A stretch of DNA of 64,000 nt from IMG/VR virus record IMGVR_UViG_3300043775_000410, positions 1 to 64,000 of that record. One strand, 5' to 3'. The notes beneath the pieces were generated by a model. That model worked only from the letters and a program-made list of their open reading frames with translations, did not search any database and was not told the DNA's origin. The position numbers were made by a program, and so were the translations under genes. This stretch comes from a virus. Its lineage: Duplodnaviria > Caudoviricetes. Positions 1 through 64,000 of this stretch are shown in pieces; positions within the stretch are counted from its first letter, which is position 1; each line of letters begins with the position of its first letter.

Positions 1-1
1 T

Positions 2-1408
2 AAAACTCAACTCGGCGGTATCTTTGGCTTAGTAGACTCTCGGATTGCTCTAGGATCAAATGCCGGGCAAACTAACCAGTACGATAGTACGATTGCTATT
101 GGTGTTCTTGCTGGCGGTGGTAGTCAACATATCTATGCGGTGGCTATTGGCACAACTGCCGGAAGGACCGCTCAAGGTGAAAGTGCAGTGGCTATTGGTA
201 CAAATGCTGCGTACACCAGCCAAGGCAATGATGCGGTAGCTATAGGTAATGTTGCTGGAAAAACCTATCAAGGAATTAGTTCTATAGCTATAGGTAAAGG
301 TGCAGGTAAAACAGATCAACCAAATTATTCGATAGTGCTTAATGCCAGCGGAACTGATATGGTTATGACAGGTAATGCGGCATCGGCATTTTATGTAAAT
401 CCAGTCAGAAATGCAGTTACATCGCAATCTGTATACTATGATACAACTACAAAAGAAATATCGTATGGTAATAGTAGTATAGCCGGAGTAGGTGTTACTA
501 TCACTAGCCCATCTGCCGGACAAGTTATAAGCTATGGTACTGCATTGGGCCCTGTCGAAAATACCTATACCAATTATACTACACAATATCCAGCAATAGA
601 AGAACTTCCAGGTGCTGTTAATTATTCAATAACCAATGATGTCAGTGATAGCAATAATTTGTTGCTTGCGGGTACATTTCCGGAATCCTTTTATTCTAAA
701 TTTACTGTTGGACAACAGTTTAAATATAAACTAACATATTGGTCCGAAGATATTTACGAAGTAACTTCAGTCACAACTACCGATTCAACTACTATTGAGG
801 TAGGAGTAACTTGGATCGGCGGCGGCAGTAATATGATGGCTAGCAATCTGGCGGAGAATTATTCAAGCTATTTTAAATTTACCACAAATCAATCAGTACC
901 ACAGTGGATTAATGCCAACGCGGCCAGTTCATATAATCAAAGTCTAAACACCACATCATCTGTAGTGTTTAATGCCTTACAAGTTACTGGTGCATTGTCA
1001 CTTTATGTTGAACCGCCAGCCTTAACTTTAACGACTGAAACTATTTCTGGTGGTATGGGCCAGTTTAGAATTGATTCTAACGGGAAATTCGATTTCCCAA
1101 CGCCCGATCCTACTCCACCGTTTGACACGAATAAATTTGTAACTGGTACAAAAGTTACCTTAACCGATCCAAACTATGGTACATTTGTTATTGAATTAAC
1201 ACAAGATTTATATCTAGGTCCACAGCGTTATCAAGCACAATTTACCATGATTTCTGGTGGTGTTGTTTCACCTGAGGCTTATGCATCTTCAGTAGTTATT
1301 GAATATACAGTTAATAGTAGTCCAGCTCCAATAAATAAAACAACCGTTGTTAAATGGGCACCAATTGTAGTTGGCGGTCAAACATACTTTACACCATTAT
1401 ATCAATAA
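2..1408 (+). CDS. Tail fibre/adhesin-like protein with YadA-head-like repeats (5' truncated by window edge)
   Basis: Frame is open from position 2 (KTQLGGIFGLVDSRIALGSNAG...). It has tandem ~15-aa repeats of the form AIGxxAGxxxQ followed by a beta-rich T/S/G region. Confidence 0.7.
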   Translation, partial: KTQLGGIFGLVDSRIALGSNAGQTNQYDSTIAIGVLAGGGSQHIYAVAIGTTAGRTAQGESAVAIGTNAAYTSQGNDAVAIGNVAGKTYQGISSIAIGKGAGKTDQPNYSIVLNASGTDMVMTGNAASAFYVNPVRNAVTSQSVYYDTTTKEISYGNSSIAGVGVTITSPSAGQVISYGTALGPVENTYTNYTTQYPAIEELPGAVNYSITNDVSDSNNLLLAGTFPESFYSKFTVGQQFKYKLTYWSEDIYEVTSVTTTDSTTIEVGVTWIGGGSNMMASNLAENYSSYFKFTTNQSVPQWINANAASSYNQSLNTTSSVVFNALQVTGALSLYVEPPALTLTTETISGGMGQFRIDSNGKFDFPTPDPTPPFDTNKFVTGTKVTLTDPNYGTFVIELTQDLYLGPQRYQAQFTMISGGVVSPEAYASSVVIEYTVNSSPAPINKTTVVKWAPIVVGGQTYFTPLYQ

Positions 1409-1412
1409 TTAA

Positions 1413-1534
1413 ATGACATTTGATTGTATGAAATGCGGAGCTTGCTGCTCTGCATTTGAGGTACGCTTTCTTGGGCCACATTACTTGCTCGTTTAGACGC
1501 ATTAGAAACATTAATTAATAAAGGAAATGTATAA
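1413..1534 (+). pseudogene. Broken gene: YkgJ-like CxxCGxCC N-terminus joined out of frame to a coiled-coil C-terminus
   Basis: 1413-1496 reads MTFDCMKCGACCSAFEVRFLGPHYLLV*. A second frame (1460-1534) reads GTLSWATLLARLDALETLINKGNV*, and its TAA overlaps the ATG at 1534. Confidence 0.5.
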
Positions 1535-1803
1535 TGTCTTACCAAAATTTAACACCACTTAGCAGCGAAGAACGCACTGTATTGCATTTAAAAAATGCAT
1601 TAGATAGCGTAACTTTAATTAATCAATTAGTATCCGAAGATGTGCGTAGCAAAGAGATTTACGATAGAATAAATGCTAATATATTGCATTTAGAAATAAT
1701 TTTAGCTAGAGATTATATTATTGCCGATAGTACCGATAAAACTGTATACACAGATGCAATACTTGCAGGTCAAGCGTTTGTAGCAACTCTGTTAACTGAA
1801 TAA
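1534..1803 (+). CDS. Hypothetical helical protein downstream of tail fibre
   Basis: 89-aa ORF with AAGGA RBS; no recognisable motif. Confidence 0.7.
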   Translation: MSYQNLTPLSSEERTVLHLKNALDSVTLINQLVSEDVRSKEIYDRINANILHLEIILARDYIIADSTDKTVYTDAILAGQAFVATLLTE

Positions 1804-1815
1804 GCAGCAGTCAAT

Positions 1816-2628
1816 ATGAACTTATTTGAAATGTTTGACGAACCCAAGGAAGCTACGCTAATTGATGCATTGCGTGACTTCTTGCCTATTGCCATTAAAC
1901 ATTTAAAGTTAGATCGCATTCCTAAAATTCGTTTAGTTAAATCATTAGATGATACAACGTTCGGTCGTTATGTTAATGATGAACAAGTAATTTATGTAGT
2001 TGTTGACCAACGTAATCCTGTTGATGTATTGCGTACACTAGCACACGAAATGGTACACTATGCGCAAGGGCAAGACGATCAACTTGATAGCACTTCCGGC
2101 GAAACAGGCAGTCCGATTGAGGACGAAGCCAATGCAGAAGCTGGTGTTATTATGCGTTTGTTTAACCAAAAATTCCCCAACTATTTAACTACAGATTCTG
2201 TAGTATTGCCAGAAAGTAAACAACGTTTAGATGCTAAATGTTGGAAAGGTTACAAAAAGCAAGGCACTAAAATGAAAGGTGACACACGTGTAAACAACTG
2301 TGTACCCATTGAAGAATCATATGATGGTGATGAATTCTTTGAAGCCTACGGTGAACTGTGGTACAACGAAGATGAACAACTAGATGAAGCTGAATATCAT
2401 GGACATAAAGTTCCCTTAGGCAAACCAATGCAAGGTGATGTTAAGAAGTTTAAAGTCTACGTTAAAGATCCTAGCACAGGCAACATCAAAAAAGTAAACT
2501 TTGGTGATCCTAACATGCGTATTAAGAAATCTAATCCAGCACGTCGCAAGTCATTTAGAGCACGTCATAACTGTGCTAACCCAGGACCAAGAACATCTGC
2601 CAGATATTGGAGCTGTCGTAAGTGGTAA
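1816..2628 (+). CDS. Modular protein: HExxH metallopeptidase-like domain plus basic C-terminal domain; possible head-internal protein
   Basis: RTLAHEMVH...EDEANA zincin motif, a CWKGY...NCVP module, a basic C-terminus (RRKSFRARHNC...YWSCRKW) and acidic linkers. Confidence 0.6.
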   Translation: MNLFEMFDEPKEATLIDALRDFLPIAIKHLKLDRIPKIRLVKSLDDTTFGRYVNDEQVIYVVVDQRNPVDVLRTLAHEMVHYAQGQDDQLDSTSGETGSPIEDEANAEAGVIMRLFNQKFPNYLTTDSVVLPESKQRLDAKCWKGYKKQGTKMKGDTRVNNCVPIEESYDGDEFFEAYGELWYNEDEQLDEAEYHGHKVPLGKPMQGDVKKFKVYVKDPSTGNIKKVNFGDPNMRIKKSNPARRKSFRARHNCANPGPRTSARYWSCRKW

Positions 2629-2629
2629 T

Positions 2630-3049
2630 ATGACCAATTGGGAAACTTACGTTAAAGAATCCTATGAGCTTATTAAAGAAGCAGAAACATCGCTTTCAAT
2701 TACACTAACCCACAATGTAGAAGCATACGTTGTACACTTATTCGCACACTTTCTAGACAAACCACAGGTCAATACAGAACCTGTGGGTATTAAACTAATG
2801 GCCAGTGCCAACTTACCAGTAGCTCAACGCAAAGTATTGCTTAAAGATGTAGGTGATGAATGCTTACTAATTAACGCAATGGAATGGAACAAGCGCCGTT
2901 GGCCCAGTGACACTTACTATGCTGAAATGGGTCAATCTGCTTATGTTACACGTGCGTTTGTAGTTAGGCCTGTAGAAGATATCTACGATGATTTAGCCTT
3001 GGAATTCACAACAGTTACCAAAGTTCTACGGAAATGTAGAATATCTTAA
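2630..3049 (+). CDS. Hypothetical protein
   Basis: ORF 2501..3049; the start is more likely the ATG at 2630, just after the upstream stop (MTNWETYVKES). Confidence 0.7.
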   Translation: MTNWETYVKESYELIKEAETSLSITLTHNVEAYVVHLFAHFLDKPQVNTEPVGIKLMASANLPVAQRKVLLKDVGDECLLINAMEWNKRRWPSDTYYAEMGQSAYVTRAFVVRPVEDIYDDLALEFTTVTKVLRKCRIS

Positions 3050-3058
3050 CCATACCGC

Positions 3059-3087
3059 TTGACTCCGATAAGTAATTCATATACAAT
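3059..3087 (+). promoter_or_regulatory. Sigma70-like promoter
   Basis: TTGACT-17 nt-TACAAT in the intergenic gap before 3114. Confidence 0.55.
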
Positions 3088-3113
3088 ATATTTTTAACTA
3101 AAGGAATGACACA

Positions 3114-3371
3114 ATGGCATTAATGTTTTCAGCTGAACAAAAGGCAAAACTTATACAAATAGTCAATGAGGGCGTACAAGTACTACAAGAAGTAGAAGAT
3201 TTAAGTGCAGGCCTTAGCGATACAATCAAAGCAGTAGCGGAAGAATTGGAAATTAAACCGAGCTTACTTAAAAAAGCAATTAAAATTGCACAAAAATCTA
3301 AATTTGGTGAAACAAATCAAGATCACGAAACTGTTACTGATATTTTAGAAACTGTTGGCCGTACACTTTAA
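3114..3371 (+). CDS. T4 DsbA-like small dsDNA-binding protein
   Basis: 85-aa helical protein with pattern DLSAGLSDTIKAVAEELEIKPSLLKKAIKIA; AAGGA RBS; lies upstream of the polymerase. Confidence 0.6.
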   Translation: MALMFSAEQKAKLIQIVNEGVQVLQEVEDLSAGLSDTIKAVAEELEIKPSLLKKAIKIAQKSKFGETNQDHETVTDILETVGRTL

Positions 3372-3662
3372 TTGAAAGCTAACTATCACAAAACTATTAA
3401 GTTCATACAGCATGATTGGAATAGTAACCCATTTAGACTTACAATGGAAACTATTAATTGGGCGTTAAACTTTGCGGTTGCAATGACGTTTACATTAACT
3501 GTACCTAATGTTCCGTTATTAGTAGTGTATCCAATGTTCTTTACTGCCCTATCTATTAGTATATATTCTGCTATTAGCCGGGGTAGTTTTGGTATTTTAA
3601 TAACAAGTATAACTATATTTTTAATCGATTTAGTGGGCTATTACAAGCTATTAGTGTTATAA
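3372..3662 (+). CDS. Small membrane protein
   Basis: About three hydrophobic segments in 96 aa. Confidence 0.65.
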   Translation: MKANYHKTIKFIQHDWNSNPFRLTMETINWALNFAVAMTFTLTVPNVPLLVVYPMFFTALSISIYSAISRGSFGILITSITIFLIDLVGYYKLLVL

Positions 3663-3723
3663 TAAAAGAGTCGTACACTTTACGTACAAGCACAAGGTTA
3701 ACCGGCCACAAGCGGTAGGAGAG
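3655..3723 (+). promoter_or_regulatory. Extended -10 promoter and hairpin-containing leader of the DNA polymerase gene
   Basis: TGtTATAAT at 3655-3663; hairpins GTAC/GTAC (3673-3687) and ACCG-8 nt-CGGT (3701-3716) abut the SD AGGAGAG (3717-3723). Confidence 0.45.
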
Positions 3724-3726
3724 TAA

Positions 3727-6390
3727 ATGAGTTATGTTGACGCACTGTTTGACAGGGCAAAAGATCGTATTTACGTTGTAGAAAGAAAAGAAGGCATGCG
3801 CGAGTATGTCGAGTATCCAGCAAATTATGTCATGTACATGGACGATCCTAAAGGCAAGTATCGTACTGTATATGACACTCCAGTAAGTCGATTCAGCACT
3901 CGTATAGGTAAAGAATTTCATAAAGAGACACGTATTCAATCAGGCAAGCGGATATGGGAAAGTGATATCAATCCTGTATTCCGTTGTTTATCAGATAACT
4001 ATCTTGGTGTCGATTCACCTAAACTACAAACTGCGTTTTGGGATATTGAAACAGACTTTGACCCAGCACGTGGGTATGCTCCTACCAGCGATCCATTTAA
4101 TCCTATTACAGCTATATCAGTTTACTTAGATTGGCTAGACAAGTTAGTTACCTTAGTTATTCCGCCCAAGAGCTATAGTTGGGAAACTGCACAGGAAATA
4201 TGTGACCAATACGAAAACTGTTTTATGTTTGAACGTGAAGCAGACATGTTGGATACATTCCTTAATCTAATCGATGATGCAGATGTGTTAAGTGGTTGGA
4301 ACAGTGAAGGCTATGATATTCCGTATACTATTGGGCGTGTTACACGTGTACTAAGCAAAGATGACACCAGACGCTTTTGTCTATGGGGTCAGTACCCAAA
4401 ACAGCGTGAATTTGAACGTTTTGGTGCCGCAAACATTACTTTTGACTTGATTGGTAGGGTGCATTTAGACTATATGCAACTGTACCGTAAATATACCTAT
4501 GAAGAACGACATAGTTATAGTTTGGATGCTATTGGTGAATATGAGTTAGATGAGCGCAAGGTTGCTTATGAAGGTACCCTGGATCAACTATATAATCGAG
4601 ACTTTCCTAAGTTTATTGACTATAACCGTCAGGATACTATGTTGCTGGGCAAACTAGACAAGAAGTTACGCTTCCTAGATCTAGCCAACGAACTAGCACA
4701 TGATAATACTGTGTTGCTACAAACAACTATGGGTGCTGTAGCAGTTACTGAACAGGCTATTATTAATGAAGCACATCAACAGGGCTTAATTGTTCCCAAT
4801 CGTAAAAACAGAGACGACATGGGCGATACACAAGCGGCGGGTGCTTATGTAGCAACTCCTAAAGCAGGCATGCATGATTGGATTGGGTCAGTTGATATTA
4901 ACTCACTATACCCAAGTGCGATTCGTGCGTTGAACATGGGTCCAGAGTCAATTATTGGGCAGATACGACCAATAATGACAGACTATTACATTAACGAAAA
5001 GATGGCTAATAAGTCAAGTTTCGCTGATGCGTGGGAGGGCTTGTTTGCTACCTTAGAGTATACTGCGGTTATGGAAGGTAAGGAAGGTGTTGAACTTACC
5101 ATCGATTGGGAAACATCCGGTGAAAGTACTGTACACAGTGCGGCAGAAGTATGGAAGTTAATATTTGACAGTAATCAACCTTGGATCTTATCAGCAAATG
5201 GTACTATCTTTAGCTTTGAGAAAGAAGCAGTTGTTCCAGGCTTGCTTAAACGTTGGTATGCTGAACGTAAAGAACTACAGGCTAAGATGCGTTCATGTAC
5301 AGATCCAGAAGAGATTGCGTTCTGGGATAAACGACAGTTAGTTAAGAAGATTAACTTGAACAGTTTGTATGGTGCCTTATTGAATCCGGGCTGTCGTTTC
5401 TTTGATAAGCGTATTGGGCAGTCAACTACACTTACTGGCAGAACTATTGCCAAACACATGGATGCATTTATTAATGAATGTATCACAGGGGTGTATGATC
5501 ATACAGGCGATGCTATTATCTACGGTGATACTGACTCCTGTTACTTTAGTGCGTGGCCAATGGTTAAAGATGAAGTTGCCGCAGGTAATATGGAATGGAA
5601 TGCCAGCATTGCTATTAAACTGTATGATAATATTTCAGATCAGGTTAACGAGAGTTTCCCTGCAATGATGGAACGTGCGTTTCATGTGCCACGTAGTATG
5701 GGCAGTGTAATTAAAGGTGGTCGTGAGGTTGTAGCAAGTAAAGGTTTGTTTATTAAGAAGAAACGCTATGCTGTACTAATCACAGACTTAGATGGCAAAC
5801 GTATGGATACTAATGGCAAGCCCGGCAAAGTTAAAGCTATGGGGCTTGACTTAAAACGCAGTGATACTCCAAAAGTTGTACAGGATTTCTTAAGTGATAT
5901 TTTATTAGCGACACTTACTGGTGTAGATAAGACTGCTATTATTGATATGGTACGTGAGTTTAAACTAGCTTTCCAGGATAGGCCAGCTTGGGAAAAAGGT
6001 ACACCTAAACGTGTAAACAATCTAACTAAGTTTACCAAAGCAGAAGAACGTGAAGGTCGTGCTAATATGCCTGGTCATGTACGTGCGGCAATGAACTGGA
6101 ATAACCTAAAGCGTATGCACGGCGATAACTATTCAATTAGTATTGTTGATGGTATGAAGACTATTGTGTGTAAACTTAAAGATAATCCAATTGGATTTAC
6201 TAGTGTAGGCTATCCAACAGATGGCACCCATATTCCACAGTGGTTTAAGGACTTGCCATTTGACAATGACCTAATGGAGTCGACAATTGTTGATCAAAAA
6301 GTAGAAAACTTACTTGGTGTGCTTAAATGGAATATTACAGAAAGTACAGACATTAAGACTACGTTTGATGCATTGTTTAGTTTTGATTAA
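3727..6390 (+). CDS. Family B DNA polymerase (T4 gp43-like) with 3'-5' exonuclease
   Basis: Exonuclease motifs DIETD, WNSEGYD, YNRQD; polymerase motifs DINSLYPS, KKINLNSLYG, YGDTDS, KKRYA. Confidence 0.97.
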   Translation: MSYVDALFDRAKDRIYVVERKEGMREYVEYPANYVMYMDDPKGKYRTVYDTPVSRFSTRIGKEFHKETRIQSGKRIWESDINPVFRCLSDNYLGVDSPKLQTAFWDIETDFDPARGYAPTSDPFNPITAISVYLDWLDKLVTLVIPPKSYSWETAQEICDQYENCFMFEREADMLDTFLNLIDDADVLSGWNSEGYDIPYTIGRVTRVLSKDDTRRFCLWGQYPKQREFERFGAANITFDLIGRVHLDYMQLYRKYTYEERHSYSLDAIGEYELDERKVAYEGTLDQLYNRDFPKFIDYNRQDTMLLGKLDKKLRFLDLANELAHDNTVLLQTTMGAVAVTEQAIINEAHQQGLIVPNRKNRDDMGDTQAAGAYVATPKAGMHDWIGSVDINSLYPSAIRALNMGPESIIGQIRPIMTDYYINEKMANKSSFADAWEGLFATLEYTAVMEGKEGVELTIDWETSGESTVHSAAEVWKLIFDSNQPWILSANGTIFSFEKEAVVPGLLKRWYAERKELQAKMRSCTDPEEIAFWDKRQLVKKINLNSLYGALLNPGCRFFDKRIGQSTTLTGRTIAKHMDAFINECITGVYDHTGDAIIYGDTDSCYFSAWPMVKDEVAAGNMEWNASIAIKLYDNISDQVNESFPAMMERAFHVPRSMGSVIKGGREVVASKGLFIKKKRYAVLITDLDGKRMDTNGKPGKVKAMGLDLKRSDTPKVVQDFLSDILLATLTGVDKTAIIDMVREFKLAFQDRPAWEKGTPKRVNNLTKFTKAEEREGRANMPGHVRAAMNWNNLKRMHGDNYSISIVDGMKTIVCKLKDNPIGFTSVGYPTDGTHIPQWFKDLPFDNDLMESTIVDQKVENLLGVLKWNITESTDIKTTFDALFSFD

Positions 6391-7661
6391 TGAATGATCT
6401 ACAGAAAAAATTAGATGAGTTAACTACAATTAAAAAGACATTAGTCGATTTAATTGATAGTTTTCAATTTGAAAAACTAGGCAAATTAACAGAATTGCCA
6501 AGTTCCAATGGTACACTGTATCAAGAAGTTGCAAACTATTATCAAACACAGCACAAAAAAGTTGCAGATAACTTTGCTAAAGCGCAATCTAATATTAATC
6601 AAGAGGTAACAGTTAAAAGTCAACAATGTATTAAGAAAAGCAAAAACTTAATTAAAGAAGGCCAACGTCTAGACATACTGCGTAAGGAAAAAATAAAGAA
6701 AAGTCAACGATTAGCCAAAGAAAGTCGCCAGCTGGCTAGAGAAGGACAACTACTCGCCGACACTAAACATAGATTATTGTACGAATATAATCAATTAATA
6801 AAAGAAAGTCATAAGTTAAATAAAAAACAATACAAGTTAATTCAGTCACGTCAACGAGAATTAAACATAGAAAATAAGAAAATTATTAACTATAGTATTA
6901 GTATACTTCAGGCTGCACTTAATAATATCAATAATAATATCGATAATACTACACTGAACTTAACTGAAGCAATTACTATAGAAAAGATAAACAATCTATG
7001 TGCTACCGAAGAGTATCAGAATAAGTTTATAAGCACATACTTACTCCCTAATATAGTACCAGTAGATAAACATATATTAAACTTATCATTACTAACTATT
7101 AGAGCGCATTGCGATTGGCATTTTCCTGGACTGCAAATTAATCCAACTACTAGAGATTGGGTTGATTGTATGGTTGCAGCAGATCCGTTGTATATCATCC
7201 AACGCCCCGACAATCAGACATTGCCTGCTATTATTAATACTTACCCTAGTGAATACATACAACGATTAAGAGTATATAATATTGATCAAGACTTTTCAAT
7301 TCTACCTCAGCAACAGTTTGGGTGTATTGCCTGTTGTAATGTTTTAAATTTATATAATCTGTCAGATATTAAAAATCTTCTGGCTACCTATAACACACTA
7401 TTAAGACCCGGTGGTAAATTAATATGTAATTTGCAATTTTTACACAACACAACTATCAGTGACATTGTCGAAGAAAACTATTTTAACTACACAATTAGAT
7501 TGATTATACAAAATATATTCAACGATATAGGGTATAGTGTGATATCATTAAATGAAATGTTATCGGATGATGTTATGAACATGTTGATAACTGTTGAAAA
7601 ATTTGGCATGCTAACTACCACCAAGGCACATCAGGTATTAGGTGCAATTATTGAAAAATAA
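6390..7661 (+). CDS. Coiled-coil protein with C-terminal SAM-methyltransferase-like fold
   Basis: N-terminal heptad-like Lys/Gln repeats; C-terminal FGCIACCNVL...LLRPGGKLI resembles class I methyltransferase motifs. Confidence 0.5.
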   Translation: MNDLQKKLDELTTIKKTLVDLIDSFQFEKLGKLTELPSSNGTLYQEVANYYQTQHKKVADNFAKAQSNINQEVTVKSQQCIKKSKNLIKEGQRLDILRKEKIKKSQRLAKESRQLAREGQLLADTKHRLLYEYNQLIKESHKLNKKQYKLIQSRQRELNIENKKIINYSISILQAALNNINNNIDNTTLNLTEAITIEKINNLCATEEYQNKFISTYLLPNIVPVDKHILNLSLLTIRAHCDWHFPGLQINPTTRDWVDCMVAADPLYIIQRPDNQTLPAIINTYPSEYIQRLRVYNIDQDFSILPQQQFGCIACCNVLNLYNLSDIKNLLATYNTLLRPGGKLICNLQFLHNTTISDIVEENYFNYTIRLIIQNIFNDIGYSVISLNEMLSDDVMNMLITVEKFGMLTTTKAHQVLGAIIEK

Positions 7662-7675
7662 TTTTACCATATCTC

Positions 7676-7704
7676 TTGCATTTTCTAAATACATCATATA
7701 CACT
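7676..7704 (+). promoter_or_regulatory. Sigma70-like promoter with nested CTAAATA
   Basis: TTGCAT-17 nt-TACACT, with CTAAATA at 7685-7691, ahead of the AGGAG RBS of 7734. Confidence 0.45.
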
Positions 7705-7733
7705 AAATTATAACACTTTATTAGGAGAACTAC

Positions 7734-8465
7734 ATGCGTGATCATTTATTAGACATCGTTAAAAATACGTACGGACTGGGTATCATTGACCTAGTTAAGG
7801 TAACAGGCACAGACACAGAAACAACAATTGAAGCAATTGCTGAAGATCGTAGTGTTATTGTACAGGCAAAAATTAACAATCCAGTGCCAGAGTTTGTTGG
7901 TACATTTGGTATGCCAAACTTGGGCAAACTAAGCACTATCCTTAACATTCCAGAATACAAAGACGATGCTAAGATTTCATTAACTAGACAAGATCGCAAT
8001 GGTGAATCAGTTCCAGTGGGCCTACACTTTGAAAACAAAGCAGGCGACTTTAAAAATGACTATCGTTTTATGAGTTCAGAAATTGTTAACGATAAACTTA
8101 AAACAGTTAAGTTCAAAGGTGTTAAATGGAATGTTGAATTCCAACCAACTGTTGCTAACATTTTACGTTTGAAATTCCAAGCAAGTGCTAACAGTGACGA
8201 AACTACGTTTACTGCTAAAACAGAAGGCACAGACTTAAAATTGTTCTTTGGTGATCACAGTAGCCATGCAGGTAACTTTGTATTCCAAAGTGATATTGCT
8301 GGTACATTAACCAAAGGTTGGTCATGGCCAGTTGCGGCAGTTATTAGTATTCTTAATTTATCTGGTGATAAAACATTCCGCATCAGTGACGAAGGCGCGG
8401 CGCAGATTACTGTTGACAGTGGCATGGCAACTTATAATTACATCTTACCGGCACAAAGCAAATAA
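7734..8465 (+). CDS. Putative DNA sliding clamp (gp45-like)
   Basis: 243 aa alpha/beta two-domain pattern ending YNYILPA; near the polymerase; strong AGGAG RBS. Confidence 0.65.
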   Translation: MRDHLLDIVKNTYGLGIIDLVKVTGTDTETTIEAIAEDRSVIVQAKINNPVPEFVGTFGMPNLGKLSTILNIPEYKDDAKISLTRQDRNGESVPVGLHFENKAGDFKNDYRFMSSEIVNDKLKTVKFKGVKWNVEFQPTVANILRLKFQASANSDETTFTAKTEGTDLKLFFGDHSSHAGNFVFQSDIAGTLTKGWSWPVAAVISILNLSGDKTFRISDEGAAQITVDSGMATYNYILPAQSK

Positions 8466-9094
8466 TGATTGATTACTGGTTAAATCAGTACACTGCTAGA
8501 GGATTTGTTCCAGGTGGCATGTTTGTCAATGGTACTGTAGTTTATATCCCAATTCCAAAGAATTCTAGCAGTTATATTGGTAAACTGATGTTAGCCAACA
8601 ATTGGAAAGTAGCTAATTTCTTAAAAAGTAATGTAGCTAATAAGAAGATAATTGTAGTATTACGCGATCCTGTTAATAGATGGATTAGTGGTATGGCACA
8701 GTACCTTTGTTCAGCGATAGTCAGTCAAGGTCATACAGCGGATACTATTATCAATAGCTGGAACCCAGTAATGGAATCGTTGATATTTGATAGAGTAATA
8801 TTTGACGATCATACCGAAAAACAACTATACTTTATTAATACAGTACCAAAAGAATCATGCGTGTATTTTAACAGTGTTCACGGGGTCGGCGAAGTATTAC
8901 AAAAATATTTGCTCGAACACAATATTAACCTAAATATTGATATAGATATTGATTTAGAAGATAATATACAACATCAAAAATTAACGAAGTTTCTTAAAAC
9001 TCTATTAGATCAGAATACTAAATTAGTTAATAGACTAAAAGAAGTATATGCAGATGACTATAAATTAATCAATGAGGTAACATTTTATGATTAA
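8465..9094 (+). CDS. Sulfotransferase-family protein
   Basis: 5'-PSB-like YIPIPKNSSSY, 3'-PB-like VLRDPVNRWISG, and C-terminal YADDYKL. Confidence 0.75.
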   Translation: MIDYWLNQYTARGFVPGGMFVNGTVVYIPIPKNSSSYIGKLMLANNWKVANFLKSNVANKKIIVVLRDPVNRWISGMAQYLCSAIVSQGHTADTIINSWNPVMESLIFDRVIFDDHTEKQLYFINTVPKESCVYFNSVHGVGEVLQKYLLEHNINLNIDIDIDLEDNIQHQKLTKFLKTLLDQNTKLVNRLKEVYADDYKLINEVTFYD

Positions 9095-9428
9095 AAATTT
9101 AGATATTACTAGTCCGCATTTGACTAGTAGCGCATACAGCACTCCGTACATTAACAACAATGGGCAGAGTGCTGGTACTGTGCGCTACAACACCATGACA
9201 CAACAAATGGAGGTGTTTGATGGTGTTAGTTGGATTAACATTAGTCAAAATGCTAGTATTGGTCTAAGCCGGACTGCTGACGAAGCTATACGTTGGGCTC
9301 AGGAAAGAATGCACGAAGATCGCGATCTTAAGGCTAAGATGGAGAAATATCCAACACTTAAATCAGCTTACGAACAATTTAAGATGATAGAAGTGTTGGT
9401 CTACGAGGAAGAAAAAAGTGGCACATGA
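9087..9428 (+). CDS. Hypothetical protein
   Basis: 113-aa ORF overlapping both neighbours; GAGG RBS. Confidence 0.7.
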   Translation: MIKNLDITSPHLTSSAYSTPYINNNGQSAGTVRYNTMTQQMEVFDGVSWINISQNASIGLSRTADEAIRWAQERMHEDRDLKAKMEKYPTLKSAYEQFKMIEVLVYEEEKSGT

Positions 9429-11055
9429 AATAGATAACTTAACAGCAAAACAACTAGACTACGCAGTGTTCTTACCAGCACTTAGTGGTTTTTATGCTAC
9501 TTATGTAGGCAAGCAACGTTTTCCAGACCCTGTAAAAGGTTTGTATGTCGATGCTGCAAGGATTCCAGTAGACTTCGAAAACGGCATTGAAGGATTAAAC
9601 TGGCTTAATCCGAGTGCGGCATACTTTCCCTACCATTGGAGTTTATATTCAGCAGGGCATGCTGAGTTAGATGTAAACAAGCATAGCCCAAAAGAAGATA
9701 TGGTGCGTAATAGAGATCGTAGTAAATCTTTTATCTTAGGTGACTCGGGTGGTTTCCAGATTGGTAAAGGTGTTTGGGAAGGTGATTGGAAAAATCCTAA
9801 CTGTCCAAAAGCACAAAAGAAACGTGAACTAGTATTAACTTGGATGGACGCATACATGGACTATGGTATGTGTTTGGATATTCCAGCATGGGTAGCTCGT
9901 AGCCCAGCAGGTGCTAAGGCCACAGGCATTAGTACATACGACGAAGCTGTAGAAGGTACCTACATTAACAATGATTGGTTTATTAACAATCGTACAGGTG
10001 CTTGTAAGTTCTTAAACGTACTACAGGGTGAGAATCACGCAGATGCAGACGATTGGTATGATCGTATGAAGAAGTACTGTGATCCTCAACAATATCCAGG
10101 CAAGCATTTTAATGGTTGGGCTATGGGTGGACAGAACATGTGTGATGTTCACTTAGTCCTAAAACGCTTAGTAGCCATGCGCTACGACAATCTATTACAA
10201 GAAGGTATACATGATTGGATGCACTTCTTAGGTACTAGTAAATTAGAGTGGGCTTGTTTGTTAACCGATATCCAACGTGCTATTCGTAAACACATTAACC
10301 CTAATTTTACTATATCGTTTGATTGTGCAAGTCCATTCCTAGCGTCAGCTAACGGACAGATATACATTCAAACTGAAATTGAAGATCGTAAGAAATGGGT
10401 ATATCGTATGGTTCCTAGTGTTGATAATAAGAAGTACGCATTGGATACACGTAAGTTTAGTGATGCTGTATTACAAGATGGTATTTTTAAGAACTTTACA
10501 GATAGTCCTATTAGCAATCGTATTAAGATCAATGACATTTGTGTCTATCACGATGGCGTGCGTAAAACTGCTGCAGAATTAAACGGTGAGCCATTTGATG
10601 TGACTAACCAAGATCATTATACTACACCGCCTGCTCTTAATAAGATTAACAAAGTTGGTAAAACTTCGTGGGATAGCTTTGCTTATGCTATTCAAATGGG
10701 TCATAATGTATGGAGTCACTTGACCAGTGTACAAGAAGCTAATCGTCAATATGACCAAGGTGTAGTACCAAAAATGCTTGTACAAGAGTCGTTTGATCGT
10801 GTATACTTTAAAGATGTAGTAGATAGTATTTTTGCCGCCGGCACACGTGCAGAAGCAGAGCAGATCATCGAAGATCACAGTAAGTTTTGGATGCAGATTA
10901 TCGGCACTCGTGGCGCCACTGGCAAGAAAACTGTTAATGCTAGCACTATGTTTAATGACTTGTTTGAAACAGAAGAAGTTGAAGAACATCATATAGATGA
11001 CAGCGGATTAGATGAAGGCAACTTAGATAACTTAGAAGCAGGATTGGAGGACTAG
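9418..11055 (+). CDS. dpdA: TGT-fold guanine transglycosylase, DpdA-like (probable 7-deazaguanine insertion into DNA)
   Basis: DSGGFQ, CLDIP, NVLQG, GWAMGG, MHFLG and SFDCAS motifs of the TGT family; clustered with folE, queD-like and queE. Confidence 0.75.
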   Translation: MAHEIDNLTAKQLDYAVFLPALSGFYATYVGKQRFPDPVKGLYVDAARIPVDFENGIEGLNWLNPSAAYFPYHWSLYSAGHAELDVNKHSPKEDMVRNRDRSKSFILGDSGGFQIGKGVWEGDWKNPNCPKAQKKRELVLTWMDAYMDYGMCLDIPAWVARSPAGAKATGISTYDEAVEGTYINNDWFINNRTGACKFLNVLQGENHADADDWYDRMKKYCDPQQYPGKHFNGWAMGGQNMCDVHLVLKRLVAMRYDNLLQEGIHDWMHFLGTSKLEWACLLTDIQRAIRKHINPNFTISFDCASPFLASANGQIYIQTEIEDRKKWVYRMVPSVDNKKYALDTRKFSDAVLQDGIFKNFTDSPISNRIKINDICVYHDGVRKTAAELNGEPFDVTNQDHYTTPPALNKINKVGKTSWDSFAYAIQMGHNVWSHLTSVQEANRQYDQGVVPKMLVQESFDRVYFKDVVDSIFAAGTRAEAEQIIEDHSKFWMQIIGTRGATGKKTVNASTMFNDLFETEEVEEHHIDDSGLDEGNLDNLEAGLED

Positions 11056-11056
11056 C

Positions 11057-11242
11057 ATGGACGCAGATAAATTACCTCATCATATTGCACAGTTAGAAGA
11101 AAAACACCGTGTAATCAAACAACAAATTGCCGAAGGGTACACGTATTATTTAGATGATGCACTGCTAGGCAAAATGAAGTTAGAAAAATTAATAATTAAA
11201 CGTCAACTCGAAGAAGCAAAAACAAAACTCAAGGCACAATAA
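11057..11242 (+). CDS. YdcH/DUF465-like coiled-coil protein
   Basis: LEEKHRVIKQQI...MKLEKLIIKRQL pattern; GGAGG RBS. Confidence 0.6.
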   Translation: MDADKLPHHIAQLEEKHRVIKQQIAEGYTYYLDDALLGKMKLEKLIIKRQLEEAKTKLKAQ

Positions 11243-11784
11243 TGAAACGCGAATACACATCAGGTACAGCAGAAGCAGTAACTTTCTTTGTAGGTGACGA
11301 GATCGAACGTACACCTGCTTATGGAATGAAAACATTATTTGTCGTTGGTGTGCATGAACCACAAGATATTTTAGATCTATTGCGGACTAAATTAGCCTAT
11401 AGTGTTGTTACCCATATCTACTTTGGTGCTAATCAAAGTTTTAATCCTGCAGGTACTAACGATACAGCAACATGGAGGAAACCTTGGGAAGATATGATCT
11501 ATGTCTTACTAGAGAATGACTATTGGTGCACTTTAGATTTAGATGTGCGTGATGTAGAAGGATTGCTCGAAAGTGGCTTAACTGAAAAGCGTAGATTCAT
11601 TCCACAGATTTCGGTAAAATTGCCCTATTTACAACAGCTAGGATATAATGCTACAATTAAGTTAGACGATGTAGATTTTAACGCAACCAATCCAGGTGTG
11701 TGGTGTCATAAACTTAACACCCTGTTAGATGAAAACAAATTCACTAACTGGGATCAATATGGTAAAGATGAGATTATTAAATGA
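11242..11784 (+). CDS. Hypothetical protein within the deazaguanine cluster
   Basis: 180 aa, coupled by TAATG and ATGA overlaps on both sides; contains HIYFGANQSF and TNPGVWCH. Confidence 0.8.
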   Translation: MKREYTSGTAEAVTFFVGDEIERTPAYGMKTLFVVGVHEPQDILDLLRTKLAYSVVTHIYFGANQSFNPAGTNDTATWRKPWEDMIYVLLENDYWCTLDLDVRDVEGLLESGLTEKRRFIPQISVKLPYLQQLGYNATIKLDDVDFNATNPGVWCHKLNTLLDENKFTNWDQYGKDEIIK

Positions 11785-12224
11785 TACAAGCAGAACGTGA
11801 ACAAATAGAACGTATTAAACTACAGGCAAAAAAGAAAATATGGGTTACTTTTACTAAAGAAGGTATCCATTGTTATCCCGATGCCGCTGTAAACCCATTA
11901 CTTAAAACTGGAGATCAATATGATGTTTCGTTTCTTGCTAGTCCTCATCGTCACATTTTTCATTTCCGGGTGTCAATCGACGTGTTTCATACCGACAGAG
12001 ACATCGAATTCATCCAGTTCAAACGCTGGCTTGAAGCCCTGTATGTGGGCGGTACGTTAGAATTAAATTATAAGAGTTGCGAAATGATCGCAGATGATTT
12101 GTATTTGCAAATCGCTACAAAGTATCCCAATCGCGATGTTTGGATAGAAGTATCCGAAGATGGCGAGAACGGGTGTTCCGTTGAGTACAATTGTACTCGT
12201 CCTATGCAGTCTGTCACTATTTAA
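11781..12224 (+). CDS. QueD-paralog T-fold protein (DpdL-like)
   Basis: GIHCYP, LASPHRHIF (LxxxHRHxF), SCEMIA and VSEDGENG; lacks the CxxxHGH motif of canonical QueD. Confidence 0.65.
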   Translation: MIQAEREQIERIKLQAKKKIWVTFTKEGIHCYPDAAVNPLLKTGDQYDVSFLASPHRHIFHFRVSIDVFHTDRDIEFIQFKRWLEALYVGGTLELNYKSCEMIADDLYLQIATKYPNRDVWIEVSEDGENGCSVEYNCTRPMQSVTI

Positions 12225-12236
12225 GGAGAATTTTCC

Positions 12237-12467
12237 GTGGCAAATCCAGTTTGGCTTAAAAAGTATCTTACTATGAAGCCTGAAGTAAGACAAATCTACA
12301 ACGATTTAGATGCATGGTGCAACTACTGTCGTTTCCACATGATCAAGTATGATGAGGCTGATTTATATGTTAGCCCAGCTTACAAAGAATGGCAGGAAAA
12401 ACGCAAACGTCGCGAACAATGGCGTCAACAGCAAGGACATGCCCAAGGTTATCAAGGACGTAGATAG
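12237..12467 (+). CDS. Hypothetical protein
   Basis: GTG start with TAAGGAG RBS; 76 aa. Confidence 0.7.
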   Translation: MANPVWLKKYLTMKPEVRQIYNDLDAWCNYCRFHMIKYDEADLYVSPAYKEWQEKRKRREQWRQQQGHAQGYQGRR

Positions 12468-12468
12468 T

Positions 12469-13560
12469 ATGACTGTCTACATCGTTGATTTAGAAGCGGT
12501 GGATACAAGGTACACGGGTCAATGGAAGACTCATGTACCCACGTTGCTTGAAGATCATGGGTACGAAGTATTTGTAATTAGCGGCCCTCATGATATTCCT
12601 AGTGCTACTACTCCTGGCGCTTTCCTTAACTTCGGTGGTACTAACATTTACAAAGCCGCACAGGTTGAGCAAATGGCTAGACTATTCACTGAAGGTCAAA
12701 TTCATAAAGGTGATCACTTCATCTTTACTGATGCTTGGCATCCTGGTATTATTAACTTAAAGTACATGAGCGAGCTGTTACAGATTCCTGTAACTATACA
12801 CGCATTATGGCATGCTGGCAGTTATGATCCACAGGACTTCTTAGGTCGTCTAATTGGTAATGCTCCGTGGGTTAGACATGCAGAGAAAAGTTTCTTTGCG
12901 GCGATTGATCATAACTACTTTGCCACAGACTTTCATATTAATATGTTTTGTGCTAACTTACTTAACGATGGATTATTTGAAAATCCATGGGCAGAAGAAG
13001 ATAAAACAGATATGATTGCTGGTGGCAAGATTGTACGCACAGGTTGGCCTATGGAATATATGCCGAATACTATTAGTCCGTTTAAGACTGAGAAGCGTGA
13101 CTTAATCTTATTCCCGCATCGTATAGCACCAGAGAAGCAGGTAGAAATCTTTAAGGATCTAGCGGCTGCATTACCACAATACGAATGGATTGTCTGTCAA
13201 GAGCAAAACCTAACTAAAGAAGCATATCATACCTTACTAGGTGAAGCTAAAATGGTGTTCAGTGCCAACCTACAAGAAACACTTGGTATTAGTATGTATG
13301 AAGGTGCGTTAGTAGGTGCTATACCTATGGTACCAAACAGACTAAGCTACGGTGAAATGTACACTGGGGATCCGTGGGCGTATCCAAGCGAATGGACTGA
13401 ATCGTTTGATAGTTACTTAGCACATAAACACGAATTATGTGATAGGATCGTTCATCTGATGGATAATTATGATAATTTCAACTTCCGTCTAAATATCTTA
13501 GCACGTACCTTATCTAAGAACTTCTTCTCAGCAACTGAATTACTTAAGAACATTAGATAA
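12469..13560 (+). CDS. GT-B fold (GT4-like) glycosyltransferase
   Basis: FPHRIAPEKQ and QETLGISMYEG (Ex7E) motifs; likely start at ATG 12469 (MTVYIVDLE). Confidence 0.8.
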   Translation: MTVYIVDLEAVDTRYTGQWKTHVPTLLEDHGYEVFVISGPHDIPSATTPGAFLNFGGTNIYKAAQVEQMARLFTEGQIHKGDHFIFTDAWHPGIINLKYMSELLQIPVTIHALWHAGSYDPQDFLGRLIGNAPWVRHAEKSFFAAIDHNYFATDFHINMFCANLLNDGLFENPWAEEDKTDMIAGGKIVRTGWPMEYMPNTISPFKTEKRDLILFPHRIAPEKQVEIFKDLAAALPQYEWIVCQEQNLTKEAYHTLLGEAKMVFSANLQETLGISMYEGALVGAIPMVPNRLSYGEMYTGDPWAYPSEWTESFDSYLAHKHELCDRIVHLMDNYDNFNFRLNILARTLSKNFFSATELLKNIR

Positions 13561-14147
13561 TGTCAGCATTTGATCCAATATACCAGTTTGAACGAGCATT
13601 AGGTCTGCTTACGGGCGCACCTTTTGTTGTTATGACAGATTCATGTACACATGCACTAGAACTGTGTCTACGTTACGACAAGGTAAAACGGTGTCGTTTT
13701 ACGGCATTTACCTACCTTAGTGTGCCAATGACCATGCATAAATTAGGCATTTCGTATGGTTTAGTGCCCGATAATGAATGGGTCGGAGAATATCCTATAC
13801 TTGGTACACGGATATGGGATAGTGCAAGATTACTACGTACAGGTATGTATCGTTCAGGACAGATGCAGTGTTTGAGCTTTGGCTACAGCAAGCCGCTAGA
13901 GATTGGGCGTGGTGGCGCTATCCTATTAGATGATCAACGGGTATATGAGTCCTTAATACGTCAACGTAGCGATGGTAGAGACCTAAGTATAAGTCCTTGG
14001 GAATCACAAAAAGTATTTGAAGTTGGGTATCACTATCGCCCAACTATAGAAGAAGCACAACGAGCATTAGAATTATTACCCAGTGTAGACCAAGAACCTA
14101 AATACCACGAGTATCCAGACCTACGTGAAATTATTATAAAGTCTTGA
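13560..14147 (+). CDS. Short DegT/DnrJ-type PLP-dependent enzyme
   Basis: DSCTHALEL, WDSA and SFGYSKPL...GGAI (PLP lysine); only 195 aa. Confidence 0.75.
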   Translation: MSAFDPIYQFERALGLLTGAPFVVMTDSCTHALELCLRYDKVKRCRFTAFTYLSVPMTMHKLGISYGLVPDNEWVGEYPILGTRIWDSARLLRTGMYRSGQMQCLSFGYSKPLEIGRGGAILLDDQRVYESLIRQRSDGRDLSISPWESQKVFEVGYHYRPTIEEAQRALELLPSVDQEPKYHEYPDLREIIIKS

Positions 14148-14173
14148 CACTGCCTAAATAATCATGTTATACT
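14144..14173 (+). promoter_or_regulatory. Sigma70-like promoter of folE
   Basis: TTGACA-18 nt-TATACT with nested CTAAATA (14154-14160). Confidence 0.55.
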
Positions 14174-14216
14174 AACTTATCAATTGCCAATCCACTGGCT
14201 TAACATCGGAGACACT

Positions 14217-14912
14217 ATGTCGAAATATAAAGTAAGCGAACAACTTCGCAATAATCTAAAAGCATCAAACAAACGGTTCTGGGCAGGCGACAACATCTCA
14301 GAATACATCACAGAAGAAAACAAACAACAGTTGATTGACGAAGCAACTGAAGCATTTGAAAGTGTTTTAGATACGTTGCTTATTGATCGTGAAAACGATC
14401 CTAACAGTCACGGCACAGCAAGACGTCTTGCTAAAATGTACTTCAATGAGATCATGGCAGGTCGTTATGAACCTGCTCCCGATGCCACTGCTTTCCCAAA
14501 TGATTCTGCAGATCGTTATGAAGGTATGCTAGTAGTTCGTAGTGAACTACGTAGTATGTGCAGTCATCATCACCAACCCGTTAGTGGTGTTGCTTATATT
14601 GGTATTATTGCTGCAAATAAACTTATTGGCTTATCTAAATATACACGTATTGCTCAGTGGTGCGCTCGTCGAGGCACACTTCAAGAAGAACTTGCTAATG
14701 ACATTGCCAGAGAGATTATGAAGGCAACTGATGCTAATGATGTAGCAGTTTATATACAGGCTGTGCATGGTTGTTGCGAAAATAGAGGTATTATGGCACA
14801 CTCTAGTTTAACACAGACTACTGTGCTAAAGGGCGCATTTAATAGAGATGCTGGTACTAAGCAAGAATTCTTTGATAATGTAAAACTCCAACAGCAGTTT
14901 GCGCCACGATAG
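14217..14912 (+). CDS. folE: GTP cyclohydrolase I
   Basis: SMCSHHHQP, IGLSKYTRI, LQEEL and AVHGCCENRG; GGAG RBS before ATG 14217. Confidence 0.95.
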   Translation: MSKYKVSEQLRNNLKASNKRFWAGDNISEYITEENKQQLIDEATEAFESVLDTLLIDRENDPNSHGTARRLAKMYFNEIMAGRYEPAPDATAFPNDSADRYEGMLVVRSELRSMCSHHHQPVSGVAYIGIIAANKLIGLSKYTRIAQWCARRGTLQEELANDIAREIMKATDANDVAVYIQAVHGCCENRGIMAHSSLTQTTVLKGAFNRDAGTKQEFFDNVKLQQQFAPR

Positions 14913-14921
14913 GGAATAGTT

Positions 14922-15263
14922 ATGAAATGGTTTGATAATTGGATTCAGCGTTGCTACAACCGTGCTCGTGAGCGTGATGAACTTATTGAAGTTGATGATT
15001 GGGATGAACCAAAACGTAGTCGTCGTGGGCGCCTTGATAAAGGAGGTCCTATTAGTTCCGGCACACGCAGAGTAGAGCATAACTATGATGATGACAGTGT
15101 TATTACTTTTAAAATCTATGGTGCCAATGGTGGTAAGATTGTAGAAACATCACGTTGGGATGAAAAGAAAGATAACGAAAGTATCAGACGTTATGTCATT
15201 GACGAGAACGCAGATATGGCAGAAAGTTTAAGTAAGATTGTTACTATGGAATATATGCGCTAA
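14922..15263 (+). CDS. Hypothetical protein
   Basis: 113-aa ORF with AGGGA RBS. Confidence 0.7.
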   Translation: MKWFDNWIQRCYNRARERDELIEVDDWDEPKRSRRGRLDKGGPISSGTRRVEHNYDDDSVITFKIYGANGGKIVETSRWDEKKDNESIRRYVIDENADMAESLSKIVTMEYMR

Positions 15264-15271
15264 TATAGTGG

Positions 15272-15299
15272 TTGACTTTTCTGTAAATTAGTGTATAAT
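15272..15299 (+). promoter_or_regulatory. Sigma70-like promoter of the S8 protease gene
   Basis: TTGACT-16 nt-TATAAT. Confidence 0.55.
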
Positions 15300-15329
15300 G
15301 TGTATACGCTTAACCCTCAAAGGATGTGT

Positions 15330-17369
15330 ATGAAACGTACTATATTATCGTTATTGCTAGCGGCATCGGTTGGTGCTAATGCCGAAACGTTAAACTTAAC
15401 TCCCTATAACACCAGCGAATATACCGCTGACACTATTGCCAAAGGCAAAACTGGTGACGATTTTCTCAAAGAGATCAATGCTAGCTCTGCATGGGCACGT
15501 GGATATACAGGTAAAGGCAGTTTAATTCTTATTATTGACAGTGGTATTAATGCTAGTCACAAAGAGTTTGCAGGTAGTATATTTGCTACTCGAAACTTTA
15601 TTAACAGTAAAAGTGGCATAGTCGATGTACAAGGACACGGTACAGGACTTGCAGGTATTGCCGCAGGTAATTGGGATGGTATTGGTATGGCCGGTGTAGC
15701 ACCAGATGCACAGTTAGCTATTGCCAAAGTAACAGATAATACTGCGTTTAACTTTACCCAGGCACGTAATGCAGTAAAATGGGGCGGTGAGCTTGGTGCA
15801 ATTGTAGCTAACATCTCAGCAAACTATACCTATGATGCGGCATATCTTAAAAATATGTATAGGTTAAGTGACGGCGTAACCTGGGCCAACAAAGATCCGA
15901 GATACGTTGGTAGATTTTTTATGAATGAAAATCCTAACACCTGGGCCGCAGCATTAAGTCCTAACATGGTATTAGTCAACAGTGCCGGTAATAGCGGACG
16001 AGCTTATGCAGAGCAACCGGGTACGTTGGCCACAGCCACAGATGCTAATGGTAAGTTAATTCTAGGCGGTCGCGTTATTATTGCAGGTGCATGGGACGTT
16101 GATAAGGATGCTGTTGCTGGTTATAGTAACCGAGCAGGCAGTATATGTCGGAGTGTAGTTAACGGACAGTGTAAAGACCTGTATCGTGTAAGTGATTTCT
16201 ACATCTTAGCGCCAGGTAATGCGTTTACAGCAAGTAAGACCGGAGATGCATATAATATACAAACAGGCACTAGCCAAGCGGCGGCTGTAGTATCTGGCAG
16301 TGTTGCAGTTATCAATCAAATGTGGCCGACTATGAAGGCTGAAAATATTGTTAAACTGTTAATGGTAACGGCTAATAAGAATATTGCAGGTTATAATAAA
16401 GAAATACACGGTCAAGGCCTACTTGACTTAGAACGTGCCACTCGACCTGTGGGTGCATTAGGCATTCCCACTACTGGCAGGGTCAATAAGATTGCATTGT
16501 CGGGCGGTTTCAGTACCAATACATCCGGCGGGTTAACAGCAATTAGCAGTAAATTAAGCAGTGTTATGGTTACTGATGATTTTGAACGTGATTACTATGT
16601 TGACATGAGCAAGGCCGCAAATGCTAAACGTGCTAGAGCTGACTTTAACCCAAATACCAAAGCTAACTTCTACGAGGAGTTTAATCCGTATAATAAGTTA
16701 AACTTTTACACAGCCAATGCTAAACTACAGTCCGGCGAATATGACTTTAAGTTCAGCGCCAACGATGTTGCGGCTTTAGGCCTAGCTGAAATTGGTAAGA
16801 CTACTAAGTTAAATGACAGGGCCAAAGTGCGTGTTGGTTTTGGTATGTTAAATGAACAAAACACTTGGGTAGGCAATAGTATTAGTGGTGCATTAGGACA
16901 AGTACAGAGTAGTTTTACTACATTTTCTAACTTCACTGGACATTATGACCTAAATAAACATATGAGTGCATTTGGTAGTATTTGGCTAGGACAAACCGAA
17001 ACTAATATGCAGTCTACTGGATTGATTACTAATGTAGGTGCAACTCAAAGTTATAGTTGGAACGTTGGATTAGATTGGTCGCAAGATGCACACAGCTACG
17101 GTGCTACTGTAAGTCAACCAGTTACAGTCTATCAAGGCACGGTTAATGTGGATATCCCAACTGGCTATACTGCCAACGGTACTGTTAATTACTCTAAGGA
17201 AAAAGTTAGCATTACTCCAACGGTAAATGAATACGATTTTGGTGCATACTACAAATATCGCACTGCATCATTGAACGTAATTGCCTACGGTGAACACCAA
17301 ATGAATTACCTAAACCAAAGTGGTGTATCGAACAACGTAGTTGGGCTAAGTTTAGTTAAGGCATTTTAA
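15330..17369 (+). CDS. Secreted subtilisin-like (S8) serine protease with C-terminal beta-barrel-like domain
   Basis: Signal peptide MKRTILSLLLAASVGANA; triad IIDSG / HGTGLAG / GTSQAA; oxyanion SAGN; HGQGLLD; amphipathic strands ending in terminal Phe. Confidence 0.88.
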   Translation: MKRTILSLLLAASVGANAETLNLTPYNTSEYTADTIAKGKTGDDFLKEINASSAWARGYTGKGSLILIIDSGINASHKEFAGSIFATRNFINSKSGIVDVQGHGTGLAGIAAGNWDGIGMAGVAPDAQLAIAKVTDNTAFNFTQARNAVKWGGELGAIVANISANYTYDAAYLKNMYRLSDGVTWANKDPRYVGRFFMNENPNTWAAALSPNMVLVNSAGNSGRAYAEQPGTLATATDANGKLILGGRVIIAGAWDVDKDAVAGYSNRAGSICRSVVNGQCKDLYRVSDFYILAPGNAFTASKTGDAYNIQTGTSQAAAVVSGSVAVINQMWPTMKAENIVKLLMVTANKNIAGYNKEIHGQGLLDLERATRPVGALGIPTTGRVNKIALSGGFSTNTSGGLTAISSKLSSVMVTDDFERDYYVDMSKAANAKRARADFNPNTKANFYEEFNPYNKLNFYTANAKLQSGEYDFKFSANDVAALGLAEIGKTTKLNDRAKVRVGFGMLNEQNTWVGNSISGALGQVQSSFTTFSNFTGHYDLNKHMSAFGSIWLGQTETNMQSTGLITNVGATQSYSWNVGLDWSQDAHSYGATVSQPVTVYQGTVNVDIPTGYTANGTVNYSKEKVSITPTVNEYDFGAYYKYRTASLNVIAYGEHQMNYLNQSGVSNNVVGLSLVKAF

Positions 17370-17386
17370 TAAGGAAATAAAGAACT

Positions 17387-17881
17387 ATGGATATTAATAA
17401 AAAGTATTATGATTATGTACACGTTCATGAGATGGTTAATGATATCTCATTTAAAATGTATAAAGATAATTGGCGTCCAGACTACATTGTTGGTCTTACT
17501 CGTGGAGGGCTAATACCTGCTGTTATCATGAGTAATACATTAGGTATTCCTATGGAAACACTTAAGGTTAGTCTACGCGACAGTGATAACGGTCCAGAAA
17601 GTAATTTATGGATGGCAGAAGATGCATACAATGGTAAAAACATTCTTATTGTAGATGACATTAACGATACTGGTGCTACGTTAGATTGGATTACTAACGA
17701 TTGGCAAAATAGCTGCCATCCATCCGATGCACACTGGTTGCAAGTTTGGGGGAATAATGTTAAAATAGCTGTATTAGTTGATAATTTGTCTAGTAAATTT
17801 AGTCGCTGTGTTGATTACTGTGCAGTATCTATCAATAAAGCAGAAAAAGATGTTTGGATTGTTTACCCTTGGGAAAGATAA
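17387..17881 (+). CDS. Type I purine phosphoribosyltransferase (Gpt-like)
   Basis: IVGLTRGGLIPA, PRPP loop ILIVDDINDTGAT and WIVYPWE. Confidence 0.9.
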   Translation: MDINKKYYDYVHVHEMVNDISFKMYKDNWRPDYIVGLTRGGLIPAVIMSNTLGIPMETLKVSLRDSDNGPESNLWMAEDAYNGKNILIVDDINDTGATLDWITNDWQNSCHPSDAHWLQVWGNNVKIAVLVDNLSSKFSRCVDYCAVSINKAEKDVWIVYPWER

Positions 17882-18753
17882 TGAAATTAAAAGTCAGTGA
17901 GATATTTTATAGTGCGCAAGGTGAAGGACGCTTCGTAGGTGTACCTTCAGTTTTCTTACGTACATACGGATGTAATTTTAAATGTGCAGGTTTTGGTATG
18001 ACTCGTGGCACAGCTAGTACAGAAGCAGATGAAGTTGCTAAAACTGTAGAACTGTATAGTCGGTATGAAGACTTACCATTAGTGAATACAGGTTGCGATA
18101 GCTATGCGTCATGGCATCCTAAGTTTAAACACCTTAGTCCAACATTAGATACTAGTGAAGTAGTTGATAAACTATTAGAACTAGTACCAGGTGGCGATTG
18201 GCTATTACCCAATGGCAACGATGTACATTTAGTAATCACAGGCGGTGAGCCGTTATTAGGATGGCAACGTGCTTATGAAGAACTATTAGACAATCCTAAG
18301 ATGCAGAGTTTGCAAAACATTACATTTGAAACCAATGGTACTCAAGAGTTACATGAAGAGTTTGCTGATTACCTAACGTTTTGGGCATTCAATCGAGTAG
18401 ATGGCGGTCGTAGACCAGACATTACATTTAGTGTTAGTGCTAAACTAAGTGCTAGTGGCGAAAGTTGGGCTGATGCTATTAAACCAGAGATTGTAGCTAG
18501 TTATGAACAGTTCGGCACAACCTATTTGAAATTTGTAGTTGAAAATCCTAAAGATTTCGATGAAGTAGATCGTGCTGTGCAAGCCTACAGAGATGCAGGT
18601 TTTACAGGGGTAGTTTACATTATGCCCGTTGGTGGTGTCGTTAGTGTGTACAACGGCAATAAGTTTAACGTAGCAGACGAAGCAATGCTACGTGGTTATT
18701 ATTATAGCCCAAGATTACATGTTGATCTTTGGGGTAACAGTTGGGGGAAATAG
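17881..18753 (+). CDS. queE: 7-carboxy-7-deazaguanine synthase (radical SAM)
   Basis: SEIFYSAQGEG, VFLRTYGCNFKC...GCDS, ITGGEP, FETNGT and SPRLHVDLWG; TAATG-coupled to the PRTase. Confidence 0.9.
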   Translation: MKLKVSEIFYSAQGEGRFVGVPSVFLRTYGCNFKCAGFGMTRGTASTEADEVAKTVELYSRYEDLPLVNTGCDSYASWHPKFKHLSPTLDTSEVVDKLLELVPGGDWLLPNGNDVHLVITGGEPLLGWQRAYEELLDNPKMQSLQNITFETNGTQELHEEFADYLTFWAFNRVDGGRRPDITFSVSAKLSASGESWADAIKPEIVASYEQFGTTYLKFVVENPKDFDEVDRAVQAYRDAGFTGVVYIMPVGGVVSVYNGNKFNVADEAMLRGYYYSPRLHVDLWGNSWGK

Positions 18754-18754
18754 T

Positions 18755-19231
18755 ATGTGGAATAAAATTAAAAATGTATTAACAAATATAGCACAGCCCG
18801 AAACAGGCAAAGTTGCTCCTATAACCGAAGGCAAGAAGCGCACACAGGTTAAAACACCTAAGGTTGCTAGTACAGATCCGGCAGCTGTTAAACCTAAAAA
18901 GCCACGTGCTAGTAAAAAGAAAGTAGTAGAAGACCCTGATAAGAAACTTGCTACTAAAAATGGTGAACCTTGGGTAAAGATATTAAGTATGGATTTAGAT
19001 CCCGATGATCCAGGTAATGGTGCATTTGAATTAGATTGGAATGATAAATTTGTAGCCAACTTAATACGTGCAGGCTATCAAGGTCGAACAGATGCTGATA
19101 TTGTAGACAATTGGTTCAAAGCAATATGTCGCAATGTAATCACAGAATCATATGAACAAGATCAAGCCGATCCATCAAAACGTAATGAACGTAGACGTGA
19201 TCTAGGTAATGGTAGAACGGAAGTAAGTTGA
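18755..19231 (+). CDS. Hypothetical protein
   Basis: Lys/Pro-rich N-terminus and globular C-terminus (GAFELDWNDKF); likely ATG 18755. Confidence 0.7.
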   Translation: MWNKIKNVLTNIAQPETGKVAPITEGKKRTQVKTPKVASTDPAAVKPKKPRASKKKVVEDPDKKLATKNGEPWVKILSMDLDPDDPGNGAFELDWNDKFVANLIRAGYQGRTDADIVDNWFKAICRNVITESYEQDQADPSKRNERRRDLGNGRTEVS

Positions 19232-19956
19232 TAGTATATGTAAACGGCGATAGCCACAGTGCAGGTGCAGAAGCAGCAAATGCATTCTGTTTTTTATCCG
19301 ACGATCCGGCTATGGCCTGGGATCATTATGATCGCACACAGACTGCGGCTGGCAGGGTTCCTCACCCCGATAATGTCAAAGTTAGTTATGGGCAAAGAAT
19401 AGCAGATTATTACAATTCTACACTGGACTGCAATGCAGAAAGTGGCAGTAGTAACCAACGTATCCTACGAACTACCTATGATTATTTAAATAACAACACC
19501 CCTGAGTTAGTAATAATTGGATGGGCTACTTGGGAAAGAGAAGAATTTTTTATCGATGGCTACTGGCACCAATTTAGTGCAAACATGAATACTGACGATT
19601 TATCCGACGATGCAGTGAAATTCTATAAAAATTGGGTATTAGATAGACACAGCGTACAGCAGTACTGCGATAAAGCTCAGAAAGCTATATGGGATTTACA
19701 TCAACTGTTGATGAGTAAACATATACCACATTTATTCTTTAATACCTTTAGTGGCCTAACTACTTCTACTTTATTAGATTGGGATAATTGTTATTACCGA
19801 CCATATGAACATTCTGGTTCATTTTTTAATTTATTAAAAGCTCGAGGTTATAACACAGTTACTCCGACTAGCTACCATTACGGCGCAGATGCACACCAAG
19901 AATGGGCCAATTTTCTCTTGACAAAACTACCGAATGAAAGTATAATAACTAAATGA
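19228..19956 (+). CDS. SGNH/GDSL-like hydrolase or acyltransferase
   Basis: NGDSHSAG, SGSSNQRI and C-terminal YHYGADAH. Confidence 0.65.
   Translation: MIVYVNGDSHSAGAEAANAFCFLSDDPAMAWDHYDRTQTAAGRVPHPDNVKVSYGQRIADYYNSTLDCNAESGSSNQRILRTTYDYLNNNTPELVIIGWATWEREEFFIDGYWHQFSANMNTDDLSDDAVKFYKNWVLDRHSVQQYCDKAQKAIWDLHQLLMSKHIPHLFFNTFSGLTTSTLLDWDNCYYRPYEHSGSFFNLLKARGYNTVTPTSYHYGADAHQEWANFLLTKLPNESIITK
19918..19946 (+). promoter_or_regulatory. Consensus sigma70 promoter within the upstream CDS (probably giving a leaderless rnh mRNA)
   Basis: TTGACA-17 nt-TATAAT with 6 nt between the -10 box and ATG 19953. Confidence 0.7.
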
Positions 19957-20972
19957 GATATCTATTAGTAGACGCTGCAAATACATTTTTCCGTGCCCGA
20001 CACAGTGCCCATCGTCAAAGTGACACATGGGATAAGTTAGGCTTTGCTATCCACGTTACTTTAGCGTCAGTGAATAAAGCGTGGCGAGATCAACGAGCAG
20101 ATCATGTAGTATTCTGTTTTGAAGGCCGTAGTTGGCGCAAGGACTTTTATACTCCATATAAAGCTAATCGTGCAGTAGCACGTGCGGCTAAGACTGAATT
20201 GGAGCAAGAAGAAGAACAAATGTTCTGGGATGCCTTTGACACACTTAAAGTGTTTATTACTGAAAGAACTAATTGCACTGTTCTACGCCATGAGAACTTA
20301 GAAGCAGATGATCTTATTGCCGGTTGGATACAAACACACCCAACTGATCATCACACTATTGTATCAAGCGACACAGACTTCTATCAACTGTTAAGTAATA
20401 ATGTTAATCAATATAACGGTATTGCAGATGAATTACACACGCTTACTGGTATTTACGATAAGAAAGGTAAACTTGTTATAGACAAGAAAACTAAAGAGCC
20501 TAAGAAGATTCCGGATCCCAAGTTCATCTTGTTTGAAAAGTGTATGCGTGGTGATCCTACAGATAATATCTTTAGTGCTTATCCAGGTGTGCGCACTAAA
20601 GGCACTAAGAACAAAGTTGGCTTAGAAGAAGCCTACAGCGACAAAGACAAGCAGGGGTATGCTTGGAATAACCTAATGCTACAACGCTGGACTGATCATA
20701 ACGGTGATGAACATCGTGTGTTAGATGACTATAATCGTAATGTTACTTTAGTAGACCTAGCGGCACAGCCTAAAGAGTATAAACTTATGATAGAAGAAAC
20801 TATCAAAGCTAATGCAACTGCACTTAATCGTCCTATGGTAGGTGCGCAGTTCTTAAAGTTCTGCGGCAAGTATGACCTAGTTAAACTAAGCGACAATGCC
20901 AGCAACATGGCAGAATGGATGTGTGCTAGTTATCCTGCGCAAGCAGTAACATTGTATCATTTAATTAATTAG
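19953..20972 (+). CDS. rnh: T4 RNase H-like 5'-3' exonuclease/flap endonuclease
   Basis: LLVDAAN, YKANR, EADDLI, SSDTDF and GDPTDNI. Confidence 0.9.
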   Translation: MRYLLVDAANTFFRARHSAHRQSDTWDKLGFAIHVTLASVNKAWRDQRADHVVFCFEGRSWRKDFYTPYKANRAVARAAKTELEQEEEQMFWDAFDTLKVFITERTNCTVLRHENLEADDLIAGWIQTHPTDHHTIVSSDTDFYQLLSNNVNQYNGIADELHTLTGIYDKKGKLVIDKKTKEPKKIPDPKFILFEKCMRGDPTDNIFSAYPGVRTKGTKNKVGLEEAYSDKDKQGYAWNNLMLQRWTDHNGDEHRVLDDYNRNVTLVDLAAQPKEYKLMIEETIKANATALNRPMVGAQFLKFCGKYDLVKLSDNASNMAEWMCASYPAQAVTLYHLIN

Positions 20973-20982
20973 AAAGTAAATT

Positions 20983-21567
20983 TTGATAGATAAATCACAG
21001 AAGTTTTTAGCGTTAGACTTAGAATTAAACCAACCCAGTGGTAAGATCATTCAGGTTGGTATTGCCATTGGCAGTGCCAATGATAAGTTTGAAAATTACA
21101 TAACTAAGAAATGGTATATCGATCCAAACGAGCCGATTGATCAATTTATTATCGATTTGACTGGTATTACTGATCACGATATTAGATTAAACTGTGTAAG
21201 TCATGCTACAGTTGCACGTGAACTCAGTGACTTAATCAAACAACATAACACTTGGATCAACCCAATCACTTGGGGTGGCGGTGACAGTAGAGAACTGTTA
21301 GATGAGTTCTGTAAAAACTATGCAGACTTTCCACACTTCGGTCGTCGTTGGATTGATTGTAAAACGTTCTATACGTTTATGATGTTTGCACGTGGCAAGA
21401 ATCCTAGTGGCGGGCTTGCTAGTGCTATGGGCACGTTTAAACTACAGTTCAAAGGCACAGCGCACAGAGCAGACATTGATGCAGTTAATACTCTCGCACT
21501 ATTCTTTAAGTTCTTAGAGCGACAACGTGGGCTTGAAAACTTATTACATGATGCAAAAAGTATTTGA
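20983..21567 (+). CDS. DEDDh 3'-5' exonuclease
   Basis: ALDLEL, LTGI, WGGGD, WIDCK and HRADIDA. Confidence 0.85.
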   Translation: MIDKSQKFLALDLELNQPSGKIIQVGIAIGSANDKFENYITKKWYIDPNEPIDQFIIDLTGITDHDIRLNCVSHATVARELSDLIKQHNTWINPITWGGGDSRELLDEFCKNYADFPHFGRRWIDCKTFYTFMMFARGKNPSGGLASAMGTFKLQFKGTAHRADIDAVNTLALFFKFLERQRGLENLLHDAKSI

Positions 21568-21592
21568 CTTTTTGGCTAATCAATGGTATAAT
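21564..21592 (+). promoter_or_regulatory. Sigma70-like promoter
   Basis: TTGACT-17 nt-TATAAT; the TGA of the -35 box is the stop codon of the exonuclease gene. Confidence 0.65.
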
Positions 21593-21664
21593 ATATTATG
21601 AAGAAAGGACAGAGGAAACAAAACAAAAAATGAGGATTAGTCAATTAAAAAGGTGGGAAAGAAA

Positions 21665-22522
21665 ATGATAAAAAGTTCAATGTTTTTAGGTGATACTACT
21701 AATGTAGATCACGCATATATTAATAACTTAGGTGATATAGTCGGCGGGTCATACCGACCAAAGTTTACCGTAACTGGTAAAGTAGATCCTGTAGAAAAGG
21801 TAGTAGTTGATTTTTCTACCGTTAAAAAGTCTCTTAAAGCAGCAATTGATGATACCGAAGATGGATTCGATCATAAGCTATGGTGGATTGAAGGAGAATC
21901 TCTAGGAAATATTACATTTACCGGTGCCACTGTATCGATTGTGACTCCAAAAGTTAAAATTTACGGACCAAAGAATATTGTTAAAGTAGTTACCAGTTCA
22001 ACTAGTTTCAATGACTATTGTTTATCGGCGCTACAGAAAAAGCATCCAACTGTTGATATTGAGTTAGAAACCGTTCTAACTACTAATTTTGATATAATGC
22101 CACAACTGAACTCTATGCCACACATGTTTAGATATGTACATGGATTAAAAGAATCTACATCGTGGGGGTGTCAAAATATTGGTCACGGACATTTAAGTTA
22201 TATCGCAGCCAATACTACAAACACGTTAGCAACTGATTTATTATTAGCAGAAATTGCTCGAGACTTAGATGGCGTAATCTTTGCGTGGGCAGATAACATG
22301 CCTACTGAAAATTTAATCGAATATCATTGTGGGCGCGGTCCGATGAGTATGGAATTTGTAGGAGATGTAAAACTAGTCAAACTTACTACAGAAACTACTG
22401 TCGAATTCTTAGTAGATTATGTTATAGATAGATACGAACATCAACTAAAACAAGCAGGGGTTACTATCCTGTTCGTTTCAGAGGGATTAAGTAAAGGCGC
22501 CTGCAGAGGTATAAATGTCTAA
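21665..22522 (+). CDS. queD: Two-domain QueD-like 6-carboxytetrahydropterin synthase
   Basis: VVDFSTVKK, FDHKLW, HGLK...CQNIGHGH (CxxxxHGH) and TTETTVE; likely ATG 21665. Confidence 0.65.
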   Translation: MIKSSMFLGDTTNVDHAYINNLGDIVGGSYRPKFTVTGKVDPVEKVVVDFSTVKKSLKAAIDDTEDGFDHKLWWIEGESLGNITFTGATVSIVTPKVKIYGPKNIVKVVTSSTSFNDYCLSALQKKHPTVDIELETVLTTNFDIMPQLNSMPHMFRYVHGLKESTSWGCQNIGHGHLSYIAANTTNTLATDLLLAEIARDLDGVIFAWADNMPTENLIEYHCGRGPMSMEFVGDVKLVKLTTETTVEFLVDYVIDRYEHQLKQAGVTILFVSEGLSKGACRGINV

Positions 22523-22595
22523 ACTAAACGTAACAGTAGACCGCATTGACTGGTGGGAAACTCCTAAGTCACGCAGTACTTTTATTAGAGGCTAA
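22515..22595 (+). CDS. Possible 26-aa micro-ORF or gene remnant
   Basis: GAGG RBS; MSKLNVTVDRIDWWETPKSRSTFIRG* fills the gap between genes. Confidence 0.35.
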   Translation: MSKLNVTVDRIDWWETPKSRSTFIRG

Positions 22596-22597
22596 TT

Positions 22598-22963
22598 ATG
22601 ACTACTACTGTCTTTATCTTACTAGCATTATTTGGCATTAAGCACTTTATCGCTGACTTCCTAATGCAATATGACTACATGCTCAGAGAGAAAGGTATAT
22701 ATGGTGCAGAAGGTGGATTGCATCACGCGGCAGTACATGCGGCACTTACTTTATTCATTCTTGTGTTCTTTGCGCACAGTGCTAATGCTATTATTCTTCT
22801 TGCTCTAGCAGATGGAGTTATTCATTATCACATTGATTGGGCTAAACAACAACTAAATCGAGGCTTAACCACAGCAGATCACATGTTTTGGGTTTGGATG
22901 GGTGCCGATCAAGGCCTGCATTACTTAACATATATAGGAATTATCTATGTCGGAACAGTATAA
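22598..22963 (+). CDS. DUF3307-like membrane protein
   Basis: KHFIADFLMQ, HAAVH, HYHIDWAK and ADQGLH in hydrophobic helices. Confidence 0.8.
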   Translation: MTTTVFILLALFGIKHFIADFLMQYDYMLREKGIYGAEGGLHHAAVHAALTLFILVFFAHSANAIILLALADGVIHYHIDWAKQQLNRGLTTADHMFWVWMGADQGLHYLTYIGIIYVGTV

Positions 22964-23513
22964 ACGTTTCTGTGAATTTGAAAAAACCTGCGCCAGCGCG
23001 GCTAATTGTGATGGACCAACTCTTACATTGTTAGCACGAACTATTGTAAAAAACAAGTGTTGGGTTGTTGAAAGTGATGGTACTAAAGTAGCTACTATAC
23101 TTGCTAACGATGGTAATAGTGGTGTTACCTTAGTACACGACGGACAAAGAGAACGGTTTGGTAGTTTAAAACTCCTAAGCGACCGTTACAATATTGTCAT
23201 TGACAAAACTAAGGTAGCCAAGTTAGTTAAAGAATCACATGAGGTATATGGATATCCCTGTGAAAATAAACCACAGAATGCTTTATGGGACGTACAACAT
23301 AAGTTGCCAGTGTTTACTAAAGGTAGCAAAAGTAAGAGTTTCTTCTGTGCCGGTTATTATATTATACAATTTAATAACGGGTGGGTTAAGAGTTACTGTC
23401 CTAAGTTAATTACACTTAATAGATATCCATATCAAGGCCCATTTAACACACAAGAAGAAATGCAAATACAGTTAAGATTAGCAAATGGGGGTCACGATGG
23501 AGAATCAACTTAG
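22947..23513 (+). CDS. Hypothetical protein
   Basis: 188-aa ORF in the operon; FTKGSKSKSFFCAGYY...CPKLITL. Confidence 0.75.
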   Translation: MSEQYKRFCEFEKTCASAANCDGPTLTLLARTIVKNKCWVVESDGTKVATILANDGNSGVTLVHDGQRERFGSLKLLSDRYNIVIDKTKVAKLVKESHEVYGYPCENKPQNALWDVQHKLPVFTKGSKSKSFFCAGYYIIQFNNGWVKSYCPKLITLNRYPYQGPFNTQEEMQIQLRLANGGHDGEST

Positions 23514-23718
23514 TCTACACTTAAAGGCGTTTAATAATCGCGTTAAAGTAATGAATCAAACTAACAGCAAAGATCTAACATTATCTGCTGCAGATGTTAG
23601 AAATCTACATAACGATATATTCGAACTACTAGCGCAGATTGCGGCCCTAACTGCAATTAAAGAAGCCGAAGAAGCAGAAGCTGTACTTAAAGTTGAAATG
23701 GATGGTGGCGGATTCTAG
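23497..23718 (+). CDS. Hypothetical protein
   Basis: Helical, ends MDGGGF; likely ATG 23497. Confidence 0.7.
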   Translation: MENQLSLHLKAFNNRVKVMNQTNSKDLTLSAADVRNLHNDIFELLAQIAALTAIKEAEEAEAVLKVEMDGGGF

Positions 23719-23768
23719 CAATTATATATGTAGTTAATTGGCATAAATAAACATAGTAAGGATACTTT

Positions 23769-24056
23769 ATGTCAAGACCAAAGCCAACAGTACTGTTAGA
23801 GCACGTCAACAAAACAAATTACAAGAGTGATCAGATTCTGGATTCAGAAGGCATCTGGGCAGTTTTCTTTGATAACCAACCAATCAATCTAAAAACACAA
23901 AATATACTTGTAGCCTACCCTGGTCCAAAGTATAAGAAAGTAAGTTTTAGTAATCCTGGTCACGCAATTAATCTCGCTAAAAAACTCAATGTGCTGTTTA
24001 AGTCAGACAAGTTTTCAGTTGTGCTACTTAAAGCAGGCGATACCATCTACCCATAA
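23769..24056 (+). CDS. Hypothetical protein
   Basis: MSRPKPTVLL...GPKYKKVSFSNPGHA; AAGGA RBS; ATAAATA upstream. Confidence 0.75.
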   Translation: MSRPKPTVLLEHVNKTNYKSDQILDSEGIWAVFFDNQPINLKTQNILVAYPGPKYKKVSFSNPGHAINLAKKLNVLFKSDKFSVVLLKAGDTIYP

Positions 24057-24058
24057 TC

Positions 24059-24403
24059 ATGTCACGTGCCGAATCTTTGCAGTCAATTTGGCAAACAAAG
24101 TTCTACGAGTTAACTCCGTACTCAGTAAGTCCTAGTAGTTGGTGGTATAACCCAACTAATCATAACAGTTTGCGTTTGGTCCAAAAGGCCTATTTAGAAG
24201 TGCGTAAACACATTAAATTCTACAAGTTTGAACTAAGTCACGATATACGTCCTAAAACGTTTGTACAGCTAGAGCGTTGGTTTAAGGAGCCTTATTACGT
24301 GCAGAATCGCAAGACTATACACATTGTCAGTGATCGTGACGCAATGATGCTAAGTCTACACGCAAACAATCTACAACAATATTTAGATAACCAATCACTT
24401 TGA
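24059..24403 (+). CDS. Hypothetical protein
   Basis: 114-aa ORF directly following the previous gene. Confidence 0.7.
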   Translation: MSRAESLQSIWQTKFYELTPYSVSPSSWWYNPTNHNSLRLVQKAYLEVRKHIKFYKFELSHDIRPKTFVQLERWFKEPYYVQNRKTIHIVSDRDAMMLSLHANNLQQYLDNQSL

Positions 24404-24432
24404 TTGACTTTTAGCTATATTTGTGTTATACT
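24404..24432 (+). promoter_or_regulatory. Sigma70-like promoter
   Basis: TTGACT-17 nt-TATACT. Confidence 0.65.
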
Positions 24433-24466
24433 TGCTGTGTAATAAATAAAATTTAAGGAGTAACAC

Positions 24467-24754
24467 ATGAAGAAGCTATTACTAGCAACACTGTTATTAT
24501 CACTTAGCACTACTGCAGCCGCAGATGGCTATTACAACCGACACTATCGGGGCAACGGTAATGACGTATTACTTCCATTAATTGTTGGCGGCACCTTGGG
24601 TTATATTATTGCACAACCGCGTACCATAGTACAACCACAGTATGTACCGCTACCAAGTTATGTTCCAGCTAACAACGAACCAATCTACCAATATCAGAAC
24701 ATTTATGATGGTAATTGTGCTTGTTATCATCGAGTTTTAGTTCAAATCAACTAA
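24467..24754 (+). CDS. Small exported Pro/Tyr-rich protein
   Basis: Signal peptide MKKLLLATLLLSLSTTAAA, internal hydrophobic GG segment; TAAGGAG RBS. Confidence 0.8.
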   Translation: MKKLLLATLLLSLSTTAAADGYYNRHYRGNGNDVLLPLIVGGTLGYIIAQPRTIVQPQYVPLPSYVPANNEPIYQYQNIYDGNCACYHRVLVQIN

Positions 24755-24766
24755 GAAAGGACCTAT

Positions 24767-24841
24767 ATGCGGTATCTTATTGCAATGGCAGTAGTAGTTG
24801 CAGTTCTCAGTGGTTGTGCAAAATTTAATACGTGTTTTTAA
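24767..24841 (+). CDS. Very small lipoprotein (possibly frameshifted)
   Basis: AAGGA RBS; MRYLIAMAVVVAVLSGCAKFNTCF* with lipobox LSGC; below the ORF-track size cut-off. Confidence 0.6.
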   Translation: MRYLIAMAVVVAVLSGCAKFNTCF

Positions 24842-24881
24842 CTGTCGACACGCCTCCTCATATAATAATTCAAATTAACGA

Positions 24882-24910
24882 TTGACTTTTACCTATTAAG
24901 AGTGTATAAT
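24882..24910 (+). promoter_or_regulatory. Sigma70-like promoter of the HD hydrolase
   Basis: TTGACT-17 nt-TATAAT followed by AGGAG RBS. Confidence 0.7.
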
Positions 24911-24928
24911 GGCACTTAGGAGTCAACC

Positions 24929-25459
24929 ATGTCATCATTAGTAAGCAGAGCAAGGGCATTTGCTGCACATGCGCATCGCGCAATCGATCATAAAAGAAAA
25001 TACACAGGTGAAGACTACATTGTTCACCCTGCCGAAGTTGCGGCTATTGTTGCCACTGTTCCTCACACAGACGAAATGCTCGCGGCCGCTTGGTTGCATG
25101 ACACAGTAGAAGATACTGGTGTTACTATCGAAACGATCCGTGCAGAGTTTGGCCCAATTGTGGCAATGTACGTAGCAGACTTGACCGATGTTAGTGCCGC
25201 TGCCGACGGCAACAGAGCAGTGCGCAAGGCAATTGATTTAGCACATACTGCCAAGGCCTGTGCCGATGCTAAAACAATTAAACTTGCCGACTTGCTATCA
25301 AACACTGCTAGTATTGTTGAGCATGATCCAGGCTTTGCCCGTGTGTACCTTAAAGAAAAATCAGCTATGCTTGCTGTGATGACAGATGGTGATGCAACAT
25401 TGTTGGCCCGTGCTAAAGCCACACTATCAGCAGGACTTGCTAGATTAGATGGCAAATAA
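24929..25459 (+). CDS. HD-domain hydrolase of RelA/SpoT small alarmone hydrolase (Mesh1-like) type
   Basis: AAHAH...RKYTGEDYIVHP, AWLHDTVEDT and IKLADLLSN. Confidence 0.88.
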   Translation: MSSLVSRARAFAAHAHRAIDHKRKYTGEDYIVHPAEVAAIVATVPHTDEMLAAAWLHDTVEDTGVTIETIRAEFGPIVAMYVADLTDVSAAADGNRAVRKAIDLAHTAKACADAKTIKLADLLSNTASIVEHDPGFARVYLKEKSAMLAVMTDGDATLLARAKATLSAGLARLDGK

Positions 25460-25462
25460 CGG

Positions 25463-25491
25463 TTGACATTTTGGTAAAATGACTGTATAAT
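25463..25491 (+). promoter_or_regulatory. Consensus sigma70 early promoter
   Basis: TTGACA-17 nt-TATAAT. Confidence 0.8.
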
Positions 25492-25524
25492 GTTACACAT
25501 ACACTAACAACACAGGAGCAATAA

Positions 25525-25935
25525 ATGGCTTATATTAGCGCACAAGATGTTAAGGCAATACGTGATGAACTTAAAGCAACTTTTCCTAAATTCAAGTTTG
25601 GTGTACGTAAAGGTTATGCGGGTAGTTCAGTTGACGTAACTATTAAACAAGGCCCAGTTGACTTTGCTGAAGTGTTTGACGATGGTCATTTGCCTACTAA
25701 ACGTAAATATGTTCAAATCAACGAATACCATTTAGACTTCTACGGCAAGTACGAAGCGTTCTTTGAACAAGTATTAGAAATTATCAAGTGTGCTCCGGCT
25801 CGTGCTGGTGGTCGTGCTTGGTTTGATAAAAGTGATTCGCAAATAGATTATTTCCATATTGCCTATTACATTCATTTAAACGTAGGTGAGTGGGATGAGC
25901 CATATACCTGCACAAAAGAAAAGGAGTTTGCATAA
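25525..25935 (+). CDS. Hypothetical early protein (LPD29-like N-terminus)
   Basis: AIRDELKATFPKFKFGVR...SVDVTI and SDSQIDYF; AGGAG RBS. Confidence 0.6.
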   Translation: MAYISAQDVKAIRDELKATFPKFKFGVRKGYAGSSVDVTIKQGPVDFAEVFDDGHLPTKRKYVQINEYHLDFYGKYEAFFEQVLEIIKCAPARAGGRAWFDKSDSQIDYFHIAYYIHLNVGEWDEPYTCTKEKEFA

Positions 25936-26099
25936 TGAGTAAAAATTTACAACGTATTTTAATTTCAATAATGTTAATCATCGGTTATGTAACATTAGGA
26001 TTACTTGGTGAGAATGGTTCGATGCTACATGAACTATTGGGTAACTTTGCTGTCGGTTGGGTAGTTTGGGAAATTGCCACAGGTATTGTTGGTGATTAA
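25935..26099 (+). CDS. 54-aa membrane protein with two hydrophobic segments
   Basis: AAGGAG RBS, TAATG overlap; MSKNLQRILISIMLIIGYVTLGLL...FAVGWVVWEIATGIVGD*; not in the ORF track. Confidence 0.65.
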   Translation: MSKNLQRILISIMLIIGYVTLGLLGENGSMLHELLGNFAVGWVVWEIATGIVGD

Positions 26100-26106
26100 T
26101 CAGCAC

Positions 26107-26135
26107 TTGACAAAACAAGAATTTGGTAGTATAAT
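26107..26135 (+). promoter_or_regulatory. Consensus sigma70 early promoter of the AAA ATPase
   Basis: TTGACA-17 nt-TATAAT. Confidence 0.8.
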
Positions 26136-26173
26136 CTGTTTTGTTACATTTAATAATTAATTAGGAGCTACAC

Positions 26174-27271
26174 ATGGCGGCAATGACTGAAAATAGAACT
26201 GTTACAGCAACAGAAGCAAAGGCGGCAATTTTACGTTGCTTTACAAAACAACGCCCATTATTTTTATGGGGTCCTCCAGGTATTGGTAAAAGTGAATTAG
26301 TAGAAGGTATTACTAAAGACATGGGCGGGTTGATGATTGACTTGCGCTTGGCACAGATGGATCCGACAGACATACGTGGTATTCCTTACTTTAACAAAGA
26401 CTTGGGCGTGATGGATTGGGCTCCGCCAATTGATTTGCCCACAGAAGAAATGGCTGCACAATATCCGATTGTGGTGTTGTTTTTAGATGAGATGAACAGT
26501 GCAGCGCCAAGTGTGCAGGCAGTTGCTTATCAACTTGTATTGAACAGACGTGTGGGCAAGTATAAACTACCTGATAACGTTGTGTTGGTAGCGGCAGGTA
26601 ACAGGGACGGTGACAAAGGTGTTAGCTACAGAATGCCAAGTCCACTTGCTAACAGGTTTGTGCATTTGGAAATGCGTGTAGACTTTGATAGCTGGTTACA
26701 ATGGGCTACTGAAAATCGCATTAACAAAGACGTTATTGGTTACATTAGTTTTGCTAAACAAGATTTGTATGACTTTGATCCAAAAAGTTCAAGTCGTAGT
26801 TTTGCAACACCTCGTAGCTGGACGTTTGTTAGTGAGTTGTTAGACGACGGCATGGCAGACGGCACTACTACAGATATTGTAGCAGGTACTATTGGTGAAG
26901 GTACTGCTGTTAAGTTTATGGCACATAGAAAAATTTCTGCTAAAATGCCTAACCCAACAGACATTTTAAACGGTAAGGTTACAGAACTTGCTGTTAAAGA
27001 AATTAGTGCTATGTACAGTTTGACAATGAGTATGTGTTACGAATTGAAAGATGCGTACACTAAGATTGGCAAGGAAGACAATGCTAAATGGCATACTATG
27101 GCAGATTACTTCTTTAAGTTTATGATGGAAAACTTTACAACAGAAGTTACTGTTATGGGCGCACGTGTAGCGTTAACAACTTTTAACTTGCCGTTTGTGC
27201 CTAACAAGTTGAAAAACTTTGATGAGTTCCACAAACGCTTTGGCAAGTACGTAGTAGCGGCAGTAGCATAA
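26174..27271 (+). CDS. MoxR-like AAA+ ATPase
   Basis: Walker A GPPGIGKS, Walker B LFLDEMN, AAGN, LANRF and TPRSW. Confidence 0.92.
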   Translation: MAAMTENRTVTATEAKAAILRCFTKQRPLFLWGPPGIGKSELVEGITKDMGGLMIDLRLAQMDPTDIRGIPYFNKDLGVMDWAPPIDLPTEEMAAQYPIVVLFLDEMNSAAPSVQAVAYQLVLNRRVGKYKLPDNVVLVAAGNRDGDKGVSYRMPSPLANRFVHLEMRVDFDSWLQWATENRINKDVIGYISFAKQDLYDFDPKSSSRSFATPRSWTFVSELLDDGMADGTTTDIVAGTIGEGTAVKFMAHRKISAKMPNPTDILNGKVTELAVKEISAMYSLTMSMCYELKDAYTKIGKEDNAKWHTMADYFFKFMMENFTTEVTVMGARVALTTFNLPFVPNKLKNFDEFHKRFGKYVVAAVA

Positions 27272-27277
27272 TAGAGG

Positions 27278-27300
27278 AAAAGCCCCGCAAGGGGCTTTTT
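27278..27300 (+). terminator. Rho-independent terminator (potentially bidirectional)
   Basis: AAAAGCCCC-GCAA-GGGGCTTTTT with a GNRA loop, right after the AAA stop codon. Confidence 0.9.
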
Positions 27301-27307
27301 ATATTCG

Positions 27308-27619
27308 ATGAGTGATTTCAAAATAACTAAGATGGATCGTAGACATACTGGTCACGAACTGTTTAATCATTATATAAATTATAATGTTTATGTTCGACGT
27401 GGGTTTAGTAATATATCATCCAACGAATTAAATTTTCTCAAACACCGTGTTTGGTTTTGGGAGAAGTTTGGTCCAAGTGCCGAACTTGGTAAGTGTCATC
27501 GAATAAACAGTCTTACCCACCAAACCCCAAAGTGGGCCTGGCAAACTGAACACAATCTATTAAGAATCTATGTAACAGAAGAAGCATTGGCATTCTTTAC
27601 CTTGGCACACAGCACTTGA
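27308..27619 (+). CDS. Hypothetical protein inserted between the AAA and VWA genes
   Basis: 103-aa ORF; its stop codon lies in the -35 box of the next promoter. Confidence 0.65.
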   Translation: MSDFKITKMDRRHTGHELFNHYINYNVYVRRGFSNISSNELNFLKHRVWFWEKFGPSAELGKCHRINSLTHQTPKWAWQTEHNLLRIYVTEEALAFFTLAHST

Positions 27620-27644
27620 CAAACACTACATTTGAATGTATAAT
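27616..27644 (+). promoter_or_regulatory. Consensus sigma70 early promoter of the VWA gene
   Basis: TTGACA-17 nt-TATAAT. Confidence 0.8.
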
Positions 27645-27675
27645 AGCTGTTATAGTAAACAATTAGGAGCAGATA

Positions 27676-28941
27676 ATGGCAACAGCAACAACTAGCGCAG
27701 AAAAGAAAAAAGTTGTAACAGTAACAGACGCACGTATTGATGCGGCTGTACGTGAAAAACTTATTACGGCACGTATTGCGCTATTGCTTAAAGCGCCGTT
27801 TTTTGGTAACTTAGCAACACGCTTAAAATTAGTTAACGCTGATGAGTGGTGTAGTACTGCGGCTACAGACGGACGTAATTTTTACTATAACAGTGAATTT
27901 GTAAACAAACTGCCACAGAAACAAGTGGAGTTTTTAGTTGGGCATGAAGTGTTGCATGTAGTTTACGATCACATGGGACGTAGACAAGATAGAGATGCGC
28001 AATTGTATAACGTTGCGGCAGACTATTGTGTTAATGCTGATTTAATTAACAGCAAGATCGGTGAGAAAATTACAAGTGTGCCGATTTTGTATGATAAAAA
28101 ATACGCAGGTTTGAGCTCGGAAGAAGTGTATGACTTACTGTATGAAAATGCTGAAAAAATTAACGTTAATGATTTGCTTAAACAATTGTTAGACGAGCAT
28201 TTAGATGACGGCGATGACGACAGCGAAGAAGGTGAAGGCGAGGGTGAAGGCGGACGTCCGGGTAAGATGACTGCTGAAGAAAAGAAAGCATTGCGTGACG
28301 AAATACGTGAAGCTGTACTACAAGCGGCAGAAGCTGCAGGTGCAGGTAATTTGCCAATGGGTGTTAAACGTTTGATTAACAAGCTAACAAACCCACAACT
28401 AAACTGGCGTGAACTAATTAGACAACAGGTACAGAGTTTAGTACGTGCTGACTTTACTTGGGCACGTATGAATAGAAAAGGACAACATTTAGATGCAATT
28501 TTGCCAGGTAGCAACTTTGCAGAAACAATTGACGTTAGTGTTAGTATTGATGCGTCGGGCAGTATGAGTGAAGGTATGTTGCGTGATATCTTAAGTGAAG
28601 TTAAAGGTATTATGGAGGCGTTTGACGACTTTAAACTTGATGTATGGTCATTTGATACAGATGTTTATGGTTACGAAAAATTCACGCCAGACAACATTGA
28701 CGACATTGACACTTACGAATTACAAGGTGGCGGCGGCACAGACTTTGAATGTAACTGGGAATTTATGCGTGAAAATGAAATTGCGCCAAAATTGTTTATT
28801 ATGTTTACAGATGGTTACCCAGGTGGTGGTTGGGGTGACGAGAGTTACGCAGACACATTATTTGTAATACACGGTACTACTAGTATTGAAGCACCATTTG
28901 GTATTACAGCTTATTATGATTTATCAAAAGGATCCAATTAA
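27676..28941 (+). CDS. DUF2201-type metallopeptidase + VWA domain protein (MoxR partner)
   Basis: TAATDG, HEVLH (HExxH), MIDAS DASGSMS, GGGGTDF and FTDGY. Confidence 0.9.
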   Translation: MATATTSAEKKKVVTVTDARIDAAVREKLITARIALLLKAPFFGNLATRLKLVNADEWCSTAATDGRNFYYNSEFVNKLPQKQVEFLVGHEVLHVVYDHMGRRQDRDAQLYNVAADYCVNADLINSKIGEKITSVPILYDKKYAGLSSEEVYDLLYENAEKINVNDLLKQLLDEHLDDGDDDSEEGEGEGEGGRPGKMTAEEKKALRDEIREAVLQAAEAAGAGNLPMGVKRLINKLTNPQLNWRELIRQQVQSLVRADFTWARMNRKGQHLDAILPGSNFAETIDVSVSIDASGSMSEGMLRDILSEVKGIMEAFDDFKLDVWSFDTDVYGYEKFTPDNIDDIDTYELQGGGGTDFECNWEFMRENEIAPKLFIMFTDGYPGGGWGDESYADTLFVIHGTTSIEAPFGITAYYDLSKGSN

Positions 28942-29276
28942 TGTCAGTATATCAAAGTTTTAGTTATAGTCCTACAGAGTTAGCAGAGCAAATGTCTAGT
29001 GCTACACACGACACACTTGCTTATCTATGGAAGTACAAATACATCACCACCGAACAGTATAATGAATTGTCAGGTAAAATAATGGTTATGGCTGTGCCAA
29101 ACCGTAAAGGGTTTGGTAAGAAATTGTTAGAATACTTCTTTGGTGATAATAAAGAAGAGAATTCTTGGGTTTTTCCTATTGTGGAAGTAGCAACCCACTA
29201 TAGACCTGCTACTCCAGAAAAGCCAAAGAATGTAACTCGACTTAAAACCAAACCTAAGTTAGAGGTGGTTGAGTAA
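28941..29276 (+). CDS. Hypothetical protein
   Basis: TAATG-coupled 111-aa ORF. Confidence 0.7.
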   Translation: MSVYQSFSYSPTELAEQMSSATHDTLAYLWKYKYITTEQYNELSGKIMVMAVPNRKGFGKKLLEYFFGDNKEENSWVFPIVEVATHYRPATPEKPKNVTRLKTKPKLEVVE

Positions 29277-29722
29277 TGGCCTTAGGTTGGGATGATGTAC
29301 AGCGTATGAAACGTGTAGAAGCTCGAGCAGAAGAGCTTGGGTTTAAGTTTTCTTCTTCAGCTAATTATAACTATGGTGCTAACAACATTATAAGTTATAT
29401 CTGTTTAAAACCTAAGGAAGATTGTTTACCACACTACAGTCGTGATGCCGATATCTTTATAGGTACACTTGAGGAGATCAATACCTGGTTAACTGGCGTT
29501 GAATGGGCTCGCGGCTACGAAGAGATGCTTAAACTTGGCAATGATAAGAAACGTAAGGAAAAAGAACAAGTCGAACGTAATCGGCAATTACTACGCACCA
29601 TTAAAACTGGTCGTGAAGTTAAAGGCACTGTCGGATGTACCAGTGTTGACGAATGGCGCTTGCATCTTGAAGAAGAGTACGATATTGACGACGAAGTTGA
29701 TTACAGTGCAATACCATTTTAG
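29276..29722 (+). CDS. Hypothetical protein
   Basis: TAATG-coupled; acidic C-terminus ending DYSAIPF. Confidence 0.7.
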   Translation: MALGWDDVQRMKRVEARAEELGFKFSSSANYNYGANNIISYICLKPKEDCLPHYSRDADIFIGTLEEINTWLTGVEWARGYEEMLKLGNDKKRKEKEQVERNRQLLRTIKTGREVKGTVGCTSVDEWRLHLEEEYDIDDEVDYSAIPF

Positions 29723-29732
29723 GAAAAATACA

Positions 29733-30206
29733 ATGACAAAAGTAATGACTATGACAAAAATAATTGAATCATTGCCCTATGAATTAAGCGAATGTACACC
29801 CGAACAAGCACCGTGGACTACATTAGTAGAAGAAGACTTTCACATTGCTATTTTTAAAGATGGCTTTCCTGTCAGCTACGGGCACCTGCTGTTTGTGCCT
29901 AAGTATAATACCGTAGATGTGTTAGCCGACGCAGTAGCTGATGCCATTGCGCAAGGACAACGTATGGTTGCCGAAGGTAACTGTGATGGATATAACATTG
30001 GCATTAATGTTGGTGAAGCGGCCGGACAAACAGTTGCTTGGCCACATGTACATATGATTCCTCGACGCACAGGCGATGTCACTGATCCGCGCGGCGGTGT
30101 GCGTAATGTTATTCCTCATTTGGGTAATTACAAGAGTAAAGGATACGGTGATGCCTACGACGAAGTAAATAAATGGTATGGTGGGTTTGATGATGCTAGA
30201 GACTAG
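29733..30206 (+). CDS. HIT-family nucleotide hydrolase
   Basis: FPVSYGHLLFVPK, GYNIGIN and AGQTVAWPHVHMIPR; AGGA RBS before 29733. Confidence 0.9.
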   Translation: MTKVMTMTKIIESLPYELSECTPEQAPWTTLVEEDFHIAIFKDGFPVSYGHLLFVPKYNTVDVLADAVADAIAQGQRMVAEGNCDGYNIGINVGEAAGQTVAWPHVHMIPRRTGDVTDPRGGVRNVIPHLGNYKSKGYGDAYDEVNKWYGGFDDARD

Positions 30207-30210
30207 ATAA

Positions 30211-30501
30211 ATGCTCAAACATAATGAACCCAATCCCTTAAACGTACACGGGCTAAGACAGCTTAGTCATTGCCCGCCTCACTTTACTCCTGTGATATTC
30301 GATCTTGCTGTACAAGATAAAGACCTAGTTGATTGGCTGTATGAAAACTTAGAAGGACGTTTTTATTCTGGACAAATTGACGTTAGACAAGAGTCTGGTG
30401 TTATCGCACGTCAGCAATGTATTGCATTTGAACAATCCTCTGAAGCGAGCTATTTCGCAATTATGCTACCCACAATTAATGAATCAACTATTATGTGGTA
30501 A
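30211..30501 (+). CDS. Hypothetical protein
   Basis: 96-aa ORF. Confidence 0.7.
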   Translation: MLKHNEPNPLNVHGLRQLSHCPPHFTPVIFDLAVQDKDLVDWLYENLEGRFYSGQIDVRQESGVIARQQCIAFEQSSEASYFAIMLPTINESTIMW

Positions 30502-30562
30502 TAAAATATTTCCACCTGTTTAGACCATGGTAAATAAAGTTATCCCAAGGAGAACTTTTTTA

Positions 30563-30814
30563 ATGGCCAAAGCAGAAACAACCGCAACAGAAAATTCAAC
30601 GCCTGTTGAATCTAACGAAACACAACAACCACAAGCCCCAAATTTAACACTACAAGACTTAGTTCTTGTGGCACAAATCATCCAACTTACCTCACAACGC
30701 GGCGCATACAAAGCCGAAGAGTTAGCCAACGTTGGTACGTTATACAATAAATTAATTGCATTTTTAGACAGCGTTGGTGCAATTTCTAAATCAGAAACTG
30801 CTGCACAGGAGTAA
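30563..30814 (+). CDS. Hypothetical protein
   Basis: AAGGAG RBS before ATG 30563 (MAKAETT); QRGAYKAEEL. Confidence 0.75.
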   Translation: MAKAETTATENSTPVESNETQQPQAPNLTLQDLVLVAQIIQLTSQRGAYKAEELANVGTLYNKLIAFLDSVGAISKSETAAQE

Positions 30815-30818
30815 TACT

Positions 30819-31493
30819 ATGATTAAGCACGTAGGCAGACATAATAACAAGCGAGTTGTTATTGCATATAGACAAGTACCAGATGAAGATCACATGTGTT
30901 TAGTGATCTACAGTGAAACATTACCCATGCGTATACATGATGAAGTAATGAAAGTATTAGAAAGCGACATCGGTCAGCAAGCAAACGATTTTGCTGATGC
31001 ACTATTCCGTCATACTATGGCAGATGGTGTTAATTGCTTAAACGCAATTCACCGTGGCGGACTATTATCCAAAGTACCAACTAACCAAGTTATTGTAACT
31101 CCAACTTCAGCTAGTTCAGTACGCTTAGATGAATTAAACACACTATTAAATGAAATTGCCAAAGGCGCAGAAGCTACTGAAAAACTAGCTAAAACAGACG
31201 CAGGACAAAGATGGGAAGGTAGAGATCTAGGCGAACCTGCTAAAACTACAGCGGCAAGTGTTAATACGGATGGCGTGTTGTCTGATGCTGATATTGCAAA
31301 TCAACGTTTAGCACAGGCTACTAAAATGGAAGCAGAAGCTAAGAGTTTGTTAGCAGAAGCAAAACGTTTAAAAGAAGAAGCAAACGCACTAGCACCTAAG
31401 GTAACTAAGGCAAAAGCAACTACAAGTACAACAACTCCTACGAAGAAAACAAATGCCAGAAAACCTACCACAACCAAAAAAGCCGCGGCGTAA
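30819..31493 (+). CDS. Hypothetical protein with Ala/Lys-rich C-terminal tail
   Basis: AGGAG RBS before ATG 30819 (MIKHVGRH); coiled coil plus basic tail. Confidence 0.75.
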   Translation: MIKHVGRHNNKRVVIAYRQVPDEDHMCLVIYSETLPMRIHDEVMKVLESDIGQQANDFADALFRHTMADGVNCLNAIHRGGLLSKVPTNQVIVTPTSASSVRLDELNTLLNEIAKGAEATEKLAKTDAGQRWEGRDLGEPAKTTAASVNTDGVLSDADIANQRLAQATKMEAEAKSLLAEAKRLKEEANALAPKVTKAKATTSTTTPTKKTNARKPTTTKKAAA

Positions 31494-31809
31494 ATCAACC
31501 CCTGGCAAGAAAGTCAACATGAATGTTAAGAAACGTTGGCAAGATATTGTCAGAGACGTTGATAAAAAGGAAGTGCCAGTTACCGTGCTACAGCGTATTA
31601 TTGTTAAGCTCGTTGACGGCACTGACCTTAGTATCGATGTTAAACAATTACTTGAAGACGGGCAAGATCCTGACGACATTGAAGATTTGCTTAATGCTAA
31701 ATTTCACGACCTTGACGAATATATAGAAACTGTTGACTTCTTTATCGACCTCGATAAAGTAGTTGGCGCTGTTCAACCTGAGACCGACAAGGTACTAAAG
31801 AATCTATGA
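31453..31809 (+). CDS. Hypothetical protein
   Basis: 118-aa ORF, ATGA-coupled to DHFR. Confidence 0.7.
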   Translation: MPENLPQPKKPRRKSTPGKKVNMNVKKRWQDIVRDVDKKEVPVTVLQRIIVKLVDGTDLSIDVKQLLEDGQDPDDIEDLLNAKFHDLDEYIETVDFFIDLDKVVGAVQPETDKVLKNL

Positions 31810-32309
31810 TTATATCAATTTTAGCTTCGACTAATACCGGTGGTATTGGTAATCGTGGTACCTTGCCTTGGCCATACAACAAGGAAGATATGAGTTGGTT
31901 TGTTCGACATACTACAGGCAACATTGTAGTCATGGGTCGTAATACCTGGGATGATCCTAAGATGCCCAAACCATTGCCCAATCGTGAAAACTATGTAGTC
32001 AGTAGTCGACACGTAGCACAACAATATCAACACTTGGTTAAATGGATTCCTAGTAACCCTGTAGATAATATCTTACAGATACAGCAGGATAATCCATCCA
32101 AAGATGTGTATGTTATTGGTGGTCAAAAATTATACGAAGCAACAGAAAGTATAGTCGATAGAGTATTGCTTACACGTGTCAAAGGTGCATGGTTCACTGA
32201 CACTCGTGTTCAGTTAGACAGCATGCTGGCTTGTTTTCAAATCAAATCAGTAACACCCGGTAATAATTGCACCTACGAAACGTGGGATCGTGTAATGTTT
32301 TTTAAATAA
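31806..32309 (+). CDS. folA: Dihydrofolate reductase
   Basis: GIGNRGTLPW, EDMSWF, VVMGRNTW, PLPNRENYVVS and VIGG. Confidence 0.95.
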   Translation: MIISILASTNTGGIGNRGTLPWPYNKEDMSWFVRHTTGNIVVMGRNTWDDPKMPKPLPNRENYVVSSRHVAQQYQHLVKWIPSNPVDNILQIQQDNPSKDVYVIGGQKLYEATESIVDRVLLTRVKGAWFTDTRVQLDSMLACFQIKSVTPGNNCTYETWDRVMFFK

Positions 32310-33004
32310 TGAAAATATTAATTGCAGGTGATAGTTGGGGCTGCGGTGAATGGGGTTGGGATTCCAACAAACGTAAATGGAAAGACGGTGATAAACATGA
32401 TGAGTCGTACATTATCACCCATCGTGGACTAGAGTATTATCTAATAGAAATAGGCCACGATGTTACTAATATTTCTTGTGGGGGTGCATCTAATAAAGAA
32501 ATATTAGTAAAACTGCACCGACTAGAGTTACAATGCTACGATCATATTATATGGTTCCAAACTGATCCTATCCGTGATCTTCGCCCGTATAGCGATAAAT
32601 TAGTTGATACGTTTGACAATTTACTTACTAAACAGAATAGTCTAATAGAGAGTACCTACCAAACATTAAATTCGTTTGATAAAAAAATTATATGCTTGGG
32701 CGGATGTAGCAAATTAAATTTAAACTTAATTAAACAATATACAAATTTATCGCCTGTTATTCCTAGCATACCCGAATTGTTAATGCCTACTTTTATTCAT
32801 CCTAAAATTTGGTTTTCGGACTGGATTGATCAATCTTGGCGGCATTTTGATGTTGACAGTTTAGATAATCTAGTATATAATAAAACATTACAAGATTCAA
32901 TTTTTGACAATGAAGAATTATTTTGGCCCGACGGAAGACATCCAAATCGTCATGCCCACCGAAAACTTTTTGAATATTTAATTACACATGAAAATCTATC
33001 TTAA
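32309..33004 (+). CDS. SGNH/GDSL-like protein
   Basis: IAGDSWGCG, GGASN and DGRHPNRHAH. Confidence 0.7.
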   Translation: MKILIAGDSWGCGEWGWDSNKRKWKDGDKHDESYIITHRGLEYYLIEIGHDVTNISCGGASNKEILVKLHRLELQCYDHIIWFQTDPIRDLRPYSDKLVDTFDNLLTKQNSLIESTYQTLNSFDKKIICLGGCSKLNLNLIKQYTNLSPVIPSIPELLMPTFIHPKIWFSDWIDQSWRHFDVDSLDNLVYNKTLQDSIFDNEELFWPDGRHPNRHAHRKLFEYLITHENLS

Positions 33005-33821
33005 CGCATTAAAATTTGTTTTAGAAAACGGCACAATAAGACCAGATCGTACATCAACTGGCACAATTGGCATATTTGGTATGCAACAACGCTATGACTT
33101 GAGCAAGGGCTTTCCGGCCGTGACTACCAAAAAACTAGCGTTCAAAGCCTGTCTCAGTGAGTTGTTGTGGTTTATTGAAGGTTCAGGTGATGAAAATCGC
33201 CTACGAGAGTTATTACATGGTAGTAGGGACTCTGAAAAGAGTACCATCTGGACTGCCAATGCTACAGCAACTTACTGGACACCCAAAGCTAAATTTGCCG
33301 GAGACCTAGGTCGTGTCTATGGTGTACAGTGGCGCGACTTTGGGGGAGTAGACCAACTACTGCAATTAGTAGAAGGCATTAAGCAAGATCCATACGGTCG
33401 TAGACATATCCTGACAGCATGGAATCCAGGCGAGTTAGATCAAATGGCCTTACCTCCATGTCATTGTTTTGCACAGTTTTACGTCAGTGCAGATAATAAG
33501 TTGTCGTGTCAAATGTATCAGCGATCATGCGATATGTTCTTAGGAGTTCCTTTTAACATAGCGTCCTACAGCCTGCTAACGCATATGGTAGCCCAAGTGT
33601 GCGGACTTGGAGTAGGCGAATTCGTTCACGTTCTTGGTGATGCCCACATATATTTGAATCATGTAGATCAGGTAAACGAACAACTGCAACGTGAACCATT
33701 ACCTGCACCACAACTTTGGATTAATCCAGACGTTACTGACATAAATCACTTTACTATGAAGGACTTTGCACTCAATGGCTATGAATCACTCGCAAGCATT
33801 AAAGCACCAATGGCAGTCTAA
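32988..33821 (+). CDS. thyA: Thymidylate synthase
   Basis: DRTSTGT, ELLWF, YGVQWR, ALPPCH, YQRSCDMFLGVPFNIASY, DAHIY; ends APMAV. Confidence 0.97.
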   Translation: MKIYLNALKFVLENGTIRPDRTSTGTIGIFGMQQRYDLSKGFPAVTTKKLAFKACLSELLWFIEGSGDENRLRELLHGSRDSEKSTIWTANATATYWTPKAKFAGDLGRVYGVQWRDFGGVDQLLQLVEGIKQDPYGRRHILTAWNPGELDQMALPPCHCFAQFYVSADNKLSCQMYQRSCDMFLGVPFNIASYSLLTHMVAQVCGLGVGEFVHVLGDAHIYLNHVDQVNEQLQREPLPAPQLWINPDVTDINHFTMKDFALNGYESLASIKAPMAV

Positions 33822-34101
33822 AAAGCCCGATACTCATCGTGTCCGCTTGTATAAAGATGAAATACATTTAAATGAAGTAACTACCATGCATCCAAATCAA
33901 ATATTTTGGCAAGTGGCTAACAAGTTTAAAGAAACTCCACTGGCTAAATGGGTAGATGAAAACGATATAGAAATTAAATGGGCAGAAGATGATCATTATC
34001 TGTCATGGCACAAGGTTATGATGATCTATGCTGATTTAACAGAACGACAATACGTAGATTATAGTCTACGATTTTTTGTACATCAAGCGGAGTGGAAATA
34101 A
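33766..34101 (+). CDS. Hypothetical protein (start uncertain)
   Basis: ORF filling the gap after thyA; TAATG-coupled to the next ORF. Confidence 0.55.
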   Translation: MHSMAMNHSQALKHQWQSKKPDTHRVRLYKDEIHLNEVTTMHPNQIFWQVANKFKETPLAKWVDENDIEIKWAEDDHYLSWHKVMMIYADLTERQYVDYSLRFFVHQAEWK

Positions 34102-34262
34102 TGGCATCACTTAAAGATTTAGTTAAAGCTGCATTAGAAAAGAAACAAGCAGAACAAAACATTACTCATACCGACTTAACTGTTGATACTGGCAAGGGCG
34201 CACCCAAGGGTAAAGTTACTAGTAACAAGCCTACTAAAAAATCAGCGGGCCGCGGTAGATGA
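34101..34262 (+). CDS. 53-aa basic protein
   Basis: MASLKDLVKAALEKKQ...KPTKKSAGRGR*; GGAG RBS; overlaps both neighbours (TAATG, ATGA); not in the ORF track. Confidence 0.7.
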   Translation: MASLKDLVKAALEKKQAEQNITHTDLTVDTGKGAPKGKVTSNKPTKKSAGRGR

Positions 34263-35221
34263 AATATCTTATCACAGGTGGTGCTGGCTTTATTGGGCAC
34301 AATGTTACACGTTTCTTAGAAGCACTAGGTCATGAATGTGTTGTAGTAGACACATTTACTAACTACGGTTTTATCCCTACTGCAGAGATTATATACTTGG
34401 CTGCGCACAGACGCACTCGCTACACCAGCGAAACGTATAAAATTGATATACGTGACCAAACACGATTAAACAGCTTGTTTGCTACTGAACAGCCAGATGT
34501 GATTATTCATATGGCCAGTTTCCCTAGACAAAAAGTAGTAGAACAAGATCCTGCACTAGCCAGTGAAGTTATGACTACTGGCTTGATCAACCTACTAGAA
34601 TTAAGCAAAGAACATAATATTAAAAAGTTTGTCTACATAAGTTCTAGTATGGTATATGGTGACTTTACCTCAGATGTTACAGAATCGGCTCAATGTACTC
34701 CGCAGGGCCAATACGGTATAATGAAATACATGGGCGAGAAACTTGTAGAAGATTACAGTCGACGTGGATGCTTTGAGCATGTGATTATTCGTCCTAGTGC
34801 TGTATATGGTGAGTGGGATGTCGAAGACCGTGTGGTCAGTAAGTTTATGTTAGCGGCTATGCGAGGCCAAACCCTTAAGGTGCATGGTCCGGATGAGGTC
34901 TTAGACTTTACCTATGTAGAGGATACTGCTCAAGGTATTGTATTAGCCGCAACACTTGATAAGGCCAACGGTAACATCTATAATATAACACGTAGTGAGC
35001 AACGTCAATGGACACTCAAGGATGCTGCTGAACTTGCTATTAAAATTGCCGGACAAGGTCAATTAATAGTTGGGCCAAGAGATTTGAGTTTTCCTAAACG
35101 CGGTCAATTAGATATTAGCCGTGCTCAACAAGATTTGGGCTACACGCCCACAGTAGATGTAGAACAAGGGTTTTACAAATATTATAACTGGTTTATTAAT
35201 TCTGAGTATTATAAAATATGA
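34259..35221 (+). CDS. NAD-dependent NDP-sugar epimerase/dehydratase
   Basis: ITGGAGFIG, SSSMVYG, YGIMK (YxxxK) and DFTYVED. Confidence 0.93.
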   Translation: MKYLITGGAGFIGHNVTRFLEALGHECVVVDTFTNYGFIPTAEIIYLAAHRRTRYTSETYKIDIRDQTRLNSLFATEQPDVIIHMASFPRQKVVEQDPALASEVMTTGLINLLELSKEHNIKKFVYISSSMVYGDFTSDVTESAQCTPQGQYGIMKYMGEKLVEDYSRRGCFEHVIIRPSAVYGEWDVEDRVVSKFMLAAMRGQTLKVHGPDEVLDFTYVEDTAQGIVLAATLDKANGNIYNITRSEQRQWTLKDAAELAIKIAGQGQLIVGPRDLSFPKRGQLDISRAQQDLGYTPTVDVEQGFYKYYNWFINSEYYKI

Positions 35222-36273
35222 TTAAATTAAGTGATTTTCATTACGAACGCGAACATAGTTTAGATAAATTATGTGCAGGCACATTAACTAGACAGGACTT
35301 CATTCTTGGAAAAGCAGTGCGCGATTTTGAAAGTAACTTTGCCGCTTATACACAAGCAGAACACGCTGTTGCTGTAGGCAATTGCACAGACGCACTACGA
35401 TTAAGTTTAGATGCAGTAGGTGTTAAGCCCGGCGACAATGTTATTACTGTAGGACTTACTTGGTTAAGCTCATACGAAGTTATTGCTAACTTAGGTGCAG
35501 AGATACGCTTGGTTGATGTTGACCAATATCTAACAATGAACATGGATGATGCATTAAATGCTGTTGATAGTCGTACTAAAGCTATTATCGGAGTTGATCT
35601 GTTTGGTCAACCCTGCGATTGGGATAGAGTTAAATTTCCAGTGGCTACTATCAGTGATGCAGCGCAGGCTACAGGTGCAAAATATAATGATCGCATGGTT
35701 GGTAGTGTCACTGACTTAACCTGCTTTAGTTTCTACCCTACTAAGAATTTAGGCTGTCTTGGTGATGGCGGTGCTGTTACTACTAATAATGCAGACTATG
35801 CTGCCACTATCAAAAAGCTACGCAATCACGGACAAGAAAGTAAGTTTAATGTTAGTCATGTAGGATATAACAGTCGGTTAGATAGCATACAAGCAGAATT
35901 ACTTGATAACAAGTTACCACATTTAGATAAGTGGAACATTCGTCGTAGAGAAATATCTGCGTACTATGATGAACAATTTAAAGATCTATTTGATATTATT
36001 CCGCAACGTCCTAATTCCTACAATGTACGACATCAATATATTGTGTTAAGTGATCAATCAGAAAGAATTGAAGCTGCACTCAAAGCTAACGATATTGAAT
36101 CACGTAGATATTACAGCAATCTTGCATACAAGCAACCTGCATATAATGTTAATGTTTCGTTGCCTAATACAGAATATTACAGTCGAATGAATTTAGCAAT
36201 ACCCACACATCAGTTTCTATTAGACAGCGAAGTTGAATTAATTGCTGACATTGTTAAAAGAGAACTCAAATGA
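35218..36273 (+). CDS. DegT/DnrJ/EryC1/StrS sugar aminotransferase
   Basis: DAAQA, SFYPTKNLGCLGDGG and GYNSRLDSIQA. Confidence 0.93.
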   Translation: MIKLSDFHYEREHSLDKLCAGTLTRQDFILGKAVRDFESNFAAYTQAEHAVAVGNCTDALRLSLDAVGVKPGDNVITVGLTWLSSYEVIANLGAEIRLVDVDQYLTMNMDDALNAVDSRTKAIIGVDLFGQPCDWDRVKFPVATISDAAQATGAKYNDRMVGSVTDLTCFSFYPTKNLGCLGDGGAVTTNNADYAATIKKLRNHGQESKFNVSHVGYNSRLDSIQAELLDNKLPHLDKWNIRRREISAYYDEQFKDLFDIIPQRPNSYNVRHQYIVLSDQSERIEAALKANDIESRRYYSNLAYKQPAYNVNVSLPNTEYYSRMNLAIPTHQFLLDSEVELIADIVKRELK

Positions 36274-37133
36274 AATTAGGCATAGCAGGTGCAGGTTATT
36301 GGGGTAGCAAAATTGTTAATAGTGCTAGTAATCAGGCTATTATTGTTATCATGGATATTAAACACGGTGACAGTTGGCAAAATAAAACATTAGATGCTGT
36401 TATTATTGCTACACCCGCTGATCAACATTATGCAATGACTAAATGGTATCTCGAACAGGGTATTCATGTGCTATGCGAAAAGCCCACCTGTATGAGTGTA
36501 GTAGAACAACAGGAATTAAATGATCTAGCTAGATCACAAAATCTAGTCTATCAAGCAGGACATATTCTTTTATTCCAACCAAACATAGAATATGTGTTAA
36601 ATCTAGTGTCATCTCTAACAGTACGTCATATAGAAAGTCGTCGGCTTAATTGGGGTAGACTACAGACTAATATAGATCTTGCGTGGCATCTTGCTCCGCA
36701 CGATATTAGTGTAATTGACAAGTTGACTAACAGCTTACCAATGGCTATCAATGGAATTGGTTCACATCTGAATAACAGTCCACAATATGATTATGCACAA
36801 TTTGGATTGACATATCCCAACAATTCTGCTACAATAACGTTAGGATGGCATTGGCCCAAGAAGGTTAGAGAATTTGTTATTACCTGCGATGACTGCCAGA
36901 TATGGTTAGATGACACAGAGTTACACATTACCGAAGGTAGTTATGCCAATGGTAATCTTAGTGAAACAAAAATATCAACTGTGAACTTTAGTCCTAAACA
37001 GTCTCCGTTAGAAGCGCAGATTCAAGACTTTATGCGGTGTGTAGACACTGGCAATAGACCTCGAGCAGACATGGATCATATGTTAAGAGTAACACAAACA
37101 GTAGAGTTAATGTCAAGGAAATTAAATGTATAA
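36270..37133 (+). CDS. Gfo/Idh/MocA NAD-dependent oxidoreductase
   Basis: GAGYWG, IATPADQH, HVLCEKP and LAPHDIS. Confidence 0.9.
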   Translation: MKLGIAGAGYWGSKIVNSASNQAIIVIMDIKHGDSWQNKTLDAVIIATPADQHYAMTKWYLEQGIHVLCEKPTCMSVVEQQELNDLARSQNLVYQAGHILLFQPNIEYVLNLVSSLTVRHIESRRLNWGRLQTNIDLAWHLAPHDISVIDKLTNSLPMAINGIGSHLNNSPQYDYAQFGLTYPNNSATITLGWHWPKKVREFVITCDDCQIWLDDTELHITEGSYANGNLSETKISTVNFSPKQSPLEAQIQDFMRCVDTGNRPRADMDHMLRVTQTVELMSRKLNV

Positions 37134-37767
37134 ACGTATTTTAGCAGTAGGCGCACACCCAGATGATATTGAATTAGGTTGCTTGGGTACGCTATTAAAA
37201 TTCCGTGATCAAGGTGCAGAATTTGATATTGTAGTAGCTCGCAACGATAATGTTCCACGTCCAAGTGTATGGCGAGATAAGGATATGATGATTGCTGAAT
37301 ATTCAGCAAGTGAACTGGTCATTGGCACTAAGTTTACTTTCCTTAATAATCGTTTAGATGCAACAGGTCGCCCTGTACTAGAATGGGACAGTGCCACAGT
37401 AGAACAACTTGATACTTATATGCAGGGTAAAGAGTACGATTTAGTTATTACACATAGTCCAGGCGATCACCATCAAGATCATGTGAATACATTCCATATT
37501 GTTAATAGTAGCCTACGTCGTTACCAAGGTGAATTGTGGTGCATGGAAGGCGGACCATATACCAATCGTAACAAAGAATTTGTGCCTAATATATTTGTAG
37601 ACATTGCTCCGTACATTGATACAAAGATTGCTGCTATTCAATGCTATGGTAGTTACTTTAGTGATACATTATTGCATAATATCAAAGGTCAGGCCGCACT
37701 ACGTGGACAGATGTTAGGCAGTACCTATGCAGAATCTTTCGAAGTTCGCTATCGTTGCATTAAATGA
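37126..37767 (+). CDS. PIG-L/LmbE-family N-deacetylase
   Basis: GAHPDDIE, THSPGDHHQDH and YAESF. Confidence 0.9.
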   Translation: MYKRILAVGAHPDDIELGCLGTLLKFRDQGAEFDIVVARNDNVPRPSVWRDKDMMIAEYSASELVIGTKFTFLNNRLDATGRPVLEWDSATVEQLDTYMQGKEYDLVITHSPGDHHQDHVNTFHIVNSSLRRYQGELWCMEGGPYTNRNKEFVPNIFVDIAPYIDTKIAAIQCYGSYFSDTLLHNIKGQAALRGQMLGSTYAESFEVRYRCIK

Positions 37768-38822
37768 TCAAGCTATTTCAATTAGATCGTATCTGGTCTG
37801 AAATCAGACATGATGCCCTTGCTAACATGGATCTAGTTGCTAGTCAAGGATGGGCTCAAAAAGGTCCTAGCACTTTAGCGTTAGAGCAGTGGTTATGCGA
37901 TTATAGTGGTCGCAAGCATGCTATCACAGTTGCTAGCTGTACAGACGCCTTACGTTGCATTTTAGAGTACCATTTCCCTGAAGAATCTCTTATAGGTGTA
38001 CCTAGCTATACATTTATTGCCACAGTTAATGCCATCGAACGAGCCGGACTAGTTCCTATATTCCTTGATGTGGATGCTAACTATCATGTAAAACTAAATG
38101 ACATTGGCGGATTAAATGGTATTGTAGGTGTTGACCTGTTTGGACTAGCACAAGATTATGATAAGATAGCCGACCTAGACATTCCGTTTGTTATGGATGC
38201 AGCACAAAGCATAGAAACGTTCGATGGGCAAGGTCGTAATAGTCTTGCCCAGGGCATAGCTAGTGCAGTTAGCTTTAGTCCAACAAAAACAATTCCGGCA
38301 TTTGGCAGTGGCGGTGCAATACTAACAGATGATGATGAATTTGCTGTGTGGGCACGTAAGTGGCGCACACATGGTAAGAATGTCAACAGCGATGTTGCAA
38401 TTACTGCCGGAGCTAATAGTATGATGAGCAGTCTAGAAGCAGCACAGGTGTTGTGTTGTGTCAATCATCATCAACAATGGCGTGATCGTAGACAAGCCAT
38501 AGCAGAAGAGTTTATAATAAACATTACTAGTGATAGATTAATTGCTCCGACTACTAGAGGTCAACATACCTGGCATAAATTTATTATTCGATGCTCAGAT
38601 CTAGAAGTTAGACAGCAACTAAGAGATCATTTAACAGCCCACGGTGTTGACAGTCAAGTATACTATCAACCACTAGTACATGAAGAAGAATTATATCTGT
38701 GTGATGTTGTATTACATAATAGCACATGGTTAAGTGAACGTAGTCTTGGAATACCCTGTCAACACACATTAACCGATGAAGAAATTAAAACTATCACTAA
38801 CGCATTAAGGACATTCAAATGA
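37764..38822 (+). CDS. DegT-family sugar aminotransferase (second copy)
   Basis: TFIAT, DAAQS and SFSPTKTIPAFGSGG. Confidence 0.9.
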   Translation: MIKLFQLDRIWSEIRHDALANMDLVASQGWAQKGPSTLALEQWLCDYSGRKHAITVASCTDALRCILEYHFPEESLIGVPSYTFIATVNAIERAGLVPIFLDVDANYHVKLNDIGGLNGIVGVDLFGLAQDYDKIADLDIPFVMDAAQSIETFDGQGRNSLAQGIASAVSFSPTKTIPAFGSGGAILTDDDEFAVWARKWRTHGKNVNSDVAITAGANSMMSSLEAAQVLCCVNHHQQWRDRRQAIAEEFIINITSDRLIAPTTRGQHTWHKFIIRCSDLEVRQQLRDHLTAHGVDSQVYYQPLVHEEELYLCDVVLHNSTWLSERSLGIPCQHTLTDEEIKTITNALRTFK

Positions 38823-39805
38823 AAATATTAATTTTAGGCGGACACGGCTTTATTGGTAGTCATACCAGCAGTAAACTTAAGGCACTAGGACACACAATTG
38901 GAGTAGTTGACTGCTATCATCAATACTATACATTTCCAGATTGGGAATATAACCCTGTATTAGCACAGCGCATTGCACTAGCCAATGCTGATCAGGTATT
39001 TAAAGGACGTATTGAAGATCAGTTGTTTATTAACAGTGTGTTCAATGATTTTAAACCAGATGTTGTTATTCATGTGGCAACATATCCTAATGCTAAGATG
39101 GTGCATCGCAATCCAGTAGATGCCGCTAACAACATGGTTAGTGCTACTGCTAACATATTATTAAATTGTACACAACATCACGTTAAACGGCTTGTATTTG
39201 CGTCTAGCAGTATGGTCTACGGTGAATTTAAAACTGCTGCGCCAGATGAAACTGCTGACTGTGATCCATTAACCCTATACGGTAGTTACAAATTGCAAGG
39301 TGAACGTATGGTTAAGATCTGGGCACAGGATCATGACTTAGAATATGTTATTATGCGTCCAAGTGCTTTGTATGGTACACGCGATATGGTAGTACGTGTT
39401 ATAAGTCAAATGGCCGCTGGGTCATTACGTAATGGCGCTATCACAGTACAGGGTCCAGATAATCGATTAGATTTTAGTTTTGTAGAAGATGTTGCAGGGT
39501 ATTTTACCGAAGCCGCATTGAATCCGGCAGCAGTTAATCAAATCTTTAACTGTACACGTGGTCGTGGTCGCACTATTTTAGAAGCCGCGGAACTTGTACA
39601 ACAAAGATTAGGTGGTAAAATTATAATTAAACCACATGATGCATTTTATCCTAATCGCGATACACTCAATAGCGATAAGATTAAACAGATGTTAGATTAT
39701 CAACCTGTATGGGATATTGAACAAGGTATTCCTGCTTACCTTGATTGGTTGTTAGAACAAAAATTTATTGATCAACTTCGGGATACAATTCCGCAAACTG
39801 TTTAG
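38819..39805 (+). CDS. NAD-dependent NDP-sugar epimerase/dehydratase (second copy)
   Basis: LGGHGFIG, SSSMVYG, YGSYK and DFSFVED. Confidence 0.92.
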   Translation: MKILILGGHGFIGSHTSSKLKALGHTIGVVDCYHQYYTFPDWEYNPVLAQRIALANADQVFKGRIEDQLFINSVFNDFKPDVVIHVATYPNAKMVHRNPVDAANNMVSATANILLNCTQHHVKRLVFASSSMVYGEFKTAAPDETADCDPLTLYGSYKLQGERMVKIWAQDHDLEYVIMRPSALYGTRDMVVRVISQMAAGSLRNGAITVQGPDNRLDFSFVEDVAGYFTEAALNPAAVNQIFNCTRGRGRTILEAAELVQQRLGGKIIIKPHDAFYPNRDTLNSDKIKQMLDYQPVWDIEQGIPAYLDWLLEQKFIDQLRDTIPQTV

Positions 39806-42173
39806 CTAGCCATTCCCATCTAAATGCTTGTTTAAGTGTTTGGTGGGAATTTTTATTGGCTGAATAAAAGGTAACACCATCATTGGCACCCTTTAATACC
39901 CATTCGGCATTAGGTCCACGGGCTGTAGTTGTCCATGTATGTAGTCTATGTTTGGTTTCTATACAATTAGTTTCTTCATATATTTGTGCAAGTTTTGCAC
40001 ATTCTCTAAACGCACTGCGCCAGGCTTGATACGGAGTTGCGCCTATATGTGCAATAGCACTTAGTTTAGGTATAACAGCATGTGGTGCACTCATAGTATA
40101 ATCAATACCAAATTCAGTCACAGTCTTGACAAGGTTAACATTATATAATATAACTCCTGCGTAACCATACTCTAGTCCATTGGCTTCATTGTGTGCGTAG
40201 AATATATAGTGTTTAGGCAATTGAAAGTAATCGGGACTAAAATCAAATTCAAACTCAGGATGTATTTCTGTTTTAGCGAAAACAGCATAGTACCATTCAG
40301 TTTCGCTTAATTCAGCTGCCGCACGTAGAGCATTTTCCATTCCTTCTACACCATGCAGTCTTTTGGCATTTGGATATTTACTACCTAGTTTAGCCCAGTT
40401 GGCATCAGCTTCAACTTCATCGTAACTGATAAAAATAATATCCTGTTGAGGACTGTAAAATGTTGGCATTTTATCAATATATGGATAATCGTATACTTGT
40501 GTACTAATATAGTTTTTGGCCTCTCTTGGCGCCAAAACATAGCTATTATCAGGTGTAAACGAGACGATTTTCTTATCTTTTGCATACCAAATGCTAGGGT
40601 TATACACTATACCACGATCTTGTTTACAAAACCAAGTATAAGGATGTTTAAACTCGTGTTCATTGACCACTGTGATTAAGTTATCTCCTTGAAAGGTATG
40701 CACAGGCATAGGTAGTCGTGGCACACGCTGTTCTTCGCAGTAGTTAATTACATTGAACCAATCTAATAGCTCAAGTTCAACCATCTGCTGTTTAAATGAT
40801 TCGACGTGTATATAGAACGTATCGCCACGAGCTTGATTGGCACTAGGGAACACGTGTATCATTTCTTTTTGCCACGGTTCGGGTTGCCAACTAAAATCAA
40901 AGCGAGCATAGTCACAAAGACTACTGATTATCCATACATGTTCTGTTGAGGCTGTTGCCATGATACGTTTAAAGGTATCAAGGTAGTTGTCAACATAACG
41001 AGTTGATTTGATATCAGTATGTTTCTTTTGTAGTTGTTCAAGTTGATCGTTAGCATTACCGTGATCTACAAAGTAAATGTCATGTAGGTCATCGGGAATA
41101 TACACGGGTTGGTCTGTGACAAAATGCAAATTAGGAAACTCTTCTAGACTCCGGGCCCAACTACTACAGCGAGTAAATTCACTCCGATTAATCAAATAGG
41201 TATCGCTCCACTTTTGATGTTGTGATCCAAACACATGCATCATATGTCCTTGCCAAGGTTCGGCGTGCCAACTAAAGTCGAAGTCTGTATAAATGTTTTC
41301 ACTACTGACTATCCAGAACTTACTAGTCTTACTACGTGTAACACAACGAGCAATAGTATCCATCATTGAATTAGCATAGCGTATCTTTTGTGCTTGCGGA
41401 TATACATCTACCAACAGTTCGTAGCGTACAGCTGCACTAGCATTACTTTTGTCAATAAAGAATATGTCTAAGACCTGTATAGCATTGCCTGTTTTACTAG
41501 GCATCATGTCTAGGAATTTAATGTCAGTGGCACCTAGCACTGTATAAGTCAGTCCACTGCTGACCTGAAACTCTGAACTAAAATGATAGATGTAAGGAGG
41601 ATGGTCAGGATCGGGCCGCCAAGTAAAATCAATGTCATCGGCATTAATTTCCTCTGGTACAGTCCATAATTCTAAATGTGGATTAAACGCTGCTGTAAAG
41701 TCGTATAGGTATTTTACTTCTGCGGCGCCCGGTACGCAGTACTGTGGACCATCTACTCGCTCACGGCCCCACTTAACTGGAAACTGATAGATGTAAGGAG
41801 GATCTAATGGATCCGGTGCCCAACGTTGATCTACACTAGCAGGGTCACAGTCACGATAATCCCAATAATCTAAGTTAGGTAGTCGATGTGTGTAAGTATC
41901 AGTGTGGAAATTGTGTACACCTTGTTCTAGGGTGTGCTTGTTAGCAAAGTAGGTACCACCATCAACTTGCCATTGATTTGGCCATGTGTGTATTTGATGT
42001 TGTTCCCAAGGCACCGATTGAAAGTTAAAATCAAATCCAGTGTAATCATTTTGTCCATCAACAAACCAAAAGAACTTGGTACAACTTAAACTAGCAGCTT
42101 CTGCTAATGTATCGGCCGGTAGTTCAAATGGAAATAGATTGGGCTTTGTGCCCTTGTAAAATACATCAAACAT
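39765..42173 (-). CDS. Protein of about four tandem GT-A-like (glycosyltransferase-like) repeats
   Basis: Repeated units starting D(V/I)xF, with FDF(N/S)(W/F)xxxPW...H(T/V)(W/F). The last unit (DIIFISYDE...AWRSAFRECAKL) parallels ORF 56486..57382. Confidence 0.6.
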   Translation of the reverse strand: MFDVFYKGTKPNLFPFELPADTLAEAASLSCTKFFWFVDGQNDYTGFDFNFQSVPWEQHQIHTWPNQWQVDGGTYFANKHTLEQGVHNFHTDTYTHRLPNLDYWDYRDCDPASVDQRWAPDPLDPPYIYQFPVKWGRERVDGPQYCVPGAAEVKYLYDFTAAFNPHLELWTVPEEINADDIDFTWRPDPDHPPYIYHFSSEFQVSSGLTYTVLGATDIKFLDMMPSKTGNAIQVLDIFFIDKSNASAAVRYELLVDVYPQAQKIRYANSMMDTIARCVTRSKTSKFWIVSSENIYTDFDFSWHAEPWQGHMMHVFGSQHQKWSDTYLINRSEFTRCSSWARSLEEFPNLHFVTDQPVYIPDDLHDIYFVDHGNANDQLEQLQKKHTDIKSTRYVDNYLDTFKRIMATASTEHVWIISSLCDYARFDFSWQPEPWQKEMIHVFPSANQARGDTFYIHVESFKQQMVELELLDWFNVINYCEEQRVPRLPMPVHTFQGDNLITVVNEHEFKHPYTWFCKQDRGIVYNPSIWYAKDKKIVSFTPDNSYVLAPREAKNYISTQVYDYPYIDKMPTFYSPQQDIIFISYDEVEADANWAKLGSKYPNAKRLHGVEGMENALRAAAELSETEWYYAVFAKTEIHPEFEFDFSPDYFQLPKHYIFYAHNEANGLEYGYAGVILYNVNLVKTVTEFGIDYTMSAPHAVIPKLSAIAHIGATPYQAWRSAFRECAKLAQIYEETNCIETKHRLHTWTTTARGPNAEWVLKGANDGVTFYSANKNSHQTLKQAFRWEWLAKQFAELYPEVDQ

Positions 42174-42588
42174 CTAATTTAGTTACTTCCACACCCGAGT
42201 TCTTAAGGAAAACAATTCCGCTATCATCGCGATAGTTAGTGGCGTAGTAAACTCTACGTATACCGGCTTGGTATATGAGCTTGGCACAATCAAGGCAAGG
42301 ACTATGTGTAACAAACAAGTCAGCATCTAGTCCAGACTCGACACTTCTCGCCAGTTTTGCAATTGCGTTTGTTTCTGCATGTAACACCTCCGGCTTAGTT
42401 TTAATCGTGCCATCCTCTAGTTCCTGTTCGCAGTTGTTGTCCCAACCTTTGGGCATACCGTTGTAGCCAATTGAGATAATCCTGTCATCTTTAACAACAA
42501 GTGCGCCCACTTTAAGTCTACGGGCTGTGCTTAGTTCAGCGTAGATATGTGCGGCCTGCATGTGTGCTGTTTGATGTTTAGGTTTCAT
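42166..42588 (-). CDS. dCMP deaminase
   Basis: GYNG, HAETNA and SPCLDC. Confidence 0.92.
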   Translation of the reverse strand: MKPKHQTAHMQAAHIYAELSTARRLKVGALVVKDDRIISIGYNGMPKGWDNNCEQELEDGTIKTKPEVLHAETNAIAKLARSVESGLDADLFVTHSPCLDCAKLIYQAGIRRVYYATNYRDDSGIVFLKNSGVEVTKLDV

Positions 42589-42979
42589 TTATATCCTTGG
42601 CAATAATAGCTGCCCAACGATCTGCATCTTGTTCTGTTACACGTATATCATAATGCTCGGGTGGATTGAATACTTTGTTGGTATCTTCAAATCGTCCCAT
42701 TTTAATTGTGTCTACCCATACAGTATAATCAGCATCAAAAATGTCGCGTATTTCTTTAGTTGGTGCTACAAAATCACATATAACATGACCGGTACTGTCA
42801 TCGGCTAATTTTCTCATACGGTCAGCCTGACGCAATCTACCCTCAGCTGAAAAGTCCCAATCATTATGCTTTTTTCTGACAGCATCGGCATTGAACCAAA
42901 CACAGTCTAATAGATTTAATAAGGCATGCGCTAGAGTTGTTTTACCGGAGCCAGGTAAGCCACAAATTAATATTTTCAT
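42578..42979 (-). CDS. Adenylylsulfate (APS) kinase-like P-loop kinase
   Basis: GLPGSGKT, NADAVR, DFSAEGRLRQ and FNPP. Confidence 0.75.
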   Translation of the reverse strand: MKILICGLPGSGKTTLAHALLNLLDCVWFNADAVRKKHNDWDFSAEGRLRQADRMRKLADDSTGHVICDFVAPTKEIRDIFDADYTVWVDTIKMGRFEDTNKVFNPPEHYDIRVTEQDADRWAAIIAKDINET

Positions 42980-44469
42980 GATATTACTCGAACTCCGTAT
43001 AACTGCTCAAAGCGGTCAGCATCTGCACGATCATTTACCATAGGCTCACCTCTAATGTTTAAACTTGTATTAAGTAACATTGGACATCCTGTCCACGTAT
43101 ACCATAAACATAATAGTTCACGTATACCACTGCCATCTCTAGGCACAGTCTGTACACGACTAGTACCATCTACATGTATTATAGCAGGAAATTCATCAGG
43201 GCGCAAGCACTTTGCAGTGGTCTGCATGTATCTGCTTGTGGCAAATCCGTTGGGCATTTCAAAATACTCATCAACAAACTCTTCAAGTATTATAGGAGCA
43301 AAGGGTCTAAACTTTTGTCTACGCTTAATTTGATTAACAGCATCCTTAATATCAGCACCTCGTGGGTCAGCTAACAAACTACGATTACCCAATGCTCTAG
43401 GACCAAACTCCGCACGACCGCTAGCAACGCCAACAATCTTGTTGGTCATTAGTTCGGAGACAACATCGGTGCAAGGATAAGGGCCACTAATATTATGGCC
43501 AAGAAAAGCATTATTCCAATTAAGTCGACCCCCGTGTGCCAAGGCCGCCGCTCCAAGGCTGCTACCAGCATCACCAGGATTAGGCATAATCCATATTTCA
43601 TCAAAGTATTCTCCTAAATCTCTATTAGCACTACAATTAAGAGCAACACCACCCGAGTAGACTAAATTACTGTTGGGTGCTAGCTTCTTTGCCTTGTACA
43701 TAATATTATGTATCAATTGTTCAGTTAATGTCTGTGCCGCACTAGCAATTTCAAAGTCATTCCAACGAGCTCGCATGTCATTATCAGGTAGACCAACATG
43801 TAGATTGTGTTTTAATGTTAGATCAAACTCGTGATCAACTAGCCATGTTGAAAGCTCATCACTTAAATGTTTTGTATTTTGTTTTGCCCACCCAGCCATG
43901 CCCATTAAGATGTATTCTTCATCTAAGGGTTTAAGTCCAACTTCTTTAGTAAACGCACTGTACATTAAGCCAATGCTGTGTGGGTATAGTTGTCGCCATA
44001 CTCTAGTGTATTCGGCTCGACCATTAACATACTCGGCTTTCCAAATACTAATAGTATCCCACTCGCCGATAGCATCAATTACCACAACTGTAGCACTATC
44101 GAATGGACTAGTTTGAAAACCGGCTGCCGCGTGACTTAAATGATGATTGTATGTTTTAATTGGAATAGAACTGCTTAACCACGGAGCAGCTTTGGTTATC
44201 ATGTTGCGCACACTCCAACCTTTAGTCAGCTCACTGTATTGACCTGCGTAGAGTTGGCGTGTCTTTTTAACCCAAGGTCTTTCATAGTAGGCAATTAGAT
44301 CAGGTTCGCCATGATTGAATACGCAATCTTTAAGCAGTTCGCTGTTTAAGTTGGGGTCGTGTTTAATTTTGCTGTAACGTTCAGCATGCCCTGCAAAGAC
44401 AATGTCATTGCCTTTGATTAATGTAATTGCTGCGTCATGAAACCCAGCCGAGATGCCTAATATATTCAT
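42976..44469 (-). CDS. NodU/CmcH-family O-carbamoyltransferase
   Basis: HDAA, ERYSKIKH, HHLSHAA, DAIGE, GGVALNC, AEFGPRALGNRS, RPFAP, HVDGTSRVQTV and LNTSLN. Confidence 0.95.
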   Translation of the reverse strand: MNILGISAGFHDAAITLIKGNDIVFAGHAERYSKIKHDPNLNSELLKDCVFNHGEPDLIAYYERPWVKKTRQLYAGQYSELTKGWSVRNMITKAAPWLSSSIPIKTYNHHLSHAAAGFQTSPFDSATVVVIDAIGEWDTISIWKAEYVNGRAEYTRVWRQLYPHSIGLMYSAFTKEVGLKPLDEEYILMGMAGWAKQNTKHLSDELSTWLVDHEFDLTLKHNLHVGLPDNDMRARWNDFEIASAAQTLTEQLIHNIMYKAKKLAPNSNLVYSGGVALNCSANRDLGEYFDEIWIMPNPGDAGSSLGAAALAHGGRLNWNNAFLGHNISGPYPCTDVVSELMTNKIVGVASGRAEFGPRALGNRSLLADPRGADIKDAVNQIKRRQKFRPFAPIILEEFVDEYFEMPNGFATSRYMQTTAKCLRPDEFPAIIHVDGTSRVQTVPRDGSGIRELLCLWYTWTGCPMLLNTSLNIRGEPMVNDRADADRFEQLYGVRVIS

Positions 44470-45079
44470 AAATTTTATCCGCTACTATTGTATGCCCTGC
44501 TGCTAAGAAGTGTCCGTTTGGACCTTTTGGTGTGCCATAGGTCCAATCTGTCATATTATCTTTGAGCCACCCAATATAATATCTATCATCAACCCGATCA
44601 ATCATTTGACTAATATGCGTATCATTTTTAAAATACGTAAAATTATTACCAAATGAATCTAACATTATATATTTTTTATTTTGTTGTTGTAGGAAATTTT
44701 GTACTAATCTAATGTTAATTAAGTATTGGCTATATAAGTAATTATCCGAGTGATATTTGTTTAGATACTGCATTAACTCTGTTCTATAGGCTATGTCACC
44801 TGTGAACATAACTCCGCGATGACCTGGCCATGTATCATATACCCCATGTTGATCAGCAAATTCGATACGGGCAAAATGACTCCATGCAATAATGATTAAA
44901 TCATACTCTGATGCATGCTCTACTACATTCCTAACCATGCTGGTATTACCTGTGGCAGGTTTTCCTAGATTAGTTAACTCACAGGATAATTTATTTTGCA
45001 ATATATGCGGCCATGCCTGTGTAATATCAGGTAGTTCGTCGCCGTAGGTAAAGCTATCGCCAACAGTTAATATACGCAT
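44435..45079 (-). CDS. SGNH/GDSL-like protein
   Basis: VGDSFTYG, ATGN and PNGHFLAAGH. Confidence 0.75.
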   Translation of the reverse strand: MRILTVGDSFTYGDELPDITQAWPHILQNKLSCELTNLGKPATGNTSMVRNVVEHASEYDLIIIAWSHFARIEFADQHGVYDTWPGHRGVMFTGDIAYRTELMQYLNKYHSDNYLYSQYLINIRLVQNFLQQQNKKYIMLDSFGNNFTYFKNDTHISQMIDRVDDRYYIGWLKDNMTDWTYGTPKGPNGHFLAAGHTIVADKIYEYIRHLGWVS

Positions 45080-45180
45080 TATTTGTAGATAAATGGATCA
45101 CGCTTGCGTAATTCTTTTAATTTTTTACGATAGTTTATTTCTAATTTAATTCTGCGGTATAAATTCATTAACCAATTCAT
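45079..45180 (-). CDS. 33-aa basic peptide ending -DPFIYK (carbamoyltransferase-associated)
   Basis: MNWLMNLYRRIKLEINYRKKLKELRKRDPFIYK*; AAGGAG RBS; TAATG overlap with 44435..45079; not in the ORF track. Confidence 0.8.
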   Translation of the reverse strand: MNWLMNLYRRIKLEINYRKKLKELRKRDPFIYK

Positions 45181-45973
45181 TATAGTTCTCCTTGATGTAT
45201 TTTGCAGCATCTACATGTGCTGGCTCTAGTGGATGCGTTGTAGCAAATGGATATTTAAAATCCCTAGCCCATGTGTAAAATCCTTGATTGTTTGGGAATG
45301 TTACCCACCGATCAAAATCAATTTGATTATACAGTGTGGTTATGTTTTCGTCATTCATTAGATATGTACAGTTATTTAACAGTGCTTCGTCGACCATTGA
45401 AAATATATATGGTGTTTTCTTTAACTGTAGATATTGTTGCAACATAATAATTTCTGTTAGCGAATTATATGTTTCCCAATAGGCCGTTGACCCAACGTGT
45501 TTGTAAAAGGTTTTAGCAAAATCTGCTGTGCCTGTTTGTTTAGCTCGTAACAAATGATTGGTATGGTGTTGCAACACTGTTGTATTGTTGGCTCTAAATT
45601 CTTTTTTTATGTCTTCCACATTGTCGATAATTGACCAAGGATTTAGATTATACCAATTGCCCCAACGTTCGCCTGTATCATATTCAAATCTAAATTCGTA
45701 CCTGCCAGGGAATGTCCAAGTAACAATAACTAGTCCTATATTTTGTATACGTTCACAGGCGTTCATTACTGTGCGACGAATTGCACTGTTGCTGAATCCA
45801 GGATATGCCGCACACTCGTACTGCATGCCAACGTCTCGAGCTAACAGCGCCGGAAAAGTACTTTGACTGACAATTGGATAAGCGGGCTCGGTGCCATTAG
45901 GATCCAATGGTGATACACCATCAGCTAACTCGCTACCGTAGGTAAAACTATCGCCGCCTGCTAGTAAAATCAT
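45146..45973 (-). CDS. SGNH/GDSL-like protein
   Basis: GGDSFTYG, PGFSN and TTHPLEPAH. Confidence 0.75.
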   Translation of the reverse strand: MILLAGGDSFTYGSELADGVSPLDPNGTEPAYPIVSQSTFPALLARDVGMQYECAAYPGFSNSAIRRTVMNACERIQNIGLVIVTWTFPGRYEFRFEYDTGERWGNWYNLNPWSIIDNVEDIKKEFRANNTTVLQHHTNHLLRAKQTGTADFAKTFYKHVGSTAYWETYNSLTEIIMLQQYLQLKKTPYIFSMVDEALLNNCTYLMNDENITTLYNQIDFDRWVTFPNNQGFYTWARDFKYPFATTHPLEPAHVDAAKYIKENYNELVNEFIPQN

Positions 45974-45977
45974 TAAA

Positions 45978-47072
45978 TTATCTTGCCCTTTTAAGTTCTA
46001 ATATCTGTTGATCCTGATAATCAGAATCTGACCAATCATATTCATACGTAGCAGATGCCAGACTAGTTCTTAGATTGTATACATTTAGGTGAGAACCTAG
46101 CTGTGGCCATATCACGTCGTGGTCTTCTGAGCCAAACGTTCTTTGTAAATCAACCTGTCCCACTTGTGGGTGACCTATAGTTAATGATTTATCGTTAGGA
46201 TCAAATCCATTGTCTATTAACCATTGAGTAAAATCTGCTAATTCTTTTTTCATCCAATCATACTGACCCGGACTAATTGCCCATTCAATATCAAAGTCAC
46301 CTGCCGCTTCTGTTTGTGAACGCATTGCTGATGTAGTTAATTCATCAATCCTATGGCCTGCACCGCCTTCATCACGAAAGACTTCATAATGATGTTTGCC
46401 AATGGCTTTATTAACTCCTACAAATACGCCGCCTGCCGGACGATTTAAACTTTCAATTCCAAATAATTCAAAATCGTCTGCGTCTAATACAAAGCGTGGA
46501 GCATTTAACCAACACATCAATTGACTAGGTCGGCGCCATTGCGGAGCATGCACGGCTTTACGCATGCTTAGTACCAGAGATTCATATTCATGACATAATA
46601 AATTTAACTGGCGGATATGCCATTTTGTACTGTCATCGGCCTGGTTGTAATAGCCCGACATGTGACCGCTTACTCCCTGCAGATCTTCGAAATATCTATG
46701 TAGTTGATTTAGTTTATCGTGTACTAGTTTTCCGCCTTCGAGGAATTCGCCAATCTCCCCCGGCACTATGGTATTAGCCACTGTGAAATGATCGTTGATA
46801 TGATAGCCAAGGTTGGCCTGATTAATTGCTGCAATTGATTGATTGATTTGATCAGTTATATATTCTGCATTACGTCCGGACTCGACGAATCCATGAAAAC
46901 AAAAATTCTTCTCAAGGTGATAGTTATTTGCTATTAGATTGTTTAGTGCTGTTAGCCATTTGCGGCTAAGAGAGCTGTCATATACATCAATGTATACAGT
47001 TAACAGTTCATCGGTTTTATTGTTTTTTAAATCAATTTCAAGTTGATCAAGCAATGTTTTGGTACCATTCAT
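45978..47072 (-). CDS. Hypothetical protein in the modification cluster
   Basis: 364 aa; LNQLHRYFE, LNLLCHEYE and IGKH. Confidence 0.75.
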   Translation of the reverse strand: MNGTKTLLDQLEIDLKNNKTDELLTVYIDVYDSSLSRKWLTALNNLIANNYHLEKNFCFHGFVESGRNAEYITDQINQSIAAINQANLGYHINDHFTVANTIVPGEIGEFLEGGKLVHDKLNQLHRYFEDLQGVSGHMSGYYNQADDSTKWHIRQLNLLCHEYESLVLSMRKAVHAPQWRRPSQLMCWLNAPRFVLDADDFELFGIESLNRPAGGVFVGVNKAIGKHHYEVFRDEGGAGHRIDELTTSAMRSQTEAAGDFDIEWAISPGQYDWMKKELADFTQWLIDNGFDPNDKSLTIGHPQVGQVDLQRTFGSEDHDVIWPQLGSHLNVYNLRTSLASATYEYDWSDSDYQDQQILELKRAR

Positions 47073-48336
47073 ATACAGCCGGTCTCTCTTTTAATATGTC
47101 TGCTAGTGTAAGTGTATCATTACGTATACTTTCTAGTCGTAGCACACGAGCCTTGCCCTCTGCAAGACTTACTTTGTATATATCGGGCCATTGCTCGTCA
47201 AACGTTGGTCGTGATTTTAACTGCACAAGTATATCCTGCATTGCTCCAGAAGTTTGTGGGATTAGCTCATCTAACCATGGATGTAATAACTCGCGTGGGA
47301 GTGCAAGTGGACTAAGGATAATATCAGGGCTAAAGCTAAAAACAACCTTAGCCAAGATATCTACGTTTTCTTTTTCAGCAAGCTGGGTAATGTTTGTGAC
47401 TTCAAACATGCCGGGCAGTGTGAGAGTGAAGTCAATTCGCATTTGGCGTCTGTGACTTGCAATTCTAACTCCTTCACGGAAGTTTGTAAGCCATGAATTA
47501 TAGTCAAGTCCTGTTCTAATATATTCTCCAATTTCTTGCGTACCATCAAGACTTGCACATATCTGCCAATCACGTAGCCTGCTAAGAATATCACTATACA
47601 GATTGGTCCCACGGTAAGTGACACGGCTGAGGTTTGTGTTGTAACGAGCATAGACATTTTTACCATCTCCTAATTCAACAATGCGTCGCATATAACGCCA
47701 ATGTTGTTCATACATTAGTGGCTCTCCGCCTACCCAATATACTTCTTCTACTTGATGGTTCTCGACTGCATCTGCGAACTCACGTTCTATCTGAGTATCT
47801 TGGAACTGTTCAATTTGTTTTTTGACTTCAGGGCGCATCCAATTATTCTTTGGATTATCCCAATTGATCATGTTGTGGTGTCTTTGTTCAGTTTCCCATG
47901 CGCTAGACAACATATCACCGCACATACGACACTTGAAGTTGCATAAGTTACTAAATCGATAATCCCAACTCACCGGACGAAGTGTAGTAGTTCCGTCCGG
48001 TTGGGTATTCTCTACTATACTATCATATTTATGAGCAAACATCTGATCAAAATAACTACGGTAAACTGATGTGTTCAATAACTTGTCATTACACACTTCA
48101 CACTCGGGCAATATTTCACCTGCCATCATACGGCGACGCACTGACTTCATGTGGTCACTGTTCCAGTGTTCTTCTAATGTAATAGGAATGTACTTGCCTG
48201 TACCGGCACTAGTATCAATATACTGCTCAAAGTTCTGCGCTGGCTCGCGTGAGGCACAGCACATCCTGCGTTCAGTTTGTGGTGAAAGGTATGTGTGTAC
48301 CCAAGGTGCCAAACAAAGCGTTTGCGGTTTATCCAT
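47047..48336 (-). CDS. Radical SAM protein with N-terminal SPASM/Twitch domain
   Basis: CLAPW...MCC...CEVC; CNFKCRMC; GGEP; YNTN. Confidence 0.9.
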   Translation of the reverse strand: MDKPQTLCLAPWVHTYLSPQTERRMCCASREPAQNFEQYIDTSAGTGKYIPITLEEHWNSDHMKSVRRRMMAGEILPECEVCNDKLLNTSVYRSYFDQMFAHKYDSIVENTQPDGTTTLRPVSWDYRFSNLCNFKCRMCGDMLSSAWETEQRHHNMINWDNPKNNWMRPEVKKQIEQFQDTQIEREFADAVENHQVEEVYWVGGEPLMYEQHWRYMRRIVELGDGKNVYARYNTNLSRVTYRGTNLYSDILSRLRDWQICASLDGTQEIGEYIRTGLDYNSWLTNFREGVRIASHRRQMRIDFTLTLPGMFEVTNITQLAEKENVDILAKVVFSFSPDIILSPLALPRELLHPWLDELIPQTSGAMQDILVQLKSRPTFDEQWPDIYKVSLAEGKARVLRLESIRNDTLTLADILKERPAVYEWYQNIA

Positions 48337-49414
48337 TCAAATCCCAGTCTGGAAATATTTCTGCAAATTTCAGTTTTGATGTTATGTCTTCTAGTTTAAT
48401 TTTGTCAGCTAACTTAGACAGCAACGATTGATCATATTCTGTAGAATTAATAATATTAATCATTTGTTGTTTTAAGGGATGATCAGTTGCCTGACTAATC
48501 CAAGTAGTTCGTTGTTCGTTGTTTAACACAGCAAGTGATAAACAAGGAATATTTCCAACATGAGTTAAAATTATTGTAGGTTTTTTGTCCAATAGATGAG
48601 CTGGCAAATTAGAAAACCACGTGATAAATTCATTAAAACCCCATATACTAATTGCCGTAACAACATAATTTATTACAATATTGTTTGATACGGTCATCCA
48701 CTGTTCGGCTATATGTTTTACATTATTCCATTTAATGGGTCTTCTTTGATATTCAAAGTACGATCCGCCACCATCAATGCTTAGGGTAATTGACACTATA
48801 TCAAATAATTTTAATTTATCTAATAACAATGGATCTAACTTACTTGCATTGGTAACTAGACTAATAGAAATATTTTTTGATATTCCTTTATTAATATAAT
48901 AGTCTAAAATTTTGTAAGTAGACGGATGTATAGTTGGCTCGCCACCTATCAGAGTAAGTGTCTTAATATTTAGATACGGCAATTCGTCAATATTTTCGTT
49001 GGCACGCCGAATAGTATGAATTGTGTGTTGCTTAGTGTCATGCTTTCTCAACCAATTATTTCGCTTACTACTAGCCCAGCCACTGCATATAATACATTCA
49101 GCATTACAATAATTACCTATATTAATTGATACTTGAGTTACCTCATCTACCGATGTTACATCCTCGCTGAATGACGATTTGTTGCCTATGGCTGCAATAA
49201 AATCAGATCTCGCGCTGTGCAATTGATTTTTTTCATTGTTCCAGCAACGATTACAACAAGGACTTTGTTGATCATTTAAAAATGCCTGTTTAAGTTTTGA
49301 TATGTCTGCTTCGCTTCTAATCCGTTGTGAGTCACAGCAAGGAGAAACTTCCTCAAGCGGATTAATATATCGATTTGTCCATGGTGCTGGACAAAAATTA
49401 TTAGTTGACATCAT
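48329..49414 (-). CDS. Radical SAM protein with N-terminal SPASM/Twitch domain
   Basis: CPAPW...PCC...CNRCW; CNAECIIC; GGEP; LSIDG. Confidence 0.88.
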   Translation of the reverse strand: MMSTNNFCPAPWTNRYINPLEEVSPCCDSQRIRSEADISKLKQAFLNDQQSPCCNRCWNNEKNQLHSARSDFIAAIGNKSSFSEDVTSVDEVTQVSINIGNYCNAECIICSGWASSKRNNWLRKHDTKQHTIHTIRRANENIDELPYLNIKTLTLIGGEPTIHPSTYKILDYYINKGISKNISISLVTNASKLDPLLLDKLKLFDIVSITLSIDGGGSYFEYQRRPIKWNNVKHIAEQWMTVSNNIVINYVVTAISIWGFNEFITWFSNLPAHLLDKKPTIILTHVGNIPCLSLAVLNNEQRTTWISQATDHPLKQQMINIINSTEYDQSLLSKLADKIKLEDITSKLKFAEIFPDWDLNG

Positions 49415-51914
49415 TATATCCCATGGCTAGTGCAATTTCTCTATGCGTGGTTAACATACTCTGCTCACGATAAGCATCTGTCTGTTGCATCTTACGTAGG
49501 AATTCTATACCATCACTGCCTTGGCCATTTTCAATAAACTGAATTATCTTATCAATTTCAACACGATGCTTAACAGCAAATGGATAAGCAGTTAATCGAT
49601 CTATAACTAATCGTTGAGCAGCAGGTGTCATTCGATTAATACACATAACATTTGGATCATGTAACATATTAAAATACACATAATCAAATGTTTGAGTATC
49701 AGCCCATTGACAAAATTCAGGCAAGTAATAAACATTCTGTATATTAACAGTAATGCATACTTGAGTATCTAATTTATCACTGCGCAGACTATTAAATTTA
49801 ATAATATTATCCTGCACTTCTTGCCAATCAGCGCCGTAACGTTCGTATTCAAATCGTGCTTCGGTATTATCTACACTAACTGCGATCTCAACATCCTTAA
49901 ACTTACTCCACATCTCAACAACATCGTCGCCCGGATATACTGTTCCGTTAGTATTATAGTGAATATCAATACGATCACTGTAGCCTTGCTCAACTGCATA
50001 TCGTAGCAATTCAAAATGCTGTTCAATTAAAAACGGCTCACCACCAGTAAACTCAAAATATTTAATATTAGGCAACAATTCTTTAAGATTCGTCCAAAAG
50101 TCTGGGCTGTTTCTTGGCCAACTTCCTTCTTGTAAAAACATCCATGCACCGTGTTCTTTTCGATCGAAGTCCGGATCAGCATTGGCTAGATAGTCAATTT
50201 CTTCTTTGGCCCATTTGCTACTTGACCAACTGCCGCATATACGACATTTAAGATTGCAGATGTTACCTAGTTTAAGATCAATGAACCACAGTTGGTCGGG
50301 TGTATCATTACGCCAGTCTACCAAAGGATAAAATTCTTTTAATCTAATTCTACTATTGATACGCTTACTTTGTCTACCAGCATCTTCTTCATCCCAGCAA
50401 CGTTGACAGGTTGCAGGTTTTTCACCTTTACGAAATTGTTGTCGCAGATCCTGCATGTATTCGCTATTGTAAATTTCTACAATAGTACTTTCAGTTAGTT
50501 TATATGGTGTGCCATCACTCTTAGTAATTTCGTCTTTGGCCAAACAACACGGACGAGCTGTACCTACCGGACTTGCTTCTATACTAACCCAAGGTAACAT
50601 ACAGATATTTTCGTGTGTGGTATTGATACCCACAGCAGCACGTAACTCGCTGTATTCTGGGAATACTGCTTCAAACTCTTCTTTACGATAGTCATCAAGT
50701 TGATCTGCTACCTTAAAGAATTCACCTAGTAAGTGGCTTTTATCATCCTGATACATAAATGTTATGATAGCCTTGTATCCACTGACTGCACGATCAAGTT
50801 TATCTAACGGTTCTAGCCAAGCTATGTGTTCTTCGACTTTTTGTCGTATGCGATCTTTATACATAATAGGCAATGCATCCAGACGATTTCTTTCAGGACT
50901 TTGTAGGATATTAATGTTCCAATCCATTGGTCTGATTAAGCCAAGCTCAACCCACTCACGATGAAAATCCATTACGTGCCATGCATTAAAGATACTTACA
51001 GTACTACTGATATAAAAGTCTACTTTAGGGCAAATTTCTATCATCTTCCGACGATTATCAACAATTTCATCCCACACTGTGCCCTTACGTATATACTCGC
51101 CGCGAGCATAACTATCGTCTAAACTTGCGCCCACACTTACTACATCAAATAATTTCCAATACTCAAATACCATCTTATCTTTAAGACGTATGTGGCTAAA
51201 GTTTGTATTGTAGATCAGTCTAACATGAAACATTTTTCGCTTGACTAGTTCTTCTAAGATGCGATAATGTTCTTCCATAATCAACGGTTCGCCACCAGCA
51301 AAGTAAATCTGCTCTAGGTAAGGAATATGCTCCTGCATTTGTTCCCACATGTCTTCTTTATCACGTCCAGCAAACATAAATTGCGGATGATTGCGTTTGC
51401 CAAATATCTCAGTTTCTTCTTTATACCAACTGCTGCTAAACCAACTACCACAGGTGCGGCAACTGAAGTTACATAGATTAGTAAAACGTATATCGTAGTA
51501 GCGTAATTTAAAATCTTCAAACGTACCGTCTTCTAAAGTTTGATCTACCAGCGCAATATGCTGTCCAAAATTCTTGTTAGCACTGTTACGCATACTAAAG
51601 AAGCCATTTTCTTCTTGTTCGTAACAACGTGCGCACTCTTTACTAGGCTTATCTTCGATCATATTAACACGCATTTGTCGATATGGTACACTGTTCCATA
51701 TTTCTTTCATGGTATTTTCTCTTAGATTACCAATAGGCAAATGCATTTCGCCTAGACAGCAAGGATATGCTCGACCATCAGGAATTCCATGCATATGAAT
51801 CCACGGAATCATACAAAAATTATCACTGTCAATTAGTTTATATTTTTGCGGATCTGATAATGATTCTAACGGTATGTATTCAGGTTTTCGTGCATTGTAA
51901 TTTTTATCGCTCAT
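49401..51914 (-). CDS. Tandem double SPASM/Twitch-radical SAM protein
   Basis: Two full units: CMIPW..PCC..CARC / CNFSCRTC / GGEP, and CMLPW..PCC..CQRC / CNLKCRIC / GGEP. Confidence 0.92.
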   Translation of the reverse strand: MSDKNYNARKPEYIPLESLSDPQKYKLIDSDNFCMIPWIHMHGIPDGRAYPCCLGEMHLPIGNLRENTMKEIWNSVPYRQMRVNMIEDKPSKECARCYEQEENGFFSMRNSANKNFGQHIALVDQTLEDGTFEDFKLRYYDIRFTNLCNFSCRTCGSWFSSSWYKEETEIFGKRNHPQFMFAGRDKEDMWEQMQEHIPYLEQIYFAGGEPLIMEEHYRILEELVKRKMFHVRLIYNTNFSHIRLKDKMVFEYWKLFDVVSVGASLDDSYARGEYIRKGTVWDEIVDNRRKMIEICPKVDFYISSTVSIFNAWHVMDFHREWVELGLIRPMDWNINILQSPERNRLDALPIMYKDRIRQKVEEHIAWLEPLDKLDRAVSGYKAIITFMYQDDKSHLLGEFFKVADQLDDYRKEEFEAVFPEYSELRAAVGINTTHENICMLPWVSIEASPVGTARPCCLAKDEITKSDGTPYKLTESTIVEIYNSEYMQDLRQQFRKGEKPATCQRCWDEEDAGRQSKRINSRIRLKEFYPLVDWRNDTPDQLWFIDLKLGNICNLKCRICGSWSSSKWAKEEIDYLANADPDFDRKEHGAWMFLQEGSWPRNSPDFWTNLKELLPNIKYFEFTGGEPFLIEQHFELLRYAVEQGYSDRIDIHYNTNGTVYPGDDVVEMWSKFKDVEIAVSVDNTEARFEYERYGADWQEVQDNIIKFNSLRSDKLDTQVCITVNIQNVYYLPEFCQWADTQTFDYVYFNMLHDPNVMCINRMTPAAQRLVIDRLTAYPFAVKHRVEIDKIIQFIENGQGSDGIEFLRKMQQTDAYREQSMLTTHREIALAMGYNDVN

Positions 51915-53287
51915 AGTGTTTCGTACCAGTCCGCTAATTGTGTAAATGTGTATTTAAAGTCTAGACCACGACGCTGGTCGTATTGCTGATAAAAGTTTTT
52001 AAAGTCACGTTGTAATACTTCACGTGATAGTGCTCCACTATGTGGACTGTTCACAGTCTGTAAGTACTCAATCAATCTAGCCAATTGATTATATTCAGAT
52101 TCGTGTAGTTCACTGTGTGCTGCTTCGCCAAATTGTTGTAGGTCTTCGGCCATTTGTTCACGTATCTCAATAGGCAAGATCAACGGACTTTGGAAACTAG
52201 GGAATCGTAAGATGTTTAGACTAAAGTTAATTGCATCCTTGCCATAAGTGCCTTTAAGTTTTACTATCATCCATAACAAATCAGTAAGGCTTAGTAAGCA
52301 TAGAGCATTGATGGTACACATAACATGTAGGCCTCGCAATTTCTTGCTATCCAATAGATACTGTACATTGCTAACCCATTGATCCCAATCCAAGCCATCA
52401 CGTATATACATTGCATGACGGCCCCACGATTCATTGCTAGTGTACAAATCCAATTCGATACCTTGTGTAGCATCTAATAACCTCTCTAATTTATCTTTCT
52501 CAAATCCTAAATTACTATTGATGGCAAGACGTGTAGTACTTTGTCCTTTATTCTTTTGAAACCATTCTATTAGACGCCAGGTGTATCCTGACATTAAAGG
52601 TTCGCCACCTGTGATGCGCAGTTCTTTTAACGTCTTGTGTAGGTCTGTTTCCCACCATTTGAAGAACGCTTCGACATAAGGATTAACTTCATCGAGCTTA
52701 AACAATTGATTGCTATCATGAGTATGAGTAAAGTGGTTACGTCCATCCGACACCAAATCGGTGTAGGCACCGTTATTCCGAATGTCTTTAACCCAAGTAG
52801 TGCTAAATGCAGGGTTACAGTAGCTACAAGCAAACTGACAAGTGCGGTCAAAGGCGATTTCCAAAGTCCGGAGGTTAACATCTTGATCCGAAGGTAAATT
52901 GTATGCATAGTTTAAATCCTCATCGTTATAAATTACAGTTTTGTACACCCGATCACTAATAGGAGTTGGTACATCAACCCCATCATACTTAGGATCTTTA
53001 TACATGTCTTCAATCTTCCAGCAGTATTCGCATCCGCTAGGACGATCACCTACCTGCATCTGTTTACGCTCTAATTTCTTTTGCGGAGTGTTATGGATAG
53101 CACTAGGATTAGTTTTAATTGCTTCTAGGTCAATAGCATGCGGCAATGGGTGATGACAGCTAGTAGTCTGTCCCGACCCTAACCATATAGTAGCGTTATA
53201 CCATTTAGCCGCGCAGAATGATTCTGACTTAATGTCAATTACTCTACGCTTATATTCTAAATCTGTTTCGTTAGCTATTTTCGGCAT
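51911..53287 (-). CDS. Radical SAM protein with N-terminal SPASM/Twitch domain
   Basis: CAAKW...SCHHP...CEYCW; CQFACSYC; TGGEP. Confidence 0.9.
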   Translation of the reverse strand: MPKIANETDLEYKRRVIDIKSESFCAAKWYNATIWLGSGQTTSCHHPLPHAIDLEAIKTNPSAIHNTPQKKLERKQMQVGDRPSGCEYCWKIEDMYKDPKYDGVDVPTPISDRVYKTVIYNDEDLNYAYNLPSDQDVNLRTLEIAFDRTCQFACSYCNPAFSTTWVKDIRNNGAYTDLVSDGRNHFTHTHDSNQLFKLDEVNPYVEAFFKWWETDLHKTLKELRITGGEPLMSGYTWRLIEWFQKNKGQSTTRLAINSNLGFEKDKLERLLDATQGIELDLYTSNESWGRHAMYIRDGLDWDQWVSNVQYLLDSKKLRGLHVMCTINALCLLSLTDLLWMIVKLKGTYGKDAINFSLNILRFPSFQSPLILPIEIREQMAEDLQQFGEAAHSELHESEYNQLARLIEYLQTVNSPHSGALSREVLQRDFKNFYQQYDQRRGLDFKYTFTQLADWYETL

Positions 53288-54665
53288 GGTATTTGCACTC
53301 CTGCCAAAACTCTTTCATTTGTGGGAACGTTTCCAAAAATATTAATCCCCTGCGTTTGTCGTATTCATTGAAGAACTTATAAAAGTCTGCTCTTTGTATT
53401 GTAACATAGTCTGCGGCAAGTTCGCAACCTTGTTTCATCCATTCAACATTACGTTCCATACGTTGTATTTCATAATCTTTAAAGCCTTCGAAGTTATCAG
53501 CTGTTTCGTCTGCTTGATTTGCTCGCATAAAGGTAACAACATCTTCCAATATGTGGACATAGCTTGCTGGTAGTATTTGTAAACTTTGATATGTTGGACT
53601 GCGTAACAAGGGTGTATCAAACCATACACGTTGATAGGTTGAACTGTATTTTTTACGCATCTCTAATATTGATTCAAGTAATTGCTTTAGTCCCAGTATG
53701 TTTAAATTATTCATTGTGATAATAAACGTTAGACTATTGCGATAAGGAATGTCAGTTAGAAATTGATGCGCATAAGACATGCATCTAAAATAATGTAGTC
53801 CGTCGCGAATATATTCTGCATGCTCGCTGTTACCTGTGTCTAGGCTAACATACTGCATAAAGTGTTCAATGCGTTCACCTTCACATAGTTGCTTAACTTT
53901 ATCTATGTATTTCTTAAACAGGTTACTATCTACACTAAAGTTACTAGTTACATCAACATGTAAATCACTCTTAGGCAGGGCAAGTATGTAGTCAAACACA
54001 CGATGTGTATTCTTATCCATTAACGGCTCGCCACCAGTCATACGGAAGTGTTTTAAACTGCCGTATAAGTCCGGCCACCAACGCCAAAATGCTTCTACAT
54101 AGGGATTTTCCGCACGTACAGGAATTGGCTTACGTCTGCCTTCAAAGTGTTCAGGCGCATTGTGCGGTACACTAGTTGGATAAGCACCCCAACGATCAAT
54201 GTCTTTGCCCCATTCTGTTGAGTACTGTGGACTGCAATAGCTACAGGCTAGATTACAGCCGTGACTAAAGTTTACTTCTACGTAACTTGGTACAACGTCT
54301 TGGTCCCACGGTGCATTTACTATAGTTTCGTAGTGTTCAGCTGCCCATGGCTCACCACTACGATAGTGTCTATCGCTTAATTGTTTGTTATCTTCTGCTG
54401 ACCAACAATAACTACATTCACTAGGACGTTGCTGTTCTAACATCAGCTTACGCTGTTGTTTTTTATGTGCTGTGTTATGTAGTGCGCCAGGATTGAACAG
54501 CAACGGCGCACTATCAATTTCGTGCAATGGTGGATGATAGCAACTGTTGGTTAGCCCAGTTGGCAAGTGTAGACTTACCTGTTGCCATTTAGCCAAGCAG
54601 AGTGCAGGACCTAATTTGTCCTTCATTTCTTCTGCTGTTGACATAAAGTCGCTTTTAGTTTTCAT
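53271..54665 (-). CDS. Radical SAM protein with N-terminal SPASM/Twitch domain
   Basis: CLAKW...SCYHP...CSYCW; CNLACSYC; TGGEP. Confidence 0.9.
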   Translation of the reverse strand: MKTKSDFMSTAEEMKDKLGPALCLAKWQQVSLHLPTGLTNSCYHPPLHEIDSAPLLFNPGALHNTAHKKQQRKLMLEQQRPSECSYCWSAEDNKQLSDRHYRSGEPWAAEHYETIVNAPWDQDVVPSYVEVNFSHGCNLACSYCSPQYSTEWGKDIDRWGAYPTSVPHNAPEHFEGRRKPIPVRAENPYVEAFWRWWPDLYGSLKHFRMTGGEPLMDKNTHRVFDYILALPKSDLHVDVTSNFSVDSNLFKKYIDKVKQLCEGERIEHFMQYVSLDTGNSEHAEYIRDGLHYFRCMSYAHQFLTDIPYRNSLTFIITMNNLNILGLKQLLESILEMRKKYSSTYQRVWFDTPLLRSPTYQSLQILPASYVHILEDVVTFMRANQADETADNFEGFKDYEIQRMERNVEWMKQGCELAADYVTIQRADFYKFFNEYDKRRGLIFLETFPQMKEFWQECKYHAENS

Positions 54666-55620
54666 AATGCGGAATGATTCTTGTAACCTGTTTGTTATAT
54701 TGTTGAGCTATTAATAACTGACGATTATATTCTATAGTGTGTTGCATTTTAATATTTAACTCTACCAACTCTGCTGTTGATAATTTTGCTAAACGATCAA
54801 TTAATTCTAAGATAGCAAGGTATCGTGCTTTACCATCTGCGTTATCATATAGCTCGGGCCAATATTCATCAAACGTTTTAAATCCTATTTGTTTTAAATA
54901 GCCAAGATAAAATTTAGATGCCATAACAATAAAAGGTTTTCTACATAATATTGCACGTGCAATCTTTTCAGTAGGATAAAATGTATTACCTAAAGTCGTA
55001 GCTTCAACTACAATATCTACAAAAATATTTTTGTATAGATTATTAAGATCACTATTGTAATCATAACTACCAGTGGTGTACTCGTATGCAGGTATAGGTT
55101 GAAAATATTGTTCTTTATTTTGTACTAACTGATCTAATTTAGCTGCGCCAGTTGTATCCCAGGCAAATAGTTTTTGTATATCAACTAACTTGCGTGTGTC
55201 TTCACTGTCTGTGTTAAATCTTAATTGTAATAAACTTTTGTCATTATAATGTTGCGCTAAATGGCCTGCAATGCCAACCCGAGGTGCACTAGGTCTTCCG
55301 TAAAAACATCCAAATATTTTTGTTTGATTCCACGTATAGTCATTCGATGTTTTAAATTTTCTAGATTGTTTTAACCAATATGCCCAATTAATAACAATTC
55401 TATATCTATCGTGGCATTCAACAGCATTGGCAGTTACAATAGTAACTGAAGTAAATGTAAATAAATCGAGTATTGCATACACTCCACAAAATTGCAAGCA
55501 ATGTGATTCTTGATTTACAATTAACTTAATATCTGTATGTTCGTGATCACGGCAGAATTTAATAAATGGAGTAATATTGTGCAGCTGATCATTTTCTAAT
55601 TGTAGTGTATACGTATTCAT
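54655..55620 (-). CDS. Putative glycosyltransferase-like protein
   Basis: VDIVVEAT...FYPTEKIARAILCRKPFI...GFKTF resembles the donor-binding TEK motif of GT-B/GT10-like enzymes; likely ATG 55620. Confidence 0.55.
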   Translation of the reverse strand: MNTYTLQLENDQLHNITPFIKFCRDHEHTDIKLIVNQESHCLQFCGVYAILDLFTFTSVTIVTANAVECHDRYRIVINWAYWLKQSRKFKTSNDYTWNQTKIFGCFYGRPSAPRVGIAGHLAQHYNDKSLLQLRFNTDSEDTRKLVDIQKLFAWDTTGAAKLDQLVQNKEQYFQPIPAYEYTTGSYDYNSDLNNLYKNIFVDIVVEATTLGNTFYPTEKIARAILCRKPFIVMASKFYLGYLKQIGFKTFDEYWPELYDNADGKARYLAILELIDRLAKLSTAELVELNIKMQHTIEYNRQLLIAQQYNKQVTRIIPHYEN

Positions 55621-56489
55621 TGCAGTTGCTCTAATAGATAATCGGCCCATACTCGATGACCTTCAGCAAGTGGATGATTAATTCCTCTAAAATAACAGGA
55701 GTCTGATACTAATTGTTTTCGTGTCATTGCCAAATCGGTTAGGCTACACATCCATTGCAATAATAAGGTTCGATCTATATCTGGTTTAAATCCAGTAATG
55801 ATTCCGGGCAGTTTTTCCAATACCCAATGCGACATAATATAACATTGACCGAGATATTCCTGATTAATTATTTGTTCGCTGTATACTTGTAACCAACTTT
55901 TAGGTAAGATTGTTATAGCTGGATTCATGCCAATAGGATCAACAAAGTTAGTACCCACTATTACTTTAACGTGTTGATATTTTGCAGCTAATTCAACTAT
56001 TGAATCCTGTTGTAGTCCATTATGATATTTTATAATAGAATCAAACTTATCAACTGAATCAAATGTTTGGTTACTGAACCACGTGACATAATCGTTGTGT
56101 TTGTCAAACGGTCCATCAAATGTTCGACATGCTTCAGTAAATGTGCATATGATTATAATATTAGTATAATCTAATTGCGGAATAAGTGTGTCTAATTCTG
56201 TTATTTTATTAATTATATATAAATTACAAGTACCACTCTGCCCTAGGCTTAAGAAGTCAGCACCTAATTTAGTTGCAACGATGTTTCCATACATCTTGTC
56301 TAATCTTTCCTGAGACATTGCATAATCATCTAGGCAAATATCGGCACCAAATGTCCAGCTATCACCGATGGTAACCACTAATGTATTTGAATTTCGATCA
56401 ATGAAATTATATGGATAAACAGGATAAGTTCGCCAAACTTCTGGGATATAAGAAAAATAATTATTTAAATTATCATTGCTTAACTTCAT
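55617..56489 (-). CDS. SGNH/GDSL-like protein
   Basis: IGDSWTFG, SGTCN and INHPLAEGH. Confidence 0.7.
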   Translation of the reverse strand: MKLSNDNLNNYFSYIPEVWRTYPVYPYNFIDRNSNTLVVTIGDSWTFGADICLDDYAMSQERLDKMYGNIVATKLGADFLSLGQSGTCNLYIINKITELDTLIPQLDYTNIIIICTFTEACRTFDGPFDKHNDYVTWFSNQTFDSVDKFDSIIKYHNGLQQDSIVELAAKYQHVKVIVGTNFVDPIGMNPAITILPKSWLQVYSEQIINQEYLGQCYIMSHWVLEKLPGIITGFKPDIDRTLLLQWMCSLTDLAMTRKQLVSDSCYFRGINHPLAEGHRVWADYLLEQLQ

Positions 56490-57382
56490 TCACGCACCAT
56501 TGGCCCACGGTTTTTAAACACACTTTTGTAGTGATGTTTAAAGAATCTACTTTGGTCTGCTGTAAAATGCGGAGCAGGTAGGCCTAATTTTACGCTTAAT
56601 GTATGTGACATTTCACTGCATTCTTCTACTAGGTTTAAGACTTTGTTTTGATCCCATATACGATTTAGCGCATCAAAGTCCTGCACTTCTCTATAATCCC
56701 AACCTGTAACCATTGTCATGTATGTGCCTAGTTTAGCACCGTACATGGCCCAGTCACCATTCTCTACATCCATGCCTACATTGTGCCATATGCTTAAATG
56801 ATCATAGTTGCGATTGTGTACTCGTCGTTCAAACTCTTGCAGGCTTGGTTTAGTACCGCGGTCTAAACACATCTTAACACCTTCTCTAAAGCCGGCTCGC
56901 CATGCTTGGTATGGGCTTTGATTTGGATATGTTGTACTGTAGCAATCATTCATTGCCCAATAGCGCGAGTCAAAGCAAAACTCAACTGCGGTATCATCTG
57001 CGCCATCGCTGGCTTCGTGTGTGCGCATATTGTTAATAAAGTCCTTGGTCCAGCAACTCATACCGCCATTGCCATACATAAGTCCGTTGATGTGATTACG
57101 TGCTTTCCAACGAAACACTACATCTCGATTAGTGTCATCTAGTGTAAGCTGTAGGTTAAAGAACTCTGGGTCAGGTAAGTTATCACCATCTATTAACACA
57201 AAGCGTTCAGTGTCACTTGCGGCGGCCGCAGCTTTGTGTGCTGTGTCACTGCCTTTTACTCCATCTACTCGTTTAGCCCAGGGCACCATGTTTTGAATCT
57301 TGATCCAAAACTCTTCTTTTTTAGGTTCATCGTAACTTAGGTAGATGCAGTCTAAATCTGCTATATCAACGATTTGTGTCAT
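56486..57382 (-). CDS. GT-A-like glycosyltransferase
   Basis: IYLSYDEP, AHKAAA, FVLIDGDN (DxD), YGNGG and AWRAGFREGVK. Confidence 0.7.
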   Translation of the reverse strand: MTQIVDIADLDCIYLSYDEPKKEEFWIKIQNMVPWAKRVDGVKGSDTAHKAAAAASDTERFVLIDGDNLPDPEFFNLQLTLDDTNRDVVFRWKARNHINGLMYGNGGMSCWTKDFINNMRTHEASDGADDTAVEFCFDSRYWAMNDCYSTTYPNQSPYQAWRAGFREGVKMCLDRGTKPSLQEFERRVHNRNYDHLSIWHNVGMDVENGDWAMYGAKLGTYMTMVTGWDYREVQDFDALNRIWDQNKVLNLVEECSEMSHTLSVKLGLPAPHFTADQSRFFKHHYKSVFKNRGPMVRE

Positions 57383-57722
57383 AGTATTCTATATCCTGAT
57401 AGGTGTCAGTTGATTCTATTATTAATCCTGCATGGTTCTTTACTGTAGCGTAGCCTATGGTGCTACTAGTTAATTGTACACGATAACCCGGGTTGAGGTC
57501 AATCTTTTTCAGCCGACCTTCATTGATCGTATAGCGGAAATAATTATCATATTCATCTTGACTAACAACAACATACTGCGTATCCGCTGGATGATTTTGC
57601 ATGGTACACATTGTAATGATTCCAAGTTCATCATAGTGTAATCTATATTCTTTAACTTCTTCTACAATGGGTTTGATCATTGCCAGTGCTTTTTCAAATT
57701 CACTTAAAGAGTTCATGTTCAT
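57366..57722 (-). CDS. Hypothetical protein
   Basis: 118-aa ORF overlapping both neighbours. Confidence 0.7.
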   Translation of the reverse strand: MNMNSLSEFEKALAMIKPIVEEVKEYRLHYDELGIITMCTMQNHPADTQYVVVSQDEYDNYFRYTINEGRLKKIDLNPGYRVQLTSSTIGYATVKNHAGLIIESTDTYQDIEYYDTNR

Positions 57723-58557
57723 ACTCCTTGACTAATTCATCTGTTACCCAAGACTTTTCATGATAGTGAATAGGATGATATTGATTGGTGTTAGCAATAC
57801 GTATCATTGGCAAGTCTGTTTCGCATACAACTAACTCAGGCCAGGGTGTACTAGTCCATGCGTTAATTGCTGGCTTCATGTGTACAAAATTAATAAAATC
57901 TAAGCTGGGTAGTGTGCAATCTTCTACACCAAGTAACTTTGCAGCCAGAGCATAAACAACATCGGTAGTAGGATTATCATCACGACAGTTGAGTAATACA
58001 TTGTCACGTAAATAGGCCCAATTTTTAAATATTTGTTCTGCTAACATAAAGAATTCAGTAGCTTCACGTGTGTATCTAAAATACATTAATCCATTGTAAG
58101 TGTCAGGCAATTCGTTATCGTCAAATAACTTTCTGTACTCACGCGATGCGCTTAACTCTTGCTGATAATCTCTACAGCCTGTGCTTAGTACAACATTCTT
58201 TAATCTAAAAGCAGTCCACCAATGTGCAATACTTCTAGTGAATACAATGTCGCTTTCAAGTTTAATTGTTTCTTTGAATGGTGTGAGATAAAATGCCTGC
58301 CATTCATTGCTTAACTTCCAAGTTTCATCTTGAGCTAGGTCATTGTCAATAGTAACAACATAATCAAACACTCGGTGGTGTTGTTCTGTAACTTGCTCTA
58401 GTGTATGTTTATCAACTGCTACTGCGTATAAACTATCGGGCATGGTCAGTTTAATACTCATTGCTTGTACGTAAGCAAGCTGTAAGTAATCAACCTCTGT
58501 GGTATTCTGCGCAATGGTCATAAAGCCCTGCTGTGCTTGATGTGGTGTTATGCGCAT
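57700..58557 (-). CDS. GT-A (GT8-like) glycosyltransferase-like protein
   Basis: DYLQLA, TPFKETIKLESD, TTDVVYAL and FVHMK. Confidence 0.6.
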   Translation of the reverse strand: MRITPHQAQQGFMTIAQNTTEVDYLQLAYVQAMSIKLTMPDSLYAVAVDKHTLEQVTEQHHRVFDYVVTIDNDLAQDETWKLSNEWQAFYLTPFKETIKLESDIVFTRSIAHWWTAFRLKNVVLSTGCRDYQQELSASREYRKLFDDNELPDTYNGLMYFRYTREATEFFMLAEQIFKNWAYLRDNVLLNCRDDNPTTDVVYALAAKLLGVEDCTLPSLDFINFVHMKPAINAWTSTPWPELVVCETDLPMIRIANTNQYHPIHYHEKSWVTDELVKEYEHELFK

Positions 58558-59324
58558 ACTGTATCCACTAGCCGATCGAAGTCTGTACTTAATAAGTAAT
58601 CTTTATCCATTACGTGTATGTTTTGCTTGGCAATGACATGTGCAGAATTTTCTTCGCGTATAATCATCTTTTCGCCTGTTATTTCGATGTTTTTAATTAG
58701 TTTATCCAAGGTTAACATGGTAAAAGGTATACTTTGTGTGGTGTTAGTAGTGTACCCATTAATAATGTTGTTGGCAATAGCAAACGCATAATCATTGCGG
58801 AAATTGCGTTCTCTTAAGTGATATAGTTTTTGATAGTAAGCATAGTTACGTTCAATTCGACCTACTAGATCAAATAACATTTGTGTTTTATCTGTACGCT
58901 TAAATGTTACAGCAGTGGCCCACACATAATCTAAACTTAACTGACCCATGTTGCCCGACATTGACTGTTGAGGGCTTTGATTGTTATGCATTAACTTATA
59001 ATCGACAGTGGTTTCGAGTATGGTTAATAAACTTGTATCTAACTGTAGATAGTCACTGTCGAGTAAGATAGTTTCATCATAGGGGCTAAGTTCATATGCA
59101 CGATATCTACCACCATTCTTCCATTCTGTGCCGCCAGCATAGCCAGTGCGATAGTTACTTAAACTAGGTACGCCTGTATCTGTGATAATGGTAGTGGGTA
59201 AGTTTAACGTATGTTTAATTAGTCGTGCGGCCTGCTCAGCGATTCGAACATAATCAACTGTGGCAGTGTTAACAGCAAATAGTACAACACCTTTAGACTT
59301 TGCGGGCACGTTTAATTTCGTCAT
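58548..59324 (-). CDS. GT-A (GT8-like) glycosyltransferase-like protein
   Basis: DYVRIA, SPYDETILLDSD (DxD), FRNDYAFAIA and IHVMDK; paralog of 57700..58557. Confidence 0.65.
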   Translation of the reverse strand: MTKLNVPAKSKGVVLFAVNTATVDYVRIAEQAARLIKHTLNLPTTIITDTGVPSLSNYRTGYAGGTEWKNGGRYRAYELSPYDETILLDSDYLQLDTSLLTILETTVDYKLMHNNQSPQQSMSGNMGQLSLDYVWATAVTFKRTDKTQMLFDLVGRIERNYAYYQKLYHLRERNFRNDYAFAIANNIINGYTTNTTQSIPFTMLTLDKLIKNIEITGEKMIIREENSAHVIAKQNIHVMDKDYLLSTDFDRLVDTVCA

Positions 59325-59610
59325 ATTGAATATGCCATGCGTTCATTACTCGTTGATAGTGTTGCCGACACAATTCTAAAAATGCTAGTCGTTGTATTTC
59401 TATAGGATTTTCGTAGGTATCTTCAAGATATAGTGTATCAGCAGTCCAAGTTGATAGGAATGCTATAAGTTCCGGTGTTACTTTAAAGAGTCCATTGTTA
59501 TACGGTACATGCAAATCCGTTTGTATTTTTTCTTTAAGTATGCGTTTGTTGGTTTGATAATCCGTTGCTTGTTTAATTTGAGCAACTAGTTGAGTAATTT
59601 CTGTTGTCAT
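59293..59610 (-). CDS. Hypothetical protein
   Basis: Likely ATG at 59610 (MTTEITQL), downstream of the terminator hairpin. Confidence 0.7.
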   Translation of the reverse strand: MTTEITQLVAQIKQATDYQTNKRILKEKIQTDLHVPYNNGLFKVTPELIAFLSTWTADTLYLEDTYENPIEIQRLAFLELCRQHYQRVMNAWHIQYDEIKRARKV

Positions 59611-59626
59611 AATAGTAATTAGCCAT

Positions 59627-59657
59627 AAAAATAGGTAAGTCAAAATAACTTACCTAT
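59627..59657 (-). terminator. Rho-independent terminator after the tail genes
   Basis: ATAGGTAAGT-7 nt-ACTTACCTAT, a 10-bp inverted repeat followed by a T-run on the - strand. Confidence 0.7.
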
Positions 59658-59686
59658 AGTATAAGACATTTAGATTAGTTTGTCAA

Positions 59687-60625
59687 CTATGAAATAGTCG
59701 GTGTGCCCCAAGCATTTGTTAAGTATGTTGATTCTGGGAATACAATATCGACTGCCATTCTGTAGGTTAAACTTAATGTATCATCCCAAGTTTTGTCAGC
59801 AACAGTGAACACAGTGCGGAAAACTACATTTAATCCGTTTGAGCCGTTAGTAGTATCACTACTGCTTGTATACACTTGTAAATACCCAGTGCTTGCTGTG
59901 TAACTTGCTGTAGTATCAGTTACTTGCACTATAGTAGCCGGTGTGTTAAGTACGTTAGTTCTATAACCAAGTGCTGTATTGTTGGTATTTAAGGTAATGC
60001 CAGAGCCAGTTCTGCCGGTATTTGATGTATTTTTAAACCCAACTCCGCCTAAGCCAGTTACTAATCTAGCAAAACTGTTTTCTGCTCCACTATCAGCTGA
60101 GTTAACTGTACTTAATCTTAAATTTAATTGTCCACCTGCATTAAAGAAGTAACGTGCCTGATTAGCACTAGCAAATGTTACTGTACGGTCTACAGTATAA
60201 CTACTTAAACCAGTTGTACTAGATACTGTTACATCAAAGTTAGCACCAGTAGTTGTAGCACCTTGGGCATTATATAGTGCCGCATTTGTATTGATTGTTG
60301 TTACTGCTGTATTGACATTAGCAAAATATGTAATAGTTTGCCCAGCTGTATAATTACCGCTTAATAATGCGCCGGCTCCGCTTTGATGGCCTAATGCACC
60401 ATTGAGCAATGTTAATAGTCCACTCCATTGTGTTGCTGTTACAGTTGCGGCACCTGCTACTGTATTAATAGCAGTAATAGTTTGGCCGTATCCTACTGCA
60501 CCTGATCCGACTCCCATAACATAAGCAATGTTTTTAGTAACTGCTGTATATGTTCCTTGAGTTCCGCCCCAGGCTAAGTTGTTATAGTCTGTTGCCGAAA
60601 TTACTCCACCTGATGCGTATGCCAT
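59687..60625 (-). CDS. Putative tail/virion structural protein
   Basis: T/G/A/S/N-rich; MAYASGGVISATDYN, GYGQ and ARYFFNAGG; TAAGGA RBS; follows fibre genes. Confidence 0.65.
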   Translation of the reverse strand: MAYASGGVISATDYNNLAWGGTQGTYTAVTKNIAYVMGVGSGAVGYGQTITAINTVAGAATVTATQWSGLLTLLNGALGHQSGAGALLSGNYTAGQTITYFANVNTAVTTINTNAALYNAQGATTTGANFDVTVSSTTGLSSYTVDRTVTFASANQARYFFNAGGQLNLRLSTVNSADSGAENSFARLVTGLGGVGFKNTSNTGRTGSGITLNTNNTALGYRTNVLNTPATIVQVTDTTASYTASTGYLQVYTSSSDTTNGSNGLNVVFRTVFTVADKTWDDTLSLTYRMAVDIVFPESTYLTNAWGTPTIS

Positions 60626-60635
60626 TCTTAATTCC

Positions 60636-62078
60636 TTAACTGTTTAATTTGACTATTGCTTCAACAGTGCCTTCGCATGTTGTTGTTTTATCTTCTAATG
60701 CGCGACCAATAACATTAAATGCTGTCATTTCGTCGCGTTTTGCAGCACGGGCCATACCTTGGCCTGCACTTACTAATCTATCGCCTTTGTTTACTAGGCC
60801 AATTACACGAACTGGCACACGACCATTAACTGCCACTGGTGGATGGGTAACATTATCACCGGCACTACCATTCATTAGAAAGCCTGCATTAGTACTTATC
60901 ACACCAAATACTGCTTCGCTTAGTTCGTGGATGGCCGCAGTAATTTCTTTAACTCCGCCAAGTTCAACCACTGTTCCTGGCAACAATGGAGCATCTGTTT
61001 CAAATCTTTCTGCTAAGTCAGCGTATTGTGATTGAATTGATGTTCCGCGGAAACTTGTAGCCCATACGTTAGCAAATTTAGTAGTACTTGATCCAATGTC
61101 AATGGTATTATTAGCATTAGGTAATATTTTATTTGACACAATGGTAATACCCTGATTAAGTGTATAGCCCGACACACTTAAATTAGCAGCAATACTAGCA
61201 GTACTTTGTGCAATTAAACTGCCAGGTAATGTCACCGCAGCAGTTGCACCGTTAATACCGATAGCTTTGGTATTTTTAACAAATAAATTCAAATCACCGT
61301 TATCTGTTACATTAGTTAAACTAACACTACCAGATAGTGTCCTAACTTGTAGATCACTACCTACATTTAAGCCTGCAGATGCTGTTAATAATCCAGTGGC
61401 TGTGGCAGCGATATCACTGCGTAAATATGACGAGACTCCATTGAGTGTAGAAGCATTACTAGCATTGCCTGTAAATTGTACTCCAGCAATTGATCCTGAA
61501 CTAATTAAATTTATACCAGGTTTAATTGTAGTGAACCCAGTAATCGATGTTTGCGGAGTAAACTCACTGTCTTTACTCAATACAGCAATTACATCGTTTG
61601 ATATATATATTTTAACAACAACATGACTAATTAAACTACTATCTAAAATAGTTTCAACTAGTGCACCTGATGTACCCGATATGGATGTATATGCCGGGCC
61701 AATTGCTATCCACTCTACACCGCTCCATACTTTAAGTTGTGAACTTATGGTATCCCACCATAAGTCACCAATATAATTGTTTACAGGTGCCGAGGAACTA
61801 CTTGTCCCGGATGTCAATGATTTCCATACTGCATTTCTACGTAATTTAATTAATTTGTTAGTAGAATCATACCACAACTGTCCTTCTAATAGGCCACCAG
61901 TCGGCTCAGATGCGTTAGCAAAATTTTCAAGTAACTTTACGTAATTTTCATTAAGGAATAACCCGTAGCCTGCGTAATTTTTACCGACTAAGGTTAAACT
62001 AGTAACAGTGTTGTTAACTGTACCATCAGTAATACGTGCAAGTGTTACTCCGGCTGTTGTGGTTATACTATATGACAT
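60636..62078 (-). CDS. Tail fibre-like protein with C-terminal intramolecular-chaperone (Peptidase G2-like) domain
   Basis: N-terminal SLTLVGKNY..LLENFA..GQLWYD; C-terminal YADLAERF...GTVVELGG...GRVPVRV..KGDRLVS. Confidence 0.75.
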   Translation of the reverse strand: MSYSITTTAGVTLARITDGTVNNTVTSLTLVGKNYAGYGLFLNENYVKLLENFANASEPTGGLLEGQLWYDSTNKLIKLRRNAVWKSLTSGTSSSSAPVNNYIGDLWWDTISSQLKVWSGVEWIAIGPAYTSISGTSGALVETILDSSLISHVVVKIYISNDVIAVLSKDSEFTPQTSITGFTTIKPGINLISSGSIAGVQFTGNASNASTLNGVSSYLRSDIAATATGLLTASAGLNVGSDLQVRTLSGSVSLTNVTDNGDLNLFVKNTKAIGINGATAAVTLPGSLIAQSTASIAANLSVSGYTLNQGITIVSNKILPNANNTIDIGSSTTKFANVWATSFRGTSIQSQYADLAERFETDAPLLPGTVVELGGVKEITAAIHELSEAVFGVISTNAGFLMNGSAGDNVTHPPVAVNGRVPVRVIGLVNKGDRLVSAGQGMARAAKRDEMTAFNVIGRALEDKTTTCEGTVEAIVKLNS

Positions 62079-62110
62079 TTTTTTTACCTATTATGTATTA
62101 TTTATCTGTG

Positions 62111-63481
62111 TTAAGGAGTGTACTGAAACCAAAAATCGCCATCATTTGATCCACTGTCATTAGCACCAGCAAGAGGAGCATCAGTGCTGACAAATTTAGC
62201 ACTGCCATCCCACCAAGTACCAGCAGTTCTCACATATTGCGTTGTTGCTACAGCAGCATTACCTGTACTAACGTATGTTTGCGATTGCGTTGCCGCTGTT
62301 GCGCCGGCCGTCAAATTTACGCCGCTAGCACTAGCAGTCATTACAGTTGTGCCATCTATAGCTAAATTAGCACTGCCTGTGACGCTATCAATAATTTCTA
62401 GATAACTGTTACCTTGATATATTTTGTTTTTTAAGAAGCCCGAATTATTAACTACAAATTCAGTAGTAGCAATTGCAGTATTAGCAGTATTAACTGGCAT
62501 AGTTATTGCAGTTGAAATTCCCGTTAAGGTTGCATCAACAAAACTATCATCCACGTAATTTTTTGTAGCAATTCCCATTGAGGTAGATGGGTCAGTGGCT
62601 ACTTCTATTGTGCCCGCAGCAGCATCAACATGTAAATATACTGTGCTATTTGTAACTAGGCTAATATTACCGTCGGTAGTATTATTTGTTATCAATGCAT
62701 CAGCACCCGATACTGACAAAGTTAAATCTAAGCTGGCACCCAGGGTAATACCACTGTCATTTACAATACGTAAATTACCTGTAGCACCATTATCGATATC
62801 TGTACGTAAATAGTTACTAGCAACAACACCGCCTAAGAAACTAGCATTATTAGCAGTGCCCCATAGTGTTTGGCTACTACGTAAATTGTGTCCAGTTTTA
62901 ATAGTAGTAAATCCAGTAATTGCAGTTTGCGGAGTAAATTCACTATCCTGATTGATAATTGCAGTGCGTGTGCCGTCTATGTATAATGATACGACATTAT
63001 GAGTTACACTACCAGTATCAATAATTTGTTCCCATAGTGCACCACTCTTACCGTTTACCTTACTCCACACTGGTCCAACTAGTTTCCAACCAGTAGTAAC
63101 ATACGGGGTAGTACCATCATATACATACAGTTGTTCAGCATAGGTATCCCACCAGATATCACCCGATACTACGGTTGTTGGTGCACCAACAGTATTACTA
63201 TTTTGTGCGGTTGCGCTACTAATAATTTTAAAATACGTACCAGTGTATACTTTTAACAGGTTAGCTGATGTGTCCCACCATAATTGTCCCGGAAGCGGAT
63301 CATTTGGCTCAATATCATAAGCAAAATTTTCAAGTAACGCTACTAAATTATCAGTCATTATCTGACCGTAGTTACTGTAGTTGCGTCCAACTAATGTTAA
63401 ACTAGTCTGCGCAGTATCTACAGTACCATCTAGGATAGTACCAAGTGTTTGTCCGTTTGTTTTTCTTATTATATACGCCAT
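62111..63481 (-). CDS. Tail fibre/baseplate-like protein, paralog of 60636..62078
   Basis: Same N-terminal domain (SLTLVGRNY..LLENFA..GQLWWD); fibre motifs IATKNYVD, IATTEFV, VATTQYV; ends DGDFWFQY. Confidence 0.75.
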   Translation of the reverse strand: MAYIIRKTNGQTLGTILDGTVDTAQTSLTLVGRNYSNYGQIMTDNLVALLENFAYDIEPNDPLPGQLWWDTSANLLKVYTGTYFKIISSATAQNSNTVGAPTTVVSGDIWWDTYAEQLYVYDGTTPYVTTGWKLVGPVWSKVNGKSGALWEQIIDTGSVTHNVVSLYIDGTRTAIINQDSEFTPQTAITGFTTIKTGHNLRSSQTLWGTANNASFLGGVVASNYLRTDIDNGATGNLRIVNDSGITLGASLDLTLSVSGADALITNNTTDGNISLVTNSTVYLHVDAAAGTIEVATDPSTSMGIATKNYVDDSFVDATLTGISTAITMPVNTANTAIATTEFVVNNSGFLKNKIYQGNSYLEIIDSVTGSANLAIDGTTVMTASASGVNLTAGATAATQSQTYVSTGNAAVATTQYVRTAGTWWDGSAKFVSTDAPLAGANDSGSNDGDFWFQYTP

Positions 63482-63494
63482 CGTATTTTCCTAG

Positions 63495-63998
63495 TTATGC
63501 TGTAGTACTTAAATTAGTCAGTGTTTGTATGCGCACTGTGTAATCAATTTGAATCAATCTGTTTAGTGATTTTTGCACTGGACTAAAAATCACGTGTGTT
63601 AATAATTTACCAAGGCCTTCACCAGATGTAGTAAATCCTTTTAAGCCTAGTTCGTCAAATACAAATTGACCATTCAAGTCTTGACTATTATCAAACACCG
63701 CTTGGCCACTAGGCTCGCCGTAGTCTAATAAACAGCTAACAATAATGTCACTGTAGATTTGGCCCGGCGTATGAGTGATTACCATTTTGTTTCTTAAAGG
63801 ATCGCCGTTGGCAGCATTAGTGTCATCGACGATTTTGTAATATTGCGGACTGTATAAGTCAGCGTTTTGTACGTTGGTATTAGTTGGCAAGTATGTAATA
63901 ACGCCAGTAGGGTCAACTGTAGTACCACCGTTGCCAAAATGCATTTCAGTGATAAATTGTGTGCCTTTATTACTCAAACTATTTGCAATCGCTTCACT
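63495..63998 (-). CDS. Putative baseplate/tail structural protein (5' truncated by window edge)
   Basis: Frame open to the window edge (SEAIANSLSNKG...); FDELGL...LTHVIFSPVQKSLNRLIQIDYTVRI; upstream of fibre genes. Confidence 0.65.
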   Translation of the reverse strand, partial: SEAIANSLSNKGTQFITEMHFGNGGTTVDPTGVITYLPTNTNVQNADLYSPQYYKIVDDTNAANGDPLRNKMVITHTPGQIYSDIIVSCLLDYGEPSGQAVFDNSQDLNGQFVFDELGLKGFTTSGEGLGKLLTHVIFSPVQKSLNRLIQIDYTVRIQTLTNLSTTA

Positions 63999-64000
63999 CA

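Follow-up and report, generated by a model that had tools for sequence, protein, structure and literature searches.

Carbamoyltransferases (CTs) of the TobZ type form carbamoyl-AMP from carbamoyl phosphate and ATP, and the solved members NovN, GdmN and TobZ carbamoylate small-molecule acceptors directly with no helper or peptide partner, indicating that the CT family needs no shuttle in principle. A tyrosine shuttle has been described for acyl groups. According to the account in PMC12148441, the invariant tyrosine of a C-terminal FXYXXF motif (FIYANF in N. gonorrhoeae PatA) transfers the acyl group to the serine of an SGNH enzyme, and O-acetyl-tyrosine alone suffices as a donor for PatB. In the saxitoxin genes, the order sxtI-J-K-L is given, with SxtL being a GDSL homologue and with SxtJ and SxtK regarded in these accounts as unexplained helpers of carbamoyl transfer (PMC2679770, PMC7073992).

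We analysed a locus of a freshwater giant phage in a window of 64,000 nucleotides (the whole stretch of DNA under study), in which a gene for a 33-residue peptide lies within a sugar-nucleotide, glycosyltransferase-like and radical-SAM operon adjoining tail-fibre genes (Table 1). The first-pass annotation had read the minus-strand gene order as SGNH, 33-aa peptide, SGNH and carbamoyltransferase, with an AAGGAG ribosome-binding site and a TAATG coupling for the peptide; the ORF list gives exactly this order, and both signals are present in the sequence. The CT of this locus matches Carbam_trans_N (7e-38) and Carbam_trans_C (4.1e-47) in Pfam as well as phrog_1601 (7.6e-96), and its closest solved relatives are NovN (1.9e-48), GdmN and TobZ (4.5e-32), with which it shares a common two-domain enzyme family although it is shorter (497 aa versus 576-702 aa). 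Across 41 sequences, the His residues of the HH-x-S-H motif are invariant.

Table 1. Features of the phage window discussed in the text (CT, carbamoyltransferase).
Feature	Coordinates	Strand	Basis
Fourth SGNH-like ORF, far from cluster	19228..19956	+	DUF6071 8e-04 (below cut-off); iterated HMM
Fifth SGNH-like ORF	32309..33004	+	Iterated HMM only; no Pfam match
P-loop kinase, AAA_33 / APS-kinase-like	42578..42979	-	Pfam; phrog_10255 'kinase' 9.1e-32; start coupled to CT stop
TobZ/NodU-type O-carbamoyltransferase, 497 aa, short clade	42976..44469	-	Pfam N + C domains, phrog_1601, clade placement
SGNH-like protein, Pfam DUF6071, 214 aa	44435..45079	-	DUF6071 2.4e-07, 31.1 bits vs cut-off 27; start overlaps peptide stop
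33-aa basic microprotein gene, MNWLMNLYRRIKLEINYRKKLKELRKRDPFIYK	45079..45180	-	ORF list + sequence; conserved tail D28-P29-F30-I31-Y32
AAGGAG ribosome-binding site	45188..45193	-	Sequence; 7 nt 5' of ATG at 45180
SGNH-like protein, 275 aa	45146..45973	-	N-terminus GGDSFTYGSE; Asn + His blocks; HMM from its relatives
Acidic 364-aa protein, unknown family, net charge -21	45978..47072	-	Cyclophilin-like barrel with helical insert; AF2 pLDDT 87.4
N-terminal-twitch radical SAM family, six copies on five ORFs	47047..54665	-	NF033640 E 4.7e-56 to 7.5e-215; Radical_SAM + SPASM
Third SGNH-like ORF, same operon	55617..56489	-	IGDSWTFGAD ... INHPLAEGH; iterated HMM

The longest frame of the small gene encodes 43 aa from an ATG at 45210, while the 33-aa form starts at 45180. 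Given that a length of 33 aa is shared by 98 of the 120 best homologues and that the ATG at 45210 is absent from several relatives, the 33-aa start represents the conserved start. GGAG-type sites in relatives keep the same spacing to the ATG as in this phage, and the last A of the TAA stop is the first base of the ATG of the 214-aa gene. A stretch of 35 nt is shared, in different frames, by the ORF and the 3' end of the 275-aa gene. Over all codons of 54 distinct 33-codon genes, pN/pS was 0.21; it fell to 0.12 in codons 13-33, which lie outside this overlap, and to 0.07 in codons 21-33 (pS 0.77). The strong purifying selection, together with the ribosome-binding site and the coupled stop and start, indicates that the 33-codon ORF is a real gene. 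Its product carries a net charge of +8, and no hydrophobic run of more than five residues occurred across the whole peptide family, in agreement with the earlier description of a basic peptide without a transmembrane helix.

As judged by sequence comparison, this ORF is a member of an extensive, unnamed family of very small basic proteins with a Tyr tail, for which public data hold 389 clusters at 90% identity and at least 413 at 50% identity; no model in Pfam, NCBIfam or PHROG matched the 33-aa peptide. The tail D-P-(F/Y)-x-Y was invariant in all 74 distinct copies from phages and bacteria, with D28, P29 and Y32 unchanged and F30, I31 and K33 conserved at 90% or more. Among 149 fetched representatives, x-P-(F/Y)-x-Y was found in 139 (within 0-1 residue of the C-terminus in 127 of them), five kept the tyrosine within a variant motif, and five diverged before the motif in a frameshift-like manner. 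Replacement of the tyrosine by phenylalanine was never seen, neither in the 74 distinct copies nor in the 144 representatives keeping the motif region. Conservation of the peptide and invariance of its tyrosine, the failure of either of which would have spoken against the first-pass proposal of a carbamoyl-tyrosine relay, are thus borne out.

The peptide was present in 12 of 12 close viral loci, and a same-strand copy was found upstream of the CT in 73 of 80 wider related viral loci. In 32 of these 73 it abuts or overlaps the CT start and in 30 it is located one gene away, the remainder lying at 1.0-1.6 kb (8), within 200 nt (2) or at 2.4 kb (1); one further viral locus possesses a variant tail (...DTFIY). 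An unannotated peptide ORF sits between genes _201 and _200 of Ralstonia phage RsoM2USA, and the peptide is likewise 5' of the CT in marine virus AG-345-D19. Opposite-strand short ORFs ending in the motif appeared in only 2 of 160 loci, one of the two being a genuine DUF5989 gene, indicating that a same-strand peptide near the CT occurs far above chance.

The CT tree (with the label of L106 reassigned by hand) showed a deep split with an SH-aLRT of 100. In the clade containing the phage enzyme (84 non-redundant rows), the peptide is free in 71 rows and fused as a tail in 4, and 9 rows have neither, so that 75 of 84 carry a Tyr-tailed element, in which this clade differs from TobZ, NovN and GdmN. 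By contrast, the second clade (45 rows) contains 25 rows with DUF5989 and 20 with no such element. The Tyr-tailed element is therefore a marker of one deep CT clade and is inherited with it, and the expected linkage between peptide and CT was found at the level of both loci and tree. In 24 of the 80 viral loci the CT had no SGNH-like neighbour within 5 kb, and most of these loci keep the peptide, indicating that the tight pair is formed by the peptide and the CT.

Five divergent SGNH genes had been counted in the window, and an iterated HMM recovered five SGNH-like ORFs. The 214-aa protein also gave weak GDSL matches. The 275-aa protein had no Pfam match, while its RsoM2USA homologues matched DUF6071 at 9e-10 and 2e-12. 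For the SGNH partner, Ser12 was invariant and Asn61, His211 and His217 were conserved at 90% or more across 48 sequences, and an AF2 model of a natural DUF6071 fusion has a confident core that matches SGNH hydrolases at Z 11-13. From these sequences and this model, the partner looks catalytically intact; PatB is no nearer to the model than ordinary esterases.

The natural fusions place the tail on DUF6071 proteins beside the CT, ending in ...RRDPFIYD in Sorangium (L119), ...SDPYIYP in Streptomyces (L109, L123 and L132) and ...INFIYT in a Clostridia MAG (L173), with Pfam DUF6071 matches of 1e-32 to 4e-45 for L119, L109 and L173. Of 21 homologues found in the database for the Sorangium protein, seven end in DPF(I/L)Y(D/P) and one in EFLYP. 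DUF6071 was single-copy with an adjoining CT in four of four genomes checked. About 60 disordered residues link the tail to the SGNH-like part, and pLDDT was below 50 for linker and tail (residues 255-300) in the AF2 model, so no docking of the tail into the SGNH site is predicted. Such tail-SGNH fusions add support for the relay idea beyond the evidence on which it was first put forward.

A parallel with SxtK/DUF5989 proteins had also been drawn, and it holds. The module of the second CT clade consists of a CT of 606 aa, an SxtJ-like protein, a DUF5989 protein ending in APFIYTLF (E 5e-24) and an N-terminally anchored GDSL protein (Lipase_GDSL_2, 9e-18), and P46, F47 and Y49 are invariant across 24 DUF5989 proteins. 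This module order is the same as that of sxtI-J-K-L. Both kinds of locus thus encode, beside a CT and an SGNH/GDSL gene, a small protein in which P-F-(I/V)-Y is invariant close to the C-terminus. However, DUF5989 differs from the phage peptide in having a transmembrane helix and a Y-x-x-F ending, its companions in the module are SxtJ, a membrane protein, and a GDSL protein anchored in the membrane, and its CT falls in the second of the two deep clades. Nor is the peptide a detectable DUF5989 member: there was no Pfam match at E <= 1 and none at E <= 10 in the genome scan, and hhalign gave a probability of only 22% over 8 N-terminal columns.

By analogy with the acyl shuttles, we tentatively propose, at somewhat short of an even chance, that the TobZ-type CT loads a carbamoyl group onto the tyrosine hydroxyl, from where the group passes to the SGNH serine in a soluble relay with no MBOAT. 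On this reading, the 33-aa product is a soluble, strongly basic microprotein whose flexible C-terminal D-P-F-I-Y(-K) would be its working part. In such a relay, the CT would form carbamoyl-AMP by the chemistry of its family and would O-carbamoylate the phenol of Tyr32. The resulting aryl carbamate would be an activated donor that could carbamoylate the serine of the neighbouring DUF6071-type proteins, as suggested by transfer from acetyl-Tyr to PatB and from D-Ala-Tyr to DltD, and the SGNH protein may finally transfer carbamoyl to the product of the surrounding operon, at one of its hydroxyls or amines. As the first-pass annotation supposed, a single CT may in this way supply five SGNH proteins. 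The likeness to the Dlt and Pat shuttles as set out in PMC12148441 includes an invariant tyrosine near the C-terminus in an F-I-Y context, its placement either in a microprotein of its own (DltX) or in a tail that is fused on (PatA), an obligatory SGNH-fold partner with a nucleophilic serine, and an acyl-activating enzyme upstream. By contrast, the phage system has neither a membrane helix nor an MBOAT (none among the 76 non-overlapping ORFs of at least 60 aa in the window by Pfam, as the first-pass annotation had noted), its proposed loader is a soluble TobZ-type CT, and its proposed group is carbamoyl rather than acyl. Furthermore, the fused tails are found here on the SGNH (unloading) protein and not on the loader. 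Because only 0-2 variable residues follow the tyrosine, the peptide motif lacks the final X-X-F of FXYXXF, and the rationale of the Dlt and Pat shuttles is absent in a cytoplasmic system with no membrane to cross. The slow turnover typical of carbamoyl-serine enzymes also counts against a relay. The relay is favoured by the conservation, the CT linkage, the invariant tyrosine, the SGNH fusions, the intact look of the SGNH partner, the parallel DUF5989 module, the acyl-shuttle precedent and the dispensability of the radical SAM genes, while the missing X-X-F, the lack of DUF5989 homology, the lack of a predicted tail docking, the direct action of the solved CTs, a DUF6071 fold no nearer to PatB than to ordinary esterases and the 24 of 80 loci without a nearby SGNH gene speak against it.

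These last loci, most of which retain the peptide, would fit a basic helix and D-P-F-I-Y tail that docks on the CT as an activator or stabiliser, or tethers the SGNH protein to it, with the tyrosine binding but never being carbamoylated. Docking would also agree with the peptide being linked most tightly to the CT, whose start is abutted or overlapped by 32 of 73 copies, with co-inheritance with one CT clade and with solved CT family members that need no carrier, while the disordered linker of the fusions has a tether-like look. We nevertheless consider it unlikely, since it does not account for the recurrence in DUF5989 of this P-F-(I/V)-Y and its invariant tyrosine, for the agreement with the F-I-Y of established acyl-Tyr shuttles serving SGNH enzymes, or for the fact that phenylalanine never replaces the tyrosine.

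It is rather improbable that, in a reading which the first-pass annotation had not raised, the peptide or fused tail is instead a RiPP-like substrate, whose C-terminus would be carbamoylated by the CT and released by the SGNH-fold hydrolase, with the twitch radical SAM enzymes of the phage perhaps also altering the peptide. As described in PMC10070186, the crocagin precursor CgnA has 21 aa, with a positive 18-aa leader and a C-terminal I-Y-W core that is freed by the esterase-type Ser/His hydrolase CgnD, and CgnI is a carbamoyltransferase. The phage locus resembles this account in that its short ribosomal peptide is basic in the N-terminal part and has I-Y within an aromatic motif at the C-terminus, and in that a carbamoyltransferase and an SGNH-fold Ser/His hydrolase are encoded alongside (PMC10070186). 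An invariant core after a variable leader is like that of cofactor-type RiPPs, six radical SAM copies with SPASM/twitch domains lie near the gene, and the adjacent acidic cyclophilin-fold protein could bind a basic Pro-containing peptide. However, a radical SAM gene was found within 5 kb in 67 of 80 viral loci but in none of the 11 bacterial loci with peptide or tail, and the radical SAM genes are dispensable for the peptide/tail module. Crocagin formation depends on the dioxygenase CgnC and on CgnB and CgnE, which are binding proteins, and its peptide is consumed into the product (PMC10070186); Pfam scans of the window found no CgnB/E- or CgnC-like family. Against the DUF6071 model, CgnD (8a2n) gave a Z of 11.4 over 183 aligned residues (rmsd 4.1), but it came only 42nd, level with many SGNH hydrolases of the ordinary kind, and a search with the DUF6071 profile did not recover it at E <= 1, so it is not specifically close to DUF6071. 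The neighbouring genes are sugar-nucleotide enzymes, and saxitoxin, the pathway product of the DUF5989/SxtK analogue, is not derived from that protein. Finally, a glycogenin-like primer, in which the tyrosine hydroxyl anchors a glycan decorated by the CT and SGNH proteins, would suit an invariant-Tyr tail in a large glycan-building-looking operon adjoining tail-fibre genes but is very improbable, since the element tracks the CT clade and not glycosyltransferases and the minimal bacterial modules are only a CT and a tailed DUF6071.

A Foldseek search with the acidic 364-aa protein gave no match at E <= 0.001, while VIA-align comparison of its model with cyclophilins gave Z 9.4-10.3 over about 140 residues. 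This protein is a conserved neighbour upstream of the peptide gene in phages; homologues of it occur in 56 viral loci and in 2 genome loci.

The peptide gene lies on the minus strand of an operon shared with radical SAM, SGNH-like and carbamoyltransferase (CT) genes (table below). Gene order, coordinates, ribosome-binding site and TAATG coupling had been described in the first-pass annotation, and every detail was borne out in the sequence, with AAGGAG placed 7 nt ahead of the peptide ATG and the peptide TAA overlapping the ATG of the 214-aa gene by one A. The count of five SGNH-like ORFs in the window was likewise reproduced by an iterated HMM.

Genes of the minus-strand operon, in order of transcription
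Feature	Position	Strand	Remarks
Five radical SAM ORFs	47047-54665	-	First in transcription order
364-aa ORF	45978-47072	-	After the radical SAM ORFs
275-aa SGNH-like ORF	45146-45973	-	N-terminus GGDSFTYGSE; without Pfam match; caught by HMM from relatives
Peptide ORF	45079-45180	-	ATG at 45180; product MNWLMNLYRRIKLEINYRKKLKELRKRDPFIYK
214-aa ORF	44435-45079	-	DUF6071, plus weak GDSL matches
497-aa CT	42976-44469	-	Carbamoyltransferase domains, 4.1e-47 and 7e-38
P-loop kinase, 133 aa	42578-42979	-	Downstream of CT
dCMP deaminase	42166-42588	-	Flanked by the kinase and the 802-aa protein
802-aa repeat protein	39765-42173	-	Last in the operon order given

The operon adjoins tail-fibre-like genes, and a Peptidase_G2 intramolecular-chaperone domain is encoded at 60636-62078; the operon faces a sugar-nucleotide block on the plus strand with two epimerase/dehydratases, two DegT aminotransferases, a GFO oxidoreductase and a PIG-L deacetylase. 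The parent viral record is 73 kb long with an estimated completeness of about 21%, and DNA near-identical to the window is present in lake and freshwater metagenomes. A 916-nt contig from the RNA library of one sample covers 44465-45380, including the peptide gene, and is not taken as proof of transcription because DNA can occur in such libraries. As a separate observation, the 802-aa protein, which gave no match in Pfam, NCBIfam or PHROG and whose homologues occupy the same place in related loci, contains four repeats of the form F-x-W-x-P-(D/E)-P ... (Y/M)-I-(Y/H)-x-F; in two repeats the sequence is DP..PPYIY.F, which recalls the peptide tail but is internal.

The peptide ORF was present in all 12 close viral loci recovered via CT. 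When the comparison was extended to 80 viral loci whose CTs are 54-95% identical, a same-strand small ORF ending in D-P-(F/Y)-(I/V/L)-Y plus 0-3 residues stood upstream of CT in 73, in agreement with the earlier proposal that the peptide should be conserved and CT-linked across related phages. Among these 73, the ORF abuts the CT start in 32, lies within 200 nt of it in 2, is 500-800 nt away with a single intervening gene in 30, and is found at 1.0-1.6 kb in 8 and at 2.4 kb in 1. The remaining seven loci comprise one variant ending (...DTFIY), one with the upstream DNA missing and five with nothing. As a control, motif-ended short ORFs on the opposite strand occurred in only 2 of 160 loci, one being a true DUF5989 gene. 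Over 54 distinct 33-codon peptide genes with near-saturated synonymous sites (pS 0.77), pN/pS was 0.21, falling to 0.12 in codons 13-33, which do not overlap the upstream gene, and to 0.07 in codons 21-33. The peptide ORF is thus a real, conserved gene. Comparison of 74 distinct peptides of phage and bacterial origin showed D28, P29 and Y32 to be invariant, the tyrosine being unchanged in 74 of 74 as the first-pass annotation had anticipated, with R18, E23, L24, K26, R27, F30, I31 and K33 at least 90% conserved.

A word-indexed homologue search, with the window's own 43-aa frame as query, recovered 389 peptide clusters at 90% identity; DPF(I/L)Y(K/R) ends all of the best 120 of these 389, and 98 of the 120 are 33 aa long. 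When 1.84 billion representatives were searched by profile, 413 matched at E <= 0.001, which puts this unannotated family of microproteins at 413 clusters or more (50% identity). The motif was present in 139 of 149 fetched representatives, at 0-1 residue from the C-terminus in 127 of the 139; five more have the Tyr within an altered motif (DPFNY and DPHIY twice each, DHFIY once), and the last five depart before the motif in a pattern resembling frameshift or truncation. No model in Pfam, NCBIfam or PHROG matched the peptide, and source records label it only as 'hypothetical protein'. The gene has also been overlooked in a cultured jumbo phage, the 344-kb Ralstonia phage RsoM2USA (MG752970), in which a 36-codon ORF ending DPFIYK (positions 4026-4136 of the compared locus L002) is absent from the deposited annotation; it sits between the DUF6071-like RsoM2USA_201 and RsoM2USA_200, just upstream of a CT annotated merely as a hypothetical protein. 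One 75-aa ORF (P0121) carries two ...DPFIYK units in tandem.

CT carries the Carbam N (Kae1-like) and C (YrdC-like) Pfam domains, with the His/Asp metal ligands H109, H110, H113 and D132 invariant in 41 sequences, and has NovN, GdmN and TobZ as its nearest solved relatives. Since it falls short of the NCBIfam NodU equivalog cut-off (149 vs 1000 bits), it is a member of the family and not NodU itself. Scanning the CT alignment against one genome per prokaryotic species yielded 80 loci of two kinds, with short CTs (43-64% identical) and long CTs (31-35% identical, about 606 aa). Eleven short-CT loci encode a basic peptide as a separate gene, its C-terminus being ...DPFIY(K), DPFMYK, DPYLYK or DPFLYK, including those of Streptomyces lancefieldiae, Nonomuraea, Micromonospora, a Reyranella MAG and a 2.6-Mb gammaproteobacterial contig. 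Of the 156 loci with a CT that received labels for the tree, 34 combine a long CT with an SxtJ-like membrane protein, a Lipase_GDSL_2 protein anchored at its N-terminus and a DUF5989 microprotein (E 5e-24) whose last residues are APFIYTLF; in one Omnitrophota locus (L154:9007-9340) two DUF5989 genes lie side by side. In a CT tree of 129 non-redundant rows the short and long clades separate with an SH-aLRT of 100. The short clade (84 rows) has a free peptide in 71, a fused tail in 4 and neither in 9, and the long clade (45 rows) has DUF5989 in 25 and none in 20. This distribution indicates that the Tyr-tailed element is a heritable trait of CT clades and no accident of this phage, the invariant tail being co-inherited with one CT clade. 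No Tyr-tailed small ORF was present at distant phage CT loci, cyanophage and pelagiphage ones among them (S-CAM3, HTVC008M, S-SSM7 and phage C48C1); the CTs of the first three belong to the other, non-short clade, and that of C48C1 forms a long branch. CT net charge did not usefully tell the clades apart.

A second companion gene of the peptide encodes an SGNH-like protein. The 214-aa ORF scores 31.1 bits against a DUF6071 cut-off of 27, and the DUF6071 family matched the G-D-S-L protein 4rsh in a PDB profile search (1.5e-05). Across 48 SGNH-like sequences Ser12 is invariant and Asn61, His211 and His217 are at least 90% conserved; the Asp of the classical D-x-x-H shows no conservation in the alignment, and a family-specific W-(T/S)-x-x-x-R-x-E-F motif contributes an invariant Arg96, which could bind the tail Asp or the tail C-terminal carboxylate, and a near-invariant Glu. 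Five short-CT loci have the tail as a C-terminal extension of the neighbouring DUF6071 protein, joined through about 60 low-complexity residues (Sorangium ...RRDPFIYD, three Streptomyces ...SDPYIYP and a Clostridia MAG ...INFIYT). The Sorangium protein has 21 homologues in the database, seven of which end in DPF(I/L)Y(D/P) and one in EFLYP. These natural (Rosetta-stone) fusions tie the peptide family to DUF6071. The domain was single-copy and adjoined CT in all 4 genomes checked, and it is rare in the phylum of the Streptomyces genome, since only the centre genome of 401 sampled contained it. The bacterial CT/peptide/DUF6071 triad is tight. In phages, an SGNH-like gene lies within 5 kb of CT in 56 of the 80 loci; the other 24 read radical SAM, 364-aa protein, peptide, CT, and most retain the peptide, indicating that the invariant phage pair is peptide plus CT, with SGNH genes variable or elsewhere.

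An AF2 model of the Sorangium DUF6071-tail fusion showed a confident SGNH core (pLDDT 80.6 overall), with the linker and tail (residues 255-300) predicted as disordered and undocked at pLDDT below 50, suggesting that the fused tail would be a free arm and not docked in cis. This outcome neither strengthens nor weakens the case for a relay through the tail. The DUF6071 model matched SGNH hydrolases including TesA and CE2 esterases at Z 11-13, with 1vjg (Nostoc Alr1529, a GDSL-like lipase; Z 13.1) at the top. PatB (8tlb) stood at Foldseek rank 42 and was absent among the 50 VIA-align matches listed, while the crocagin enzyme CgnD (8a2n) stood at VIA-align rank 42 with a Z of 11.4, level with many SGNH hydrolases, and gave no match to the profile of DUF6071 at E <= 1. 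Matches of such a generic kind mean that the fold favours neither a PatB nor a CgnD analogy.

In the portion of PMC12148441 dealing with Dlt and PatAB, the acyl carrier is a Tyr, invariant within an F-x-Y motif at the C-terminus, that passes the group to an SGNH Ser, and PatB accepts O-acetyl-Tyr alone as donor. The peptide resembles these carriers in its F-I-Y with invariant Tyr and in an SGNH-fold partner with an invariant Ser at the nucleophile position (48 sequences, with the fold confirmed for a family member). It differs in three respects. The F-X-Y-X-X-F hexapeptide is reduced to its first half, with 0-2 variable residues after the Tyr; the longest hydrophobic run is at most 5 residues in all 74 peptides, whose median charge is +9, whereas DltX/PatA carriers are membrane-bound; and an MBOAT loader is lacking, as the first-pass annotation had stated, none being found among 76 window ORFs scanned against Pfam. 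DUF5989 offers a second likeness: P46, F47 and Y49 are invariant in 24 proteins, so that both families have a fixed P-F-x-Y close to the C-terminus, and both are encoded next to a carbamoyltransferase and a GDSL/SGNH protein. DUF5989 has a transmembrane helix and SxtJ as partner; by contrast, the peptide has no hydrophobic segment, and SxtJ gave no match in the window Pfam scans. Membership of the peptide in DUF5989 was rejected: Pfam returned no match at E <= 1 for the peptide and none at E <= 10 for the whole viral record, and hhalign of the 74 peptides against the 24 DUF5989 proteins gave a probability of 22% over 8 columns, true members scoring 84-85 bits. The likeness to DUF5989 is one of motif and context only. 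With membership in both families failing, we reason that the peptide works like both and belongs to neither, and what is new would be a variant of the logic that pairs a tyrosine carrier with an SGNH protein.

The order of the long-CT module is that of sxtI, sxtJ, sxtK and sxtL, and the sections of PMC2679770 and PMC7073992 on these genes describe SxtJ and SxtK as helpers of carbamoyl transfer with unknown or 'regulatory' roles and SxtL as a GDSL-lipase homologue and proposed decarbamoylase. No mention of DUF5989 or DUF6071 was found in the literature searched, nor any work tying DltX-type shuttles to carbamoyltransferases; there, the only work bringing together a microprotein, SGNH and tyrosine was the PatAB paper with its preprint.

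Gene reality, Tyr invariance, linkage to CT and the fusions are directly established, and a carbamoyl-tyrosine relay via Tyr32 is the reading they support best, one to which, by analogy with the acyl shuttles, we would give slightly less than an even chance. The chemical steps, all of which we infer, would begin with CT producing carbamoyl-AMP and O-carbamoylating Tyr32; the resulting aryl carbamate would carbamoylate the SGNH Ser, from which the final acceptor would receive the carbamoyl group. Next to an SGNH protein, F-I-Y recurs with two clades of CT, a group-activating enzyme quite unlike that of the acyl systems, on a membrane microprotein in one clade and a soluble one in the other. With a chance that we put slightly lower still, the short clade would form a soluble, MBOAT-free relay, in which one TobZ-type CT would load the free or SGNH-fused tail and DUF6071 would unload it acceptor-specifically, with the CT/SxtJ/DUF5989/anchored GDSL module as the transmembrane version.

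Tight pairing of peptide and CT would accord with a tail that docks on CT or activates it non-covalently, as would the solved CTs, which are not known to need a carrier. However, such docking leaves the recurrent, irreplaceable Tyr in F-I-Y with SGNH partners unexplained, and we regard it as unlikely. A RiPP precursor of the crocagin kind is rather improbable. In the part of PMC10070186 on the crocagin genes, the 21-aa CgnA joins a basic leader to an I-Y-W core at its C-terminus, and the pathway includes the carbamoyltransferase CgnI and a Ser/His hydrolase of SGNH fold, CgnD; in the window, six twitch radical SAM copies (family assigned by profile) share the operon with the peptide, and its conserved upstream neighbour, the 364-aa protein, is acidic (net charge -21) with a predicted cyclophilin-like barrel. 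Yet radical SAM genes lie within 5 kb in 0 of 11 bacterial peptide/tail loci vs 67 of 80 viral loci, the 364-aa protein is phage-specific, CgnD is not specifically close to DUF6071, and in the sxt pathway the small protein is not a source of the product. Scanning the 76 window ORFs against Pfam, which could reveal CgnB/E only if Pfam models them, gave no match to the peptide-binding proteins CgnB/CgnE or the 2OG dioxygenase CgnC. That the peptide Tyr is a glycan primer seems very improbable indeed.

The phage-specific 364-aa protein may have another role in a carbamoyl-tyrosine relay. Its AF2 model (pLDDT 87.4) aligns about 140 residues to cyclophilins at Z 9.4-10.3 and has a helical insert at about residues 62-177; Foldseek, ESM Atlas and PDB sequence profile searches were all without match. 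Cyclophilins bind X-Pro peptides, and the peptide has an invariant Asp-Pro; the fold thus hints that the modelled protein might present it.

If the relay is true, Tyr-mediated transfer to SGNH enzymes would extend beyond membrane MBOAT systems and acyl groups, making a Tyr-tail plus SGNH protein a general carrier logic for acyl and carbamoyl groups alike. DUF6071, DUF5989 and SxtJ would gain their first functions, the unnamed peptide family a testable one, and the GDSL protein long annotated as 'decarbamoylase' a new interpretation; giant freshwater phages would decorate the product of a radical-SAM/sugar operon via the relay, possibly with a cyclophilin-fold presenter. Even with the mechanism wrong, the microprotein family, its co-inheritance with a CT clade and the DUF6071 fusions stand.

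Some further observations concern single loci. In marine virus AG-345-D19 (locus L004), CT (5819-7211) is split into two frames (5819-5926 and 5871-7211), probably by an assembly frameshift in single-cell amplified DNA, and both SGNH-like genes of this virus have G-C-S and not G-D-S as nucleophile block, a feature shared with many DUF6071 proteins of bacteria (47 of 194 HMM matches). On the plus strand of the window, near the DNA polymerase B gene, lie genes for GTP cyclohydrolase I (14184-14912), a phosphoribosyltransferase (17387-17881), a radical SAM protein (17854-18753) and a PTPS/QueD-like protein (21653-22522), which could form a 7-deazaguanine-type nucleotide or DNA modification pathway; dihydrofolate reductase and thymidylate synthase genes are found within 31806-33821 of the same strand.
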